From positions 32,001 through 96,000 of the IMG/VR virus record IMGVR_UViG_3300028797_002668: a DNA stretch of 64,000 bases. One strand, 5' to 3'. Position 1 is the first letter of the stretch, and each line of letters starts with the position of its first letter. Below are positions 1-64,000 of this stretch, in pieces. The notes under the pieces were generated by a model. The model searched no databases and was not told where the DNA came from. It saw nothing but the letters and a program-made list of their open reading frames with translations. Made by a program: the position numbers and the translations under genes. The stretch comes from a virus. Lineage: Duplodnaviria; Caudoviricetes.

Positions 1-558
1 CGATGCATTATCTCCACTATAACCCAAGGTATCTACTGTATAGTAAGAACGTGGGAATAAATAAGTCTCAAACTGGTCGAAATGTTTGGTCGAAAGGTTT
101 TCGTCATATATCGGCGTACGGATATTAATAGGTATCGGGGCCGTATTTGTGAACAGTTTCGGATTTACATTTTGCTTTACCTTATCAAGCCAGTAAGTAT
201 TATCCGTAACGCTCGAATCTGCCGTCGTCATCGTCATAATCTTTGCGTGCTGAACAATAGCGTAAGTAACTGGATTGTCGACCATTCCTTGGCCGTCGGC
301 GTACTGCGCGTCCAGCTTTTCGCGGATAGTATCAAACTGATCCTTGTCGAAACGGGTGTACTCCCACTCGGTATAGAAAGAACTCAAAAGGAAGATATCA
401 GTCCTCGTCATCGTTACTTCCACACCAGCACGTTCCACAGTCCAGCCAGTGCTGGAACCGGCTGCCATTACAGAACGGATCAGTGCGTTGAGGACACTTC
501 GAGAGTTATAGGTCAGCGCATCCAGCTGCTTAGTAAGCTCGTGTAGATTCGTAGACAT
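1..558 (-). CDS. Hypothetical late protein, truncated by window start (MSTNLHELTKQLDALTYNSRSVLNAL...)
   Basis: ATG at 558 downstream of TATAAACT at 586-593. Frame is open as far as I translated it by hand (about 85 codons). Absent from the ORF track, consistent with running off the window edge. Confidence 0.75.
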   Translation of the reverse strand, partial: MSTNLHELTKQLDALTYNSRSVLNALIRSVMAAGSSTGWTVERAGVEVTMTRTDIFLLSSFYTEWEYTRFDKDQFDTIREKLDAQYADGQGMVDNPVTYAIVQHAKIMTMTTADSSVTDNTYWLDKVKQNVNPKLFTNTAPIPINIRTPIYDENLSTKHFDQFETYLFPRSYYTVDTLGYSGDNAS

Positions 559-585
559 ATTCGTTGTTCCAATACATTTGCTCGT

Positions 586-593
586 AGTTTATA
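586..593 (-). promoter_or_regulatory. Late promoter TATAAACT
   Basis: agtttata in intergenic space, 28 nt upstream of ATG 558. Confidence 0.7.
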
Positions 594-612
594 TGTTTCT
601 AAGTGCTAGAAA

Positions 613-633
613 AGCCAGTCTTTCGGACTGGCT
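613..633 (-). terminator. Intrinsic terminator
   Basis: agccagtc-tttcg-gactggct stem followed by a T-run on the minus strand, just after the 640..1773 stop. Confidence 0.75.
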
Positions 634-639
634 GGGTAT

Positions 640-1773
640 TTAGTTGGAATATTCGTACATTGGTGAGCCAAAACCGCCCATCATCTGCGATCCTATACCC
701 GCCGCCGAGTAATCTCGGCCTTTCTGGTACATCTCGACCCTTTCCGGCATCATCGGCTGCATATTCGAGAACTCGGCCTTCTTCATAGCGTCGTTGTACA
801 TCTCAATATGTCGGTGCCGGTCATAGATTTCCGGGTTAATCCACATATGGGACGGTCTGATGACCTTGTTAATTTTGAGCAGCTGGTCTAGGCACTTCGC
901 GGCCATCTTGAAGTTCCCGACGGCGTACTGGTACTTCGCACGGTAGTAGAACCCCTCCGGACGCGTAGGAAGCTCCTCGATCATCTGCATAGAGCGATTT
1001 CCCATCGTAACCAAGTCATTCTGCTTCAGAGAGATGTCGCACAATGCTTCCATCGACTTGGCACGTTCCTCATTCAGCATAGACGGAAACTCGTCGACGG
1101 TTACCTCGTACCAAGCCTTAGCAGTCTCGAAATCGTTAATATCCCTAGCTGAGTTTCCCAGATAGAAGGCGGAACGCTGGGTGTGTTGCAACTTCCAATC
1201 CTTTAGCAAGGTCTTCACGTTTCTAGAAACGTCTCGATATTTCTTGAAGTTGTCAATCATAAATCTGGTAGTTACGACTTGACCATCCTTCGAAGTATTT
1301 ATCATGTACTCGTGAATCCTACCCTCAAAATGTGCAAACTCCTTTGGAGCGATTCGTACACGTGGAAAAGCGAACGACTTGTCCACACGAGTCAATAAGG
1401 TAATACTGGCATGAGGAATTCGATTGACAATCTTATCAAACGCTTCACGTACCTTGGCCGCGTTCACGACGATATCGTTCACATCAACCCACATCACGTA
1501 TGGACAAGTTGCAATCTTGATAGCATAGTTCTTGGCTCCACCAAAGTCGAATATACCGTCGTCGTCATGAAATAAATTTCCAACAGATTCGATTATCACC
1601 TTTGACGATTTATGGCGATTCTTCCAATCGTTAACCAATTCTAAAGTACCGTCAGTAGAACCAGTATCCACAATAACATATTCATTTACCAGCGGGAGTA
1701 GCGCGTCCAAGCAACGAACAACGCTGGCCTTTCCATTACGTACTACTAGGCATCCACTTAATCCACTGGCCAT
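640..1773 (-). CDS. GT2 glycosyltransferase with C-terminal TPR-like repeats
   Basis: LSGCLVVRN...RCLD...EYVIVDTGSTDGT, DFGGAKNYA, GRIHE, typical of GT2-TPR (SunS-like) proteins; helical C-terminus (PTRPEGFYYRAKY). Confidence 0.85.
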   Translation of the reverse strand: MASGLSGCLVVRNGKASVVRCLDALLPLVNEYVIVDTGSTDGTLELVNDWKNRHKSSKVIIESVGNLFHDDDGIFDFGGAKNYAIKIATCPYVMWVDVNDIVVNAAKVREAFDKIVNRIPHASITLLTRVDKSFAFPRVRIAPKEFAHFEGRIHEYMINTSKDGQVVTTRFMIDNFKKYRDVSRNVKTLLKDWKLQHTQRSAFYLGNSARDINDFETAKAWYEVTVDEFPSMLNEERAKSMEALCDISLKQNDLVTMGNRSMQMIEELPTRPEGFYYRAKYQYAVGNFKMAAKCLDQLLKINKVIRPSHMWINPEIYDRHRHIEMYNDAMKKAEFSNMQPMMPERVEMYQKGRDYSAAGIGSQMMGGFGSPMYEYSN

Positions 1774-1775
1774 AT

Positions 1776-2828
1776 CTACACCTCGCCACTTCCAACCATC
1801 GGTTCAAGCGCGTTATAAATATTCCACATGTTTTTGTTGACCTCTGGCTTGATTCCTGGAACATCGTCTATCGTCACCTTTCGCAGCTCGATAGATACGT
1901 TTTCCTTGAAATACTCGGCGCGTTCTTTCCTCATAGCGGACTCGGCTTCTATTGCATCCTTGTATTCTTCGGCCAATTGCTGCAACTCGTCCCTTACTGG
2001 ATTATACTTTTCAGGATTATTCTTGCACAAATCGTTAAGCTGGATTTCATCTTGAATGTCATGTTTCCGCAATACATCATTCTTACGGTAATCATATTCG
2101 AGATATTTAGAATCTACCGGGTAAGCCTCCACAGTCGCTTGCCATTCAGGAACAGTCTTCAGAATGTTTAAACGCACCGCCTCGTAAAACTTGAACGTTA
2201 CAGTATCATCGAATAGCATTTCGGCTTGCTGCAAGATGCCATCGAGTTGCATAATCCTACCGCGTTCGACCGATATTAAAGGTGCATCATTTGAAAACAC
2301 AACCATAGGTTCCAATGCCTTATACACGACCCACGAATTTACGCCGGCATTCACATTTGGCACTAATTCGCTGGATATAGTTAACAAGTCGATATCAACG
2401 TCCTCGTTGAAGAATTCCTTACGTTGCTCGTTAACCGGGGCTTCCTTTTCAATGGTTTCCTTGTATTCCTCATGAAGTTTACGCAACCGCTCTTGTATAG
2501 CAGCGACTTTTTCCGGATCAGATTCCATAAGAGTCTGGTACATGCGGTCATTTATTATATTCTCATTAAAGAAAACTTCAGCTCGTTTTTTCTCGTACTC
2601 AAAATACTTAGGATCGACCGGATAAGCCTCGAAACAAAGCTTCCGCTCTTCGTCAGTCTTTATTCGGTTTCTAGACACCGCATAATAGAATTTTCCGGTT
2701 ATACGACCAGCGAAAAGCTGTTCGGCTTGTTGCAAAACATCATTAAGTTCAAGAAGTGTCTTACGCTTTATAATCATGTGTTTCGTGTTGCCATTTAACT
2801 GGCATATCGCGCCTCTGTTGTTCCTCAT
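1776..2828 (-). CDS. Hypothetical protein made of two tandem copies of a ~165-aa domain
   Basis: LQQAEQLF..KFYYAV..EAYPVDPKYFEY..YKALEPMV versus LQQAEMLF..KFYEAV..EAYPVDSKYLEY..YNALEPMV. Confidence 0.8.
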   Translation of the reverse strand: MRNNRGAICQLNGNTKHMIIKRKTLLELNDVLQQAEQLFAGRITGKFYYAVSRNRIKTDEERKLCFEAYPVDPKYFEYEKKRAEVFFNENIINDRMYQTLMESDPEKVAAIQERLRKLHEEYKETIEKEAPVNEQRKEFFNEDVDIDLLTISSELVPNVNAGVNSWVVYKALEPMVVFSNDAPLISVERGRIMQLDGILQQAEMLFDDTVTFKFYEAVRLNILKTVPEWQATVEAYPVDSKYLEYDYRKNDVLRKHDIQDEIQLNDLCKNNPEKYNPVRDELQQLAEEYKDAIEAESAMRKERAEYFKENVSIELRKVTIDDVPGIKPEVNKNMWNIYNALEPMVGSGEV

Positions 2829-2839
2829 GCTAAATTAGT

Positions 2840-3511
2840 TCATTTGGCGTGAGGGAATATATTGCATTCTCTCAGACGGTCGATATAGTGTTGAAGCGAC
2901 CCAAGATAATCTGGATGGGATATCTCGTCTCCACCTACTTTGCCAGACAACACAACCGTGTCACAAAGACATACCTTTGCTCCCAATGACCCACACATTA
3001 CACCTAAAAACTGGTCTTCACATCCCCAGCCGGTAAACGACTCGTCGAACAGTTTCCCCCGGTTCACTCGATATATTTCTTTAATCAACCCATACTTAAT
3101 GCGAAATCCGCATGAATAAAATGGGTTGCACAAAATATTTACATTGACCAGACCGGGTTTCAACTTTTCCAACCGCTTGTCACTTTCACAAATATATAGG
3201 AATACATCGAAATCAGATAGATTTTCACCAATATTGTATACAATAGGAACTCGGTCACCATCGAAGAACTCAATCCAGTCGTCATCTGACAGCGTGGCAA
3301 TACGTTCCAACTCTGACAGCCCCAAATTACGGTTCATTGTACGGTTTCCAATTACTGGATTACATACATATCGAGCGCCAGCCAAACAAACTTGCTCTAC
3401 GTCTTCTTGTTGCATGTCATCGAACACGAAAACCACGTTATCGTTCAATACGCGAACAAAACGTGGTATATATTCGGACTGGTGATGTGATATGACTACG
3501 CTATAACGCAT
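2840..3511 (-). CDS. GT2/GT7C-like glycosyltransferase
   Basis: N-terminal SVVI strand, RNLGL, DxD (FFDGD), FDESFTGWGCED motif. Confidence 0.8.
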   Translation of the reverse strand: MRYSVVISHHQSEYIPRFVRVLNDNVVFVFDDMQQEDVEQVCLAGARYVCNPVIGNRTMNRNLGLSELERIATLSDDDWIEFFDGDRVPIVYNIGENLSDFDVFLYICESDKRLEKLKPGLVNVNILCNPFYSCGFRIKYGLIKEIYRVNRGKLFDESFTGWGCEDQFLGVMCGSLGAKVCLCDTVVLSGKVGGDEISHPDYLGSLQHYIDRLRECNIFPHAK

Positions 3512-5727
3512 TAATACGCCATCACATAGATTTTGCCGTCAACCTTGGTAAAATGTACAACGGCTGAACTAAGAGTGTTATTATTTATATTGCGACCCGC
3601 ACTCGCATTACTGTTGTATAACGGGGCAAACGGGTCAGTATCGAAACTAGTCGGTGGTACGTACACGTGGAAATTAGGCTTCACGCTGCTCAAGGTTGAC
3701 CCGTTAGCATCAGCCCACTTATATACATTTTCGACAACACCGTGGTCGATATCCTTAGAGAACCGAATAACAAAATCCTTATTATCATTTAAAATTCCTT
3801 CCAACGCGACACTGTGCTTGTTATTTACGTTAGAATCACGACCTATAGCGTTTAGATTTATAACAATTTCATAAACCACTCCGTCATACAACTCGCTTGT
3901 ATTCACATACAATACATTATGACGATTATAAACCCGTGCGACATTAATCTCGTTATATGACTTCACATAATATAACCAAGTATTCCATATAAGCCTATTA
4001 CTTGTACCGAACGAAAAATGTTCAGCGTCAGCAAGACTCAGCCCATAATCCCATTCGAAAGCATTTGTCTCGTTCCAAGAACGTGACGGAATTTTATGGA
4101 ACTTACCGTCCTTAAATATTGTAAGCAACATATCATTATTGAGATATGTAGAAACTACTTGAAAATTCAAAACACTATTCGACGCACATGTTTCTGGTGT
4201 AGCATTCGGTATATACGGAATGTCACAGTCATTAATAATAATCGGGCTTGCCGAACTATCCGGAACATACGGATGAGTATGATTACGAAACGCCCACATA
4301 TAACTGTCATTTCCACTTTCCACGATTCCGCACTGGCTACCGTTTCCGCCATACTTGATTGACTCAACCATATTCCGTATATAATTCATTTCCACGCCAA
4401 GCATAGTAACAGCTTCCGAAATACTGGCATTTGCAATCAACTGGTTCTTGTACCAAGTAATTGAATCATTTTCATATAGATTGTAATATATAACTGGATT
4501 GTTAACCAATGAAGTATTTTCTTGAAATACTACACTAAAATCAATACTATACTTGCTAAGACCAGTTTCACTCATTTCAATAGTGTCGGTATCGATAACC
4601 GCAAACAAAACTGGTTCGGCATCTCCATCAACTGAAAGTTGTACCTTATTCCCGCCACATTTCTCGTTAGTGCTATCTATCACGTTGAACGCATGCAAAG
4701 TGACCGGAACCGCATACAAACCAATACGATTAAACTTAAAACCAATTTCGGGAAGATGGTTACTCGTTTCCAGTTCATACGCACTGTCAACAATACGGTC
4801 AGCGGCCTTTTTCATGTAATCGGCGATGTTAATAGCAATTTTGTATTTTACGCTTCCTACCTTAGAATTGTCAAGGTTCGTACTACTCTTACCGGCCTCA
4901 AGATTCTGTATATGTCCGCCATTACGTATAATAGTTGACAAGTCATAGTGGTCAATCGGAAAATACTTAGTCACTTTAGACATGTTACGGCAAGCCGGAT
5001 CATGAGCGACTGGATATCCTTCACTAGACGACGGTGCGTGGTACCGGTTGAAATTTGAAATAGACTCCATCGCGGACACCGTCTTATCTTGAGGAACCAC
5101 ATTAGAAGCGTATCCATCACTAGTCGTACGGTTACTGTCATTTGAAATCAACCAAGCTGGCTCATTAGTACGCTCTGCGTAATTACGCATATCCGGCGAA
5201 ACCGTATGTGCCGCTAAGTCATCATTGTCAGTGTGGTAATAAAGAGGCGCTGGAATAGGTAGACCATAGTCATCAATTTCATCGTTTAATTGAGTAACTG
5301 TGCCTCCGACACCTATATATGTCTTGTAAAAATTATACTTTGCCGGAGCCGACGAATCCTGGCTATAAGTCACCAGTGTATTAAACTTGTTTCCTTCGGC
5401 ATCAGTAGCGAGCGAATATCTAAAGGTCGATTCGATATTTTCCGCATACAAGCATTGCCTATACAGCTTACCAGCGGCTGAATCTACATCGCCTTCATCG
5501 AAACCGGCTACCGTGTCAGCCATCGAACCTTGAAATATATTAAACAGCTCGTCGCCTATCGGCTTACCGTTCTCCTTTGGCACAAGCATCTGGATGTCCT
5601 TAGACAGTTCGCGGTTCTCTTCAGGAATGTACGCAAGACCGTAATATCCAATCCAATACTGCTTTTGGCTGGACGGCAAAGTATTTAAAATTTCTAGTCC
5701 TTGACTGGTAATTACGCTTCTGTTCAT
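3511..5727 (-). CDS. Tail fibre / baseplate-attached structural protein
   Basis: N-terminal VITSQG and FNRIGLYA...LFAV motifs of tail-fibre attachment domains; HTH(PY) fibre motif; follows the baseplate wedge genes; has a late promoter. Confidence 0.55.
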   Translation of the reverse strand: MNRSVITSQGLEILNTLPSSQKQYWIGYYGLAYIPEENRELSKDIQMLVPKENGKPIGDELFNIFQGSMADTVAGFDEGDVDSAAGKLYRQCLYAENIESTFRYSLATDAEGNKFNTLVTYSQDSSAPAKYNFYKTYIGVGGTVTQLNDEIDDYGLPIPAPLYYHTDNDDLAAHTVSPDMRNYAERTNEPAWLISNDSNRTTSDGYASNVVPQDKTVSAMESISNFNRYHAPSSSEGYPVAHDPACRNMSKVTKYFPIDHYDLSTIIRNGGHIQNLEAGKSSTNLDNSKVGSVKYKIAINIADYMKKAADRIVDSAYELETSNHLPEIGFKFNRIGLYAVPVTLHAFNVIDSTNEKCGGNKVQLSVDGDAEPVLFAVIDTDTIEMSETGLSKYSIDFSVVFQENTSLVNNPVIYYNLYENDSITWYKNQLIANASISEAVTMLGVEMNYIRNMVESIKYGGNGSQCGIVESGNDSYMWAFRNHTHPYVPDSSASPIIINDCDIPYIPNATPETCASNSVLNFQVVSTYLNNDMLLTIFKDGKFHKIPSRSWNETNAFEWDYGLSLADAEHFSFGTSNRLIWNTWLYYVKSYNEINVARVYNRHNVLYVNTSELYDGVVYEIVINLNAIGRDSNVNNKHSVALEGILNDNKDFVIRFSKDIDHGVVENVYKWADANGSTLSSVKPNFHVYVPPTSFDTDPFAPLYNSNASAGRNINNNTLSSAVVHFTKVDGKIYVMAY

Positions 5728-5756
5728 GCCGAATACCTAATTTCTTTCAAGAAACT

Positions 5757-5764
5757 AGTTTATA
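5757..5764 (-). promoter_or_regulatory. Late promoter TATAAACT
   Basis: agtttata 30 nt upstream of ATG 5727. Confidence 0.7.
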
Positions 5765-5788
5765 TATTTCGTCATCGGAACTGATATA

Positions 5789-8700
5789 CTAAAAGCTACA
5801 ATCTTCATCCATACACGCATCATCTTCGTAGAAGTCCAGACCAGTACCATCGGATTTTCCGCCATCGAACACCGGGGATAAACCAGAATAACCTTCCATA
5901 TTGTGGGCGACGATGATTGCGTTGGCCGTAGCCTCAGAATTCATTACTACGCGAATACCGTCAAACACTACGTTGATCGGCTTACAGCATCTAATTTGCT
6001 CATGCATCCGCTCGATGTCTTCGGTTGTCACGGAAACGCTCGGAGAATTAGAATCATCCAGCACATCCAATACTACGTGTGGGGTAGGCACCCACTGGCC
6101 GACCTTCTCGCCTAGTCCAGATTTCCGTTGAATCATTTCGTCGACTTCGGTTTGTCGCACAAGTTCACCGTATGGGTCGGCAGTATTAGTCCACAGCGTA
6201 ATCAACTCGCCAACAAGACCGAACGTCGCCATTAACATGTTGATACCAGCATTCGTACCGTTCAGAGCATAATATTGCGGCAAATGAGCAATTGTTTCTC
6301 GCAAAGCAGCATCCCGTTGCTCATTAGTCCGATATACGCCACTCTCGTTCACATCATCAGAAACCGCAGTTATATCATAACCCATAAACCTAGCCAAATA
6401 TCCTATCAAATCATAGTCTATTACGCTAGCATCCTTCAAATAAGCCAGACGCTCTATCCGTTCAGCCAATGGATAACCCATATCCGGAACACCCTTGAAT
6501 GATGGGTCCATGTCATCACGCGGAGCTACCGTACCGTAATCATACTTCGAAGAATACTGAAGATTCACATCTTGTGTCGTATCCAAGTTATCGATATGCG
6601 GGTTCTCAAAATGGTAGTTTCTGGACATTCCAGCAGCTTGCAAATATGCACGGCCAGACGATGCCTCAGATGTCACAAAGGTATCGCCATACACAACATA
6701 CTTATACTCACTGTCGGTCTCTACCGGGTCGGTTTCATCGAACTTCGGATTACTGCACATATCAACCTTGATGTTGTCAATCTTGAACGTGCGCTTACGA
6801 CGCATCGGAACCCAAGCACCAGTCTTGGAAACTCTCCACGCAATTGACTCGTCCTCACACAACTGATTAGTCGCAATAACTATTTCACCATCAGTAAACC
6901 GATGACCGTTCCAGTTGTACTCACCACTCAGTTTTCCGACATTTCTTCTAGCGATTATACCACGATATATAGTGCTGCCTTTAGAGACATTCCCTAGTGT
7001 AGAAACACCGTCTATCGGACCTAGCGTTACAGTTTCATCACTAGGTACCGTCAATACCTTCGCCTCGGTAAACTTGTTAATTGAGCCACCGTTATAAGTA
7101 TATGCACCATTAGTTTCAGTATCTACGATAACTAAGTCGCCTACATGCAGACCATGCTTGTACTGAGTCCGAACTACATTATGGTTCGACTCAAGAATCT
7201 GGTTAGAAGTTACGAATGTTGCTCGATTGCTTATCTTACTCCAATCATACGCATATACGGTATACTTGTACCACATACCTACATATAACGTCATATCTCG
7301 TCCAACTAGCGATTTCCCATCTGGCATGCCAGTATCGCCAGCAATCTTGATATTAAATACACCCCCACCATTCACGTTGCTTGTCACCGTATGCCATCCA
7401 TTATATGCGCTATGGTCAGCATATCTAATAAATACACGAGTACCTTGATGCAAGTCGCTTTCCGGAACACGGCCAACCAAGTTAACTTGAGCAGTCTCAT
7501 TGTCGATGAACCGTATAACTTTAACCTTGTATCCTTCGCTCATCGCATATACTGGATTCGTATCAGATATGTCTATCAAGTTCTGTTGCGCATAAAGCGT
7601 AAACGGTGTTAAAACGGCATCACGTTCAATCTTCGTCCAATTTCCAGAACTTGCGATATAAAATTCGCGAACAATATCTTCATCATCCTTGCGGTCAATC
7701 TCAACAATATCCCCATCAGACAATGGCTGGCCGGTAGTCTCATTGATGATACGGTGATATACGGCTGATGCCTTAACACCGTCATGGTCAACTTCACCAG
7801 TACAGTATGTACCGGCAGCAACCGACAAACTTTCATACTGAATTACATCTGGCGATAGTACCTTTATTTCAACATCGGTAACATTGAAAATATCACTTTT
7901 AGACGGATTTTCTACAGTCACTCCACTTACGGATATATGCATACCATCAGAAAGTCCGTGACCCGCTGAAGTAATCGTAACTAGCCACCTACCATTATTG
8001 CCCTTAGTTGCAATAAGGTTACTATCCATGTCAATTACGTACAACGGAGCCACACCTCGCTTCATCACCTTTCCGGTTTCATACTCTTTAACGACGGTAA
8101 CCGTTCGGTCAGCCATGTCCACATCCACTACATTGTATGTATTTCCTCCATAAAACTCGACAAAGCCAGCACGAGACATATCGTCGACACCAATATCATT
8201 ACCGTAATATACATATTCGCGCTCTTTCCATCCATAACGCAATCGGGTATCGTTAATCTTCTTGATATACAGTGGAATACGTATCGTATCCATATCATCG
8301 ACACCGTAGTCGACATTTTCGCCAAAATCAAGCGTAGCAACGGCACCAGAATACGGCATGAACGCATTACGCATCTTCTTATATCCAACAGAGAAATGCT
8401 TTAACGTGTCAAGAACCAATTCATACTTATCGCCTTTTATTCCCGATGTCTTCTTTACCATGTAGATATTGTCGTCATCTGCATTATACACATAAGTTCC
8501 GTCAACATAATCGGCGGTTGAATCATACAATATAACATCGTTTTTCATTCGAAGTAGCACAAACTTTTCGTCCCCATCGTTAAAACGTGCTACCATGTAC
8601 TTGTCTGTAAAAATCATTCCGCTATAACGACGAATCACGGCAACCATATCATCACCCATTCTACGTGTATGGTCGACTTTAGAAACATAAGATTCTTTGG

Positions 8701-10567
8701 TTATATCGACTTTTCTAATAGCTGTATAATTATTAATCTGCACACTGGTAGGATGAACAATATGAATGGTTCCAGCATCATATTTAGTTATAGTGAACAA
8801 TTGCGTTTGATAAACACCGTTTACCACGCAATCAAGCAAAACTACATCACCGGGCTTCCACATGCACCCACCATACACAGCATAAGCATGCTCACCAGTT
8901 TCGTCATTACATGCATCTAAACGTGTAATAACACCAACCGAAGGAATAGTCACAACGACATCGTGACCATTCGGATTAAATGATGGGTTCAATTTACGAT
9001 CAAGACCAACTATATACCGTCCAGTAGCCTTTTCGTACTTACATTCGGTAATTATACCTAGTCCGTCCCATGCACCGGGACATAGAATAAATGCGCCAGC
9101 ATACATCTGCACCGGCGAATAGAACGCACGCAAACCAAACGGTGTCCATTCACTCCCCTTGATAGTCGCAACTGATTCATTCTCGGTTACTGTTGCTGAC
9201 GACATGGTATAATTATCAGACATAGAAGCGGCTGGCCCATCGCAGAACCGGTACTCATCGGACCAACGAAGCATCGGCATACGGTTATTACCATCAATTA
9301 CGTAGTAGCTTTCCGACAACGGAACTGACACCAAAGTAAGCGACTTGCTATCCGAAATCATAGCTATAATATCGTATATGTCATACTTTAACGACAGCGG
9401 GAACACCGATGTATACAATTCGCCATCTTCTTTGCGACTCTTACTGGTTATATCGCCATTCATTTTTAGCAAGGCAACTTGTTCATCACCATGCATAAGA
9501 TATAATATAGCATCGCTGTATATTCCAGGCATTCCAGACGATGTATAAATTTTCAGCATACCAGTCGAGCCAACATCGATACGGTTTACACGAAAACGAT
9601 CTACGCTCGGATTAAGCACTGTATCGGGCATAGTTACAATGTTACTAGAAGAAATATTAGTAAGCTTAGACCCGCTCGTTTCACGTAAATAAAATATTCC
9701 AGATGGATAATTTCCGACCCAATTGAACGAATTACCTTCAGCAAACTTTATGTACGTATTATAATTGCCATCAGCCACAGCTGACTGGTTATAGTAATCG
9801 ACAATAACTTGATCCGACTTGTTATCGACTCCATCGACATCAACCAGAACAGAATCTATTGCGGACACCCGGTTTACATCCGTAATCTTTAGTGTAAAGA
9901 AAATTTCATAGTAATTGACTCGCTTATCCCTAGACTGACCACCATAGCGACGAAGAACATGTCCAACATCGGATACCTTGAACTCTATGGCAGTCTTTGG
10001 ATTATTGTCCGTACCAGTGAACGGATCTTGGGACGAACCTAACGGTTCCTTGACCATCGTGTCGTCTACGGATGAATAGTAATAAGCAACCGTTCGTACT
10101 GGCTCCACATTACGATATTTAATGTAAACTACGGCACCGTCCTTCGTATTGGAGTCAACCAAATGCCTAGCGCTTGCCGAAGTAATTACATCTTCTACTT
10201 TCGAAAAATCTACTTCGGCCTCTTTTGGATATTCAGCGCATTCGTTACCGACGATTACGTTCGACTTAACGTTGTTCCTAGGAACAGAACAATACCTAAC
10301 AGAATCACCTCGTTCCGACGCAAGCCTAAGCATAGAGCACAATCTTTCCATCTGGGCCTTTACAGCGTTTTGGTCAGTTGATTTGCAAACACGGACGAAT
10401 TCGAATTCCTCGGTCGTCTCGATATTACGGTAGGCATTGTTGATGTAGTCTGACATCACTTGCATCAACGTAACCACGTCCGGCTCCGTCTTCAGAAATT
10501 CCGGTAAATACCCAACAAAATCGTTGAAGCGAAACTGGCCATTCTTATTATAGACTATCGGATTCAT
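5789..10567 (-). CDS. Large baseplate wedge protein, gp7-like (1592 aa)
   Basis: Directly after the gp6 homologue. N-terminal YLPEFL and C-terminal LIGYLARFMGYDI...LPQYYALNGTNAGINML (P2 gpI/gp7-type wedge domain). Confidence 0.65.
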   Translation of the reverse strand: MNPIVYNKNGQFRFNDFVGYLPEFLKTEPDVVTLMQVMSDYINNAYRNIETTEEFEFVRVCKSTDQNAVKAQMERLCSMLRLASERGDSVRYCSVPRNNVKSNVIVGNECAEYPKEAEVDFSKVEDVITSASARHLVDSNTKDGAVVYIKYRNVEPVRTVAYYYSSVDDTMVKEPLGSSQDPFTGTDNNPKTAIEFKVSDVGHVLRRYGGQSRDKRVNYYEIFFTLKITDVNRVSAIDSVLVDVDGVDNKSDQVIVDYYNQSAVADGNYNTYIKFAEGNSFNWVGNYPSGIFYLRETSGSKLTNISSSNIVTMPDTVLNPSVDRFRVNRIDVGSTGMLKIYTSSGMPGIYSDAILYLMHGDEQVALLKMNGDITSKSRKEDGELYTSVFPLSLKYDIYDIIAMISDSKSLTLVSVPLSESYYVIDGNNRMPMLRWSDEYRFCDGPAASMSDNYTMSSATVTENESVATIKGSEWTPFGLRAFYSPVQMYAGAFILCPGAWDGLGIITECKYEKATGRYIVGLDRKLNPSFNPNGHDVVVTIPSVGVITRLDACNDETGEHAYAVYGGCMWKPGDVVLLDCVVNGVYQTQLFTITKYDAGTIHIVHPTSVQINNYTAIRKVDITKESYVSKVDHTRRMGDDMVAVIRRYSGMIFTDKYMVARFNDGDEKFVLLRMKNDVILYDSTADYVDGTYVYNADDDNIYMVKKTSGIKGDKYELVLDTLKHFSVGYKKMRNAFMPYSGAVATLDFGENVDYGVDDMDTIRIPLYIKKINDTRLRYGWKEREYVYYGNDIGVDDMSRAGFVEFYGGNTYNVVDVDMADRTVTVVKEYETGKVMKRGVAPLYVIDMDSNLIATKGNNGRWLVTITSAGHGLSDGMHISVSGVTVENPSKSDIFNVTDVEIKVLSPDVIQYESLSVAAGTYCTGEVDHDGVKASAVYHRIINETTGQPLSDGDIVEIDRKDDEDIVREFYIASSGNWTKIERDAVLTPFTLYAQQNLIDISDTNPVYAMSEGYKVKVIRFIDNETAQVNLVGRVPESDLHQGTRVFIRYADHSAYNGWHTVTSNVNGGGVFNIKIAGDTGMPDGKSLVGRDMTLYVGMWYKYTVYAYDWSKISNRATFVTSNQILESNHNVVRTQYKHGLHVGDLVIVDTETNGAYTYNGGSINKFTEAKVLTVPSDETVTLGPIDGVSTLGNVSKGSTIYRGIIARRNVGKLSGEYNWNGHRFTDGEIVIATNQLCEDESIAWRVSKTGAWVPMRRKRTFKIDNIKVDMCSNPKFDETDPVETDSEYKYVVYGDTFVTSEASSGRAYLQAAGMSRNYHFENPHIDNLDTTQDVNLQYSSKYDYGTVAPRDDMDPSFKGVPDMGYPLAERIERLAYLKDASVIDYDLIGYLARFMGYDITAVSDDVNESGVYRTNEQRDAALRETIAHLPQYYALNGTNAGINMLMATFGLVGELITLWTNTADPYGELVRQTEVDEMIQRKSGLGEKVGQWVPTPHVVLDVLDDSNSPSVSVTTEDIERMHEQIRCCKPINVVFDGIRVVMNSEATANAIIVAHNMEGYSGLSPVFDGGKSDGTGLDFYEDDACMDEDCSF

Positions 10568-10574
10568 TCTTTAA

Positions 10575-13160
10575 TCACTCCGTCACCAAAACGCTTTCCA
10601 CTGACACGGCAAGATCAATCCGGTCAGTCGGTATGGTTATCTGTACTATTTCATTGTCATTCGAATAATTTGTGATATTACCCGCGTTGTCAATAAGGTT
10701 ATTAGCTACATAATACTTTAACACGTTACGGACAAGTTTAATATATTCAAGAATATATTCAATATAGTCATGCAACGAGTTTCCCTCTATTTCGGTCATA
10801 TCTACAATCTTGTCGGTGTTCTTGAATGTAAGCGAGTCGTAACCCTTATCCCAACCCTTGATGGCTTGAATTACGCTATAAAGAACATCGGCTGTGTCAG
10901 CATGTCCCGCAGACTGCTCAGCAAGCAGTTCTTGGTACACCGACTCATACACCATCATCATCGACTGTTCCCAAATATACGCGACAAACTTGTCTATATC
11001 AAGGTCGGATATCCGTTTATTCGATGTTTCGGATAATTTAGGTTTAACCGTATACTTGTAATAATCGGCAATACGGGTCTGCAAGGCAGCTAGTGACTGA
11101 ACGGTAAACGTCCTCTGATACGTATTCTTAGATTTGTCGCCGACATATGTATAACCGAGCGAAAATTCGAAACCATCCACAGCGATGTTTCCGGGAACGA
11201 TATACTCATATGTCATCTGGCCAAGAAGTCTCAAATCATCTATATCCAAATCGGAATACCGGTCGTTTACCGGAGAGAACGTAACGTCTACGCCAGCAAC
11301 TTCAGTAAGCGTATGAACGATAGACTCAATGCGGGAACGGTAAATAGGGGTAGCGAAATCAGTATTTTCTAACAGATACTTGTAAACAGCATTCTTGATA
11401 CGTTCCTTCACATCGGTAAAGTTATTGCCACGGAAAAGCGTAACCTTCAGGTGTGCTTCCATCTCATGTACAGATGGATAAACGTAATTATGATAACCGC
11501 CACCGACCGTTATCATACCGCGTTGATTAAGCGCCGTCATACAGTTATAAAGTTCGGAACCCACCTCAACAAAATCAAGCGGCGAAAGTAAGGCGGAATA
11601 TACTTGATAGTCCAATGGATATGTCGGTTGGATGCTCTGCATTATCTGCTTTTGTACTTCGCTCGACAGTTTCTCTCCGGTTTCCAAACGGACGTTCTGC
11701 AATGCATCGCCTAGACGCTTGTAAATTGCTAGATGGCCTTCGTCGAGACCGTTACGCTCCAATTCCCTATAATCATACTGCCACGTGTACATGAGTCCGT
11801 TTACTTTGTATCCGTCGAGGAAATACTCGTCGGCGGTCGTTGGGTAGAACGTATTGTCCTTTTGACGATACAAACTCTTCAACGCGCTGAAACGCACTTG
11901 GTTCATGTACTTAACGTCGATACCGCCGTTTAACATTTTTGTGTTAAGGATATCTTCACCATACGCTGTAGCGTACTTGACGTCAGAATATCGACGAAGG
12001 AAAATCTTGTAACTCGTACGGTTCACAAGACGGTCTAGCGTGTTGAACAAGTACGGAGCGTTGGCCTTGATGGACTCGATACTTTCAATGTCGAGTCCGT
12101 TACGTATATCAGTCGTGATAGCAATGTTTAGGTCGTTAACCGTAATATCGCTTTCAGTACCGTCGTCCTGACAGATTACGATTCGGCTGCTATTTGTCGA
12201 AAGGGTGGTACCGGCCACGTTGAGCAAGTTACCCTCTTCGCCAGTCGTGGAGAAGTAAGTCACGTTGATAACGCCGTAAGGAATAGCGGACTTCAATCCG
12301 TCACCGAAACGTAGCTGCACGTTGCCGTCATTTGCCGTAGACAACTCGACCGTATAGTTATCGGTGTAGTTGTCTTGACCAGACGCGAACTGTTCAATAT
12401 CGTTCAGAACAGATTCCTTCGCCGGGTCAATCAGTCCTCGGCGAGAAATACGCCAGTACAGCTTATCGTCCACCACAACGCTTGGGTCAATATTGTCCAT
12501 CAATGTAGCGTCAGACATAACCCTAGTAAAAGCGGACGAACGATGTGCTACGTTGCCATCATCATCAAAATTTGGGTCATTGTCGCCAAAATAGTCACTG
12601 AAGGTAAGGTCGTGAATAATGAAGGTCTGGTTCTGGTTACCGGTGGAAATAAGAGACTCGGTCTTGAAACGGCCTTCCGCGAGCACGGCCTTTCCATAAA
12701 CGAGAGTCATCAAGCCAGTCTGTTCCGTGTCTGCATTTCGGTCATAGCGGAACTCCATATTGTCCATAGCGGTCAGCGTGGTACTACCCATAGTAAACTC
12801 GGTTCCAAGAGGGATGCGGACACGAATTGTATTGAACTTTCCGGTCTTCGTAGTCTGAATTCCGATACCGGCCTTGGCCGGAACCGGACGACGGATGCTA
12901 TAACCAAGCATACGGGCGTTGGCATAAATCGACGGTCGATAGTTTGCGGATTCAAGAAACCCGTTCTTGAACGAAGATTCAGCATAATACGCCATCAAGT
13001 CAGACGTACCGGCGAACAAGTCGGTCATCAAGCGACCATATGAACTCTCCGAGTAGTCTGCCAAGTTTCCACCCTTGGCCTTCATAATCGTAAGCAAGTG
13101 CTCGCGGACGGACTCGAACGAGATATTCGTATACTTACGTGAAATCGATGTGCTCGCCAT
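10575..13160 (-). CDS. gp6: Baseplate wedge subunit gp6-like
   Basis: YTNISFESVREHL...DYSESSYGRLMTDLFA..AYY; SIYANARMLGY; LRFGDG; ESIESIKANAP...RLV. Confidence 0.9.
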   Translation of the reverse strand: MASTSISRKYTNISFESVREHLLTIMKAKGGNLADYSESSYGRLMTDLFAGTSDLMAYYAESSFKNGFLESANYRPSIYANARMLGYSIRRPVPAKAGIGIQTTKTGKFNTIRVRIPLGTEFTMGSTTLTAMDNMEFRYDRNADTEQTGLMTLVYGKAVLAEGRFKTESLISTGNQNQTFIIHDLTFSDYFGDNDPNFDDDGNVAHRSSAFTRVMSDATLMDNIDPSVVVDDKLYWRISRRGLIDPAKESVLNDIEQFASGQDNYTDNYTVELSTANDGNVQLRFGDGLKSAIPYGVINVTYFSTTGEEGNLLNVAGTTLSTNSSRIVICQDDGTESDITVNDLNIAITTDIRNGLDIESIESIKANAPYLFNTLDRLVNRTSYKIFLRRYSDVKYATAYGEDILNTKMLNGGIDVKYMNQVRFSALKSLYRQKDNTFYPTTADEYFLDGYKVNGLMYTWQYDYRELERNGLDEGHLAIYKRLGDALQNVRLETGEKLSSEVQKQIMQSIQPTYPLDYQVYSALLSPLDFVEVGSELYNCMTALNQRGMITVGGGYHNYVYPSVHEMEAHLKVTLFRGNNFTDVKERIKNAVYKYLLENTDFATPIYRSRIESIVHTLTEVAGVDVTFSPVNDRYSDLDIDDLRLLGQMTYEYIVPGNIAVDGFEFSLGYTYVGDKSKNTYQRTFTVQSLAALQTRIADYYKYTVKPKLSETSNKRISDLDIDKFVAYIWEQSMMMVYESVYQELLAEQSAGHADTADVLYSVIQAIKGWDKGYDSLTFKNTDKIVDMTEIEGNSLHDYIEYILEYIKLVRNVLKYYVANNLIDNAGNITNYSNDNEIVQITIPTDRIDLAVSVESVLVTE

Positions 13161-13187
13161 TTTTCAACCTTCTGTTAGTCATATCGC

Positions 13188-13227
13188 AGTTTATATACTT
13201 TTTGGGGGTCGCCCGACCGTATAAACT
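13188..13227. promoter_or_regulatory. Divergent pair of late promoters
   Basis: agtttata 13188-13195 (for gp6) and tataaact 13220-13227 (for gp14). Confidence 0.75.
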
Positions 13228-13245
13228 AGGTTAGAGGTTGACAAA

Positions 13246-14241
13246 ATGCCAGAATTCGTATTACATCTTTCAGGAAACTGCCGTGCGACTACGGTTATCG
13301 TGCCGAATTTCAGTGTTCTGGCATCGGTCTCTCCGCATATGTGGAACGACCGGACTGGAGGTTATGTCGAACGCTCCGAAAAGATGCAAATCAACAACCC
13401 GGACTTCCAACACGACACCCGTCTCGGACTGGTTTTCTACAACCGTAGACACAATGCGTTTCGTGACCAAGAGCGTTACAATGTAATGAGCCGTGCGTTC
13501 GTCAACCGTCAAGGAACCCTTTACAAGTATTACACGACCTCACTGAACGTGAACAATACCCCACTGTTCCACGAGGACTCTAACCGCGAGGTGGAGCGCG
13601 TCTTCGACCTACCGGTACTTATGGGGTTCAATCCCCAGAACGAACTTTATTCTCGTTTCGGCATCCAGTACACCACAAAGCAAGAAATTTACGTCCATAT
13701 GGGACTGTTTCTAGAGCTTAACTACCGAAGCCTACGCGAACTGGGCATTAAACCAACGTGTGACCCGAACGAGCACAACCCAATCTGGTACCAGCGCGGT
13801 TACGAAGACTTCCGCTACTACGGCTATACCGCAGCACAAATCTTCCCAAAGGCCGGCGACTTGCTAAAGCTCGAATTCAACAACATCCTCTACCAAGTCG
13901 ACAGCGTTGTAGACGAAATCCCCGAATTCGAGTACAAATGGCGTAAATACTGGTGGAAACTCTATCTGGATACCGCAATGGACAACGGAAAGAAAGTCAG
14001 CGAGGAAGTTCTCAACGCGCCGGACCAAGAGAACTTTATCAACAAACTGTTCGGAAAAAATATAATGAGTGCCGATTCAAACGGTACAAACCAAACAGAC
14101 AACATGCTTGCTGTCAACCACACAATCGACGAACTCAAGAAGGACGTTCTATTCCGTCCTCCGGAAGTCGACAAGTGCGTACAAGACATCACGAACGACC
14201 CGGCTTACTACGCTTGCGGATCGTTGCTTGGGCAGTGGTAA
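13246..14241 (+). CDS. gp14: Neck protein gp14-like
   Basis: LFHED, ELYSRFGIQ, PKAGDLLKLEFNNILYQV motifs as in T4 gp14. Confidence 0.7.
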   Translation: MPEFVLHLSGNCRATTVIVPNFSVLASVSPHMWNDRTGGYVERSEKMQINNPDFQHDTRLGLVFYNRRHNAFRDQERYNVMSRAFVNRQGTLYKYYTTSLNVNNTPLFHEDSNREVERVFDLPVLMGFNPQNELYSRFGIQYTTKQEIYVHMGLFLELNYRSLRELGIKPTCDPNEHNPIWYQRGYEDFRYYGYTAAQIFPKAGDLLKLEFNNILYQVDSVVDEIPEFEYKWRKYWWKLYLDTAMDNGKKVSEEVLNAPDQENFINKLFGKNIMSADSNGTNQTDNMLAVNHTIDELKKDVLFRPPEVDKCVQDITNDPAYYACGSLLGQW

Positions 14242-14308
14242 ACTTGATGCGATCTTCCTCGGTCACCTTCTTATTGGTGCGCGGCATATAAAAATATTCA
14301 GAAATCAT
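14189..14308 (-). CDS. Possible 39-aa basic small protein (MISEYFYMPRTNKKVTEEDRIKFTTAQATIRKRSKPGRS)
   Basis: TATAAT (14315-14320, minus strand) 6 nt before the ATG; overlaps the gp14 3' end in antisense. Confidence 0.3.
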   Translation of the reverse strand: MISEYFYMPRTNKKVTEEDRIKFTTAQATIRKRSKPGRS

Positions 14309-14370
14309 ACTTGAATTATAGCAAAAAGGGGAGCGGCAAACCACTCCCATAGCTATCTCAGGAAAAGAAA

Positions 14371-16311
14371 CTAGTCTTCGTCACGGTCAATGTAGCTGTT
14401 GCCGGACATCTTGTTACGCTTGTTCACGCGGTCGATAGCTGCACGGAGCTTTTCAGGCGTGCATACCGGCGCGTCTTCGGCCTCGGCCTTTTTGGACTCT
14501 GCCTCTACCTCGGCTTCAACGTCGGCAAGTTCCACCGGAGCATCTTCCGGTTCTTCCGTACCGCTGTAAATCACGATATCGGTAAAGATGTTCGTAATGT
14601 CGGCGGCGGTGATACCAGACTCGATAGCGTACTTGATAACTTCGTCATACTTCGGGTCGGTAAAGTCGGTCGGATGTTCCTTGTTTACGCGCTCATCGTT
14701 GTACTTGAAGAGGTAACGCATCGTGTTGATGCTCGGCAAGCCAATCTCGAACATTTCGTCGATACGGCCACTGCGGCGCATAATTCTCTGGTTCACCTTC
14801 TTCGGGTCGTTAATCGTCGCGAAGAAGATGTAGGATACTTGGTCGTTCTTGGCAGCTTGGTTAAGCTTGTCGAAGAAGCTCAAGTATGCAATCACGTTGT
14901 CGTTCTTGTCAGTGAGCTGGTAGGAGTCCATATCATCTAGAATGATGATGCACTTCTTGATGGCCTTGACATAACGGAGCATCGCATCAGTCTGGTCGCT
15001 GTCAACGATAACATCGGCGGTAATCTTGAATGTGCAAACTTCCGGATAAGCGTTGGAAATCTGCTGTGCGCCAATAGTCTTACCAGTACCCGGCTGGCCG
15101 ACAAGAGCGTAGCTTCGAGACAGACCCCTGTCGAAGGCAATCTTAATAGCCTTAATAATCTTCGGAATGGTATCGCTCACTGATTCGGGCGGAATGGCCA
15201 CCGGGCGAAGCATTTCCTTGAGGTCACCGTCTTCGTCGAACGAATAGAGATACGTCGTCGGATCGATACTCATTGCAAACATCATCTCGACATAGAGTTC
15301 GACGTTGCGCTTGAGCATATTGGTGTCGGCCTTCGTAGAAACCTTGTTGCGGTTCTTCGGAATCCAGAACATCTTGAGCTGGTTAGACGGAACATAGACA
15401 AGACCAGTGCCGTCTTCGCTTTCTGTAGAACGGACAATCTGGATAGCGTAGAAGATGTTGTCATCGAACTGGAACTTGAACACCGCGTTAAATACGCTGC
15501 TCTTGACCTTTTCGCCTTCGCCGTCGATATGCTTGTACTGTTCGCAATTTTCGTCGAACACGTACTGCAGCTGAACGTCGCGCTCGTCATCATCGGAATC
15601 CTTCGAGCAATGCGGCATAACGCGCTTGCACTCAATGATATTCGTGCTCAACGGTGTGATTGTGTGTTCAATCTGGTCGAGCGCGGAGAACCACTTCATC
15701 GGTTCCTTGCTGTTCATAATCTTCACGAACGCGAGGTTAGAGGACGGCGTGATCGTGATGGTGGTGTTAAGGTCGTTATCGTGCTTCTTGCTGATTTCGC
15801 GGAACTCTTCTAGCGTCACGTCGACGTAAGACGGCTCCGCCGTAGAAACCATCACATAGAGCTGGTCGACAACGTTCCACTTAAAGTTGATTCGATTGCA
15901 AACCGTGTCACCTATAGCATAAAGTGCCATGCAGTTCTGCATGAACCCAGCTAACTTGGACACCGACTTTGCACCACTGTGCTTTGCGATAAGATTCGTC
16001 ATCGAGCATGTAAGAAGAGCAACTTTTGTAATGTTAGTATTCTTGTATGCCTTAAAGACTTCCTTCAACGCATCTAACTTGTTCTTGCCAATGACACTGC
16101 TCGGAATATCAATCTGCGGCAAAGCATCAATCATCTGCTCAATGGTTTTTGTCAACTCCTTGAACGTATCAATTGAATCGCGGTCGTCGGATTTACCGCC
16201 AATCATATTGTTAATCCAGTCAGGAGCACTGATACCGAAGTTATTAACGAATTTTTCTACGGGGTTTAACATTTGACTTGTTTCCTTTCTTTCTTTCAAT
16301 AAACGCTCCAC
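14371..16311 (-). CDS. AAA+ ATPase with long N-terminal domain
   Basis: Walker A GQPGTGKT, Walker B IIILDDMD, sensor ATIN, SRH RRSGRIDE. Confidence 0.85.
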   Translation of the reverse strand: MERLLKERKETSQMLNPVEKFVNNFGISAPDWINNMIGGKSDDRDSIDTFKELTKTIEQMIDALPQIDIPSSVIGKNKLDALKEVFKAYKNTNITKVALLTCSMTNLIAKHSGAKSVSKLAGFMQNCMALYAIGDTVCNRINFKWNVVDQLYVMVSTAEPSYVDVTLEEFREISKKHDNDLNTTITITPSSNLAFVKIMNSKEPMKWFSALDQIEHTITPLSTNIIECKRVMPHCSKDSDDDERDVQLQYVFDENCEQYKHIDGEGEKVKSSVFNAVFKFQFDDNIFYAIQIVRSTESEDGTGLVYVPSNQLKMFWIPKNRNKVSTKADTNMLKRNVELYVEMMFAMSIDPTTYLYSFDEDGDLKEMLRPVAIPPESVSDTIPKIIKAIKIAFDRGLSRSYALVGQPGTGKTIGAQQISNAYPEVCTFKITADVIVDSDQTDAMLRYVKAIKKCIIILDDMDSYQLTDKNDNVIAYLSFFDKLNQAAKNDQVSYIFFATINDPKKVNQRIMRRSGRIDEMFEIGLPSINTMRYLFKYNDERVNKEHPTDFTDPKYDEVIKYAIESGITAADITNIFTDIVIYSGTEEPEDAPVELADVEAEVEAESKKAEAEDAPVCTPEKLRAAIDRVNKRNKMSGNSYIDRDED

Positions 16312-16523
16312 TAAGGGTGCGAAATCTTGATGTCATTCGCCGCTGCCACCTGATTCTTGAAACGGGCTGATTTCCAATACCGGTCCATCCGTTTAGAAAC
16401 CGCGAACTCCGCATCCTTCCTCACGAAGTGAAAGCGCATTCCGCGAACCAACGTTTTTGGGATCCAATGCACTATTCGCCAAATAACGTGGGCGCAGCAA
16501 GCGATGTACAAAACAGACTTCAC
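16311..16523 (-). CDS. Small hypothetical protein
   Basis: Fills the gap in the 16761-14371 operon; its stop overlaps the ATPase start. Confidence 0.5.
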   Translation of the reverse strand: MKSVLYIACCAHVIWRIVHWIPKTLVRGMRFHFVRKDAEFAVSKRMDRYWKSARFKNQVAAANDIKISHP

Positions 16524-16533
16524 AAGTTTCCTA

Positions 16534-16761
16534 CTAACGAGACCTTGAGGTCAGACGACCGATTGACCCGTCTTCTTGGTACTTGTCATTATTGGTCTTG
16601 GCCGTGCCGAAAGTCTTCTTCATCGTATTTACGAGTTTAACTAGCATGTGGACAATAATTCCAGCATACATGATGTACTGAGCCTTGTCAAGTACCTTGA
16701 AAAGCCAATCATACTTCGTCGGCTTCTGCTCTTCTACAATTTTAATTAAGAATTTCAACAT
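16534..16761 (-). CDS. Small protein with one hydrophobic segment
   Basis: YIMYAGIIVHMLVKLV; ggag RBS; sigma70-type promoter upstream. Confidence 0.6.
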   Translation of the reverse strand: MLKFLIKIVEEQKPTKYDWLFKVLDKAQYIMYAGIIVHMLVKLVNTMKKTFGTAKTNNDKYQEDGSIGRLTSRSR

Positions 16762-16791
16762 AAAAATCTCCGCCTGAGTTAGACGGAGAAA

Positions 16792-16820
16792 ATAATAGCT
16801 GTGATAAATTTGAAACTCAA
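16792..16820 (-). promoter_or_regulatory. Sigma70-type promoter TTGAGT-N17-TATTAT
   Basis: Exact 17-bp spacer; shares TTGAGTTTCAAATT with the promoter at 54282-54310. Confidence 0.7.
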
Positions 16821-16852
16821 GCCGATTTGGCTTGAGTTATGTAAAAAGATAT

Positions 16853-17488
16853 TTACTTACGTTCGACAAATTCGGAACACCAGACAGAGTTTCCGGTGCG
16901 GGGATTTTCGTCGACATCCCAGAACTCGCCATCCGGTCCGTATTCGGGGTTCAAGCCGTGAGCGTTGATACCGTCGGCGGCCATTTCTTCCTCGAAGTCC
17001 TTGAGTTCTTTCAAGCCACTTTCGTCAAGGCCGCTGGTATCGCCGTTAACCAAAGCCGAAAGCAAGTGTTCCGGAACATAGGCACAGCGAATTTCGCCGC
17101 GAGAAGTATCGGTCTTCTTGATTGCCACGTTCTGAACCGGCACGTAACCATTGGACACTTCGATATAGTCTTCAGGATGTTCAGGAGTTTCCGTCTCCGC
17201 ATAACCTTCGATACCGTGTTCGGCCAGCTTGGTGATCACCGTGTCAATGGCATCGGATGCGTCATAAGCTTGGACGGTAATTTCAAGCGGATGGGGGTCG
17301 ATACCGCCGTGGCTCAAGGTCACGTCGAAGTTCGGCCTATCGGAAAGGTTAATGTACTTGTGGTCTACACCAGTAGATTCGCAAAACGCCTCGAACCCCT
17401 TCTGGAGAAACGGAAGAGCATCCTTGCATTCGAGCTTGTCGCACACGCCTTCCATAAAGGCCGCATACATTTCTTGTTTTTTGTCCAT
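16853..17488 (-). CDS. Acidic hypothetical protein with conserved 38-aa N-terminal leader (candidate internal head protein)
   Basis: Leader is 17/38 identical, ungapped, to that of 32222..33148. Confidence 0.75.
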   Translation of the reverse strand: MDKKQEMYAAFMEGVCDKLECKDALPFLQKGFEAFCESTGVDHKYINLSDRPNFDVTLSHGGIDPHPLEITVQAYDASDAIDTVITKLAEHGIEGYAETETPEHPEDYIEVSNGYVPVQNVAIKKTDTSRGEIRCAYVPEHLLSALVNGDTSGLDESGLKELKDFEEEMAADGINAHGLNPEYGPDGEFWDVDENPRTGNSVWCSEFVERK

Positions 17489-17502
17489 AAGAGGTTCCTC
17501 TT

Positions 17503-18252
17503 TTAGCTAAGGTCGGTCATCATAAACGGTTGTGCGGACTGAGCCTTCAGTTCTTCCATAAGGCGTTTCCACTCTTCCAAACCGTCAGTGTAAATCTGTT
17601 GTCCGTTCACCTTGCCGCCACCCGGAAGAGGCATATCGTCCTTCTTCAAGATACGTCCAAGCTGGATTTCCGCACGGGCGAGAGCCATATCTTGGAACAG
17701 CGGGTTGGCAAACACTTCGTACTTCTTCGCCTTGACATAGACCGTAGCGATTGCCACACGGTCAGACTTCGGCGTCGGGTAGACACGAAGGATGTGCTGT
17801 TGCGGATGGAGCTTGATGTTGTACTGAGTACCCACCAGCTTCTTCACGTCTTGCAAGTAGCGCAAGGCACCGGAATAAGTAATCAAGTCGAACTGTCCAA
17901 GTCCGCCCAAACCGGCACCGCCGACACCCATTAGGGATTCGCCCGGACCCACGTCCCAAGCCATCATCGGCGAAAAAGTGTTACCATAGGACGGCGATAC
18001 GTCGACCACTTCCATAATCTCGTCCGGTACTCGGTACTGGATAACCCCAGCCTTCAATCTGAGCACCATAGCGTCCATATAGGAAGCTTCGTCTTGGTTG
18101 ATACGGTAGAACCAGTTCAAGGTATCGTTCACGGCCATATGGAGGTGACCGAGGCCATTGCGTTCCTCAACCACCATTTCGATTTCGGTGCAAGGATAAC
18201 CAAGCATCGCCTTGATTTTTTCAACCATATCATCGGTCGTGATAATCTGCAT
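17503..18252 (-). CDS. gp13: Neck protein gp13-like
   Basis: IKAMLGYPCTEIE; LGRILKK..MPLPGGGKVNGQQIY..G.EE, characteristic of T4 gp13. Confidence 0.9.
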   Translation of the reverse strand: MQIITTDDMVEKIKAMLGYPCTEIEMVVEERNGLGHLHMAVNDTLNWFYRINQDEASYMDAMVLRLKAGVIQYRVPDEIMEVVDVSPSYGNTFSPMMAWDVGPGESLMGVGGAGLGGLGQFDLITYSGALRYLQDVKKLVGTQYNIKLHPQQHILRVYPTPKSDRVAIATVYVKAKKYEVFANPLFQDMALARAEIQLGRILKKDDMPLPGGGKVNGQQIYTDGLEEWKRLMEELKAQSAQPFMMTDLS

Positions 18253-18263
18253 CGGCTACCTCA

Positions 18264-18761
18264 TTAAGCAGTAAACTGCTGGTACTTGTAAATGATGGTG
18301 GTCATAGCCTCGTCGAAATCGGCGAAGATATTCTTGACACCTTCGGGGAACTTGTCGTTCTTCTTCACGGCGTCGTTCATATGCTTGTCGATGTACTTGA
18401 GGAGTTCAAGGACGGCCTTGTCGTCCAGATCGGTCGACTTGGAGGCAGCCGGAAATTCCTTGTCGCACGGCTTGTTGGTCAGTGCCATATAGGTCTCTGC
18501 GAGCTTATCGCCAGCATCGCGACAAAGGTCATAAGCCTCGTTTAATAAGGTATGCTTAACCATCTTGTCCACGTTCCAGTGAATCTGGTTCAATGCGTTA
18601 CCTTCCACAAGGAGCCAAACGGCCATTTCCTTCAAAGTTTCGTAATTGTTACCTATACCGTCATCGGCTTCGAGTCGAGGAGCATAGACTGCCAATACGG
18701 CACCACTGTTATTAGGGCAGATACGCTGTACGGCTTCCACAAAAATCTTGTAATACGCCAT
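18264..18761 (-). CDS. Dps/ferritin-like protein
   Basis: NQIHWNV...KHTLLNEAY...DKLAE metal-site pattern. Confidence 0.75.
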   Translation of the reverse strand: MAYYKIFVEAVQRICPNNSGAVLAVYAPRLEADDGIGNNYETLKEMAVWLLVEGNALNQIHWNVDKMVKHTLLNEAYDLCRDAGDKLAETYMALTNKPCDKEFPAASKSTDLDDKAVLELLKYIDKHMNDAVKKNDKFPEGVKNIFADFDEAMTTIIYKYQQFTA

Positions 18762-18788
18762 TTTTAAGCACCAGATTGGTTTATATGC

Positions 18789-18796
18789 AGTTTATA
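18789..18796 (-). promoter_or_regulatory. Late promoter TATAAACT (plus a TATAAACC variant at 18778-18785)
   Basis: agtttata upstream of ATG 18761. Confidence 0.7.
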
Positions 18797-18798
18797 CG

Positions 18799-18827
18799 TT
18801 GCAAGAACAGAATCGATATGCTATATT
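18799..18827 (+). promoter_or_regulatory. Sigma70-type promoter TTGCAA-N17-TATATT
   Basis: Exact 17-bp spacer, upstream of 18855 with gagg RBS. Confidence 0.65.
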
Positions 18828-18854
18828 TCCGAAAAACTACCATACGAGGTAATT

Positions 18855-19181
18855 ATGGAACATGTAGAAAGCAATGCTGAAATGTCCGCCGAACAGAAGG
18901 CAAAGAAGAGCCAAGTCCAAGCCTTTATCAAGGAAATCGAAAAGCACGAAAACGACCCAGAATACCGTCATTTGATGGAAAATCTCCGTCGAGCAAAAGA
19001 AGAGTTCAAGGAATTTATGAAGATGCCGAAAGAAGACCGTTCCAAGATCATGTTCGGCATTCAAGTACAGCTTATCCGCCGCGAAATCGATATGTATCCG
19101 GAATCTCCGTACAACTGGCAACGCCGTGTCAAAGAGGAACGCCGTCAAGCACCGGCTGAAGCCATCAAAAAACTCGACTAA
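18855..19181 (+). CDS. Hypothetical charged helical protein
   Basis: RBS gaggt, own promoter, 108-aa ORF. Confidence 0.75.
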   Translation: MEHVESNAEMSAEQKAKKSQVQAFIKEIEKHENDPEYRHLMENLRRAKEEFKEFMKMPKEDRSKIMFGIQVQLIRREIDMYPESPYNWQRRVKEERRQAPAEAIKKLD

Positions 19182-19576
19182 TCGGTTGCTACCTTGACCA
19201 TGTAACAGACATTCGATTTAGGATGGGGTTCGTTTACAAAGACGAATCCCATTTTTTCATAGAACCCGAACGCATCACGCTTTGCTACAAGCTTGATAGC
19301 ACGGTGTTCCGACATAACCATCTTCATAATCTTGCGTCCAATGCCCATTTTCTGGTAATGTTTGGCAACTTCTAGGCACCAGACCTTGGTGAATGCCGGA
19401 TAATATCCTTCTTGAATAACCGCAATACCAACGACCTTGCCGTTTTCTTTAGCCACATAAGCCGGAAACCCGAAAAAGTCGTTCTTTTTCATCATTGCGG
19501 TAAGCAAAGTGAGGTCTTCGTGTCCAGTAATCTCAGAAACCAACCTCGGCATATCGATTTTTTCTAGTGCTTCCAT
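19178..19576 (-). CDS. GNAT acetyltransferase (start probably 19576, MEALE, or the next Met)
   Basis: LEVAKHYQKMGIGRKIM acetyl-CoA motif A; AFGFYEKMGF motif B. Confidence 0.85.
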   Translation of the reverse strand: MEALEKIDMPRLVSEITGHEDLTLLTAMMKKNDFFGFPAYVAKENGKVVGIAVIQEGYYPAFTKVWCLEVAKHYQKMGIGRKIMKMVMSEHRAIKLVAKRDAFGFYEKMGFVFVNEPHPKSNVCYMVKVATD

Positions 19577-20154
19577 CCGAAATGACTCGGAAATGCGTCG
19601 ACAACTCCATGCAACGGTGTGCTGATGCTGTACGGTTTCCATGATTTGAAGTTGAACTCACGCGACGGGTCTACACCCGGTGCCACTGCGAACAGTATGT
19701 AAGGTTGAGAATCCACAGACATGAACATTCCTGATACACCAATCGCAATTGCGTCATCAACAACGCCTAGCGACACTACTTCAAGCTCGACAGTCGTACC
19801 CAAGTTTTCTGCAAGGTAATCAACGATTTCCGTATTCTTGTATACATCGCCACGGTAAATCAAAACCATACTTGAATATACGGTCCACCCGTTTGGGACA
19901 CCATCAAGTAGCATGTCAATAACCAACTTTTTTGATTTGTCGTCCAAGAAAATCGCAAAATATTGCGGAATTTCGCCATTTCCTATGTCCATCAAGTGAG
20001 TACGGTAATATTCTCGACGGAATGCCTTGGCATGATCTTTTGTCCACTGCAACATGCGCGGCTCACCGAGGTCTCGTCCGGCTTTTTCAGACTCGATATA
20101 CTTGTCGCGAAGCATTTCTTCCTTTTGCTCCGCCATCATAGCCTTCATATCCAT
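19564..20154 (-). CDS. DUF4032-like N-terminus fused to a degenerate 2H-phosphoesterase-like domain
   Basis: KYIESEKAGRDLG..W; then PNGW...SMVL...LGTTVELEVVSLG..D.AIA..PYILFAV, with both HxT motifs replaced. Confidence 0.55.
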   Translation of the reverse strand: MDMKAMMAEQKEEMLRDKYIESEKAGRDLGEPRMLQWTKDHAKAFRREYYRTHLMDIGNGEIPQYFAIFLDDKSKKLVIDMLLDGVPNGWTVYSSMVLIYRGDVYKNTEIVDYLAENLGTTVELEVVSLGVVDDAIAIGVSGMFMSVDSQPYILFAVAPGVDPSREFNFKSWKPYSISTPLHGVVDAFPSHFGWKH

Positions 20155-20175
20155 TACTCAACCCCCTTGCATCCA

Positions 20176-20204
20176 AATATAGTTTATCGAAGAAAAAACG
20201 TCCA
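20176..20204 (-). promoter_or_regulatory. Overlapping late-variant (GATAAACT) and sigma70-type (TGGACG-N17-TATATT) promoters
   Basis: agtttatc 20181-20188; aatata 20176-20181. Confidence 0.45.
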
Positions 20205-20245
20205 CCGATGACTCGGCGGACGATAATATCTCAAATTAAATGCAA

Positions 20246-20656
20246 TTAGGCATTTTCAGCCGATTCTGCAGCCTTTTTCTTACGATACGCCTTCTTGGCA
20301 ATCATGAAGGAATCGCCAGCTTCCTCTCCAACAGAAATGCCATTGACCATGTCAGGCACAGTGTCGTTCTTCACAAAAGCTTGGTAAGCTTCTTCATGAA
20401 CCGTTTCCGGAAGCGGTTCCTCTGTCTTTTCTACGGAGGGTTGCGAGAACATTGTACCTAGATCAATATTTTCAAGATTCTTCAAGAAATCTTGATACTC
20501 GGCGCGGTACTTTGCAATCATTTCTTCGTTAACGCCGTTGAGGTCACCGGCACGGTTCTGTTCGGCAATCTTAGTTGCCATGTGTTGCCGGACCATTGCG
20601 TCCGTCTCTGGCGAGCTTTGCATCGTCTTGATGCTGGTAACTTTAAAGTTAATCAT
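20246..20656 (-). CDS. Hypothetical late protein
   Basis: 136-aa ORF with TATAAACT at 20697-20704. Confidence 0.75.
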   Translation of the reverse strand: MINFKVTSIKTMQSSPETDAMVRQHMATKIAEQNRAGDLNGVNEEMIAKYRAEYQDFLKNLENIDLGTMFSQPSVEKTEEPLPETVHEEAYQAFVKNDTVPDMVNGISVGEEAGDSFMIAKKAYRKKKAAESAENA

Positions 20657-20696
20657 TATTATTTCCGTTGTTATGGGTTTTATCCCGGTTACACCA

Positions 20697-20704
20697 AGTT
20701 TATA
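20697..20704 (-). promoter_or_regulatory. Late promoter TATAAACT
   Basis: agtttata overlapping the stop of 20700..20915. Confidence 0.6.
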
Positions 20705-20915
20705 TTCGCTTCCCCATTTTTATACTGACAAGAACCGGCGTATCAGCACCTCCGGTCAATTCTTTCTCGTATGTGATATCCTCAAGATAGGCTTCGAGCC
20801 GACTTTTGTACTTTACATTTCGATTATCTCCCACCGGAAGCGTCGGCATAGGCTGTTTGGCAGCTTCGATAGTTTCGCGACGTTTCTTTTCAAGTAAAAA
20901 ATCGATATCAAGCAT
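20700..20915 (-). CDS. Small hypothetical protein
   Basis: Start overlaps the gp15 stop (TAATG). Confidence 0.65.
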   Translation of the reverse strand: MLDIDFLLEKKRRETIEAAKQPMPTLPVGDNRNVKYKSRLEAYLEDITYEKELTGGADTPVLVSIKMGKRI

Positions 20916-22399
20916 TATGACACCTCATTTGTATGTAATGCAATCATTGTCTCGGAAAAGTTAGTCTTTACACCAAACGCACCATTCGTTCCATTGTTAT
21001 ATAGAACAAAATAAAATGAGTATATCGACGTGTTATCACAATTTATATACTCGCTCTCGAAACGCTTATACATTGATGTCGTATGGTAGGTAAAGTAGAG
21101 CTTACCATCGCTCATTCCCCAGTCGAACCAGACCGACCCTTTCGGAATCACAGTACCGTCAGAAAGCTCCACGTCGGTTGGATTATAAAGATACTGGAAA
21201 ACAGTGTCGCACTGTTGCTTAAACTGCAATGTAGCCTTGAAAGTGTATGATTCTTCTATTTTTCCATCCTTATTATCACCAAACCAGTTGAGAATATTCG
21301 ACCAGTCAGTTGCGGAATCATACCCACCAGGAGCATAGCTGCCATTTCCCGGTGGCATATCAGGAACAAATTCACGATTAGCGTCATTCACCGCTACAAA
21401 GTCACGACCCATACCACTATAGTCGACCTCATGTCCCGTATCTTCGTCAAATTTGAAATGAAGCAGATCGAACTCTGGCACTTCCACTGGACGAGCTACA
21501 TCCCCAACGATAACATCTTCCCAGCTGGAATCATTCGCGTTATACATCGTCAAGTCTAGTTCCTTCATGGTCATGTCTTTCCAATATTCTTCACCATGTT
21601 CGTCTACTCGACGAACCAATGTACGAGTGAACGTCTTCAATAGAGACCAACCATCACGGATAGACGGTTCAACCGTTTCCCACAAGTGCTTCTTTTGCTG
21701 CGCAATTTCGTCCGGATATACAAAGACTTGCAACGAATCTTGATACTCGTTGTTAACAATGAAATTCATCTGGGCATACTTGATAATAGCCGGTAGTTCA
21801 TACGGACGATGATATACAGCATAAGCTTCGACATTGTATGTTGTCTTGTATAATTGATACTCATTGCTCGTATCACCTTTTTCGTCGTCAATATTGTCAG
21901 TCCATGAAATCTTGAACGGTATAGGTCTTTCAATTTTAGGAGCGAAATCCCATTCCTTGATTCGCACCGTACGGTAAGTATTGAAATACGGTTCGATCTG
22001 TTCCTTCAAGAAAAAGAAGTCTGCCATATTATCAGAAAGAACCGTAAGCTCAAAATTTATTACCATCGGAGTAGGCTGGATATCCCGAACGAACTTCTCG
22101 ATGTCTTCAGACAATATCTCACGTGCGTATGTAGGCTGAACCATGTGAGTCTCATCATGCCGGTTCGAAATATATCGGAAACCAGCACAAGGCACCTTCA
22201 GAGGCTCTTGGCCAGTCGCCGTAGAAGAAACATAGTTGGCGAAGTCGTCGCTATTGTGAGTATACAGAGGAACCGCTACCGTACGGTTCTCCACAGTGCG
22301 GTTCTGGTCATTATAGCGTTTCACTCTCAAATTGTTGAAAACGTCCATAATGGCAATCATTACTTTCTCAATTTCGCGAACGTAGTATACCGGAGTCAT
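20915..22399 (-). CDS. gp15: Tail terminator/sheath stabiliser gp15-like with C-terminal LamG-like extension
   Basis: YYVREIEKVMIAIMDVFNNLRV, VAVPLY, PTPMVINFEL, EQIEPYF; extra ~200 aa beginning LLHFKFDE...DYSG. Confidence 0.75.
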   Translation of the reverse strand: MTPVYYVREIEKVMIAIMDVFNNLRVKRYNDQNRTVENRTVAVPLYTHNSDDFANYVSSTATGQEPLKVPCAGFRYISNRHDETHMVQPTYAREILSEDIEKFVRDIQPTPMVINFELTVLSDNMADFFFLKEQIEPYFNTYRTVRIKEWDFAPKIERPIPFKISWTDNIDDEKGDTSNEYQLYKTTYNVEAYAVYHRPYELPAIIKYAQMNFIVNNEYQDSLQVFVYPDEIAQQKKHLWETVEPSIRDGWSLLKTFTRTLVRRVDEHGEEYWKDMTMKELDLTMYNANDSSWEDVIVGDVARPVEVPEFDLLHFKFDEDTGHEVDYSGMGRDFVAVNDANREFVPDMPPGNGSYAPGGYDSATDWSNILNWFGDNKDGKIEESYTFKATLQFKQQCDTVFQYLYNPTDVELSDGTVIPKGSVWFDWGMSDGKLYFTYHTTSMYKRFESEYINCDNTSIYSFYFVLYNNGTNGAFGVKTNFSETMIALHTNEVS

Positions 22400-22416
22400 C
22401 TATACACCTCATTCGC

Positions 22417-22443
22417 AGTTTATCAAAACGAACCATATAAACT
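22417..22443. promoter_or_regulatory. Divergent pair of late promoters
   Basis: agtttatc 22417-22424 and tataaact 22436-22443. Confidence 0.7.
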
Positions 22444-22465
22444 GACTGTAAAGAGAGGTTATATT

Positions 22466-22777
22466 ATGACACCAGCAACCGACGAACAGAAGCTTTTCAT
22501 TTTCCGTCTCGGAAAACTAGCAACCGACGAAAACCGCGCCGTCATTGAAGGCGTTACCAAGGCGTTCGGCCTTATCAACAACATCGATACGACCTTGACG
22601 GAAGCAGAAGTTATCAAGTTCGACGCTATCAACTTTCTCGAAGCCCAGCGCGGTGATAGCGATCCCAAGGCGTTCCTCGAATCAGTGTCCGAAACAGTTT
22701 TAGCCAAAACCAAGCCAGCAGACTTCGGACAAGTCCGGAAAGCTCTAAACGAATACAGAAACTTCTTGTACCGATAA
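22466..22777 (+). CDS. Hypothetical late protein (103 aa, MTPATDEQ...)
   Basis: Start reassigned to ATG 22466, after the late promoter and gagg RBS; contains LTEA/FLEA/FLES motifs. Confidence 0.75.
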   Translation: MTPATDEQKLFIFRLGKLATDENRAVIEGVTKAFGLINNIDTTLTEAEVIKFDAINFLEAQRGDSDPKAFLESVSETVLAKTKPADFGQVRKALNEYRNFLYR

Positions 22778-22782
22778 ACAGA

Positions 22783-22806
22783 AAAGGCCGCCATACGGCG
22801 GCCTTT
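22783..22806. terminator. Bidirectional terminator
   Basis: aaaggccgcc-atac-ggcggccttt between convergent genes. Confidence 0.8.
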
Positions 22807-22825
22807 CTGCATTATACAGAACCTC

Positions 22826-23221
22826 CTATTCGATTGTAATCTTCTTCACTTCGTCTTCTGGCTTTTTGACCTTCGGAACCTTCACGGTAAGCACACCGTC
22901 GGAATACGTAAACTTGGCTTTATCGATGTCAAGCTTTGTAGCAAAGTAAGTTGCATACTTATATTCCTTTCCGTTAATCTTACGAGTAGCCTCGACCTTG
23001 ATATATTTTCCCTTGCGCTCGACGTCCAAAGATTCTTTAGGACATCCCGGAAGGTCAATTAGAACGGTCTCACCTTCAGCATCCGCATAACGGAACAAAC
23101 TGGGCTGATAGCTGTCGTCAGCAATCTTAGGCTTGTTATCCTCAGAAAGAGCACCAGCAATTTCACGCGAAAGTTCCTCAAAGGCACTACCGAAGGAAGG
23201 AAGAATCATTGTATTAAACAT
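22826..23221 (-). CDS. Small heat-shock protein (Hsp20/alpha-crystallin)
   Basis: IDLPGCPKESLDV...AKFTYSDGVLTVKVPK...KKITIE. Confidence 0.9.
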   Translation of the reverse strand: MFNTMILPSFGSAFEELSREIAGALSEDNKPKIADDSYQPSLFRYADAEGETVLIDLPGCPKESLDVERKGKYIKVEATRKINGKEYKYATYFATKLDIDKAKFTYSDGVLTVKVPKVKKPEDEVKKITIE

Positions 23222-23266
23222 TTTTTACCTCTTTGTTTAAAGTATAATTTGTTGTCGCCACACATA

Positions 23267-23283
23267 AGCAAAAAGCGTGCCAA
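23267..23283 (-). promoter_or_regulatory. Sigma54 (-24/-12) promoter TTGGCACGCTTTTTGCT
   Basis: Exact TGGCAC-N5-TTGCT consensus about 46 nt upstream of the hsp20 ATG, just after a terminator. Confidence 0.75.
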
Positions 23284-23291
23284 AACGGAGA

Positions 23292-23317
23292 AAGGCTGCG
23301 GTATTACCCGCAGCCTT
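23292..23317 (-). terminator. Intrinsic terminator
   Basis: aaggctgcgg-tattac-ccgcagcctt. Confidence 0.7.
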
Positions 23318-23352
23318 AACATATAGGAGGAAATTAATGAACAAAGAAATTC

Positions 23353-23829
23353 TTATCTAAGCTTAATCTGGTCTTTATAGTCTTCTTGAGTAATCGGTTC
23401 GTTTCCCCAAGCACTGGCCGTACTGCAGATCGTGTAGCGGTTCTTCAACAGGTTGATAATCTCGTCCTTGTCAAGGACTTCACGCTTTTCGGCCTCCTCA
23501 CGGTCTTCTTCGGCGCCTTTTCCGTTTGGTTTCTTCTGTATAGGGTATTCCATTCGGCGATAATTGAGGTCACCAAGCCCAGGAGTGTTGTTAATCGGGT
23601 CGTCTTCGACGAATTTTTCTTGTTCGGCGGCCAGACGGTCTTCCGTATGCCAGTAGTTCTGTTCGTAAGCACGCTTTACAAACTTCTCGGCCTTGCCGCT
23701 CTTGATGTCCCCAACGTCAGGCATCAAGCTCTGGGCTTGCACGAAGATGTCGTGACGCCAGTCAGGATGGGTATCGAAATTGTCGCCAACCATTCCAAGT
23801 ACATTGCCACTATTAATTTTCTGAGCCAT
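23353..23829 (-). CDS. Hypothetical late protein
   Basis: 158-aa ORF, gagg RBS, TATAAACT at 23857-23864. Confidence 0.75.
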   Translation of the reverse strand: MAQKINSGNVLGMVGDNFDTHPDWRHDIFVQAQSLMPDVGDIKSGKAEKFVKRAYEQNYWHTEDRLAAEQEKFVEDDPINNTPGLGDLNYRRMEYPIQKKPNGKGAEEDREEAEKREVLDKDEIINLLKNRYTICSTASAWGNEPITQEDYKDQIKLR

Positions 23830-23856
23830 ATCAAAGCCTCGGTGTAATCATAACCA

Positions 23857-23864
23857 AGTTTATA
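23857..23864 (-). promoter_or_regulatory. Late promoter TATAAACT
   Basis: agtttata upstream of 23829. Confidence 0.7.
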
Positions 23865-23919
23865 TGTTTTTGAAACACTCGATGCTTCAATATTTGACTT
23901 TCATAGTATCAATATGAGT

Positions 23920-23952
23920 CGCTACGAACTAGATTTTTCTAGTTTCGTAGCG
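23920..23952 (-). terminator. Stem-loop after gp55
   Basis: cgctacgaactaga-tttt-tctagtttcgtagcg. Confidence 0.55.
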
Positions 23953-23962
23953 GATTATAAGG

Positions 23963-24703
23963 CTATTTTTTCTCTTTTGACTTTTCGGATGCATGCTTCT
24001 TGTTCAGCTTTAGCTGGGCGGCACGCAACGCCGGGTCGCTTGCTACCATAGACGCGTCCACGCCTTCCTCGTTAACCTCGATATCCGGGTCAATCTTATT
24101 CAACGTGTTCACTGCCTTGTCCATGTCCGACGGGTTCAAGTCAAGCCCAATGTTACCACTAATTTCGGCCTTTTCGCGCTCGATCTCCTTCTGGACGACA
24201 CCAGCGTACTCGTCAATATTGAGGCACTCGTGATAAATATTCTCGTTAAGCGACGTGAACTTGATGTACTTCGACTTGATAGACATCGCCTTCTGTACTT
24301 GCATAAATGCACGAGACACTATCTGGCCAAGGTAATAATATGGGTCATTGTTCTTGGAATTCTTGGCCATTTTAACTGGGTCGAACGACTTGCAATATTT
24401 AAGCGCACAAAACTGTGCTCTCGCAAACATCTCCTCTTTCCAGTCATCCGTATACTTTCGCCAAGACTTCATGCCTTGTGTCTTCAATATTACAATCCGG
24501 ATTACAGTGGCTAATTCATCGCTGACTGGATATCCATTACCATACAATTGCACATTCCGTTTGTGCTCAAGCAACAATTTTGTCAAGTATTCAGCGTCAA
24601 TCTTGTCATACTTCATCGAGGCTTCGGTCTGTTTTCCGTTCTTGTCAAACACTGCCGGAGCTGCCGGACGAGTCTTGGGTCCGTTAATATTGTGATTCTT
24701 CAT
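23963..24703 (-). CDS. gp55: Late-transcription sigma factor gp55-like
   Basis: WRKYTDDWKEEM...LKYCKSFDP.K...DPYYYLGQIVSRAF matches the gp55 pattern YT..EM..LKY..FDP.K.NPFAYFTQI..AF. Confidence 0.8.
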   Translation of the reverse strand: MKNHNINGPKTRPAAPAVFDKNGKQTEASMKYDKIDAEYLTKLLLEHKRNVQLYGNGYPVSDELATVIRIVILKTQGMKSWRKYTDDWKEEMFARAQFCALKYCKSFDPVKMAKNSKNNDPYYYLGQIVSRAFMQVQKAMSIKSKYIKFTSLNENIYHECLNIDEYAGVVQKEIEREKAEISGNIGLDLNPSDMDKAVNTLNKIDPDIEVNEEGVDASMVASDPALRAAQLKLNKKHASEKSKEKK

Positions 24704-24728
24704 CGAAATCCCTTCGATAGCTTTAACC

Positions 24729-27362
24729 TTAAATTAGGTCTTTATATTTGTTATATTCAGCGCAAAACTCTTTTTTTGACATGACATTCTTGTAATAGTT
24801 GAAACCCCACACATGTCTCATTCCAGACATGTATCCTGGTGTCAACGGAGTACCCACCGCTTGTTCAGTCTTACTTGCATCGTCCATGTCATCGCATTTT
24901 AAGCGAAGTTCCCCATCGGTTCGACAAGCCAGTATACTCGTCGTGCACTTGATACGCCATAATGAATACAGCTTTTCGTCGTTGTCAAGTATAGAAGAAT
25001 ATCTAGTTCGCTCTTCACCAGTCGTCGGGTCTACTATAACTCCGTCCGGAAGATCCCACGTATCGTCGGTCATTGCGAACGAATTGATAAAGATGCGAGG
25101 TTCGCTAACTGGTTCAAACCGTGAGCAACCGTCAGGTATATCTTCTCCATTGCAGTCTGGCAAAATCGTTTCGGTATCGCCGGTCGCCAACACACCGCCA
25201 TTCACTGTAAACCAGTAATGCTCGTTCACATCGACAAGATGCTCCGCTGCCGCACCATTGACCCGCAAGTGGTATACATAGTATTCCATTCCGCTCATGT
25301 TAGTTCCCGAACCGATATACGCATAAAGATGCCATCCATCAATCTCATGACGCCAAAACTTTATTGTAAATCCATTCGTGTCGTTGCTATTCGTATAATC
25401 ATCAGACTTACGAATATTATAGAACTTCGGAATATCACACCATGCTGAACCGTCAGGTGCTTGTATACACTCGACCGCACAACAAGGAATATCTTGCTGG
25501 TTCTCCTTGTACAAAACACCATTTTTCTTTTCAAAACCAGCGTCCGTTCGTACGCAGTCTTCCTTTACTGGGTCACCCGGCGTACCAGACCTGATAGCAA
25601 TCAACTCATCGGCCTCACCGACTGTAATTGAATAATCGCTGATTTTTACTTGATGATCGTCGTTGTTCGGTACAAGCGACGCTCCAGAACAAAGAACCTT
25701 AACCTCGCGGCGCAAATGGTTCAAATAGCACGACGCATTGAGATAATAGTAGTCGATGTGGAATGTCTCACCGCATTTACAGAAGTCTATATCGTTTTGC
25801 ACTATAACAGAACGAGATAAGTCCAGCGTAGTACCATCATTAGCGTCGGGCTGACCCATGAATACCCAATCACCGCAAGTCACATACCATACACCGTTCT
25901 GTCCATCCTTCTGGTTATATAGCAATACCATATCACCAGGTTTCAGACGGTTCGAACATACGGTAAGACTTCCATATTTCTTCGGTACATCATCCGAGCA
26001 AACGTAATTAACGGTATCATACAACCGGACACCAAGGTCTATAATATACGTATCATCAACAACAGCCGGTGTCGGCTTATTATAACAGTCATCCGGGCAT
26101 ACATGAGTATCTGTCATCAAATTCCTTGGATCGGCGTAACCTTGCCAGTCACCTTTAGAAACTACCCACAATCCATCTTCGTCCGGATTGCCTTGATGAG
26201 TAAGCCATACAACATCACCTTCCCACAACTGTATGCCGTCAATATACCGTTCACCTTGCTTATGAACAAAGTTATGGTTTATCTTCATACGAACTTGCAC
26301 ATACTTGTACGTAGTGCAATCGCCGGAAACACGTACATAAAGTGTCTTTCCTAATACGCCACCAGACGGATTTGCCACTCCATTACCAAATTCATCCTCG
26401 TTGTCGTATACAAGCGACATATCGCTCGGCGCGAAACATACTCCAACACCGGTATATTTAGCCGGTGTTTTTTGAAGTTCGTTATAATTATCAGAATCGT
26501 ATTTATAACGTATAAGATACGACACTCCATAGCCAACTTGAGACGGATTGAATCCGATTTGCACACCGTATACACCACACATGTCCATGCCGTGACCGTC
26601 CACCGCCAACATACCTGGACTCAACAGAAAACTCGCCTCAGTACCGTCAGTATTGACCTTCACATCCTTCGAAGCAACCGTGTAAACTATATCACCTTGG
26701 GTTATGTATACGTCCATTCCCTTAGTAAAATTCTCACCATGCAACACTATCAATGAACTAGTATTTACACGCGTGGCCAAATTTTCCACATACTTTATAT
26801 ATGGTTGTCCATTCCAGTTTGCGTTCACACCGTTTACTAAATCGGATACTTTCAAATTAATTACACCAGTCTCCGTACGAGAACCGAACGCATCCCATCC
26901 TACCACACTGAACGACAATGGGATAGTCCTCACCTCACCATAGTAAGTCGGTCGAATCGCCGGTATATCTAGTTCCACGTTCATTATATGCCCATCCCCA
27001 TAGATACCGAGCATCTCGACATCTAATCCGGGATGAAATTCGAACACGTACTCATGAGCGTTCCCATCATTGCTGAAATTGACCCACTGTTTTGATGTAT
27101 TCTCTTGTTCGTAAAAATCACCTTCGCCGGTCTCAAGGTCAGCATAATAGTTCACTAGACCTATCCCACGAATATCCATCTGGATAACAACCGATGGTTC
27201 TGCACTATATACCATGAACGAATGTATGACACAACTGCGCCTAGCGAAACCAGTTACCGATATTCTAGATAAACTAAAACCATCCACCGGCATGATTTCT
27301 ATAGTAGTTATATCCTCAGAAAACGGTATTGCATAATTGCTCAAAGTAAGTGGAAGTGCCAT
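24729..27362 (-). CDS. Large Cys-rich structural protein (fibre/decoration type)
   Basis: Two copies of the phage IDG..L..GD.V....Q....NG.W.V..G.W module; IPT/Ig-like LHGENF segment. Confidence 0.55.
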   Translation of the reverse strand: MALPLTLSNYAIPFSEDITTIEIMPVDGFSLSRISVTGFARRSCVIHSFMVYSAEPSVVIQMDIRGIGLVNYYADLETGEGDFYEQENTSKQWVNFSNDGNAHEYVFEFHPGLDVEMLGIYGDGHIMNVELDIPAIRPTYYGEVRTIPLSFSVVGWDAFGSRTETGVINLKVSDLVNGVNANWNGQPYIKYVENLATRVNTSSLIVLHGENFTKGMDVYITQGDIVYTVASKDVKVNTDGTEASFLLSPGMLAVDGHGMDMCGVYGVQIGFNPSQVGYGVSYLIRYKYDSDNYNELQKTPAKYTGVGVCFAPSDMSLVYDNEDEFGNGVANPSGGVLGKTLYVRVSGDCTTYKYVQVRMKINHNFVHKQGERYIDGIQLWEGDVVWLTHQGNPDEDGLWVVSKGDWQGYADPRNLMTDTHVCPDDCYNKPTPAVVDDTYIIDLGVRLYDTVNYVCSDDVPKKYGSLTVCSNRLKPGDMVLLYNQKDGQNGVWYVTCGDWVFMGQPDANDGTTLDLSRSVIVQNDIDFCKCGETFHIDYYYLNASCYLNHLRREVKVLCSGASLVPNNDDHQVKISDYSITVGEADELIAIRSGTPGDPVKEDCVRTDAGFEKKNGVLYKENQQDIPCCAVECIQAPDGSAWCDIPKFYNIRKSDDYTNSNDTNGFTIKFWRHEIDGWHLYAYIGSGTNMSGMEYYVYHLRVNGAAAEHLVDVNEHYWFTVNGGVLATGDTETILPDCNGEDIPDGCSRFEPVSEPRIFINSFAMTDDTWDLPDGVIVDPTTGEERTRYSSILDNDEKLYSLWRIKCTTSILACRTDGELRLKCDDMDDASKTEQAVGTPLTPGYMSGMRHVWGFNYYKNVMSKKEFCAEYNKYKDLI

Positions 27363-27366
27363 TGTC

Positions 27367-27915
27367 TTAAACCAATCGTTGAACGGTGTCTCGGTAACTT
27401 ACAAGATATGGTAGCATACTTGTAGTCAACTTAGAATCTTTAAATCTAGCAGCTAAGTTTTGACGTTCTTTCGGCAACCATACTTCTGGACGTTGCATTG
27501 CGTTGATTACAGTCGTCAATATATCAACAAACTCTTGAACCGTTTCAGCCTTGTGCACTGAATCTTCATGCTTCTTCGCAACATCGTCTTGGATAGTCTC
27601 AACCATCGCTTCCATTTTTTCCAAATTGGACTCGGCATCAGCTTTTGTCGGACCCGCCTTGATTTTCTGGTTCAGTGCTTGATATTCGCGAACGTTCTTG
27701 TTATACGCCTCCATGAACTCACGAGAACCGTCATTCGGCTGTGCAACTTGCATCTGCGGATAGTAACCGTTCTGTACTTGCTGTACTGGTTGCTGGTAAT
27801 ACGGCTGTTGCGGAGCCATATTTGGATATGGTTGCTGATAAACCGGTTGCTGTTGTACTGGCTGCTGGATAGGCTGCTGACCTCTCGGTGCAAATGTAAA
27901 GTCTGTTGGTTGCAT
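27367..27915 (-). CDS. Hypothetical late protein with Q/P-rich N-terminus
   Basis: QQPIQQPVQQQPVYQQPY low-complexity region; late promoter at 27932. Confidence 0.75.
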   Translation of the reverse strand: MQPTDFTFAPRGQQPIQQPVQQQPVYQQPYPNMAPQQPYYQQPVQQVQNGYYPQMQVAQPNDGSREFMEAYNKNVREYQALNQKIKAGPTKADAESNLEKMEAMVETIQDDVAKKHEDSVHKAETVQEFVDILTTVINAMQRPEVWLPKERQNLAARFKDSKLTTSMLPYLVSYRDTVQRLV

Positions 27916-27931
27916 AAATCCTCTTTTCCGT

Positions 27932-27939
27932 AGTTTATA
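27932..27939 (-). promoter_or_regulatory. Late promoter TATAAACT
   Basis: agtttata upstream of 27915; appears to drive the operon that contains gp55. Confidence 0.65.
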
Positions 27940-27973
27940 ACGGAATACGATTCCATAGCCTAAATTAGTTCAA

Positions 27974-28003
27974 AAAGGGGTGTCCGCATCCGGACACCCC
28001 TTT
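27974..28003 (-). terminator. Intrinsic terminator
   Basis: aaaggggtgtccg-catc-cggacaccccttt. Confidence 0.8.
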
Positions 28004-28021
28004 CATAACAATATGCCGTTT

Positions 28022-28873
28022 TTAAGCGAATTTTCCGGTCCCGAAGCCAGCGAAATCCTTCAACTGAGCCATCGCCTCAGCCACGTCGCTATCGTCGTTG
28101 CAACAGCCGTCCAAAGCTTCGAGATTGACATTGCCAGTAGGCAAAGTGCTTCTCTGGGGCTGGAGACCACGACCAAGACTTTCGAAACGGCTCTCCATCT
28201 TGGCTGGCTTCGATGGTTTCGTTTCCATGTCCAGATCATGGTTGATTTCCTTCAAAGCGTTGGCCACATTGTTCATATTCAAATCGCCGTCACAATCTTG
28301 ATCAATGTCGAGCATGAACACGTCGTTGCTGTCGCCAGAAATGAATTTCGCAATAGATTCCTTCGTGATGTCACGTACATCCACCGTCGGTTTCATGAAC
28401 TGGTTAAGAACCTTCTGTACCTCGTCAGGCTTCATGCCGTTAACTTGGCTCAGTATAAAATTCTTCTTTTCAAGTTCATTCTCACGTTGCTTACTCTTGT
28501 TAAGCGCTTGATAAGCTTCCTTCAACTTTTGCTCATCAGCCTTCCGCTCGCGCTTCGCATCGGCAAGCTCTTCACTGAACGAGATACCAGCACTTTCCAA
28601 ACAAGACGACACAGCTTTCAATACCTTGTACATCTTGTCGTTAATTGCGTTGGTCTTGTACTTTTCTACGTTCTCGGCAACGGCTTCGCTAATCATCTTA
28701 TCGGCACGTTGCATAACGCACTCAAGCATCTTTTCTACTTGCTTGCGTTGCTTCGAACTGTCAGATTCGATTGCAGAAGCAAGTTCAGAACGGTACGCCG
28801 ATTCAATCTTCGCAACCATCTCCGGGGAAAGTTGCGCCATCTCGGCCTCTGTCAAAATCTTAGAGAGTTCCAT
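28022..28873 (-). CDS. gp22: Prohead core scaffold gp22-like
   Basis: Coiled-coil, E/K-rich, immediately after the gp21 homologue; LSPEMVAKIESAY N-terminus. Confidence 0.65.
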   Translation of the reverse strand: MELSKILTEAEMAQLSPEMVAKIESAYRSELASAIESDSSKQRKQVEKMLECVMQRADKMISEAVAENVEKYKTNAINDKMYKVLKAVSSCLESAGISFSEELADAKRERKADEQKLKEAYQALNKSKQRENELEKKNFILSQVNGMKPDEVQKVLNQFMKPTVDVRDITKESIAKFISGDSNDVFMLDIDQDCDGDLNMNNVANALKEINHDLDMETKPSKPAKMESRFESLGRGLQPQRSTLPTGNVNLEALDGCCNDDSDVAEAMAQLKDFAGFGTGKFA

Positions 28874-28877
28874 CTGC

Positions 28878-29648
28878 TTAAACTCCTTGACGCAATGCTG
28901 AAATTACTGCATTCTTGTTGTAAACGCCGTAGCATACCTCTATGTTGCCATAATCACGAGCGATAGCACGTCCATAACGACCCATCACGCTCTCTATAGA
29001 CTCGACTATCGGTCGAGGTGTGACGTTGGTGACTGACTCGGTAAGTGGCTTTGCCGTAGCGGAAACACTCTCCGTACGGCTATTGAATATGGCGTCTTGG
29101 CCGAAAGACGGGTTACCAACGACGTCAATAGTAATCATAGTGTAGTCGTCACCAATCTCCTCATGATCGCCAGCCGGTACAGTAGAACCGGCACCACGGA
29201 GCGAAAATCCAGGATGGTAACCGCCACGAATCAAGCCAGCAAGGGTCTTTCCAGCGGGGGTTTCCTCTAGAACGACCATTCGCACCATGAGCTTGTTTCC
29301 TTCCATATGGAGGTCTTCTATGAGAGCGCAGACCTTCTCCAAATTCATTTCGAAAATCGGATAATCCTTCGCGTCACCATTGACATCGAGACGCGGGTGG
29401 TTGAGTTCTGCGGCAAGACGACCGCGAGACACCATTTCAGTCATCAAGCGGTTCATTTCACGCTCGATAATTCGACGAGGATAGGAGCGGTTATTGATAC
29501 CCGGAATGTCGCAAACAATACCAATACCCTCTATGACAAGACGCTTTACGCCGACACCAAACTCGTCCGTACGGTCGAGCATCCGCGCCTTCACGCCTTC
29601 AAGAAAAATATCACCCACCAAATGCTTCATATCTGCACCCCTCACCAT
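28878..29648 (-). CDS. gp21: Prohead protease gp21-like
   Basis: NNRSYP, ELNHP (catalytic His), TPAGK, GFSLRGAGS (catalytic Ser), DVVGNPS. Confidence 0.92.
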   Translation of the reverse strand: MVRGADMKHLVGDIFLEGVKARMLDRTDEFGVGVKRLVIEGIGIVCDIPGINNRSYPRRIIEREMNRLMTEMVSRGRLAAELNHPRLDVNGDAKDYPIFEMNLEKVCALIEDLHMEGNKLMVRMVVLEETPAGKTLAGLIRGGYHPGFSLRGAGSTVPAGDHEEIGDDYTMITIDVVGNPSFGQDAIFNSRTESVSATAKPLTESVTNVTPRPIVESIESVMGRYGRAIARDYGNIEVCYGVYNKNAVISALRQGV

Positions 29649-29810
29649 TTACTTCTTAGACGGACCGATAGACTCCATAATGGCAACCGACGCTGTGTCG
29701 ATACTCTTATTCATTGCCGATTCAAAGTACGACGAAACGATCCGCTTCACGGACACAGAATCGTTGTTTAAAATGCTCGACAATAAAACTTTTCCATCTT
29801 TCTCTATCAT
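29649..29810 (-). CDS. Small prohead core protein (gp67/gp68 position), 53 aa, MIEKDGK...
   Basis: Start reassigned downstream of the late promoter 29837-29844; directly upstream of gp21; IMES motif. Confidence 0.55.
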   Translation of the reverse strand: MIEKDGKVLLSSILNNDSVSVKRIVSSYFESAMNKSIDTASVAIMESIGPSKK

Positions 29811-29836
29811 CGTGAAAACCCGCTTGGTTACTATGC

Positions 29837-29844
29837 AGTTTATA
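29837..29844 (-). promoter_or_regulatory. Late promoter TATAAACT
   Basis: agtttata. Confidence 0.7.
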
Positions 29845-29869
29845 TAGTGTTGAAAACTTCTTAAAACAC

Positions 29870-29895
29870 AAAAGGCTGGCAAATGCCAGCCTTTT
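29870..29895 (-). terminator. Intrinsic terminator
   Basis: aaaaggctggca-aa-tgccagcctttt. Confidence 0.75.
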
Positions 29896-29912
29896 TAGAT
29901 ATGTATAACCGT

Positions 29913-30413
29913 TTAATCTTCTTGCTTCTGGATTTTCCACCACGTTATCGGATATTCGAATACGGTTTCGCCGTTACACAGCATACATCGTCGAGAAAAG
30001 TAATAGCTCTCGAACATTTTGACCAATCCAGAGAGTTCGGGCTTGTCGACGAATATCGTCGCATACACCGCCGAGATTCTTGGATCTTGCCTAGCTCGTT
30101 CCACGGCCATTTCGAGGAATTTCCGACCCAACCCCTCGCCGCGCAACTCGGACTTCAGCGTGCCGATTTTCAAACGAAAGCTAGGTGCAAAAGGCTTCTC
30201 CATCCGGCTATAATCCTCGTCCATGTCCTCAACCTTCGTATAGAGCATTGCCTTCAAATTCCCTTCGGTGTCATAGACAACGTCGCAACTCGTGTGTTCC
30301 TCAGCCTTGTTCTGGAACCAAGTGCTGAAATTGCGGTACATCGACTTCAAGCTGTCAAAAAACGGGTCGTCCAGATTCAACTGGTCAAACGTAGTAGAAA
30401 TTATATCTGCCAT
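29913..30413 (-). CDS. GNAT-fold acetyltransferase resembling the GNAT module of PIN-GNAT proteins
   Basis: LNLDDPFFDSLK..Y..F..WF..K; LKIGTLK..GEGLGRKFL; YATIF. Confidence 0.7.
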   Translation of the reverse strand: MADIISTTFDQLNLDDPFFDSLKSMYRNFSTWFQNKAEEHTSCDVVYDTEGNLKAMLYTKVEDMDEDYSRMEKPFAPSFRLKIGTLKSELRGEGLGRKFLEMAVERARQDPRISAVYATIFVDKPELSGLVKMFESYYFSRRCMLCNGETVFEYPITWWKIQKQED

Positions 30414-30421
30414 AATGCCTT

Positions 30422-30450
30422 ATTTTAGCAAAAAATGATTTGATTTCCAA
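30422..30450 (-). promoter_or_regulatory. Sigma70-type promoter TTGGAA-N17-TAAAAT
   Basis: Exact 17-bp spacer; -10 box 8 nt from the ATG (near-leaderless). Confidence 0.6.
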
Positions 30451-30456
30451 ATAAAA

Positions 30457-30482
30457 ACGGTGGCGAATCGCTTCGCCACCGT
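30457..30482 (-). terminator. Terminator of the major capsid gene
   Basis: acggtggcgaa-tcgc-ttcgccaccgt plus T-run on the minus strand. Confidence 0.85.
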
Positions 30483-30514
30483 CACCTAACCAAGGAGCAA
30501 AGTTAGGTCAACAA

Positions 30515-32017
30515 TTACCAGTTGTTGTTCTCGAAGGAGAGACCACCGGCCACGTTGACAAGGTTTTCCTTAGCACCCGGAACAGTCTCGTAAGAGAGAC
30601 CCGGCTGCAGAGAAGCACCGCCAACAGAACCGTTGGACTGCCACGGGTTGTTCTCAAGGTCAATGCCAGTGATGACGCTAGACACGTTCTTGAAGTGGAT
30701 CAAGCGGTAGAACTGACCAGCACCCAAGAGGTTAGCCACGATGGCATAACGAGACTTGACGATGAGACGCGGAGAACCATCTTCCTGACCAGCGGTCTTG
30801 CAGAAGATGTACGGGATGTAAGGCATCATGATGATACCAGACTCACCCTGACGCGGACCCTTATAACCAATCAAGGCATAAGAGGCGTTGGCGTAGATGT
30901 CCTGATAGAGCTTGATGTTGCCATTCAAGAGGCTACCAGCATCAGCCACACCACCAGCCGGCTGCACAGCGGCATCAGTCTGGAGGTAGGTCGGAGTGTA
31001 GATACCGTTGTTCAAGGTAGCGACAGCAGCAGCGATGTCCGGAGACACGATTGCAAAGTTACCGCAACCCATACGAGTGGTGAGAGCAATCTTACGAGAG
31101 ACAGCAATCATCGTGTTAACGATACCACCGGCGATACGTTCAGCAGCCCAGCGACCCATACCAGCGTTGAGACGCTGCGGATCAGCGAGGTCCATATCAA
31201 TCGGATTTTCACCACCGAGAGACGGAGTCTGAGCAACAATCACCATCGCCATGAGGATTTCACGGTCGATATTCTGCTGAATTTCGAACTGGAGACCTTC
31301 GAGGAGGAGAGCTTCAACGTCCTGACCGTGAGCAGCGGCCATGTCTTGCTGAAGTTCGATGGTGTAGTGAGACTTGATGGCACGAGTACCAACCTTGATG
31401 GCACCAGAAATCACCTTGATAGATGCTTTCTTGATGTTGAAGGAGTATGTACCATACTGGTCGTCACCGGCGACATAGGAGCCACCGAAGTTGTTGTAGA
31501 GGAGACCCGGCTGTTTCGGATCGAACGTGCCACCGTTAGCAGAAGCGCCAGTAGTAGCGGTGCCTTCCATATAGTTAGAAAGCATTTCACCAGCACCGGT
31601 GCTCCACGGGTTGAACGTACCAGCGAAGCCAGTGTGGTCGGCAACGAGGTCGTAACCGATTTCTTGCTTCTGACCGTTACGGAATGCCGTGGTCTTGGTC
31701 GGTTCGTTATCGTAGAGATAACGGAGAGCGAAGTAGATACCCATCGGAGTCGTAGTCGGGATGACGGCGACCGTCTTCATCGCAAGGAGTTCCGGGAACT
31801 GGCGACGAATCATCGGGAGAGCGTACTGCTGATACTGAGCAACGTCAGCGGAGACGTTGGAAGCTTCAATCAATGCGCCACGGTTCAACTTGTTCTGGTT
31901 TTCGAGAAGAGTAGCAATCACGCTAGCTTCAGCACGGGTGTGCATAGCCGGGCCGAGGTTGGACTCAAGCACAGACTGCCACTTACGAGTGAGGTTCTTC
32001 TTTTGAAGTGTCTGCAT
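30515..32017 (-). CDS. gp23: Major capsid protein gp23-like
   Basis: KWQSVLE, LLENQ, LPMIRR, YTIELQQDMAAAHG, IDREI, GNFAIVSP, GYKG, PYIP, KSRYAIVAN. Confidence 0.97.
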   Translation of the reverse strand: MQTLQKKNLTRKWQSVLESNLGPAMHTRAEASVIATLLENQNKLNRGALIEASNVSADVAQYQQYALPMIRRQFPELLAMKTVAVIPTTTPMGIYFALRYLYDNEPTKTTAFRNGQKQEIGYDLVADHTGFAGTFNPWSTGAGEMLSNYMEGTATTGASANGGTFDPKQPGLLYNNFGGSYVAGDDQYGTYSFNIKKASIKVISGAIKVGTRAIKSHYTIELQQDMAAAHGQDVEALLLEGLQFEIQQNIDREILMAMVIVAQTPSLGGENPIDMDLADPQRLNAGMGRWAAERIAGGIVNTMIAVSRKIALTTRMGCGNFAIVSPDIAAAVATLNNGIYTPTYLQTDAAVQPAGGVADAGSLLNGNIKLYQDIYANASYALIGYKGPRQGESGIIMMPYIPYIFCKTAGQEDGSPRLIVKSRYAIVANLLGAGQFYRLIHFKNVSSVITGIDLENNPWQSNGSVGGASLQPGLSYETVPGAKENLVNVAGGLSFENNNW

Positions 32018-32153
32018 AGTGTTACCTACTTAGGTTTTGTTTAACAACTGCCTTATCGGCAGCACCATGCTGCTCAAAGGCTTCATGACATAATGTTTAG
32101 CAGACACCGAAAAAGGCGTTAAAAAATGGGTCAAAAACCTACATTGAAACGAC

Positions 32154-32186
32154 AAAGACCATATTTCGGAGAGAAATACGGTCTTT
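32154..32186 (-). terminator. Stem-loop/terminator
   Basis: aaagaccatatttc-ggaga-gaaatacggtcttt. Confidence 0.6.
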
Positions 32187-32221
32187 AAGAAGAGTTGGAA
32201 CTGGATTACCGATTCATGATA

Positions 32222-33148
32222 TTACCCGTTATCGTATTCTGGATTATACAATCCCTCTTCGGTACGATTTAGCCAGAATTCCTTCGTATTTTCATTACCC
32301 TCTTCACGGGCACCTTTATCGTAGAGAAGGTTTATGTAAATAGTAAGCATATTTAGCGGGCTTCGTCTGTTTTCACCAGCTGAGGTAATATCATTTGTAT
32401 TTTTCCATACAAAACGGTCACCATTGTATTCTAATACAAACGTACCTATAGGCTTTTTCAAGTTGTTAGCATAATTTTCAACAGCTTGCTTATAGTTAGA
32501 CGGATTAGAGGAGAATACTTCATCGTCTATATATTCGTTGTCATCGCAGAATGGAAGTGCATATGTAAGTTTTAACCTTCCGTCAGGACCTTCATATTTC
32601 CAATAATGAGTATAACAATCACCTTCCGATGGGGTTTCAAATGAATGAATATAATTGTATAAGTCACCCAACTTTTCTCTAATTAACTTATTGCATCGGT
32701 CAACTACATCATAATATTGCGTTTTAATCATATCATCGGTAGCTGGGTCCGCATTTTTATGTACATAATTATAAAGCCGGCGTTCATGTCGTTCTTCAGG
32801 ACCGAAACCACCTAAATCAACCGAGTGTTGGTTATCATAACCCTTATTAAGCGTGGAATTCACATTATGCGAATCAAAAAATTTTTTATATTTTTCCGGA
32901 GTCAGTTTGTGATCCGACTCCCAGTTACGGTCGGTTAGATTATGGATTCGTTCCAACCGTTCCTTTGGCGTAGATAAAATAGGAGACGGGTCGCCAGCTG
33001 CGTATGCTTCAGTACATACCTTAGCCATTTCGGCGGTTTCGCAGTAAGCCTTGAAACCCTCGGAAAGAGGTGCGACTGCTTCAACGCAGTTGAACGTCTT
33101 GCAGACTCCTTCCATGAAGGCGATAAATGTCTTTTCTTGCTTAGTCAT
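32222..33148 (-). CDS. Hypothetical protein with conserved 38-aa leader and AT-rich cargo region (candidate internal head protein)
   Basis: Leader shared with 16853..17488; late-variant promoter AATAAACT at 33177-33184; own terminator; lies between portal and capsid genes. Confidence 0.8.
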   Translation of the reverse strand: MTKQEKTFIAFMEGVCKTFNCVEAVAPLSEGFKAYCETAEMAKVCTEAYAAGDPSPILSTPKERLERIHNLTDRNWESDHKLTPEKYKKFFDSHNVNSTLNKGYDNQHSVDLGGFGPEERHERRLYNYVHKNADPATDDMIKTQYYDVVDRCNKLIREKLGDLYNYIHSFETPSEGDCYTHYWKYEGPDGRLKLTYALPFCDDNEYIDDEVFSSNPSNYKQAVENYANNLKKPIGTFVLEYNGDRFVWKNTNDITSAGENRRSPLNMLTIYINLLYDKGAREEGNENTKEFWLNRTEEGLYNPEYDNG

Positions 33149-33196
33149 CGTATTAAAAACTCCAGTATTTACACGTAGTTTATTAAATGTGTATGA

Positions 33197-33222
33197 AAAA
33201 GGCGACCTTCAGGCCGCCTTTT
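33197..33222 (-). terminator. Terminator after portal
   Basis: aaaaggcgacc-ttca-ggccgcctttt. Confidence 0.7.
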
Positions 33223-33227
33223 GGTTA

Positions 33228-34943
33228 TCACATACCAGGTACTGGCGGAGGAGGCGGAGCACCGCCACCCATATCGCCACCGCCCATCGGTGCGCCTCCA
33301 GAACTATCGTCTTCGCCGCCTTCGCCAGCAGCCTCGTCCTCCTCTTCCTTACACCACTTCTTGTTGAGCAAGTAGACTTCGTCGGTGAGACGCAAGCCAT
33401 AACGGAGAGCAAACTGCTTGGAAAGTGCGCCGTTCGGGTTTTCCTTTGACGAAACATGCTTCATCATAGCATCGAATACTGCAAGCTTAGTCGTCCATTC
33501 TTCGGAATCGATGAAGTTCTTGAAACCATTGGACTTCTTGAAACGAACAGTGTATAGTTCTTGAAGCTTGATATTGTCATCAATTGTATTGTCAGTATTC
33601 AGCACCATGATAAAGAGGCGAATAAGGATCTCCTCGAATGGTGTCTGGTAACGTTCGACCAAGCGAGCAAAAGAGACTTCTGCTTGTGTGACTTCACCGA
33701 TCTTACCTTGAGAGTAGTTCTGGGAGTCGCCAGCAAGAGCGGTAATACGTCCCGGAGGAACCATCAAGGCGTTCACAAGGTTTCTCTTAAAGAATTTCAA
33801 GTCGTCAATGTTGCCAAGCTGATCGCCACCAGCCATACGCTCGATACCAGAACCAGTACGACCGTTACCAACGCCAATCACAAAGTGTTCAGTCAAACCA
33901 ATCGCTTTACCAAAATTCGTAATTTCGCCAGTCATCGGGTTGTAATCGAGCTTACGCGAGAACATCTTGGACTGGTCTTTCATATACTTTTCGGCGGTCG
34001 CCTTGGTCATACCAGAAACGTCGCACTTGAGAACGAGCTTTTCAGAACCCCAGAGAACACGGTACATCACCACCGAATCTTCGATGGTATTCAGCTGGTT
34101 ATACGGCTTCATAGCCGGTTCAAGGATAGAACGAGGGTCATTGATGCCGCCCGGACCGGCCATACCGAGGGAAGCGTAAAGAATCTGTTGCGGAGAGAAA
34201 TCAATGTAGTTCTTGCCGTTGGTCTGCTGCGATACCGGACCGGTGAGCATCTGTCGGAAACCAATGATAAGGTTGTCCTGAACCACTACAATCATATTTT
34301 CTTCCGGAAGCATATTCAAGCCGACAATCTTGTTCGACTCGACGTCATAAATAACTTCGAAAAATATACGGCCACGAGTAAGGAGGTACTTCATGTACTC
34401 CCAACCCTTGCTATGTAACTTGAAAATACGTCGTAAGACTTGCTGACGGAAAATCTTGCCAATCTTGATTTTCACGGCATCGCCAATAATGGCATCCGGG
34501 TCAATCTTGAGAGAACAGATTTCGTCAAGGTCATCCTTGTACATACCCTCGTTACAGAGCTGGATCAAGGATTCATTCACTTCCGAACGGCAAGCGACCG
34601 TATCGTACTTCAATGCACGCTCGACGTTCTTGCGCCAGTAAAGCTCGACTTGGTTTTCGGCGATGGCGTTCTGGATGCGCTGTGGGTCAATCTTGTCGGT
34701 CGCGATACCCAAAGCTGGCATATAGCTGCTGAAACCGTCCGGCGAGTTGCCGTTCGGGTACATCATCTGGCTAATGCCTTGACCCACTATATTTCGTGAT
34801 GCACGGATTTGTCTAACCACGTCACCACGGTTGAAAATTCGGTCAAACAACTGACCCTTTTCGTTAGCGGCACCGTAATCTCGGACGTGTGAAAGCACGC
34901 GAGAGGCCACCGTATCTGTCTTCGGTAATTTTTTCGACAGCAT
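33228..34943 (-). CDS. gp20: Portal protein gp20-like
   Basis: GRIFF, SILEPAMKPYNQLNTIEDSVVMYR, DVSGM...AEKY, LGNIDDLKFF...ALMVP..R, EVSFARLVER. Confidence 0.95.
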   Translation of the reverse strand: MLSKKLPKTDTVASRVLSHVRDYGAANEKGQLFDRIFNRGDVVRQIRASRNIVGQGISQMMYPNGNSPDGFSSYMPALGIATDKIDPQRIQNAIAENQVELYWRKNVERALKYDTVACRSEVNESLIQLCNEGMYKDDLDEICSLKIDPDAIIGDAVKIKIGKIFRQQVLRRIFKLHSKGWEYMKYLLTRGRIFFEVIYDVESNKIVGLNMLPEENMIVVVQDNLIIGFRQMLTGPVSQQTNGKNYIDFSPQQILYASLGMAGPGGINDPRSILEPAMKPYNQLNTIEDSVVMYRVLWGSEKLVLKCDVSGMTKATAEKYMKDQSKMFSRKLDYNPMTGEITNFGKAIGLTEHFVIGVGNGRTGSGIERMAGGDQLGNIDDLKFFKRNLVNALMVPPGRITALAGDSQNYSQGKIGEVTQAEVSFARLVERYQTPFEEILIRLFIMVLNTDNTIDDNIKLQELYTVRFKKSNGFKNFIDSEEWTTKLAVFDAMMKHVSSKENPNGALSKQFALRYGLRLTDEVYLLNKKWCKEEEDEAAGEGGEDDSSGGAPMGGGDMGGGAPPPPPVPGM

Positions 34944-34945
34944 AA

Positions 34946-35143
34946 CTACCCCCAGGACAAAACTAGTCCGTTGTACTCAATGACAAACTTCGGTACGCGT
35001 TCTTTCACGTAAAAGTCCTTGAGTTCTTCTGAATGAATGTTCTTGGAAAGCAACCTCTTCTGAAGCAAGAGGCAGTTTGATATGTAGATGAAATCGTCAG
35101 CACCTACGTGAAACAAAGGCTTTCCGTTATAATTATCCGCCAT
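34946..35143 (-). CDS. Small hypothetical protein (65 aa, MADNYNG...)
   Basis: Start reassigned to ATG 35143; tiles between 35133..35876 and the portal gene. Confidence 0.6.
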   Translation of the reverse strand: MADNYNGKPLFHVGADDFIYISNCLLLQKRLLSKNIHSEELKDFYVKERVPKFVIEYNGLVLSWG

Positions 35144-35876
35144 ACGATGCCAGCTGCCTCCATAAGCGAGCATAGTTGTCGCTATCGTCCGTGTTCTTTG
35201 AGCACAAATCATTTTTGATAAAATACTTCGCGAGACGAACGGCCAGCAAGTGGCCTTCGGGTAGAAGCTGACGATAATCGGCCAGACCACCCTTCTTCAA
35301 ATAATCAACTATTTCGTTACGTGAACCGAGCGAGCGGACGCTGAAAGTCGACTCGACAGACGGCAGAACATAACGAGCATATGAATCGTCTGAAACAAGT
35401 TCGCTGTTATTCCTAATTGCCGCCATAATAAAGTTGGCAATGGTCAATGCACGTTCGAGACGCTGTTCCTTGGACATTCCGTCGGCCTCCTCGTCCACAT
35501 ACTCGCCACGTCCACGCTGTTCCGGTGGAAGGTAGGAGGTTTCCTCGACAAGAGCTATAACGGGTTCGAATTTCTTCCAGTAGCCATCAGTCTTGCCGCC
35601 AGCCATCAGATACATCGCGTCAAGGTCGTCATAATCAGCGGATAAGGCTGCAATACCCTTTTCACCGAGCAGACCCTTGAGCTGCATAATGAACTTATCC
35701 AGATTAGTATAAGCCCAAGAACCGGTCGTCGCATTCGCTATGGGGTTTCCCATATCGTCGATAGCGCCAGAGAAGTAGGAATCGCTTTTTTCGATAGGAC
35801 AACGCAACCGCTTCATAAGGTATGCATATACCATATCATCAAATTCTGCTTTTTTAGTCTTGTACAGCTTTGCCAT
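35133..35876 (-). CDS. Conserved T4-like phage hypothetical protein
   Basis: YAYLMKRL..P.EKSDSY..GAIDDMG...AYT.LDKFIMQLKGLL resembles a widespread T4-like family (recalled, not searched). Confidence 0.6.
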   Translation of the reverse strand: MAKLYKTKKAEFDDMVYAYLMKRLRCPIEKSDSYFSGAIDDMGNPIANATTGSWAYTNLDKFIMQLKGLLGEKGIAALSADYDDLDAMYLMAGGKTDGYWKKFEPVIALVEETSYLPPEQRGRGEYVDEEADGMSKEQRLERALTIANFIMAAIRNNSELVSDDSYARYVLPSVESTFSVRSLGSRNEIVDYLKKGGLADYRQLLPEGHLLAVRLAKYFIKNDLCSKNTDDSDNYARLWRQLASYGG

Positions 35877-35884
35877 AGTTATAC

Positions 35885-38071
35885 CTACTTTGTAGCCTTG
35901 AGCACTTGGTCATGCGTAAACACCATGTCCCAAGCGTACTTGTTTTTCATATTGTCGTTATTCATAAAGCAAAGGACCGTCGGTTGCGGAGCCGGACCGG
36001 AACTGAGCGGAGGATGCGGCTTATTCTTATCTTGCCATACTTCGATATGGAACGCCGGGTCTTTGACTTTCGGGCCACCGTATTCAGCCGGACCGAAGTA
36101 AGCCTTGAGATATCCTTCGAGTCGAGCCTCGTAACAAGCGTTATTAAACCGTTTTAGCTGTTCCTCATTGTAATGGAATTCCTTTCTAGTAGAGGTCGGA
36201 CCCATATCGACCGCTTGTACGATTGTCTGGTCTTGTCCGTGATTAGAGACCGGCGTTCCGGCCTTCATCAAATCCTCGCATTTTTTCTGCATCTTGCGAC
36301 GTGCTTCTTCAATGTCGGACGATTTTTCCAACCGTCTAAGCACGCCGTTGTTTACGCGTTTCGATACGTCTGTATACTGCTGGTCGACTTCTCGACCGGC
36401 AGCACCATAGTTAACCGCTATTTGTCCATTGTGGCTCTGCCTATTATTGAGCATTGCACGTGTCTGTGCTTCGGGGCTTCTATATACAGACGTGATAACG
36501 ACACCGGGAAGCTGAGCCTTGGCCAATATGTAACGAATAGTATCGAGAGTTACATCCGATACTTCGTTCGAACCCTTTTCAGCATAGTTCAATATTTTGA
36601 AATTATTCGGATCGATAGGAATTGGGATATTCTTGTTTTCGTAGACCTTGATTGTACCTTTGACCAGCCAGCCAAAATTTCTTTTTAACAGCTGAGACAT
36701 GGTATGATCAGTCTTTACCGGAATCTGTCCGAACTCAATCACATCCAGTCCACATTCTTTATAAATCTTGTTGGCCTCGTCAATACGGCGCTTGCGAAGT
36801 TCATATGCATTCGGATTCGAATCGTAGGTCATATGCGATAATAGATCGGCAACCAGTTCAAAATGCAAATATGCCAGCTTACTATCCTTCGGTACCCCAT
36901 TAGCGACGATTACATTCTTTCCATAATCAGAATAATTCGCAGTAACAACTTGTCCATTATCATCCAAATAAGTCATATCAGGTAGCAAATGCAATGTCAT
37001 TGTCTTTGTAGAACCAGTAAGATACGCCATACCTACGTTAACGCAATACGAAATAAACCCAGATTCCGGACAAATCTTCGGATCAACGGCAAGTCCGTTT
37101 GTCTTGAGATAGCTGCATATAGCGGTTTTTACGGCTTCTGGGCAAGAGTTGTGGGTAATGCATCCCCAGTGCAAATAAGCCCAGTTGTTGTCATTTTTTA
37201 TTGCACCCCAAAGCAAGAGCTGTATCATCTTGAAATAGGCCAACTGGAGTTGTCCCTCTGTAAGTTCGAATTCTTTCTGTTCATCCGTCAGTTCAGCATA
37301 GATCTTGTCAGAAACTTCATATATAGTGTTAAACTGTTCTGCGGTGACACCGTTCTGCGCATCGCCGACTGGATTCCCTTCACCGTCGATATCAGGAACG
37401 GAAAAAATCATTTTAAGTACAAGTAACCTAGCCACGCCGCCAGTATTCAGCTTGATTCCGGCACCAATAGCTACACTACCGTCATCCGCCTCATAGAACT
37501 TATTCGACTTAAACGTTTCATGGTCATACAAAAAAGTCCAATCTGGCGGATAGGTTCCTTTTTTGAACGCATTAGCGAAACTAATCGGAAGTCCGCTAAA
37601 TCCAATACATATTGGAGGAACTACATCTGGGTCAAACTTACATCCACCTTGGATAGACGCAACCAAACTGGAAAGCGATTGTCTAGTTGCTTCAGAAGCG
37701 CCACCAGTAAGACCACCAAGAGCAGCACCTATACCATCGAGTTCGGCTGCCGACATTGCGCCACGCTGGTCCAGCTTGTTAATAATTCCTTCAACACCTG
37801 GATATAATACACCATATTCTTCATTACCCAAGTAATCTTGCAATATTTCGGCAATCGCGTCACACAAGTCTGATATTCGATGCTGGTTATATTCAGGAAC
37901 ACCAGCACGTTGCCACGCGGTCAAGTTATTGGCCTCGTCAGCGATATCGAAAAAACCATGCTTAGTCATGATTTCGTAAAACTTGCCGGAAGTGCCTTTT
38001 GCCTTCTCGGTAGCCTTCTCAAGCATTCCCTTGGTTCTTCCAGAAAAATGTCCATTTGGCATCGAGTTCAT
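35885..38071 (-). CDS. Virion-associated peptidoglycan hydrolase: lysozyme-like domain plus M15-like metallopeptidase
   Basis: HETF...DDGSVAIGAG and RKRRIDEA (GH24-like); ITSVYRSPEAQ, VSNH...AVD, FHIE (M15-like). Start moved to 38071 (or 38062) because the late promoter lies at 38079-38086. Confidence 0.6.
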   Translation of the reverse strand: MNSMPNGHFSGRTKGMLEKATEKAKGTSGKFYEIMTKHGFFDIADEANNLTAWQRAGVPEYNQHRISDLCDAIAEILQDYLGNEEYGVLYPGVEGIINKLDQRGAMSAAELDGIGAALGGLTGGASEATRQSLSSLVASIQGGCKFDPDVVPPICIGFSGLPISFANAFKKGTYPPDWTFLYDHETFKSNKFYEADDGSVAIGAGIKLNTGGVARLLVLKMIFSVPDIDGEGNPVGDAQNGVTAEQFNTIYEVSDKIYAELTDEQKEFELTEGQLQLAYFKMIQLLLWGAIKNDNNWAYLHWGCITHNSCPEAVKTAICSYLKTNGLAVDPKICPESGFISYCVNVGMAYLTGSTKTMTLHLLPDMTYLDDNGQVVTANYSDYGKNVIVANGVPKDSKLAYLHFELVADLLSHMTYDSNPNAYELRKRRIDEANKIYKECGLDVIEFGQIPVKTDHTMSQLLKRNFGWLVKGTIKVYENKNIPIPIDPNNFKILNYAEKGSNEVSDVTLDTIRYILAKAQLPGVVITSVYRSPEAQTRAMLNNRQSHNGQIAVNYGAAGREVDQQYTDVSKRVNNGVLRRLEKSSDIEEARRKMQKKCEDLMKAGTPVSNHGQDQTIVQAVDMGPTSTRKEFHYNEEQLKRFNNACYEARLEGYLKAYFGPAEYGGPKVKDPAFHIEVWQDKNKPHPPLSSGPAPQPTVLCFMNNDNMKNKYAWDMVFTHDQVLKATK

Positions 38072-38078
38072 ATTCCGC

Positions 38079-38086
38079 AGTTTATA
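38079..38086 (-). promoter_or_regulatory. Late promoter TATAAACT
   Basis: cgcagtttatatactttt, identical in context to the 13188 copy. Confidence 0.7.
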
Positions 38087-38128
38087 TACTTTTGCCAATT
38101 TTCCTTGAAATTAGTCCATTTACACAAA

Positions 38129-38154
38129 AAAGCCGCTCCTAATGGAGCGGCTTT
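38129..38154 (-). terminator. Intrinsic terminator
   Basis: aaagccgctcc-taat-ggagcggcttt. Confidence 0.8.
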
Positions 38155-38173
38155 CGAGGATACTATGATATGA

Positions 38174-39991
38174 TTAGGAATTGCGTACAGATTCTACGAT
38201 AGCGTCAAGTTCCTTCTGAAGTTTGTCACCTTCAGTACGCTTTTCAGCTTCAGTTACGATAGATTCCAACTGAGCCTTCGCGTCAACTTCCCTCTTATCC
38301 ATTGCCGCCATAGCGGATTCAATCATGGAGATTGTTTCGACAACGGAATCAGACTTCGGTTCGGACTTTTCCGTAGCATTTACTGACTCAACAACAACAA
38401 CATCACTTTTTTCTTCTTTACTGGTCTTGACATCGATAGATTCGAGGATGCTGTCAAGCTTACCCTTTAATTCGGCGTCTTTCGCAGCAATAGCTTCAAG
38501 CTGAGCCTTATAGGCGGCTTCCTGTGATGCCTTCGCAAATTTGGAAACGATTGCTTCTACTTTGGCGGACTTGTCGCGAGCCTTTTCCTTCGCTTCAAAT
38601 TTAGCAATCACTGAATCAAGCTGAGCCATCGTCTTACTCTTCTTTTCCTTAGCCTCGTAAGCTTCGATTTGTGCTTGTACTTTTTCAGCGATGCGATTAG
38701 CACGAAATGCCTTAGCAATAGCTTCTACCTTTGCTTCAGCGTCTTCCGCATTGAAACTTTCTTGGACAACTTGTTTTTCAGCAACGGCTGATGCATCAGT
38801 AGCTGGAGCAGCTCCGCATTCTTCGGTTGCCGGAACATCAGCAGTTGCACCAGCTTCTTCAGTGACCGTAGCTTCACCTTCCGGTACGGACTCGGTTACA
38901 GCGGTTTCTTCAGCGGCATTTGCCGTATCTGCAACATCATCGGCACCTTCGGTCAATGCTTGGGCTTGCTTCGCAACGGCTTCAAAGTCGAAATCGTCAT
39001 CTTTTTTTTCATCCTTGTCGGATTTTTCATCCTTCTTGGAATCATCAGATTTTTCCTTCGGCTCGTCCTTCGGTTCATCAGCTTTCGGTTCGTCAGCCTT
39101 CGGTTCAGATTCTGGCGTAGACGCATCACCTTCAACCGGAGCAGTTGCGTCATCTTCACCAAGACCAAGGTCATTATCCAAAGCGCCAAGATCATTATCG
39201 AGGTCGTCGAGACCATCAAGACCACTAGCATCAAGTTCACCACCCTCAGCAGCGCCTGCCGCCGGTGCCGGTTCGCCTTCTACACCAAGGTCATCCGGAA
39301 CGCCAACATCCTCGATACCAGTATCAAGAGCACCGAGACCATCATTGCCAGTCAACGGATCTGCACCAAGGCCGTCATCGACATTCGGTTCAAGAGACGG
39401 TTCAGTCGGTTCGACTGTCGGTTCAACTGGGTCCATAACCGGAGCGGGTCCACCCAAAGCATTCGGGTCTTCAGCTGGGGCTGGGGCAGCGGCATCGTCA
39501 GCAACCGGTGCAATGTCGTCGGCGACCGTACCATTCGGTTGCGCATCGGAAACATTCTGAGACTGCTGAGCGTTCTTTGCCTTGGCAATAGTATCCTTGA
39601 TAAATCCAACAAGGTCACCCTTGATAATTGTACCACCTTGTGCAAGCTGTGCACACTGCACAGCACCGCAAATGTCGGTGATGTCTGCGGCAGTAATCGT
39701 TGTTCCCGGACGCTTTGCTGCTTCCTCGGCAAACTTGTCAATCACAAACTTTTGTGTCTGTTCATCCTGAAGGTCATCACCAAGATCGGCAAATTTTTCA
39801 GAAGAATCGCCATAGTTGGGATCGGTAGAAGGATTGACCGTCATCAACTCGTCAAAACCCTTCGGTTCATAATCTTCTTCCGGAGGCAGACCAAGATCCA
39901 ACTGGCTACCAAAAGACTCTAGCTGAGCCTTCGCATCGTCAATTGCGAAGATGCTCTTCACTGCGTTCTTGTTAAGTTCTGCTTGTGTCAT
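38174..39991 (-). CDS. Highly acidic, low-complexity late protein; candidate prohead core/scaffold
   Basis: D/E/A/P-rich middle, DEPKA repeats, helical C-terminal repeats with many (L/I/V/M)xE-S/A motifs. Confidence 0.65.
   Translation of the reverse strand: MTQAELNKNAVKSIFAIDDAKAQLESFGSQLDLGLPPEEDYEPKGFDELMTVNPSTDPNYGDSSEKFADLGDDLQDEQTQKFVIDKFAEEAAKRPGTTITAADITDICGAVQCAQLAQGGTIIKGDLVGFIKDTIAKAKNAQQSQNVSDAQPNGTVADDIAPVADDAAAPAPAEDPNALGGPAPVMDPVEPTVEPTEPSLEPNVDDGLGADPLTGNDGLGALDTGIEDVGVPDDLGVEGEPAPAAGAAEGGELDASGLDGLDDLDNDLGALDNDLGLGEDDATAPVEGDASTPESEPKADEPKADEPKDEPKEKSDDSKKDEKSDKDEKKDDDFDFEAVAKQAQALTEGADDVADTANAAEETAVTESVPEGEATVTEEAGATADVPATEECGAAPATDASAVAEKQVVQESFNAEDAEAKVEAIAKAFRANRIAEKVQAQIEAYEAKEKKSKTMAQLDSVIAKFEAKEKARDKSAKVEAIVSKFAKASQEAAYKAQLEAIAAKDAELKGKLDSILESIDVKTSKEEKSDVVVVESVNATEKSEPKSDSVVETISMIESAMAAMDKREVDAKAQLESIVTEAEKRTEGDKLQKELDAIVESVRNS
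39054..39110 (-). repeat. Coding tandem repeat (EPKAD, 12-15 bp units)
   Basis: SEPKADEPKADEPKDEPKE. Confidence 0.7.
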
Positions 39992-40036
39992 TGTTAAGTA
40001 TCCTTATTTGTAGCCAATTAGGCTCATTTTCCGAAT

Positions 40037-40044
40037 AGTTTATA
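40037..40044 (-). promoter_or_regulatory. Late promoter TATAAACT
   Basis: agtttata upstream of 39991. Confidence 0.7.
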
Positions 40045-40059
40045 ACGTGTCCCATATTT

Positions 40060-41661
40060 TTAATTTTCGTCATATGCAATTGCAATATCTGGTACACAGT
40101 AACCAGGGTTCGAGTTTCCACTTACTTCGAGTTGCAGATATACATAATCCGTTTCACCGGCTTGCAACGGGTTATATATGCCGCCGTCTACACGGCACAT
40201 GTTATACTGGCCGCACATGAACAACTGCTGGTTAAATACGAAGCTTCCCATACCGGGTCTTGACACACACTGATAGGCATTGATACACTTCCCAGCTTTA
40301 AGAACCTTTTCAGGGTCGACTTCAATAACTTCCTCATTCGTCCCCCCTTTATGTACGACTACACCATCAACGACTACGTCGTTCACATAGTTCGCAATAG
40401 GAGAACGAGGATTTTCAATAAATCGAAGTGGATACTTGGCACCAGAATGATTATTAAACCGGTATATCTTGTTCAAGTCAAATGTGAGCATCGGGCATCG
40501 TATGCCACCAACCATATAGCTGAAATGTCCTAACTCATCACACTCAGCGGACACGTCATATACTTCATACATCTTACCGTTATGTGGAAGCGAACTATCA
40601 TAATAAGACCGTTCCGACTCAGCAACACTAGTATATACTATACGACCTTCAGAATTAAGATCTGTAGTAAACCAACCATCATTAGGAACATATAAATCAT
40701 GTAATGGAGTTCCTGGTCGAATGAAAGTCGGCACGAAGCTTTGGTCTTTAGTATTCATCAATCTAGCGGGAACTACTATATGTCCAGTGTTAAACCTAGG
40801 GTCTCCATTAGGTTCAGCCTTGATTTTATACACTAGACCATTACAACCATCATTACTAATAAGGTCTATTTTTTCTCCAGTAATTGGGTCATTCCCGTAC
40901 ACTATTAAAAACAATGAATTATCATCAATTTGTATATATTTTTCATCAAGCGGTCTGGTAGGGTCAAATTTTCCATCTATATATGGGAAAAACTGTATCA
41001 TCGAATCAGTCGATGTCAACGAGTTATTTACAAACTCTATACGTATCGGTTCACCGGTTTCCTCAACGATACGGTCAGGGTCTGTATATGACGGAATTGG
41101 AATAACCGGTTGTCGTTCGCCATTAAGATAGATAACATTGCCATATCCGCAATCCTTGTGCTCGACTACATACTTCTTGCATGCCAGCCGATGGTCTGGA
41201 TACTGACCGTACAATCCAGCAACCGTCAAATAAAACGGATGTTCCTTACTGTAATTCCAGATATCATTTACAGCAATACCAGATTTTTGGTTAGTTGGAC
41301 GGCTATACGAAACTGAATTCCCGATGTACAACCGGGCAGCAAGAGGATCAGTTGGGCGTTCGCCTATAGGATATATACGAATATTGCTGAGCTGTACATC
41401 GGGTGGATTAATCAAATGAATTTTGAACACACTTTCCATCGAATATGCATAGCAATTCGGGTCGTCTGGTCGATAAATGCAATAAAGAGCCGCTTCACTA
41501 GCGTCATCGGCTGGTATAGTCATTCCAGTACCTTGCAAATGTTCAGAACTATAGACCGACGGTACGCAAGTATCAACTCGCTTCAGACCGATGGACGACA
41601 CCGGAGTTCCGAAATCTCCATCCTTGCCAGTATATTTCTTGATAATTACGCCAGCTGACAT
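40060..41661 (-). CDS. Probable virion structural protein
   Basis: Late promoter; YMVGGIRCPMLTFDLNKIYRF...YPLRF module seen in T4-like structural proteins, partly duplicated (IYLNGERQP). Confidence 0.55.
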   Translation of the reverse strand: MSAGVIIKKYTGKDGDFGTPVSSIGLKRVDTCVPSVYSSEHLQGTGMTIPADDASEAALYCIYRPDDPNCYAYSMESVFKIHLINPPDVQLSNIRIYPIGERPTDPLAARLYIGNSVSYSRPTNQKSGIAVNDIWNYSKEHPFYLTVAGLYGQYPDHRLACKKYVVEHKDCGYGNVIYLNGERQPVIPIPSYTDPDRIVEETGEPIRIEFVNNSLTSTDSMIQFFPYIDGKFDPTRPLDEKYIQIDDNSLFLIVYGNDPITGEKIDLISNDGCNGLVYKIKAEPNGDPRFNTGHIVVPARLMNTKDQSFVPTFIRPGTPLHDLYVPNDGWFTTDLNSEGRIVYTSVAESERSYYDSSLPHNGKMYEVYDVSAECDELGHFSYMVGGIRCPMLTFDLNKIYRFNNHSGAKYPLRFIENPRSPIANYVNDVVVDGVVVHKGGTNEEVIEVDPEKVLKAGKCINAYQCVSRPGMGSFVFNQQLFMCGQYNMCRVDGGIYNPLQAGETDYVYLQLEVSGNSNPGYCVPDIAIAYDEN

Positions 41662-41689
41662 AAAACCCTGCGAAGTGTACTTTCCTCGC

Positions 41690-41697
41690 AGTTTATA
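41690..41697 (-). promoter_or_regulatory. Late promoter TATAAACT
   Basis: 20-bp context ctcgcagtttatataatttt identical to the 46440 copy. Confidence 0.75.
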
Positions 41698-41710
41698 TAA
41701 TTTTCATTTT

Positions 41711-44700
41711 CTAGCGTTTCAACAAGTCGTTCGCCGACGTCATCCTACCCTTTGTAATAAGCTTGTACAACTGCTCAGTAGTCAAGGCGGTTGCACGAGC
41801 GTCAACGTGGACATGCTCCTTGGTAAGTGAAGCCTTGCGTATTCCGGCCAACTGGGCATTCGACACTACTTTTTCGTAAATTGACTCATCGCCGTCTTCC
41901 TCGTTGGCTCCAGCACCCTTGATAGAACCGTCCGTCGACTTCGGAGCGTTGTCGTTGATGTCCTTCTGCTTATATATATTACGAAGCTTGTCGAAGTCAA
42001 TAAGGTCTTGACCAGCAATTAATCCGAATTCATTTTCTAGCATTGACTCCATAGTCGCGTTCGGACCGTCCTTGAAATGGTCGTACATCAATTTTCCGCC
42101 AAAATTTTCGAACATTTCTCGAATCTTATCAAATTCGTTCTTAATCTGTGTAGCAATTAAAGAATGTATTAAACGAGCGTCACCTCGTTCAACATTTCCG
42201 TCCCGGTCAAACCCTTCAATGAAACTTTCATCACTTACAGTTTCCACTTGGTATCCCATAGCTACAAGCTGGTCTTCGGTATAGAAAACACCCTTTATCC
42301 ACATACCACGTTTCATATTCTGCACATTGGCTTGCTTCTCTCCAAAGAAGTTCCCCTTTGAATTAGGGTTGTAGTCAGGAACCAAATCAGTCGTCTTGAT
42401 ATGAATTCTGCCGTCATTTACAGAAATCCATGCGCCGCCGTCACCGACGGACTCAATATATATCTTTGCATCCGCATACAAGCTGCCAAGGTAATCTTGA
42501 ACCATTGCAACATAGTCTTCAGAAAATTTGGAATCGACCGTATTCCGGTACTTCTCAACATATTCACCAGCAATAAGAGCCTTTGCTGCAGATAGACTTC
42601 CTATCATGCCATAATACATAATAAGTTGCTTATATGAACGGTCGTTAAGCGACTTCCACTCAGTCATACTTGCACGGGCGGTCTTGGAAGTACCATTAGC
42701 ACCTTGCTTTGCGTTTACCAAGTTCACAAATTCAAGTATGTTCTGCAAAACCAAATCATTTGGAACCTTGTAGTTTCGAATATTTGCTGGGCTTACATAA
42801 TGATGACCGTTAATAATGATAGCATTCGTGTAAGCAGACCCCTTCCGCAGAACATATGGTATCTTTGTATCTGGCGACTTGTCATACACATAACCAGCCG
42901 CATCTACGTCTACGAAACCAAGCGACATAACTGGGTCTTCTTGGTTGAACATAGCGTCGCGAAACTTAGGAGCATCCTTGTGATTTACACCAATAGGCAA
43001 AAATTCCCAATCAAATAGGTTGGCACCCATCTTGAGACGACCGCACCATACGACATTCAACGGCTTTCCAAATGCACCGTTAGCACAAGCCACGGTAAAT
43101 CCTTCAGCAATGTCGATAAGTTTTTTCATGTCATCACTACCGTCCTCGATAGCCAATCCAGTAATCGGGTCGTTAATTAAGATTTTTATTGCAAGGCCAT
43201 AGTTATGCCATGACAAAAACGTGCTTTCCGCACTTCCAGTACACAATAGAGCTTGGTCATCAATAGAACGCATCGTATCGACAACTTCGACTTGACGAGC
43301 ACCGTAAGTATTACGTAAAATACCAAGCAATATGGAAACAGCGTCATATATTCCAAGCTGTGCTCGCATGTCACCTATACGCTTAGAACTCGGTCTGAAA
43401 ATTCTCCATCCTTCCGTCTTGTCATCATTGGCCGGTACTTCGCGTGAAATACTCGCATACTTACTTTGGTCGAATGCTCCGTAACTCTCAAACGCCCATC
43501 TACGGATTTCACTGTCGTAAGGTAAGTACGGCATCTTGTACTCAATACGAACTGGAGTAAGTTCATCTGACTTGCTAGTCGGATCAAGAGGTAAATATGC
43601 ACCGTATACAAATACCACAGAACCTTCGGACAAATTACCATTTGTTATATGAAACTCGCGAGACGACTTTGTAATAGCAACGGTAACACGAACTCCTTCG
43701 GCATTAGTCAGAACAAAATCTGAACTCTTAAACTTAGTTATGGTATGTGGCTGTATCTGTCCAGTCTCATTACCTTCTAAATCCATATCAAACACTAATG
43801 AACCATTCTTGACATTAGCATTCTTATTAATTGGAACGAACTGCTGTGGCTCGTTCGTATTTTGTGGATAAGATTCATAAACATCATTATCTACAAATGT
43901 CACTTCAGCCCATCTGACTCCAATTGAACGCTTGACCATCTTGTGACGCGTACGGAAAAATTTACGATAGCGAACACGAACCTTCTTATACATCAGCACC
44001 GGAACCATAAACCGAGCTGGCATATACAAGTAAGGACATGGACGGTCGTTACGATTATCAACATAAGACTTGTTATCAAATACCGACTCACCTGTAAACG
44101 TCTGGTACCAGCGTATTTTATTAATGGTGTCCATTAATTCAGCATACTTTTCTTTGGCTTCACGCAGTTTCAACTTCTGCACTAACAAGTACGCCGGCCC
44201 GAAAAACAGTGACTGGACGGTCAGTATATTATCAATTTCGTCAATCGATTCATCCATTACATCGGTAGCAAATTTGATACAACCATCGATATCAGAATTC
44301 GGTATATCGCCTACATTGTCATACTTATCATATGCCGGAACAAAATCAGATTGCGACATTACATAACCAGCCAAAGAGCACGAATCCCACTGTACCACTT
44401 TTATTTCAGTGTCATCAGTTAATCCACCATTAAATGCAATAGACTCGCTCCCAAATTTCTTGCGATTTATAGCATCCAGCATGCAAGTAATATTCCATTC
44501 GCATATATCAGCGAACTGCTTAGCCGAACCTCCATATTGAACCGAATCATTATTAAATTCAGCGGTCAAAGTCTCAACGCCTTGAATCGTGCTATTACGT
44601 TCATTAGGAGCGAATGTTGGATTTACCGGCTTTGTCAAAGTTACCGAACCAGCATCGCCAACCGCAGTGATATCAACAAAAAATCCAACGTTACCTTCAT

Positions 44701-46414
44701 ATTCGCCATACCACCATTTTGAATACAAATGGTCGCCTTCAGATTTTCCATTTTTCTTGTTAATCATCACTGTAAAATAGTCACACAGTTCCTTCTTAAT
44801 TTCCGCCCAAGTCATCTTCTTCGACATAATAAGATTGTTTGCATATGCATTTGCCGATGACAAGCTATTTGTCGTGGAATAATACATCCACGGTCTATCA
44901 GACCGATTAGAAACCCCATACGTATAGTTAGGAGTCCATACATTTACCAAGAATTGGTGCGGCGTCACTGTATAATTTGCTTTATGGACATCCATAACCG
45001 TGCCGCCATAATTAGCAATAGCACGAAAATGGACGTTTTCAAACCCATTTGTTGTCGGATATGCCGATATATATCCAGCATCCTTCATCTTGTCAAGTAC
45101 ATTAACACAAGAAGCCAAGTCTATGTAATATGTAACCTCTGTCCCCGGTGCAACCTTCTTCATAAGCCGATCGCTTTCACGACGTAACTTTCGACGAAGC
45201 GATGAAGACATGAATGTTTGTACTCCACCGATTTCCATTATACTATTGTATGTATCGAAATACCGGTCGTTGAACTCATCAGCAAGTTCGTCCGCATGGT
45301 AAAAATACTTCTTGAACGCATCAGAGACATTTGGAATTAGAGCCGTAGCATTCTGTATCGTATTTGTAGAACCGTCAGAACTAACGACGGTTTCAGTACC
45401 CTTCATATTAGGCAATGGGTTATTATCGCCACGTGTGTAGCACTTGTTCACAAACGAATTCAAACGAGGGTAATAATCTTCCCATTTAGCACGACGGTTG
45501 AAATCCTTATCGTACGTCCAATCACCGGGTTCAATAACATTCCCGACACTATCGCGTACTGGTTCAGCAAACGAATCGTCGTAATAGGTCACTTTTAGAC
45601 CCATGTTATTCTGTCCCAAGATTTTAGACATATCATTCAATCTGCGAACGAACGTATCATAACCAATTACCATTCCACGTTTTTTTGTTTTAGACTGGTT
45701 GACACTACGAGCGTACCATTTCCAGCCAAGATAACGCGAACCATAGAAACCAAGAGCACCAAGCGCACAGTTCACCCAGTTTTCATCAAAATGCAAATCC
45801 CAAGGATTCTGATTCGTATCGTAAAACGACGGATCTAGTGGGTTCATCTCCAAACCGCCGGAAATCGGTTCGCGTGTCGCCACTGATTTTACTTTTGTCA
45901 GGTTCTGCAGACGGACTCTCGGAACAAATGACACTGTAATACCATAGACTGGCGTCCGAAAACCGTCCTTACTAATGTACAGATTGTCGATAACAGCAAC
46001 CTTATCTTGACCATCTTGAACATCGTACGCGGCATGTCCCATTGTCAAACTAACGCTTGGCATAGGCGAACTAGATTCTGGTATCTGTATCATGTTTGCT
46101 GACACTAGCTCGTCAATCGGACAACACTCAGCAATAGTTAAATTACGAGAAACATCCTCACCATCCAAATGGTACTCGATAACTACCGACGCGTTCACGT
46201 CAATTAACGAATCTCCATACTTTATACCGCTGATTTTGTACATCACGTTATTTGTGACATACTCGTTCATACCGACATCGTCGGCTGTGCCATCTTCATT
46301 ACCGGTTTCAGAACTGGCTGTACTTTTTAAGTCGATACCGCTCAGATCGAGATGAATCTCGGTCTTAACCGTTTTCTCGATGTAAAACTTCTCGAAATCA
46401 AAAAGGCCAGCCAT
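41711..46414 (-). CDS. Giant late protein (1567 aa) with an embedded degenerate M15C peptidase-like domain
   Basis: DTMRSIDDQALL...SWHNYGLAIKI...WCGRL...FDWEF at about 43000-43300. Confidence 0.6.
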   Translation of the reverse strand: MAGLFDFEKFYIEKTVKTEIHLDLSGIDLKSTASSETGNEDGTADDVGMNEYVTNNVMYKISGIKYGDSLIDVNASVVIEYHLDGEDVSRNLTIAECCPIDELVSANMIQIPESSSPMPSVSLTMGHAAYDVQDGQDKVAVIDNLYISKDGFRTPVYGITVSFVPRVRLQNLTKVKSVATREPISGGLEMNPLDPSFYDTNQNPWDLHFDENWVNCALGALGFYGSRYLGWKWYARSVNQSKTKKRGMVIGYDTFVRRLNDMSKILGQNNMGLKVTYYDDSFAEPVRDSVGNVIEPGDWTYDKDFNRRAKWEDYYPRLNSFVNKCYTRGDNNPLPNMKGTETVVSSDGSTNTIQNATALIPNVSDAFKKYFYHADELADEFNDRYFDTYNSIMEIGGVQTFMSSSLRRKLRRESDRLMKKVAPGTEVTYYIDLASCVNVLDKMKDAGYISAYPTTNGFENVHFRAIANYGGTVMDVHKANYTVTPHQFLVNVWTPNYTYGVSNRSDRPWMYYSTTNSLSSANAYANNLIMSKKMTWAEIKKELCDYFTVMINKKNGKSEGDHLYSKWWYGEYEGNVGFFVDITAVGDAGSVTLTKPVNPTFAPNERNSTIQGVETLTAEFNNDSVQYGGSAKQFADICEWNITCMLDAINRKKFGSESIAFNGGLTDDTEIKVVQWDSCSLAGYVMSQSDFVPAYDKYDNVGDIPNSDIDGCIKFATDVMDESIDEIDNILTVQSLFFGPAYLLVQKLKLREAKEKYAELMDTINKIRWYQTFTGESVFDNKSYVDNRNDRPCPYLYMPARFMVPVLMYKKVRVRYRKFFRTRHKMVKRSIGVRWAEVTFVDNDVYESYPQNTNEPQQFVPINKNANVKNGSLVFDMDLEGNETGQIQPHTITKFKSSDFVLTNAEGVRVTVAITKSSREFHITNGNLSEGSVVFVYGAYLPLDPTSKSDELTPVRIEYKMPYLPYDSEIRRWAFESYGAFDQSKYASISREVPANDDKTEGWRIFRPSSKRIGDMRAQLGIYDAVSILLGILRNTYGARQVEVVDTMRSIDDQALLCTGSAESTFLSWHNYGLAIKILINDPITGLAIEDGSDDMKKLIDIAEGFTVACANGAFGKPLNVVWCGRLKMGANLFDWEFLPIGVNHKDAPKFRDAMFNQEDPVMSLGFVDVDAAGYVYDKSPDTKIPYVLRKGSAYTNAIIINGHHYVSPANIRNYKVPNDLVLQNILEFVNLVNAKQGANGTSKTARASMTEWKSLNDRSYKQLIMYYGMIGSLSAAKALIAGEYVEKYRNTVDSKFSEDYVAMVQDYLGSLYADAKIYIESVGDGGAWISVNDGRIHIKTTDLVPDYNPNSKGNFFGEKQANVQNMKRGMWIKGVFYTEDQLVAMGYQVETVSDESFIEGFDRDGNVERGDARLIHSLIATQIKNEFDKIREMFENFGGKLMYDHFKDGPNATMESMLENEFGLIAGQDLIDFDKLRNIYKQKDINDNAPKSTDGSIKGAGANEEDGDESIYEKVVSNAQLAGIRKASLTKEHVHVDARATALTTEQLYKLITKGRMTSANDLLKR

Positions 46415-46439
46415 CTATGTACCAATTTAAACTACTCGC

Positions 46440-46447
46440 AGTTTATA
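46440..46447 (-). promoter_or_regulatory. Late promoter TATAAACT
   Basis: agtttata upstream of 46414. Confidence 0.75.
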
Positions 46448-46459
46448 TAATTTTGGCTG

Positions 46460-48727
46460 CTACACCTTCTGGTGCATCGGCAAAATATCGCCCAAACGCG
46501 AGTAGATTCCGTTGTAGTTCACTTCGAGGTGATAGTCGAACTTGTCGGCCACGGTCTTACCACGGTGAGTGATAACCATAGCGCAACCGATGTCGGCCAT
46601 CATCAACTTTGCAAGGTCGAGCATTTCGCGCATAGCGGTGTCGTCGGTCGAAATGTCAAGCACTTCGTCAAGGGACAAGAAGTTGACATTGAAGTTTCCG
46701 ACCATAGACACGAAGTCACGGAACGCCATAGACACGGCAAAGCCCAGTCTACGCTTCTGACCTTGGGACAACATCGTGTAGTTCGGCGAAAGACCCGGAA
46801 GCGTCTGGAACGTGTAATCCATCGCGTCACCGAACGTGACGATGAACGGAAGACCAGCCTTCGCGAGGTTACGAGCCACAATCTTGTTGAATTCCGGCAC
46901 GAACATACCGAACACCATTTTCTTCATACCGTCGTCGGCACAAATCTTGGTAATCGTGTCGCACAAGGCCATCGTGTCGGAATTGTCCGCCCGACGCTTT
47001 TTTGCATCGGCAAGCATCGCTTGGTTCTTCTTAATCTTCTTTTCCATAACGGCCACGGCATTATCGTCAGCCGACTCGGCCTTCTCGATATCGGCCTTCA
47101 GCTTGTCAGCGGAAGACTGCATCTGACGAATGGCCTCATCCAAGGTAGAATACTCACCGACAGCATCATTCAACTTGTCAGTAGCAGCGGAATAATCTTC
47201 GCGAATCTTCGGGAAGGTCGCCTTCTTTGCCTTTGCTTCATCGAGTTCCTTTTTCAAGGAGTCAACGTCCAGACCTTCAAGCATTTCCTCATACTTCGAT
47301 ACATTCAGCAAGGCAGCATTGAACGCGGAACGCGCCGGACGGAACACCTCAATATCAAGCTGTGAAATACGGCTTACCTCGGCGTCAAGGTTTTCAATAT
47401 CCACGCGAACCTTTTCGGCTTCCTCCTTTGCGGTGTTAGCCTTTGCTTGGAGTTCGTCACGTTCCTTTGTCAGCGTAGTAACCTTCTTGTTCAGTTCCTT
47501 CCACTTTTCACGGAGCGCGGACTTGTGGGTGTTGACTTCTTCCTCGGTGGCAACGTGGCCGCAAGTCGGACACGGCTTACCAACGACAAAGGACTTGCCT
47601 TCGTCAACGATACGGTCTAAATCTTTCTGCGTGAACTTGATTGTCATATCCTTTTCGGAGCAATCACTGGACAACGAATTGAACTCGGCCATATGCTTGT
47701 TATAGTCGGCCTCCAGCATGGAGCGTTGGCCAGTCAAGGACTGACGCTTCGCGAATTCCGGGTCGAGCTTCTTGGAAATATCGGCGAACTTTTCCTTCTT
47801 CTCGTCGGCATCGGCACGAGCAGATTCGAGCAGAGGGAAAGCGGAAATCTTCTTGTTGATGTCCTCAATCGTAGAATCAACCGTGATTTCGGCGGCCAAG
47901 GAATTCTTCAGTTCCTTGGCGGTTTGTCGTAACTTGTTTACCTCGGTCTCCTTATCGGATAGCGAAGTCTTCTTTTCCGATATTTGCGAAAGAAGCGCGG
48001 TATAGTCAGTTTTCATCTGGGCAAGGTTAGCAGCGTGCTCGCTTTTCATTCGCTTATAAATTTCGACCAGTTCCGCAATTTCGGAGGAAATCTGCGCGAT
48101 ATCAGATTCAGCAATCGAAAAGGCTAGCTTCGCGTCGGAAGCCTTCTTTCCGTTCGCCTTCTTCCACTTGTCCAATGATAGTGATATGATCGACTCAAGA
48201 AGTTCGCGCTTCTTCGCTGCGGGGAGCATAAAGAACGGCTGGGTTTCTTGGGTGTTCATAGCAATTACGTTCTTGAACAGAACGTCGTTGAACTGGAGAA
48301 CATTTTCCTCGAAATCCTTCTGCGTATATCCAGCTCGCTTGTTCTGTGCGACCCATGTGTCACCTTCAAGCTTTTCGAGCAAGAACTTCATAGTGGACTT
48401 GGCACCAGAAATAGTTCTGGTCACGCGGTAGCTCTCGGTCGGAGACGGCGAATTCTCGATATCAAACAAGAGTTCGACAACCGTCGGCGGACCTTCCTCC
48501 GGACGATTCACGTTAAAATTCTTCGAGTTACGCAAATCGGCCATCGTACCGCCACGGTAGGACTTACCCAGCAAGGCAAACGTCATCGCCTCGACGATGG
48601 TGGACTTACCGAACCCGTTGTCTCCGTGAACCCAAGTAAGACCGTCGTTGAACGTAAACTTGTTCAGCGTCGAGCCATAACTCAAAAAGTTTCGGAAGGT
48701 CACTTCCTTAAAAATCAGCTTGTGCAT
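46460..48727 (-). CDS. gp46: Recombination endonuclease ATPase subunit gp46 (Rad50/SbcC-like)
   Basis: FRNFLSYG, Walker A GDNGFGKST, Zn-hook CPTCG, signature LSQGQ, Walker B LDEVLD. Confidence 0.92.
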   Translation of the reverse strand: MHKLIFKEVTFRNFLSYGSTLNKFTFNDGLTWVHGDNGFGKSTIVEAMTFALLGKSYRGGTMADLRNSKNFNVNRPEEGPPTVVELLFDIENSPSPTESYRVTRTISGAKSTMKFLLEKLEGDTWVAQNKRAGYTQKDFEENVLQFNDVLFKNVIAMNTQETQPFFMLPAAKKRELLESIISLSLDKWKKANGKKASDAKLAFSIAESDIAQISSEIAELVEIYKRMKSEHAANLAQMKTDYTALLSQISEKKTSLSDKETEVNKLRQTAKELKNSLAAEITVDSTIEDINKKISAFPLLESARADADEKKEKFADISKKLDPEFAKRQSLTGQRSMLEADYNKHMAEFNSLSSDCSEKDMTIKFTQKDLDRIVDEGKSFVVGKPCPTCGHVATEEEVNTHKSALREKWKELNKKVTTLTKERDELQAKANTAKEEAEKVRVDIENLDAEVSRISQLDIEVFRPARSAFNAALLNVSKYEEMLEGLDVDSLKKELDEAKAKKATFPKIREDYSAATDKLNDAVGEYSTLDEAIRQMQSSADKLKADIEKAESADDNAVAVMEKKIKKNQAMLADAKKRRADNSDTMALCDTITKICADDGMKKMVFGMFVPEFNKIVARNLAKAGLPFIVTFGDAMDYTFQTLPGLSPNYTMLSQGQKRRLGFAVSMAFRDFVSMVGNFNVNFLSLDEVLDISTDDTAMREMLDLAKLMMADIGCAMVITHRGKTVADKFDYHLEVNYNGIYSRLGDILPMHQKV

Positions 48728-48752
48728 ATCAAATTCCTATAGAAACACCACC

Positions 48753-48781
48753 AATATAGTCCATTGGTGGTTGAATTGCAA
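48753..48781 (-). promoter_or_regulatory. Sigma70-type promoter TTGCAA-N17-TATATT within a 9-bp inverted repeat
   Basis: accaccaat/attggtggt inverted repeat overlapping the -10 box and spacer. Confidence 0.65.
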
Positions 48782-48849
48782 GTTTGGCTATTTCGGTTTA
48801 AACTGGTTAATCCTTTCCAAACCTTCCTTCTGTTTAAGCATTTTCCAGC

Positions 48850-50511
48850 CTACTTGTTAACAAATGCGCTCAAATCGACATTATCGAGCAGATTTGTGCT
48901 TTCCTCGCCGACCTCGGCGTCCAAAGCCTTGTCAATATCAGCTTCGGTAGAGTCCGGCTCCGTAACCGGCGGAAGCTCCGCTTCGTTTTCCTTGCATTCC
49001 TTTACAAGGTCACGCAGCTCGGCCTTTTCTTCAGGAGATACGGCGGATTCGACCGCAGCCTTCTGGGCTGCTTCCTTCTCCGCCTTCTTCTTTTCGCGGT
49101 ACTTCTTGCGAGACTCGCGAGCCTTGGCGCGTTTGGCTTCTTCCTTATCAATCACGACTTGCTGTTCTTCGGCGGTCTGCTTCTCCACGGTCACTTGCTC
49201 GTCATAAGAAGCGGCAAGCGAGGCAATGTCGTCATTAGCGACATATTCCTTCGTCTTGGTTTCCTCGGCGACCATATCCGGAGTGGGTTCTTCCGGAGCA
49301 ATGTCTTCGATAGTAATGTTTGCGTCTGCATCGTAGGCATCGATATCCAAGACCTTCAAGCAACGCTTCATATTCTCAAGCGCATAGCCGCCGACACCAA
49401 GTGCGGACATCAAGCTCGCGTTGGTATGGCCACCTTCTTTGAGCATATCGTGCAGCTTGCGGTATTCCGGAGCCGACTCGATAATCATACGGCGTTCACG
49501 GTTATAAATACGCTCGATGGTCTTGCGATGTTCCGGAGTGTCCTGATAGGTCGAGCTGCAGACATACTTAACCATTTCATCCAAAGTACGACCGTTGAGG
49601 ATAGCGGAATCGAAACGAGCCAGCGGAACAGGAATCTCGTTTTCAGCAATCTCTTCCGGAGTAAGCTCGCGCTTCTCGGTGACGGCTTCGACAACCGGAG
49701 CGTCCTTGGCGAACAGTTCCTCGGTATTGGCGTTCATCGGAATATGGAGAAGAAGTTCACGAGCCTTCTGCATCGATGGGTCATAAACGGTATAACCTAT
49801 GGGTTTCGTACCCGGCTTACGATCCATCTCCACGCCGGACTTCAACGCGTACTTGTAGACACGGAGCGGATATGCAGTAGGCTCGAAGGTATCACTCATA
49901 AGGTACGAATTGAACTTCGCATCATTCTGAATAACACCGCGAGTGTCCGTCCAGTTCGGTGCCGTCGGATGAATAGGGTCACGGAGCGGTCTGAACTGGT
50001 TATTTGGAACGTGGAACAAAGTCACAGCCGTATTGGGCGTGTTCTCATTCGGCGACACCTTTCCTTGCGGATTCGGGCGGCAATGCTGGAAGCAGTCGAT
50101 AAGCGTACCGACACGGCTTACCATCGGATGTTCCGAAGACAGATACTTCACGTAAATGGAAATCGCCTCGCAGCGAACCATCGACATATACTGCTTGAAG
50201 CTACGGAACTTCTGGAAGTCGAGCCACAAGAACTCGTCATCATCAAGGCAAACCGCCCAGCACGGACCAGTACGGCGAGATACGTACGAACTAATCATAC
50301 GGCTCTTGAACTTCCAGTCGTCGTTACGCGGAACCATCGTGACGTGCTCGCGATACTTTTCGCAAACGCCGTCAAGCCAACCGCGATGACCGGTATCAAA
50401 AACAAAGATGCAGTCGAAACCCATAGCGATATGGTATTCCAACCATTCGACAAAATCTTGCTGGTTGTCCGTAGACACCCTGACAAGGCAATTAACAAGA
50501 AGATTTTCCAT
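48850..50511 (-). CDS. GT-A fold glycosyltransferase (GT2_4/GT92-like) with long charged C-terminal tail
   Basis: EWLEYHIAMGFDCIFVFD, WAVCLDDDEFL. Confidence 0.75.
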   Translation of the reverse strand: MENLLVNCLVRVSTDNQQDFVEWLEYHIAMGFDCIFVFDTGHRGWLDGVCEKYREHVTMVPRNDDWKFKSRMISSYVSRRTGPCWAVCLDDDEFLWLDFQKFRSFKQYMSMVRCEAISIYVKYLSSEHPMVSRVGTLIDCFQHCRPNPQGKVSPNENTPNTAVTLFHVPNNQFRPLRDPIHPTAPNWTDTRGVIQNDAKFNSYLMSDTFEPTAYPLRVYKYALKSGVEMDRKPGTKPIGYTVYDPSMQKARELLLHIPMNANTEELFAKDAPVVEAVTEKRELTPEEIAENEIPVPLARFDSAILNGRTLDEMVKYVCSSTYQDTPEHRKTIERIYNRERRMIIESAPEYRKLHDMLKEGGHTNASLMSALGVGGYALENMKRCLKVLDIDAYDADANITIEDIAPEEPTPDMVAEETKTKEYVANDDIASLAASYDEQVTVEKQTAEEQQVVIDKEEAKRAKARESRKKYREKKKAEKEAAQKAAVESAVSPEEKAELRDLVKECKENEAELPPVTEPDSTEADIDKALDAEVGEESTNLLDNVDLSAFVNK

Positions 50512-50522
50512 TTTTCCACTCC

Positions 50523-51908
50523 TTAAATCTCGCCGACATCAACATCGGCCATATTCATCACGTCGCGAATAGCGTCGTCAATAGTGTCGGCATCACCCAT
50601 AATCGAACCGTTGCCTCGCGTGAGCTGAGACATTACGCCAGCCTCACGCTGCACAAGAACGTCACCCTTGAAATTCTCTGGGTCAGCGGAGTCTCGGCTC
50701 AACACGGCAAAGAAACCGAACTGCTGCAAGGTCTTGTAGTAATCGGTCTTCGATTCTGGAATACCCCATTCTGCAGTCTTATCCCAGTCCACAGCAAGCT
50801 CAGGAGCTGGCTGGTCAATAATCTGGTTGACCTGTTCGGAGATGTCTTGCGGAATCCACGACAAGTCAATAAGAGTACGGTTACGGATATACTGACCACT
50901 CCAGCCGTTGGCCTTCGCAACCTCAAAAATATTCGGACAATTTTCAAGAAGCTGTACGGCAGCTCCTTCGGAAATCAAGGTTTCCTTGGTCGGCTTGTAC
51001 GCACCGGTCTTCGGATCGACGAAAGCCATTCCACGGATGTTATCCGAAGTATCGCCAGAAAGTACCTTTGCGGCAAGGTACTGCTGCGGATAGGCGCAAC
51101 GGACAAAGTTACCGCTGGTGTGGTTGAAAATCTTAACACCCGGAATGTCAATCTGCGACATATCGGAGTCTCGTGTGATGATAATGACATCGTCATAGTC
51201 CGGAGCGTACTTCTTCGCGGACGCATAAATCATATCGTCACCTTCAGCGACTTCACATCGGACGGCCTTCGCTCGGAAGAACGGAGCAATCTGCATCGCA
51301 TACTGATCCTTGTACTCTTGCCAGTATTTCTTGTCGACGGAGAAGTCCCAAGCGGACGCGGCTCGCTTTCCCTTGTAAGAAGGAAGAATCGGAGTACCAG
51401 TCGTCGTCTTAATACTCCATAGCATATCGCGCTTTTCTTCGGGCATATCGCAAAGCTGGCGATGCTTCAACGATTCGTAAATGGCCTTCTGTTTCAGAGG
51501 AATCTTGACAACGTCGTACTGGTCGTCGCCAATCTTATCAACTTTGAAGGTATAATTGTCGCTGCTTACGTAGTAACTGGTCGAATCGTAGTAAATCGTC
51601 GCTTCCTTGTTGTAGTAGTCGCGGACGAAATTGCGACGCCACGCCTTCTTGCCTTCCAAGCAGAGAATGATGTCCATCGGATTGAAAAGCTTGATGTAGT
51701 CAAGCATACGGTTGAACATCTTGGTACGCCAGATAATCATCTCCTCGTCTTCCGGGAGAATGCTTCCTAGAGTCTGCTTGCTGGACTTTGTCCTCATAGA
51801 CCACAACTGGTGATACGAAAGAGAAGCCCAGTCAATCACCAGCAAGCGTTTATTCTTGTACGGATAACTCCGTATAGGTTGTTCCTTAAAATCCATAATC
51901 ATCCTCAT
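50523..51908 (-). CDS. rnh: T4-type RNase H / 5'-3' flap exonuclease
   Basis: LLVID, YKGKR, EGDDMI, ITRDSDMSQ, GDTSDNI. Confidence 0.9.
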   Translation of the reverse strand: MRMIMDFKEQPIRSYPYKNKRLLVIDWASLSYHQLWSMRTKSSKQTLGSILPEDEEMIIWRTKMFNRMLDYIKLFNPMDIILCLEGKKAWRRNFVRDYYNKEATIYYDSTSYYVSSDNYTFKVDKIGDDQYDVVKIPLKQKAIYESLKHRQLCDMPEEKRDMLWSIKTTTGTPILPSYKGKRAASAWDFSVDKKYWQEYKDQYAMQIAPFFRAKAVRCEVAEGDDMIYASAKKYAPDYDDVIIITRDSDMSQIDIPGVKIFNHTSGNFVRCAYPQQYLAAKVLSGDTSDNIRGMAFVDPKTGAYKPTKETLISEGAAVQLLENCPNIFEVAKANGWSGQYIRNRTLIDLSWIPQDISEQVNQIIDQPAPELAVDWDKTAEWGIPESKTDYYKTLQQFGFFAVLSRDSADPENFKGDVLVQREAGVMSQLTRGNGSIMGDADTIDDAIRDVMNMADVDVGEI

Positions 51909-53698
51909 AAGAAGAACTTCTTCTTAAACGGAGATCCAGTCTTGTTGACCTTGCTCTCATTTTTCTTTCGTGCCTTCTCGGCAGCCTTGCGCTTACGCTC
52001 GGCAATCATCGCTTCATCGACAGTAGCCTCGTAGATACCGTCTAGACGAATTTCATTAACCGGAATATCGTCCTTCGCATAGTAAGTCTTACGAGTTTCA
52101 TAATGTTGCATCATGTAGTTATACTTGAGACGAGGAGGTCCACCACGGCGAGGATTCGTAAAGTATGACGCGTCGTCGACCAAGTCATATACATAAGCCA
52201 TCTTCTTATCCTTATGCGGACGAACTATACGACCGATTGACTGCATCACCATGTAAACTGATTTTGCTGGGTCAGCCATAACCAAATTATGAAGTAACTT
52301 GATGTTCACCCCTTGCTTCATGCATCCATAGGTTGCAAGAATCATATGACCAGTTGAATACTCTATGGACTTACGAATAGTCTCACGCTCGTCCACGGTC
52401 ACGTCACCCTTGATGATGTGGCAAGTGAACTGTGGGAAGTTCTTCTCTATGAACTCGTGCATAAGTTCCAAGTTCTCAATAGCCTTGAACAAGATGACCG
52501 TATTCTGCTCAGTCGTTATCTTTCCGGAATCTATCAAGAGCTTCAAAACATCACGTCGTGAACTTGTACTGGAACAGAAAGCTCGCTCGTCGTCAAACGT
52601 CGAATATCCAATCGAACGTCGTAATGCGTGAGGGTACGGAATAAAAATCGTGTTAACAGTAACCGGCGTCAAGATTCCCTTCTCGACCAGTTCCTTTAAT
52701 CGAACAATCTCTTCCTTTCGGCCAAGCTGGCTCTCGATGTAACCAGCATCGATACCGTCATCAGGCAACGTACCAGATACGCCGACCTTGAAATCGACGG
52801 CGTTTACACACTTCATCAAGATATCTCGTAACTTGATGCCACGAGTCGAATGAGCCTCGTCAACGATTACAGCAGTGAACGCCTCGAAAAACTTCGCTGG
52901 CTTGTTCTGGAGCGACTGCCAAGTAGAAATCGTAATAGGCTTGAGCATCACCTCTTCGCCAATATTGGCTGCCGCAAGACGCTCCTTCTGAGCCTTCGTC
53001 AACTTGTCGTCAGAATCTGCATAAATCAATGTGCAATACTTACGAGCATCTTCCCAACCGTAATCGTCATGAAAATCGGAGAACAACTGTTCCACCAAGT
53101 TAGTAGACGGAACCACAATCAAAATCTTCTTACGCTCACGTTCCAACAAATATCGAGCCATGATGCACATCGATAGTGACTTACCAGCACTCGTACAAGC
53201 GAGCAATGAAATTCGGCGACCGTTCAAGGCACGTTCCACCAGTTTCACTTGATGTTCGTACGGCTTAATCTCGAAGCCTTCCTTCAAGTTGTGAAGCTTC
53301 AATGTCGCAGCGTAGGCGGCAACATCGTCGCTAGTCAATGCACCCCTAGGCGGTGTGTATATATCACGGATAGCCTTCGTCAAACCGATTTTGGTTCCGA
53401 AACGGTTCTTGAGCAACGCACTGACTCTCGGAATAAGACCGATAGGCAACAAGTGGGTCGCCTTGTTGTAGAAATACACGAACGGTGTCTTAAAACCTTC
53501 ACGGACTGCCCATGTGTTCGCAACAGCCTTGTCGTAGAAGGTCATGCTACCAAAAATGAAATTGTTCAGCTTGTTTCCAGCAGTCGAGTCGGTAGCCGAA
53601 ATTTTGATAACGGAAAATACGTCGTCGGCCTTGTCAAAGACAACAGACGTAGACGGCTCCGGGTTCTTAACCTCGGTTACTTCGACTTCTTCGGACAT
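51905..53698 (-). CDS. uvsW: UvsW-like SF2 helicase
   Basis: TSAGKS, LIVVPSTNLVEQ, ISTWQSL, IVDEAH, GVSGTL, GVNIKLLHN, QSIGRIVR, YDLVDD. Confidence 0.93.
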   Translation of the reverse strand: MSEEVEVTEVKNPEPSTSVVFDKADDVFSVIKISATDSTAGNKLNNFIFGSMTFYDKAVANTWAVREGFKTPFVYFYNKATHLLPIGLIPRVSALLKNRFGTKIGLTKAIRDIYTPPRGALTSDDVAAYAATLKLHNLKEGFEIKPYEHQVKLVERALNGRRISLLACTSAGKSLSMCIMARYLLERERKKILIVVPSTNLVEQLFSDFHDDYGWEDARKYCTLIYADSDDKLTKAQKERLAAANIGEEVMLKPITISTWQSLQNKPAKFFEAFTAVIVDEAHSTRGIKLRDILMKCVNAVDFKVGVSGTLPDDGIDAGYIESQLGRKEEIVRLKELVEKGILTPVTVNTIFIPYPHALRRSIGYSTFDDERAFCSSTSSRRDVLKLLIDSGKITTEQNTVILFKAIENLELMHEFIEKNFPQFTCHIIKGDVTVDERETIRKSIEYSTGHMILATYGCMKQGVNIKLLHNLVMADPAKSVYMVMQSIGRIVRPHKDKKMAYVYDLVDDASYFTNPRRGGPPRLKYNYMMQHYETRKTYYAKDDIPVNEIRLDGIYEATVDEAMIAERKRKAAEKARKKNESKVNKTGSPFKKKFFL

Positions 53699-53699
53699 A

Positions 53700-54254
53700 C
53701 TAAAGCTCCTGATAATAACGATTCAGCGGTTCCGAATGAATATCGAGATTTGGGTTTATATCACCAGACACGATGATGTTATCACGGAAAAATGTCGGTG
53801 TTCCAATTACAATTCCAAGCTTGTTATCAGTCTTATCCAGAGTAAAAATCATCCGATAAGTAGCGTCATTGGAAAAATGGTTTCCGCTCTGGTTATAAAT
53901 ATTCCAAGCGGCACGGTCGCACCCAGCCGGGCATGGAATGCGGTTAAGAAAACCTAAATATCTGCGAACCTCGTTCAAGTCATCTTCAGCACGGCGCTGT
54001 ACCGCAATCGTAATACGGTTGACAATATCGTCAGGCATATCGTCAGCAAATTCACGACGAACTACTTCAGGTAAAGCCAAAAAACCTTCCTTTGGTGCAT
54101 TAGGCGGCCACTTGAACATGTCCAGAGTATCTACGTAGAAATCGATATCGGACGGCAATTCGGTTGACGGAGTCGAAAACCCAGCGTCCTTCCACGTATA
54201 AAGCGATATGAGGTTCACCCTGAACTTAATCTTGTGAGAATACTTATAGGCCAT
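53700..54254 (-). CDS. Hypothetical protein, first gene of the uvsW-rnh operon
   Basis: 184-aa ORF abutting uvsW; sigma70-type promoter upstream. Confidence 0.75.
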   Translation of the reverse strand: MAYKYSHKIKFRVNLISLYTWKDAGFSTPSTELPSDIDFYVDTLDMFKWPPNAPKEGFLALPEVVRREFADDMPDDIVNRITIAVQRRAEDDLNEVRRYLGFLNRIPCPAGCDRAAWNIYNQSGNHFSNDATYRMIFTLDKTDNKLGIVIGTPTFFRDNIIVSGDINPNLDIHSEPLNRYYQEL

Positions 54255-54281
54255 TCCTTATTCCATCGTTAGGTTATGTCG

Positions 54282-54310
54282 AATATAGCCATTACCAATT
54301 TGAAACTCAA
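54282..54310 (-). promoter_or_regulatory. Sigma70-type promoter TTGAGT-N17-TATATT
   Basis: Exact 17-bp spacer; 14-bp identity with the 16807-16820 promoter region. Confidence 0.7.
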
Positions 54311-54337
54311 ATTACTCCATTCCGCCATAAAAACAGC

Positions 54338-54519
54338 ATAAAACATGAAACATATATTTGGTTGACGTTCGGACGGCTACGTACTGCTCTACCGAGCACC
54401 AGTCTCAAGTCCGGGTTGGACTAGCACACCAAGTCCGACTCAAAGTTGTTTCTAGGCTCCATCTCAGGGAGCATTTTTGTACATTTTCGTCCCAATAAAA
54501 CATGAAACATATATTTGGT
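54338..54519 (+). repeat. Two perfect 25-bp direct repeats ATAAAACATGAAACATATATTTGGT (54338-54362, 54495-54519)
   Basis: Read directly; 157-bp period. Confidence 0.9.
54360..54478 (+). ncRNA. Candidate structured small RNA or origin element between the 25-bp repeats
   Basis: Three hairpins (54385-54398, 54413-54441, 54456-54472 followed by a T-run); the 10-bp stem is complete only with G-U pairs on the + strand. Confidence 0.35.
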
Positions 54520-54669
54520 ACTTCCGTAGGCACTGTTCGCGAGTTAACAGTTTGGCATAGTTTAGACTGTCGGATGATGGAATAAACTATCGACCGAGGA
54601 ATATGGATATGACAAGGAAAGCCCATATATATGTAATCGAAAGGATCTCAAAGGTACAAGTGGAAAGAG

Positions 54670-54698
54670 TTGACGATCAAATTTGGTTTTTATAGCTT
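54670..54698 (+). promoter_or_regulatory. Sigma70-type promoter TTGACG-N17-TAGCTT
   Basis: Directly upstream of ATG 54711. Confidence 0.5.
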
Positions 54699-54710
54699 TG
54701 TTCCACGAAA

Positions 54711-56300
54711 ATGAGACCTCGTCAATACAAAATACTGCTTCCAGAACCGGTCTTGAACGATTTTAAGGTTCTTATCTCGGACTACTACCGCCAGTACGGT
54801 GACGGCAAGAAATCACGTACTTTCGTGGATAGTGCGGCATTCTTCCTTTCTATGCTGACCAACTCGCTTGTGACCGACCACAAGAAGAACGAGATTACTT
54901 CGCTTGATCACCGTGTGCCAAAGGAGCATTGGTGTACACATCTATACTCCCCTATACTTCGCGATATACTTGGGAACGATTATTTGCTTGTCATCGGTTA
55001 CCTTGCTAATAAAGGCTTCGTAGGTCGTTCTAACCATTACGAAATCGGTACATGTAATTGCCGTGGACGTAGCAAGGCTTATTGGTTTACGGCCAAGTAT
55101 GGTACATACCTTGCAAAGTACCTCAATTCGCGTTCGGTACGTCGTTATTCAAACGAGTCGGTAAAAGTATTCGGTAAGTTCCGTTCATACACGATTAAGT
55201 CCAAGACCGTCCTCGACCGTTGGTTCGCCGTTTTGGAAAAGCGCAAGGAATTTTCGATGTCCGACCCGGTAGTTGAGGATTGTTACAACAACTTGTCCCA
55301 TTTTACCATAGATATGGAAGCTGCGGATGCTACGTTCGACAAGCTCCGTTCTGAGGGTAAGCTATCGAAATACAAGGAGAAGCTGGAAAGAGCCAAGATA
55401 CAGCGTTTTAGCGATGTTGGATCTGAGCCGTACGCTATGTACGTCAAGCACGACCGATACGGGCGTATTCATACGAATGTTACTTGCATGAAGAAGGAGA
55501 TACGTGCCACCGCATTGCGCTGTGATGGAAAAGAAGTTGGCGAGGTCGACATCAAGTCCAGTCAAGTAGCGTTCATCGTACCCGTGTTCAGGCGTTATAT
55601 TGACGTATTCCGTAGTGGATTGACTGAGCAGTGTTCGGATACGTTTATCCAGTTCAAGCCGTTCTGGTACGATGGGCAATGTGATTCTACCTTGGACCGC
55701 ATGGAATCTGAGCTGTGCCAGTTTACTGATTTGGTTAATTCACACCAGATTTATGAGTATTTTGCCAATGAACTGAGTGAGGATTTTGATCTTGATCGTA
55801 CAGTTTCTCGTGAAGAGGCTAAATGCGGCGTGGTTTCTTTTTTGTTCTCGCCGAGATACTTCAACGAGGAAAAAGAACCAGTTCGTGCTGCGGTTAAGCG
55901 GGTTTGGGAAGACCGGTTTCCGACACTACTCCGCTGTTTGTACTCTATGAAACAGAACTGCCATGCGGCATTGGCATATGAGTTGCAGAAAGTAGAGAGC
56001 TGGTTCATTTTTGAACGAGTTTGTCCACGTATAACCAACGAAATTGGCTGCCCGTTCTGTACGGTACATGACTCGGTAATCGTTCCGAAGGACTATTGCG
56101 GACATTTGAAAAAAATAATGGATTCCGAACTATTGGAACTTGGTATACCGACTATTACCGAAGTTGAGTATTACGATATGGTAGAGGCGTCTATGCCTTG
56201 TTTGGCCGACGAGGGTTTCTTTGCCGAGATGAGCCGACGCGGAATAAAAACGGTAGACACCTTGTCTTTGGTAGACGAAAACGTAGCAACTGAGGAATAA
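54711..56300 (+). CDS. Compact Pol-A/T7-RNAP superfamily polymerase-like protein
   Basis: DRYGR (DxxGR), motif A EVDIKSSQ, motif B REEAK...FLFS, LQKVES, motif C TVHDS; no exonuclease domain recognised. Confidence 0.65.
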   Translation: MRPRQYKILLPEPVLNDFKVLISDYYRQYGDGKKSRTFVDSAAFFLSMLTNSLVTDHKKNEITSLDHRVPKEHWCTHLYSPILRDILGNDYLLVIGYLANKGFVGRSNHYEIGTCNCRGRSKAYWFTAKYGTYLAKYLNSRSVRRYSNESVKVFGKFRSYTIKSKTVLDRWFAVLEKRKEFSMSDPVVEDCYNNLSHFTIDMEAADATFDKLRSEGKLSKYKEKLERAKIQRFSDVGSEPYAMYVKHDRYGRIHTNVTCMKKEIRATALRCDGKEVGEVDIKSSQVAFIVPVFRRYIDVFRSGLTEQCSDTFIQFKPFWYDGQCDSTLDRMESELCQFTDLVNSHQIYEYFANELSEDFDLDRTVSREEAKCGVVSFLFSPRYFNEEKEPVRAAVKRVWEDRFPTLLRCLYSMKQNCHAALAYELQKVESWFIFERVCPRITNEIGCPFCTVHDSVIVPKDYCGHLKKIMDSELLELGIPTITEVEYYDMVEASMPCLADEGFFAEMSRRGIKTVDTLSLVDENVATEE

Positions 56301-56340
56301 TAAGCTAGTTTTCATAAGGAAACTAGGTATCGAGTATTCT

Positions 56341-56826
56341 ATGGCTACTTACATTCGTGAAATTATTTTTGAGAATGAACCTAATATTGGTCGTATACCG
56401 GGTACATCCGGTTACATACTTGACAAGGATATGATTGTTGATATCAAGCTGGTCTACCATACAGAAATGACAGACGGTGGTGAGGATTTCATTGAAAATG
56501 ATGAGCACCGTGTCATAGTCCGGAAAGGCTTGACGATGAAGTCGCATCCGTTTCCGAAGTGGTTAATTAGAATGTTGAAATTTTTAGGTTTAGACCTGTC
56601 GCTTGGTATGTCGATGCTTTTGACTGCACTTTACGAGGAAGGTGGCTTGGATGCGTATACTCGTGATCAAATCGACCGCATGTACATTAATTACACGCTC
56701 AAGGCAGTAAAGAATCCGGTTAAACGCGGGTTCTTGGACGTATTGATGGGGTTGTTTATTGGCTCTAACCTTGGTTGGAAATGGAATTCAGAGGAAACCA
56801 AGGTTGCAAGTATAGAGCCTATTTAA
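56341..56826 (+). CDS. Hypothetical protein, degenerate DUF1353-like
   Basis: VIVRKGLT....FPKW...LY...RDQIDRMY; the usual HD motif is absent. Confidence 0.45.
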   Translation: MATYIREIIFENEPNIGRIPGTSGYILDKDMIVDIKLVYHTEMTDGGEDFIENDEHRVIVRKGLTMKSHPFPKWLIRMLKFLGLDLSLGMSMLLTALYEEGGLDAYTRDQIDRMYINYTLKAVKNPVKRGFLDVLMGLFIGSNLGWKWNSEETKVASIEPI

Positions 56827-57887
56827 ACAGGAAGTCGGAGCGGAGCGTCTTTCAGATCTTCGTTGTCCTCGTCTTCGTAATCCGGCTCGGATTCATCATC
56901 AAGTGGCTGGTTGAACATATCCAATTCAGACTCCTCAGCGAGGTCGGCAAGATTGTTCGGCTTCGCTTCTTTTTCTTCTGGTTCACCGCCAATTATACCG
57001 TCTAGTGGATGCTCATCGGTTATGTCGTTTTCTTCGGTCGGTTCGTTTACGTTTGGATCGGCACCTATTACGTTCATACCCGGATTTTCCTTTGCCTCAT
57101 CGGACATTTCGTCGGAAAGCTTTCCCAATGCTTCGGACGTTTCCTCTGTCTTGAAACCGGGTACGTTATCAAAGAATTCCTTTGCTTGCGCCTCGGCTTT
57201 CTGTTCTTCCGGTTCCTCTTTTTTACCGAGCGGCATATCTACGGGTTTTTCTGGTTCTTCGGTTCGTTCTTGTACATAATTGCGTGCATCTTTCATGATG
57301 GAAGCCGCATTAGTCAGCAAACCGCTACAAGCGGCAACTAAGTGTTTGCACATTATGGTCTTGTGCTCAGGGTCTCTGATTGACGGATTGATATCTTCGC
57401 CGTGGTCGTCACGGTCATCGGCGGAGTGTTGTCCAGATAGGAGACTGTCGTTTATGTGCTTAGCGTTATACCGCATACCAGACCAGTTAAAGTCTGGACA
57501 CGTGCAGAAAAATTTGATGTCGGCGTCCTTCAGTATTTGGATACGTTCACCTAGTCTTGCTTTTGCCTTGGCTAGGTTAAACAATGTAGTGTCTTTCGGA
57601 ATTATGTCGATAAAGCAATAGTAAAACTTGTAGTCAGCCGGGTTGGCGTTCTTGTTCTTGGACGACGGAATCTTGAATATAACAACTGTGTTTCCGTCGT
57701 TATCGGCTGTCACACCTTGATAATAATGTTCAAGCTGCTTGCCACTAGTATAGCGGTCAACATGTCGACGGTTCTTTTTCTTGAACATAGCTTCTGAATC
57801 CTTTACCCTCTTGATAAAGTCTGCCGTGTTTGCTTCGAGTTGCGTACGGCCTAAATAAAGCTGAGACAAGAATAAGGTTTTATCCAT
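56823..57887 (-). CDS. SWIM zinc-finger protein with acidic tail
   Basis: FCTCPDF...MCKHL. Confidence 0.75.
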   Translation of the reverse strand: MDKTLFLSQLYLGRTQLEANTADFIKRVKDSEAMFKKKNRRHVDRYTSGKQLEHYYQGVTADNDGNTVVIFKIPSSKNKNANPADYKFYYCFIDIIPKDTTLFNLAKAKARLGERIQILKDADIKFFCTCPDFNWSGMRYNAKHINDSLLSGQHSADDRDDHGEDINPSIRDPEHKTIMCKHLVAACSGLLTNAASIMKDARNYVQERTEEPEKPVDMPLGKKEEPEEQKAEAQAKEFFDNVPGFKTEETSEALGKLSDEMSDEAKENPGMNVIGADPNVNEPTEENDITDEHPLDGIIGGEPEEKEAKPNNLADLAEESELDMFNQPLDDESEPDYEDEDNEDLKDAPLRLPV

Positions 57888-57889
57888 AT

Positions 57890-59446
57890 TTAACCTAGAT
57901 CGAATAGTTGTTCGCGTTCCTTGGTAGAGATGAAGTATCCAGTAGCCTTGTTCGGACCGGCGACCGATTTCACCAAGTACATTCCATTGAGAAGCGGCTT
58001 AGGCGTAACCTTGAGAAGTTCCTTCGGTTCATCTCGCGGTGTAAGGATATAGTAGGGCAGTATACCGTCGTTCATCTTCACATAGGTATACAGTATAGCC
58101 GCCTTGAACGACATGTTGGATTTTTTCGCCTCTTCGACCGCTTCCGGACCGATGGCGTTGCAGATGTCATCCAAGTTTTCCTTAGACATGTAGCGAGTAT
58201 ACTTTTCCATGCCTTGTGGCGACGAGGGTTTATTTATCTGGTAGAACTGTGTCAAGTATGGAATCGGAATTTCGATTTCCGGACCGTCCATAAAATAGTT
58301 CTTGTCTTGGGTTTCGCCACGGAATTTATCGAGTAAGCCTTCGGTCAGTGTCTGTTCGTCGATGGGATTTACTGATTCAGTAATCTGTGTGGAACGTGTG
58401 TTTATTGGGTTGACAAAGACCGTGTTGTTTCCACCATCTAGACTGTTTTGTGCACCGTTGAATAATGCTTCTATATTTTCTCCGCCAGTTATTTTTAACG
58501 GTTTATGTACGATTGGAATGCACTTGGCACGACCGCAGTTCCGAACGCGCTGTATGATGCTTTTCCATCCACCGAACATAGTACGATTTCCAAGTGCCTT
58601 AGCGATTGGTGTATTCTTTATTTCTTTAACAAACTCTTTGACAAGCGTTTTTAAATAACCAATGTCGTCTGCTGGTTTTAACAATTCCTTCACTGTACCG
58701 CTAGCGAAGTTAATCATAGGAAATCCAAACCGATTAGACGTACAGAATTCACCCAGAACTGATGGCGGTTGGTTAAATCCTTTTGGAATTTTTATAACCG
58801 GAATTTCTTTTGGCATTACCGTATTGGTTTCTTGATTAATGTTTGCCGTGTTTGCCGTACGGAACGGCAATGTAATCTTGTCTTTTTGATTACCGTTGTA
58901 GTAGTTGGTTAAAGCGCCTACTAGTTTAGTGTCGATGGTTACGTTTTCGTCACCAAACGTTTTTAACTTCTCAGCAATTTGCTTTACATGCTTATTCAAA
59001 AACTTGATAAGCTTTTGGCCATCTTCGGGATTAGACTTGTAACGTCGTTTGATACCGTCGGCAACTTTAGGAAACTGTAGTTCGAATGCACCGATTTCTG
59101 GAGCTTGTTGTTCGGTAGATGAAGGTTTGCCAGATGGTTCGCCAGACGGTTTGTCAGACTGTTCGCTAGATGGTTTGCTGGATGGTTTGTCAGACGGTTC
59201 ACCAGACGGTTCAGATTGAGTTGAAGTTTGTTGCTTTGAATCATTTTGATCGTCTGACGGATTGATAATATTTCCGTTACCGTCACGTAAGGATTCGGTC
59301 AGAACCTTGGTATTAGGAACTGATTCGATACCGCCTTCAATTGCGTCGATGATAGACCGCATTCCTTCTACGCTGACAGCGTCGATTTCCGGTTCATTGT
59401 CATCAAAATCGTCATTGAGGTCGGTATTGAACATATACTCCAACAT
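57890..59446 (-). CDS. Hypothetical late protein, paralogue of 59524..61413
   Basis: Shared C-terminal domain; LTES/ITES/LTEG motifs; EPS/KPS repeats. Confidence 0.75.
   Translation of the reverse strand: MLEYMFNTDLNDDFDDNEPEIDAVSVEGMRSIIDAIEGGIESVPNTKVLTESLRDGNGNIINPSDDQNDSKQQTSTQSEPSGEPSDKPSSKPSSEQSDKPSGEPSGKPSSTEQQAPEIGAFELQFPKVADGIKRRYKSNPEDGQKLIKFLNKHVKQIAEKLKTFGDENVTIDTKLVGALTNYYNGNQKDKITLPFRTANTANINQETNTVMPKEIPVIKIPKGFNQPPSVLGEFCTSNRFGFPMINFASGTVKELLKPADDIGYLKTLVKEFVKEIKNTPIAKALGNRTMFGGWKSIIQRVRNCGRAKCIPIVHKPLKITGGENIEALFNGAQNSLDGGNNTVFVNPINTRSTQITESVNPIDEQTLTEGLLDKFRGETQDKNYFMDGPEIEIPIPYLTQFYQINKPSSPQGMEKYTRYMSKENLDDICNAIGPEAVEEAKKSNMSFKAAILYTYVKMNDGILPYYILTPRDEPKELLKVTPKPLLNGMYLVKSVAGPNKATGYFISTKEREQLFDLG
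59118..59215 (-). repeat. Coding 12-bp tandem repeat
   Basis: SEPSGEPSDKPSSKPSSEQSDKPSGEPSGKPSS. Confidence 0.7.
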
Positions 59447-59470
59447 ATGAAAGCCTACTACTTTTACTGC

Positions 59471-59478
59471 AGTTTATA
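59471..59478 (-). promoter_or_regulatory. Late promoter TATAAACT
   Basis: agtttata upstream of 59446. Confidence 0.7.
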
Positions 59479-59496
59479 TAGTTATTGCTAATTGAA

Positions 59497-59519
59497 AAGC
59501 CTTGCTCGTCGCAAGGCTT
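59497..59519 (-). terminator. Intrinsic terminator
   Basis: aagccttgc-tcgtc-gcaaggctt. Confidence 0.7.
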
Positions 59520-59523
59520 GATT

Positions 59524-61413
59524 TTAGTTGATGTCGGAGTAGAGGCTTTTTGCCGACTTCTTGTCTATCAAGAAGCAACCTCTCTTACCTTTGAAGATTG
59601 TCTTGAGCATAATGCAACGAGTTCCGCCGAACAGTGCCGAGAACAAAGAACCCGGAGAAACGTCAGTACGACTGAACTTAGCCTGTTTGGGGATGAGGAG
59701 ATAGAACGGACTACGTCCTCCGTTATCGAGAATTTCTTCATAAAATTCTTGCATGGACAATCCATCGGTAAACTTTGCATAAGTTTTGAACGCTTTTGTA
59801 TAGTCAAGCACGTCGTAGAAGTTTTCCAAGAATTCCCTTGGGACGTCAACGCTAGGCTGATATGCTGGGTCTACGCTGAAATACATGATAGGCGTTACGG
59901 TTACCGTATCGGCGTTTTCATCCAAGATGTCAGCATCAACCTTCAGAAAGTTCGGTACACAGCGGGTACCTGGGTCGTTGGCGAATTTCTTGAATAGTTC
60001 GAGCGGAGCACCGTAGATAGCTTTCCAGATTCCACCGTAGCGTTTCTTGGCTTCCTTAAGCATCTTTTTGATGTGCTTGAAGGTACGCTTCTTGTCATCT
60101 AAGTCCTTTGTCTTGAACAAGTGCTGGATAGCCTCGCTGCTGAAGTTTAGGAACGGGTATCCGAAGTCTGTTATAACTGGGGTGTTCCAAATCGCAGTGC
60201 TTACCGAATGTCTAAACCCTTCGGGAAGTCTGAAATGAATAGGAGTACGCCGTGTATTTACAGCTTGAGGGGGATTGTCGTTGTTTTGCTTCAGTTCGGA
60301 CGGAATAGGATTTGCTTCGGGTGTTACCGTGGGATCTGGTTCTGGTTCTGGATTAGTATCCGGAATATCCACTGGTTCTATAACATGTTTAACGGGTTCT
60401 ATAGCCGGAGATTTGATTGGTTCAGTGTTGAATACGTTATCCGAATTTACTAGCTCGGAATCTGGTACTAACGAGTCGTCTACTTTAGTTTGGGTTACAA
60501 CATTGTTAACATTGTTTTTAGGTTCGTTAACAATGTTTGTAGGTTCGACTTTGCTGTCTGGTTCTTGTGGCGTATCAACCGGATTGTCAATATCAGTCTT
60601 TGGGGTAACATCGTTCGAGTTACCATCCGTATTTACCGGACTGGTTGTTTTCGGGACATCTTCATTTGTAACGGTGTCTTGATTGACTTCAGAACTTGGA
60701 CTAGGTACGGGTTCTTTCAAATTGTCAGCTTGGATGGTCGGTACTTGCGTTTTTTCCTCGGCCGGTGTTTCTGTTTTTTGAACCGTAGCCGTTTGTTCTG
60801 GCGGTACCGTTTCACTGGAATCGGGTTGTTGTTCCGCTGGTATATTGTTGTTATGTTTAGCTTGGTTATCTAATTCATCGCTCCCAAGATTTTGAGCGGT
60901 AATCGTACCTTTAATCGAGTTTAAATGTTGGATAAATACGATTAACGAATCTTTAGTAACCCACGGTTCAATCTGGTAATTATCTAAAATTTCCGAAAAC
61001 GTAGAAAAATCGACGGATTTAGAATTTGAAATTTTAGATTGAAACGCCAAGTACAATTTTCGAACTACTTCCAAATCTACATCATGTACTGATGAATATG
61101 CACAAAGGTAAGATATAGTTGCTGTTATTGCGATAAGTTCTTCGGTATTCGTTAACCAATCCTGCGTATTTTTTTTATTAGATTTTGAGCTGGTAATCAA
61201 GTCAGCAATACTATTTAAAACGCTGGATTTGATATCAGCTTTGGCTCTTTCTGTACTTTTATCGGTTGACGAAACTGAATCGATACAAGCATCTACAGCT
61301 TTATTGATACCATCACGGATGGCAGCTTCTAATCCGACCTTCGGTTCGGATGACAATGCGTTTTTGATATTATTTAGGTATTTTTCCTTTTCCGCCGCTG
61401 TAATACTTGCCAT
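59524..61413 (-). CDS. Hypothetical late protein with P/E/T/N-rich linker, paralogue of 57890..59446
   Basis: FGYPFLNFSS versus FGFPMINFAS, among other shared blocks. Confidence 0.75.
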   Translation of the reverse strand: MASITAAEKEKYLNNIKNALSSEPKVGLEAAIRDGINKAVDACIDSVSSTDKSTERAKADIKSSVLNSIADLITSSKSNKKNTQDWLTNTEELIAITATISYLCAYSSVHDVDLEVVRKLYLAFQSKISNSKSVDFSTFSEILDNYQIEPWVTKDSLIVFIQHLNSIKGTITAQNLGSDELDNQAKHNNNIPAEQQPDSSETVPPEQTATVQKTETPAEEKTQVPTIQADNLKEPVPSPSSEVNQDTVTNEDVPKTTSPVNTDGNSNDVTPKTDIDNPVDTPQEPDSKVEPTNIVNEPKNNVNNVVTQTKVDDSLVPDSELVNSDNVFNTEPIKSPAIEPVKHVIEPVDIPDTNPEPEPDPTVTPEANPIPSELKQNNDNPPQAVNTRRTPIHFRLPEGFRHSVSTAIWNTPVITDFGYPFLNFSSEAIQHLFKTKDLDDKKRTFKHIKKMLKEAKKRYGGIWKAIYGAPLELFKKFANDPGTRCVPNFLKVDADILDENADTVTVTPIMYFSVDPAYQPSVDVPREFLENFYDVLDYTKAFKTYAKFTDGLSMQEFYEEILDNGGRSPFYLLIPKQAKFSRTDVSPGSLFSALFGGTRCIMLKTIFKGKRGCFLIDKKSAKSLYSDIN

Positions 61414-61441
61414 AACGTACCTAACTTTTTACCTGTACGTC

Positions 61442-61449
61442 AGTTTATA
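61442..61449 (-). promoter_or_regulatory. Late promoter TATAAACT spanning the IS left junction
   Basis: agtttat|a. Confidence 0.65.
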
Positions 61450-62958
61450 ACATAGCGGCGAGAAAACTCACCCATCTTCAGTGGGTGAGATGAAAGCCGC
61501 TTGACAAATGGGCGGTCGCAAGCTCACGCCCTTCAGGGCGTGGGTAAGACCCGCCGGGTGCAAATGTAAGAAATAAATAACAATTCAAGGCTATTAAAAT
61601 AGATATAGTTATTGAGTAAAACTTCTAAACTATAAGTATAGTCAAGAAACTTGATATGGAACTGATAAGAAGCGAAGATACGAAGGCGAGGATTAAGGCG
61701 AGCATGGCTGAGACGCATGCCCGTCGTAAGACGCAGATATGCCGTGTCTTCGAGCTTAAGGTGTCCATACGGCACAATCCCAAATCGGTGTTCGAGAAGT
61801 TATCCAACTGCTTCAAGGAGGCAAAGTGGGTAATCAACGACATGCTGTCGTTGTCCAAGGACAATCCCGACAACAGCATGTTCGATTACAAGTACACCGA
61901 GCATAAGGACGTTGTTCACTACGACAAGGACAAGAACCCAGTAACTTCGCCAATCACCTTGCCGTCTGTTCTCCACAGGGCTACTGTAGCCCAGAAGAAG
62001 ACCGACATTGTCAACCTTGCCAAGGCCAAGAAGAAGGGTATAAAGGTCGGTGCGCTGAAGTTCAAAAGCGAAGTGAACTGCATTCCCATCATTACGGGTT
62101 TCACGAAGATTTTGGATGCAAGCCATATCACCATTCCTGGTTTCAGGAAATTGAAAGTGAACGGCTTGCATCAGATAGAGTTTGAGGAATACGAGATAGC
62201 GGACGCCAAGCTAATTCGCAAGGCGTCCGGCTACTATGTAAAGCTCACCATTATGTTGCCGAAGGAACCGAGAAACCGCACCCGCAAGAGTGTCGGCCTG
62301 GACTTCGGCATCAAGAACACGATAACGACATCGGACAACAAGACCTACGATTGCAAAGTGCAAGAAACCGAGTACCTGAAGTACCTATCAAAGATGTTGA
62401 ATAGGCACAAGAAAGAGAAGGACTCCAAGCGGCGATGGAACTGTAGGAAGCAGCTTGCCCGTGAGCATGAACATGTCGCGAATATCCGCAAGGACATCTG
62501 CAACAAAATATACCACGACCTTGTGTCCAACTACGATGTCATCTACATACAAGACGAGCAAATCAAGAACTGGCACCAGACGTGGTTCGGCAAGCAAGTG
62601 CAGCATTCTTGCATGGGTGCCCTTAAACAGCGCATTAAGATGCTGGTTAAGGCAGACCGTGCATTCGTGCTGTCCAAGTGGCTGCCGACAACCAAGATGT
62701 GTCCGGTCTGCGGTGCCGTCAATCAGATAGGTTTGGATGAACGCACATATCACTGCGATTGCGGTTATACCAAGCCGAGGGATTGGCATTCCGCCTGTAA
62801 TGTACTCTTGTTTGGCACGACTAAACGTGCTGAGTGCGTGGAACACGCCTCCGCTGAGGTAGCCGCCTCTATGCCTCCCGGTTCTACTGGGTTAGCACAA
62901 GCGGCTCCGTCGAAGCGAAAACTCGAAGCTCACCGCCTTTAGGCGGTGGGTAGTTCAC
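61449..62958 (+). mobile_element. Non-autonomous IS200/IS605-family element (tnpB only) with two stacked left ends
   Basis: Subterminal hairpins at 61467-61489, 61523-61544 and 62931-62948; right end ...ggtagtTCAC; no tnpA in the window. Confidence 0.85.
61656..62942 (+). CDS. tnpB: TnpB-family RNA-guided endonuclease
   Basis: RuvC-I VGLDFGIK, RuvC-II region IYIQDE, Zn finger CPVCG...CDCG, RuvC-III RDWHSACN. Confidence 0.9.
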   Translation: MELIRSEDTKARIKASMAETHARRKTQICRVFELKVSIRHNPKSVFEKLSNCFKEAKWVINDMLSLSKDNPDNSMFDYKYTEHKDVVHYDKDKNPVTSPITLPSVLHRATVAQKKTDIVNLAKAKKKGIKVGALKFKSEVNCIPIITGFTKILDASHITIPGFRKLKVNGLHQIEFEEYEIADAKLIRKASGYYVKLTIMLPKEPRNRTRKSVGLDFGIKNTITTSDNKTYDCKVQETEYLKYLSKMLNRHKKEKDSKRRWNCRKQLAREHEHVANIRKDICNKIYHDLVSNYDVIYIQDEQIKNWHQTWFGKQVQHSCMGALKQRIKMLVKADRAFVLSKWLPTTKMCPVCGAVNQIGLDERTYHCDCGYTKPRDWHSACNVLLFGTTKRAECVEHASAEVAASMPPGSTGLAQAAPSKRKLEAHRL

Positions 62959-62978
62959 TGAAAAGCTTATAAACTACG
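62800..62978 (+). ncRNA. Predicted omega/reRNA of TnpB (5' boundary uncertain); guide about 62959-62978, tgaaaagcttataaactacg
   Basis: Established architecture: the scaffold overlaps the tnpB 3' end and right end, and the guide is the flank beyond the right end. Confidence 0.5.
62968..62975 (+). promoter_or_regulatory. Late promoter TATAAACT
   Basis: tataaact 27 nt upstream of ATG 63002. Confidence 0.7.
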
Positions 62979-63001
62979 GTTAAGAATTTTGTGGTAGCAT
63001 T

Positions 63002-64000
63002 ATGATGTCTCGTAATCTAATTGAAAGCGTCGATCCAGGTACAGTTAATGCCTATGCTAAGCAAGCGTATCAGACTATAGACGATTTCCTCGGAAGCGGT
63101 AAATCTTTAGATGTAAAACGTCCGTTTGCGTATGGCATGATTAGCGCAAACCCGATTGCTGTATCGATTTTAGACGATATTAGAAAAAGAGTCAATACAA
63201 TGACGCCGACTAACGAGCAACAGAATACGGACAACGGCATTGATAATAGTCCGTACAGCTCTGGTATTCGTTATACGGCGGAAAATAAAGCCTATTATGT
63301 TCGAGGCTGTATTTATTTGGTTTCTACCGTTATCCCAAGCTTGGCTAAATATCTGTTTGATAGAGTTCAAGCGTTTAATGATAAGTCGGTTCCGAACGAA
63401 GCCGTTAACTATGCTTATCTAGTTTTTAAGAATAACTATTTGAACGCATCTGGTAGACAGTCAAATAATCCGATGGCTGTCGCATCTCAAAAATTTAGTA
63501 TTGCGTTTATTAGTGCGGCTGAACTCGGTACAAAATCACGTCCTAATACGGCTGTTGAAGATGATACCTCGGCGTCAAGTGCACTTTTTAACAAATTCGA
63601 CAATATCGTATATAGACTTAATTCTGCCGCTGATTTTATTAATGCGGTGTTGATGGCAACTGTAGGAACTGACAAGGCGACCGAGCAACAAGTAAATTTA
63701 GCGGCAAACTTGTTGCTTGCTCGTTATATCGCTGAAGATAATGCCATAAAAAATTCCGGAATTCCGGAAATGGGACGGTTCCTTAATAATTTCGCCGAGC
63801 GCACTAAAAGTAGTTTGTCTAAGACAAAGAATGTAGCTCGGATAGATGATAATGACACTAGCGATAGCATTAATCAGTCTAATGATGATAATACATCCGA
63901 AAATATAGTACCTAAAAACATTGACATTCCAGAAGATAAAGCTAACCAGCATACTGTTATTTCTGGCCAAACTCGATTCTTCGCGAACTCTTATATCAAA
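63002..64000 (+). CDS. Hypothetical late protein, truncated by window end (MMSRNLIESVDPG...)
   Basis: Open as far as I translated it by hand (about 145 codons); late promoter; absent from the ORF track, consistent with running off the edge. Confidence 0.75.
   Translation, partial: MMSRNLIESVDPGTVNAYAKQAYQTIDDFLGSGKSLDVKRPFAYGMISANPIAVSILDDIRKRVNTMTPTNEQQNTDNGIDNSPYSSGIRYTAENKAYYVRGCIYLVSTVIPSLAKYLFDRVQAFNDKSVPNEAVNYAYLVFKNNYLNASGRQSNNPMAVASQKFSIAFISAAELGTKSRPNTAVEDDTSASSALFNKFDNIVYRLNSAADFINAVLMATVGTDKATEQQVNLAANLLLARYIAEDNAIKNSGIPEMGRFLNNFAERTKSSLSKTKNVARIDDNDTSDSINQSNDDNTSENIVPKNIDIPEDKANQHTVISGQTRFFANSYIK

Follow-up and report, generated by a model that had tools for sequence, protein, structure and literature searches.

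Organization of the locus

The window, a stretch of 64,000 nucleotides, belongs to a huge T4-like phage from the rumen of cattle; a 99% relative is found on a 486-kb contig. Relatives referred to below include G001 (83% identity; genome of 355 kb), G003 (348 kb), L004 (clade II, 49%) and G004 (34% protein identity). The region of interest is a 456-bp gap (54255–54710) followed by the gene of a 529-aa polymerase; the features are listed in Table 1. The gap had been described as the largest non-coding gap of the window. It is indeed free of ORFs, but a second gap, at 16312–16831, is longer (520 bp); the two are the largest real gaps.

To the left of the gap lie a UvsW-like helicase, a FEN/RNase H and SbcC, and the neighbourhood also includes a glycosyltransferase and a 184-aa protein. 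Synteny was seen for the helicase (L001, L002 and L004), for the 184-aa neighbour and, down to 47% polymerase identity, for the 161-aa protein. Searches of the 161-aa protein against Pfam and PHROG gave no match, and an ESM Atlas search with the 184-aa protein returned nothing. All four genomes that were searched contain PolB, and G001 has a confirmed DnaG-type primase, which makes the family-A polymerase an extra enzyme.

Table 1. Positions of the features at the polymerase locus, numbered along the window.
Feature	Position	Strand	Basis or remark
SF2 helicase (DEAD/ResIII, UvsW-like)	51905..53698	-	points away from the gap
Twin element copy 1 (ATAAAACATGAAACATATATTTGGT)	54338..54362	+	sequence match
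Inverted endonuclease V scrap, 37 nt	54365..54401	+	positions 111-147 of the window gap correspond to 668-632 of the L001 gap, 97%
Last nine codons of the deleted endonuclease V gene (eight sense codons and stop, TSLKSGLD*)	54398..54424	+	comparison with relatives
Intrinsic-terminator-like hairpin GCTCC-N7-GGAGC with T-run	54456..54478	+	in L001, L002, L005, L007
Twin element copy 2	54495..54519	+	sequence match
Global minimum of cumulative GC skew	54525	.	135-kb contig
Promoter-like TTGACG-N17-TAGCTTTG, 10 nt before the ATG	54670..54700	+	conservation
Polymerase ORF, 529 aa	54711-56300	+	ORF
Polymerase N-terminal domain, aa 1-183	54711..55259	+	structure model, pLDDT 88.8
Minimal family-A core (thumb, palm, fingers; aa 184-489) and poorly modelled C-terminal tail	55260..56300	+	
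Conserved 161-aa protein directly downstream of the polymerase	56341..56826	+	synteny

The polymerase core

The four polymerase motifs read in the original prediction were confirmed as D248-R-Y-G-R252, D280, R367-x3-K371 and H453-D454-S455. In an alignment of 46 homologues R252, D280, K371, H453, D454 and S455 are invariant, as are R265 and Q285, and R367 is conserved in at least 90% of the sequences. The predicted right-hand fold was borne out by Foldseek, VIA and hhalign, which point to a core of the family-A/T7 superfamily. With the AF2 model (pLDDT 83.8), the top 50 Foldseek matches were all PolA DNA polymerases (E about 1e-5). VIA Z values over residues 181–489 were 14.0 for Klenow (rmsd 3.6, 251 residues aligned), 13.6 for pol theta, 13.0 for T7 DNAP, 12.8 for yeast mtRNAP and 10.3 for T7 RNAP. 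Polymerase structures align only at residues ~181–489, in agreement with the claim that an exonuclease domain is absent.

Profile comparison with hhalign, for which the family alignment A1 needed small family alignments as target, yielded a probability of 95.9% (E 2.7e-9) against six phage PolA sequences and of 3.8% (E 0.011) against five Autographiviridae RNAP sequences; matches of A1 to the single T7 RNAP or T7 DNAP sequence were insignificant. The assignment to T7-type RNA polymerases, which had been based on DxxGR and HDS, is weakened by these values, since the profile favours PolA DNA polymerases (96% vs 4%). A Pfam search of the polymerase at E<=10 gave no family, neither PF00476 nor PF00940, and no usable match came from PHROGs or from PDB sequences and profiles, whether the query was the protein or its family. 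The genome search with PF00940 was silent, as were its controls, and therefore carries no information.

Canonical marks of PolA are absent from the protein: motif C reads HDS and not HDE, and the position of the usual Tyr, eight residues beyond the Lys of motif B, is taken by F379. The alignment pairs motif B, the Q-x2-E motif and motif C with R518-K522, LLQS and VHDE of T7 DNAP; motif A is misplaced by hhalign in the register to DNA polymerases. Q285, the invariant Gln five residues after D280, would occupy the steric-gate position if an ungapped register to E. coli Pol I holds. The steric-gate residue is Glu in DNA polymerases and Gly in T7 RNAP. DNA polymerases of family A normally require a primer, which counts against the priming role preferred below. 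Overall, the 529-aa protein is predicted to be a catalytically intact, exonuclease-free minimal family-A polymerase. Its family counts 1,829 representative clusters, without a Pfam model. In one 'metatranscriptomic' run only two short contigs were seen, both inside the polymerase gene.

The N-terminal domain and the likeness to TV-Pol

In place of an exonuclease, the N-terminal ~180 residues look like a separate, winged-helix-like domain that is probably DNA-binding. The best structural matches of the modelled domain were all winged-helix DNA-binding domains, with Z under 6, and such domains dominate the top 50 matches (ORC/Cdc6, TFIIE, Fur, LexA, MarR and a plasmid initiator).

The architecture resembles that of TV-Pol, a nuclease-free minimal family-A core of 400–600 aa for which a primase-polymerase role has been predicted (Iyer, Abhiman and Aravind 2008, PMC2579912). 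The TV-Pol core consists of a two-helix thumb, a pre-palm hairpin Arg, two catalytic Asp and the fingers RxxxK (PMC2579912), and the window protein has helices 186–237 before the palm, R252, R265, the catalytic Asp and RxxxK. The likeness is one of architecture: the alignment A1 gave no match (E<=1) to Microcystis phage Ma-LMM01, an empty answer that is uninformative. TV-Pols are found in Bacteroidota-associated sequences and viruses, and some members carry an extra N-terminal domain (PMC2579912). That domain is described as all-helical, whereas the one of the window protein is alpha/beta and winged-helix-like. The TV-Pol linkage to a D5-like helicase or to an integrase, resolvase or transposase was not found, the neighbours being the SF2 helicase, FEN, the glycosyltransferase, SbcC and uncharacterised proteins. 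Also unlike TV-Pol, the window enzyme keeps a stable place at the predicted origin in huge T4-like phages.

The twin element

Two perfect copies of the 25-nt element were confirmed in the gap, with a start-to-start spacing of 157 nt. Two matches to ATAAAACATGAAACATATATTTGGT were obtained in 0 of 100 shuffles, and a search of the window with up to 3 mismatches gave no further copies. A third motif-like site (23854–23869, minus strand) was rejected, as it reads AAATCAT in G001. In copy 2 the block GAAACATATATT(T/C)GGTACT(T/C)CCG(T/A)AGG shows no variation among six relatives of clade I.

Twin repeats had been expected upstream of the homologues as well, and pairs are present there, conserved and tied to the polymerase gene. 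The twin AAACAT-N-TGG element precedes the gene in relatives down to ~25% identity; the architecture common to the clades is a same-direction pair in which an AAACAT block is followed by a short AT-rich run and then TGG or TAGG. Exact pairs of 17–26 nt, spaced by 96–186 nt, lie upstream of the polymerase gene in L002, L004, L006, L009, L010, L013-15, L018-21 and L040, and imperfect pairs in L007, L011, L012 and L042. The clade of G004 has a single AACAT-like site and no twin. The form taken in another clade is exemplified by AAACATCTTTATGG.

The element is unique to the polymerase locus in genomes of 160–355 kb, with one extra site in G014. Exact matches to AAACATATATTTGG in G001 are the twin pair only, the motif is likewise confined to the pair in G003 and G010-G012, and G013 has one copy; other loose matches were at the level of the controls. 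The resemblance to a T7 promoter is real as a likeness of sequence, an AT-rich run followed by GG. We infer that the polymerase itself recognises the twin repeats.

Endonuclease V and the sequence after copy 1

In four relatives (L001, L005, L007 and L008) an endonuclease V gene is situated behind copy 1, which lies ~45 nt upstream of it. The 37-nt scrap of the window begins just after copy 1 and corresponds to an internal piece of this gene on the opposite strand. The codon remnant supplies the 5' arm of a 10-bp stem, and the hairpin with its T-run is the terminator of the endonuclease V cassette. By comparison with the relatives, the sequence after copy 1 is a deletion remnant of this cassette and not a dedicated structured element; what had been called structured DNA consists of the inverted scrap, nine codons and the terminator.

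The hairpins described after copy 1 do exist as stems: 54413–54422 pairs with 54432–54441, G-U pairs included, and the duplicated CAAGTCCG is present. The region is nevertheless not unusually structured, and an endonuclease V scar takes the place of the proposed element. The MFE z-scores relative to dinucleotide shuffles were -1.31 (54361–54482) and -1.24 (54518–54713), and Rfam and tRNA scans of the gap gave nothing beyond chance. The proposal that short structured RNAs are made here thus loses its ground, the folding being no better than chance and the stretch being scar plus terminator. A terminator lies between the copies only where the clade carries endonuclease V or once did, and a conserved unit of copy 1, short RNA and terminator was therefore rejected.

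The idea that a structured RNA of the gap serves the polymerase as cofactor or template fares no better and is barely tenable. Stems can be drawn, and six relatives keep the ATAAACT that forms a 3' arm behind copy 2; against this, the folds show no excess (z -1.3 and -1.2) and no Rfam match, the first 'RNA' is an endonuclease V scar, terminators are limited to the endonuclease V clade, and the inter-copy sequence is unrelated between clades. Covarying hairpins, which had been anticipated in the homologues, did not emerge, as the leader from copy 2 to the ATG has indels and little covariation. A 31-aa ORF in this leader (54604–54699) that looked conserved in L002 was rejected; indels break its frame in L006 and L007.

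The position of endonuclease V exactly between the copies, present or absent among close relatives, would also fit repeats that are recombination or cassette-exchange sites, or the ends of a mobile element of TV-Pol type, between which the gene was gained and lost. TV-Pols are typical of transposons (PMC2579912). We nevertheless consider this very improbable: the deletion in the window left both copies and an inverted internal scrap and shows no copy-copy recombination, synteny of the locus is maintained in clades ranging from 83% down to 34% identity, neither an integrase nor a resolvase lies next to it, and in most clades nothing lies between the copies.

Possible promoters at the locus

The promoter-like site close to the ATG is kept in clade II (L004) and in G004. 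TTGAC-N17-TAGCTTTG was rejected as a general promoter class, because it occurs only once in the contig.

The twin elements themselves could be promoters or operators that the host RNA polymerase reads, possibly aided by a phage factor, and that drive endonuclease V (where present) and the polymerase gene without any sequence-specific link between polymerase and site. The enzyme would then act elsewhere, for instance as a primase-polymerase without site preference, or in repair, gap filling or translesion synthesis, and its profile is nearer to DNA than to RNA polymerases. The clade-I element ends in TATATTTG, a match to the Bacteroidota -7 box (consensus TAnnTTTG), so the host RNA polymerase could use the element; the nearest polymerase clusters in the ESM Atlas, all unnamed, are mostly Bacteroidota. 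Since the endonuclease V gene with its terminator follows right behind copy 1 in the four relatives, copy 1 must lie within or beside a working promoter. On the other hand, a promoter class of this kind should recur in a genome of 350 kb, and the element is confined to the polymerase locus; the part conserved across clades is AAACAT with TGG or TAGG and not TAnnTTTG; a -33 TTTG is absent at the expected distance; and the polymerase gene is already served by the separate, conserved proximal site. Taken together, we regard host promoters as a rather unlikely explanation of the twin elements.

A candidate replication origin

Cumulative GC skew of the window phage was computed over the 135-kb contig. 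The original prediction of an origin at this place agrees with the result, the global minimum falling at the polymerase locus in five genomes. The other minima are at 154213 in G001 (gene at 153964–155550), 86837 in G003 (86954–88480), 211043 in G004 (207958–209229) and 91373 in G011 (90114–91643). Among the six genomes at >=34% identity, five have the minimum within ~2.5 kb of the polymerase gene. G012 has its global minimum at a distance of 25 kb, although a plateau starts at the locus. The sign of the top-strand skew follows the side of the site and not the strand of the gene in four genomes. The five coincident genomes are not fully independent, because they share a common gene order. In the ~25% clade (G005, G007) the polymerase gene is not at the minimum. 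Overall, the 456-bp gap marks a probable bidirectional replication origin. That gene and repeats adjoin and are conserved together may mean no more than that synteny is kept around an origin, a consideration that speaks against a functional pairing of the two.

An origin at this position, as given by GC skew, could also be served by another initiator (the 184-aa, the 161-aa or a host protein) for which the twin elements are iterons, the polymerase being recruited to make dNTP primers in a manner like CcPol-MP/Cch2. The enzyme is close to the PolA DNA polymerases, both small neighbours are syntenic, the distant homologue L055/L056 is preceded by 5–6 tandem, iteron-like 66-nt repeats, and the CcPol-MP/Cch2 module of SCCmec offers a precedent (PMC7581432). 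However, only two copies are found, 100–180 nt apart and always directed towards the gene, unlike iteron arrays; the enzyme carries a DNA-binding-like N-terminal domain of its own; and the 161-aa protein is detectable in the nearer clades only, whereas the twin element reaches further. Iterons are therefore distinctly unlikely in our estimate.

Proposed mechanism and significance

The reading that we prefer, at a probability of roughly 45%, is that the twin elements are sites, linked to the origin, at which a TV-Pol-like priming polymerase initiates. The polymerase gene would first be transcribed under the control of its proximal promoter, TTGAC-N17-TAGCTTTG. The enzyme would then bind the twin elements via its N-terminal domain, melt the AT-rich run and begin a chain de novo at the GG. 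The product, RNA or DNA, could act as a leading-strand primer or R-loop that is extended by PolB. The scheme would follow the logic of the twin phi1.1A/B promoters of the T7 primary origin, of the T4 origins that combine a promoter with an R-loop, or of CcPol-MP priming at the origin of SCCmec. In clade I a cassette of endonuclease V and its terminator would have been captured behind copy 1; in the window it has since been deleted, leaving the inverted scrap, nine codons and the terminator.

A narrower proposal, possible though doubtful, is a family-A polymerase that initiates de novo in a sequence-specific manner, with a core of ~350 aa fused to a winged-helix reader, and that fires the origin of huge T4-like phages at a site of 14–25 nt present nowhere else in the genome. 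If true, it would represent a third class of origin-priming device beside the DnaG/AEP primases and the R-loops of host RNA polymerase. Within the T7/PolA superfamily no promoter-specific polymerase would be smaller, and its cognate sites would differ from clade to clade. It would work alongside PolB and the DnaG-type primase.

Hardly any origin or initiation mechanism of a huge phage has been mapped. In the present case a candidate origin is narrowed to a few hundred bases in several genomes of 250–490 kb, together with a candidate initiator and site. If the enzyme starts chains at the twin element, phages would have origin-specific family-A primases as do SCCmec-type elements, a large unannotated polymerase family would gain a function, and compact, clade-specific pairs of polymerase and site could be used as orthogonal tools. 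If it does not, the origin position, the endonuclease V polymorphism and the clean negative on structured RNA still stand.

Comparison with known initiation systems

CcPol, the only proven family-A primase, requires the SSB-like OB-fold partner MP (PMC7581432), a requirement that weighs against the preferred reading. The small conserved protein adjacent to the window polymerase is the 161-aa one, which has no Pfam or PHROG match. In the CcPol-MP/Cch2 system of SCCmec, as at the locus described here, a family-A polymerase is found beside a helicase and a putative origin (PMC7581432, PMC10061031). CcPol-MP prefers start sites within the origin repeats and begins with a purine (Bebel et al. 2020, PMC7581432; Rice 2023, PMC10061031); the enzyme uses dNTPs on ssDNA and belongs to elements of Bacillota (PMC7581432, PMC10061031). 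The window enzyme differs in having an N-terminal domain of its own and in lying beside an SF2/UvsW-like helicase whose transcription diverges from it.

The arrangement also recalls phage T7, in which the polymerase gene adjoins two same-direction sites, tens of bp apart, at an origin. In the T7 annotation the twin promoters phi1.1A and phi1.1B are at 5848 and 5923, right after gene 1, among many promoters. The composition of the site (recognition block, AT-rich run, G start) and the HDS of motif C are further points of likeness. In contrast to T7 RNAP, the window enzyme has half the size, an insignificant profile match (3.8%) and no PF00940 match; its sites are upstream of the gene and at this locus only, whereas those of T7 are downstream of it and its promoters are many.

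At oriF and oriG of T4 a middle promoter and an unwinding element form an R-loop primer, and R-loops are removed by UvsW; these origins use the host RNA polymerase with MotA/AsiA. The window phage resembles T4 in PolB and in the UvsW-like helicase and RNase H/FEN by the candidate origin, with the DnaG-type primase in the relative G001, and it differs from T4 in the dedicated extra polymerase gene that is present at this candidate origin.

The twin element and its conservation

The non-coding gap (456 bp) upstream of the polymerase gene is bordered by a run of minus-strand genes on one side and by the plus-strand polymerase ORF on the other. The two perfect copies of a 25-mer that had been noted here were confirmed, with starts 157 nt apart; allowing three mismatches brought up no third site in the window, and none of the shuffled sequences gave two 25-mer matches. 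The gap itself, described as the largest non-coding one, ranks among the two longest stretches free of ORFs but is not strictly the largest.

Twin repeats were also looked for upstream of homologues and were found down to relatives with 25–29% polymerase identity. The element reads GAAACATATATTTGGT in the near relatives (clade I), CGAAACAT(T/A)A(T/A/C)ATGG in the 47–49% clade, (T/G)AAACATAT(C/T)TATAG and CGTAAACATCTTTATGG in the 36–37% clades, and GGGAAAACATAAATGG and CAAAACATAA(T/C)TATGG at 25–29%. The plan common to the clades is AAACAT, a short AT-rich run and TGG or TAGG. With the polymerase gene placed on the plus strand, the two copies point the same way and are 96–186 nt apart, or about 820 nt where an endonuclease V gene (endoV, PF04493) is present. 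The motif was confined to the pair in G001 (355 kb), G003 (348 kb) and G010–G012, and reversed-pattern controls gave zero matches; G013 has one copy, G014 one extra site and the G004 clade a single AACAT-like site. One further loose intergenic match in the window's own contig was rejected as not conserved. As judged from these searches, the twin element is genome-unique and tied to the polymerase gene. The main rival reading, that the twin elements are promoters for the host RNA polymerase, agrees with the fit of the clade I elements to TAnnTTTG and with their position before an mRNA gene, but hardly as the whole story, since the element is unique in the genome and what is conserved across clades is AAACAT, not the −7 box.

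A separate block, TTGACG-N17-TAGCTTTG, is unique in the 135-kb contig and is kept into clade II (L004, with a TTGCCA variant) and G004 (34% protein identity); it is probably the polymerase gene's own promoter, giving a near-leaderless mRNA. Directly upstream of two ~24% homologues (L055, L056) lies an iteron-like array of 66-nt tandem repeats (ATTGGTAGAACATGACAAATTACAGGCATTAACACCA...), five to six in number, with an AACAT core inside.

Positions of the features discussed (window coordinates unless another record is named) and of the cumulative GC-skew minima
Feature	Record	Coordinates	Skew minimum	Remark
Gap	window	54255-54710
Copy 1	window	54338-54362
Copy 2	window	54495-54519
Terminator-like hairpin and T-run	window	54456-54478		one in the gap
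Promoter-like block	window	54670-54700		10 nt before polymerase ATG
Inverted endoV segment	window	54365-54401		97% copy
endoV last codons	window	54398-54424		TSLKSGLD*
Deletion junction	window	54363-54424
endoV cassette	L001	1974-2714
66-nt repeats	L055	2340-2720
66-nt repeats	L056	3225-3700
184-aa protein	window	53700-54254 (-)
161-aa protein	window	56341-56826 (+)
GT-A glycosyltransferase	window	48850-50511 (-)		PF13704
1567-aa ORF	window	41711-46414 (-)
1592-aa ORF	window	5789-10567 (-)
tRNA-like arms	G004:C1	101500-106200
Polymerase gene	G000 (135 kb)	window 54711-56300 (+)	window 54525	six bases past copy 2
Polymerase gene	G001 (355 kb)	153,964-155,550	154,213
Polymerase gene	G003 (348 kb)	86,954-88,480	86,837
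Polymerase gene	G004 (422 kb)	207,958-209,229	211,043	terminal repeats
Polymerase gene	G011 (260 kb)	90,114-91,643	91,373
Polymerase gene	G012 (253 kb)	79,130-80,686	105,859	slope flattens at locus (~80 kb)
Polymerase gene	G005 (508 kb)	252,714-253,928	21,116	~25% clade
Polymerase gene	G007 (first 280 of 314 kb)	55,591-56,712	78,739	~25% clade

Sequence following copy 1

The original prediction placed structured DNA after copy 1. The stems drawn do exist, but neither putative RNA was folded more stably than its shuffled versions (z = −1.31 for 54361-54482 and −1.24 for 54518-54713), and the gap gave no match to Rfam or with ARAGORN. The stretch is instead the scar of a lost endoV, made up of remnant codons and an inverted scrap. 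In L001 (99%), L005 and L008 (both 83%) and L007 (69%), endoV lies between copy 1 and the terminator, and 33 nt of the window correspond to ~694 nt in a rumen contig (run X4). From 54396 on, identity to L001 is 98%, and the 10-bp stem and duplicated CAAGTCCG fall within the endoV remnant and 3' UTR. Terminators between the copies occur only in the endoV-bearing clade; L002 lacks endoV and still has a terminator, which makes more than one loss of the gene probable. The junction starts just past the twin element and holds an inverted 37-nt internal scrap, which suggests template switching where initiation or stalling is frequent. Nearly identical rumen phages differ in whether they have the whole cassette (promoter, gene and terminator), which L001, L005, L007 and L008 carry.

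The polymerase

Searches of Pfam, PHROG functions and PDB sequences gave nothing for the polymerase. It has many homologues, in 111 close clusters and, at E up to 1e-3, 1,829 representatives, most of which sit on contigs of 100–500 kb. R252, R265, D280, S284, Q285, K371, Q426, E429, H453, D454 and S455 are among the residues invariant across 46 sequences, and the enzyme is a catalytically intact minimal family-A polymerase. An invariant Gln occupies what we take to be the steric-gate position, in a register assumed from E. coli Pol I.

Foldseek matches of the AF2 model (pLDDT 83.8) were family-A polymerases only. With VIA-align, residues 181-489 gave Z-scores of 14.0 (Klenow), 13.6 (pol theta), 13.0 (T7 DNAP), 12.8 (yeast mtRNAP) and 10.3 (T7 RNAP). 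DNA and RNA polymerases are not separable by fold alone. They are separated by profile comparison against small alignments of each family, assembled from phage records, which favours PolA DNA polymerases (95.9% probability, E 2.7e-9) over T7-like RNA polymerases (3.8%, E 0.011). The alignment pairs motif B, the LxxxLQ motif and motif C with their T7 DNAP counterparts, although the aligner misplaces motif A. The HDS and DxxGR motifs, previously taken to indicate a T7-type RNA polymerase, do not define one, because profile comparison and motif alignments point to PolA; GRIHT also occurs in PolA, as the 'DGRIHT' motif. As to the product, RNA or DNA, the profile leans to DNA polymerases. Residues 1-183 modelled alone gave a confident fold (pLDDT 88.8), and winged-helix DNA-binding domains make up nearly all of its best structural matches; with Z at 5.8 or lower, a winged-helix-like domain is a lead and not an assignment.

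GC skew and a possible origin

The predicted origin was assessed by comparing the global cumulative GC-skew minimum with the position of the polymerase gene in eight genomes. The minimum lies near the gene in G000, G001, G003, G004 and G011; it lies elsewhere in G012, and coincidence is absent in G005 and G007. The skew switches at the polymerase locus: in four genomes, genes to the left of the site had a negative top-strand skew and those to the right a positive one, regardless of gene strand. Since the sign follows the side and not the gene strand, this is a replication signature rather than one of transcription. In G005 (the record behind L053, flagged as provirus by IMG/VR) the skew climbs almost monotonically over 490 kb, from a minimum at 21 kb to a maximum at 492 kb, unlike the V-shaped curves of the nearer clades; it may replicate in another mode, or its contig may start at a different point.

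We propose that the polymerase would bind the twin elements through its N-terminal domain and start a chain at their GG, which would prime or activate a bidirectional origin. Working precedents are the T7 primary origin, with twin promoters 75 bp apart adjoining gene 1, and SCCmec CcPol-MP, a primase of family A that starts preferentially within origin repeats (PMC7581432). TV-Pols are predicted primase-polymerases (PMC2579912), and the system proposed here would be an origin primase of TV-Pol or PolA type. In the literature searched, no paper linked the polymerase family, huge phages and an origin.

Genomic context

The window covers bases 32001-96000 of a 135-kb virus contig. Its genes include T4-like ones for head, portal, baseplate and sheath stabiliser, a 485,763-bp contig holds a 99% identical polymerase copy, and the window DNA was found in bovine gut or rumen sequencing runs from 13 studies. 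PolB was found in this contig and three relatives, and G001 has a clear DnaG-type primase (phrog_47, E 8e-40); the polymerase is therefore an extra enzyme. To the left of the gap lie genes for an SF2/UvsW-like helicase, FEN/RNase H and SbcC, with a GT-A glycosyltransferase between the latter two, inside the replication/recombination cluster. Two conserved neighbours flank the locus, a 184-aa protein and a 161-aa protein with an invariant YEE-G and C-terminal EPI; neither had a Pfam, PHROG or Atlas match. The window also holds a 1592-aa ORF and a 1567-aa ORF; for the latter, PHROG and Pfam gave nothing at E 1e-3. No tRNA turned up in the window; in the 422-kb relative G004, repeated tRNA-like arms (e.g. 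GGCAGGACTCGAACCTACGACC) suggest a tRNA gene array.
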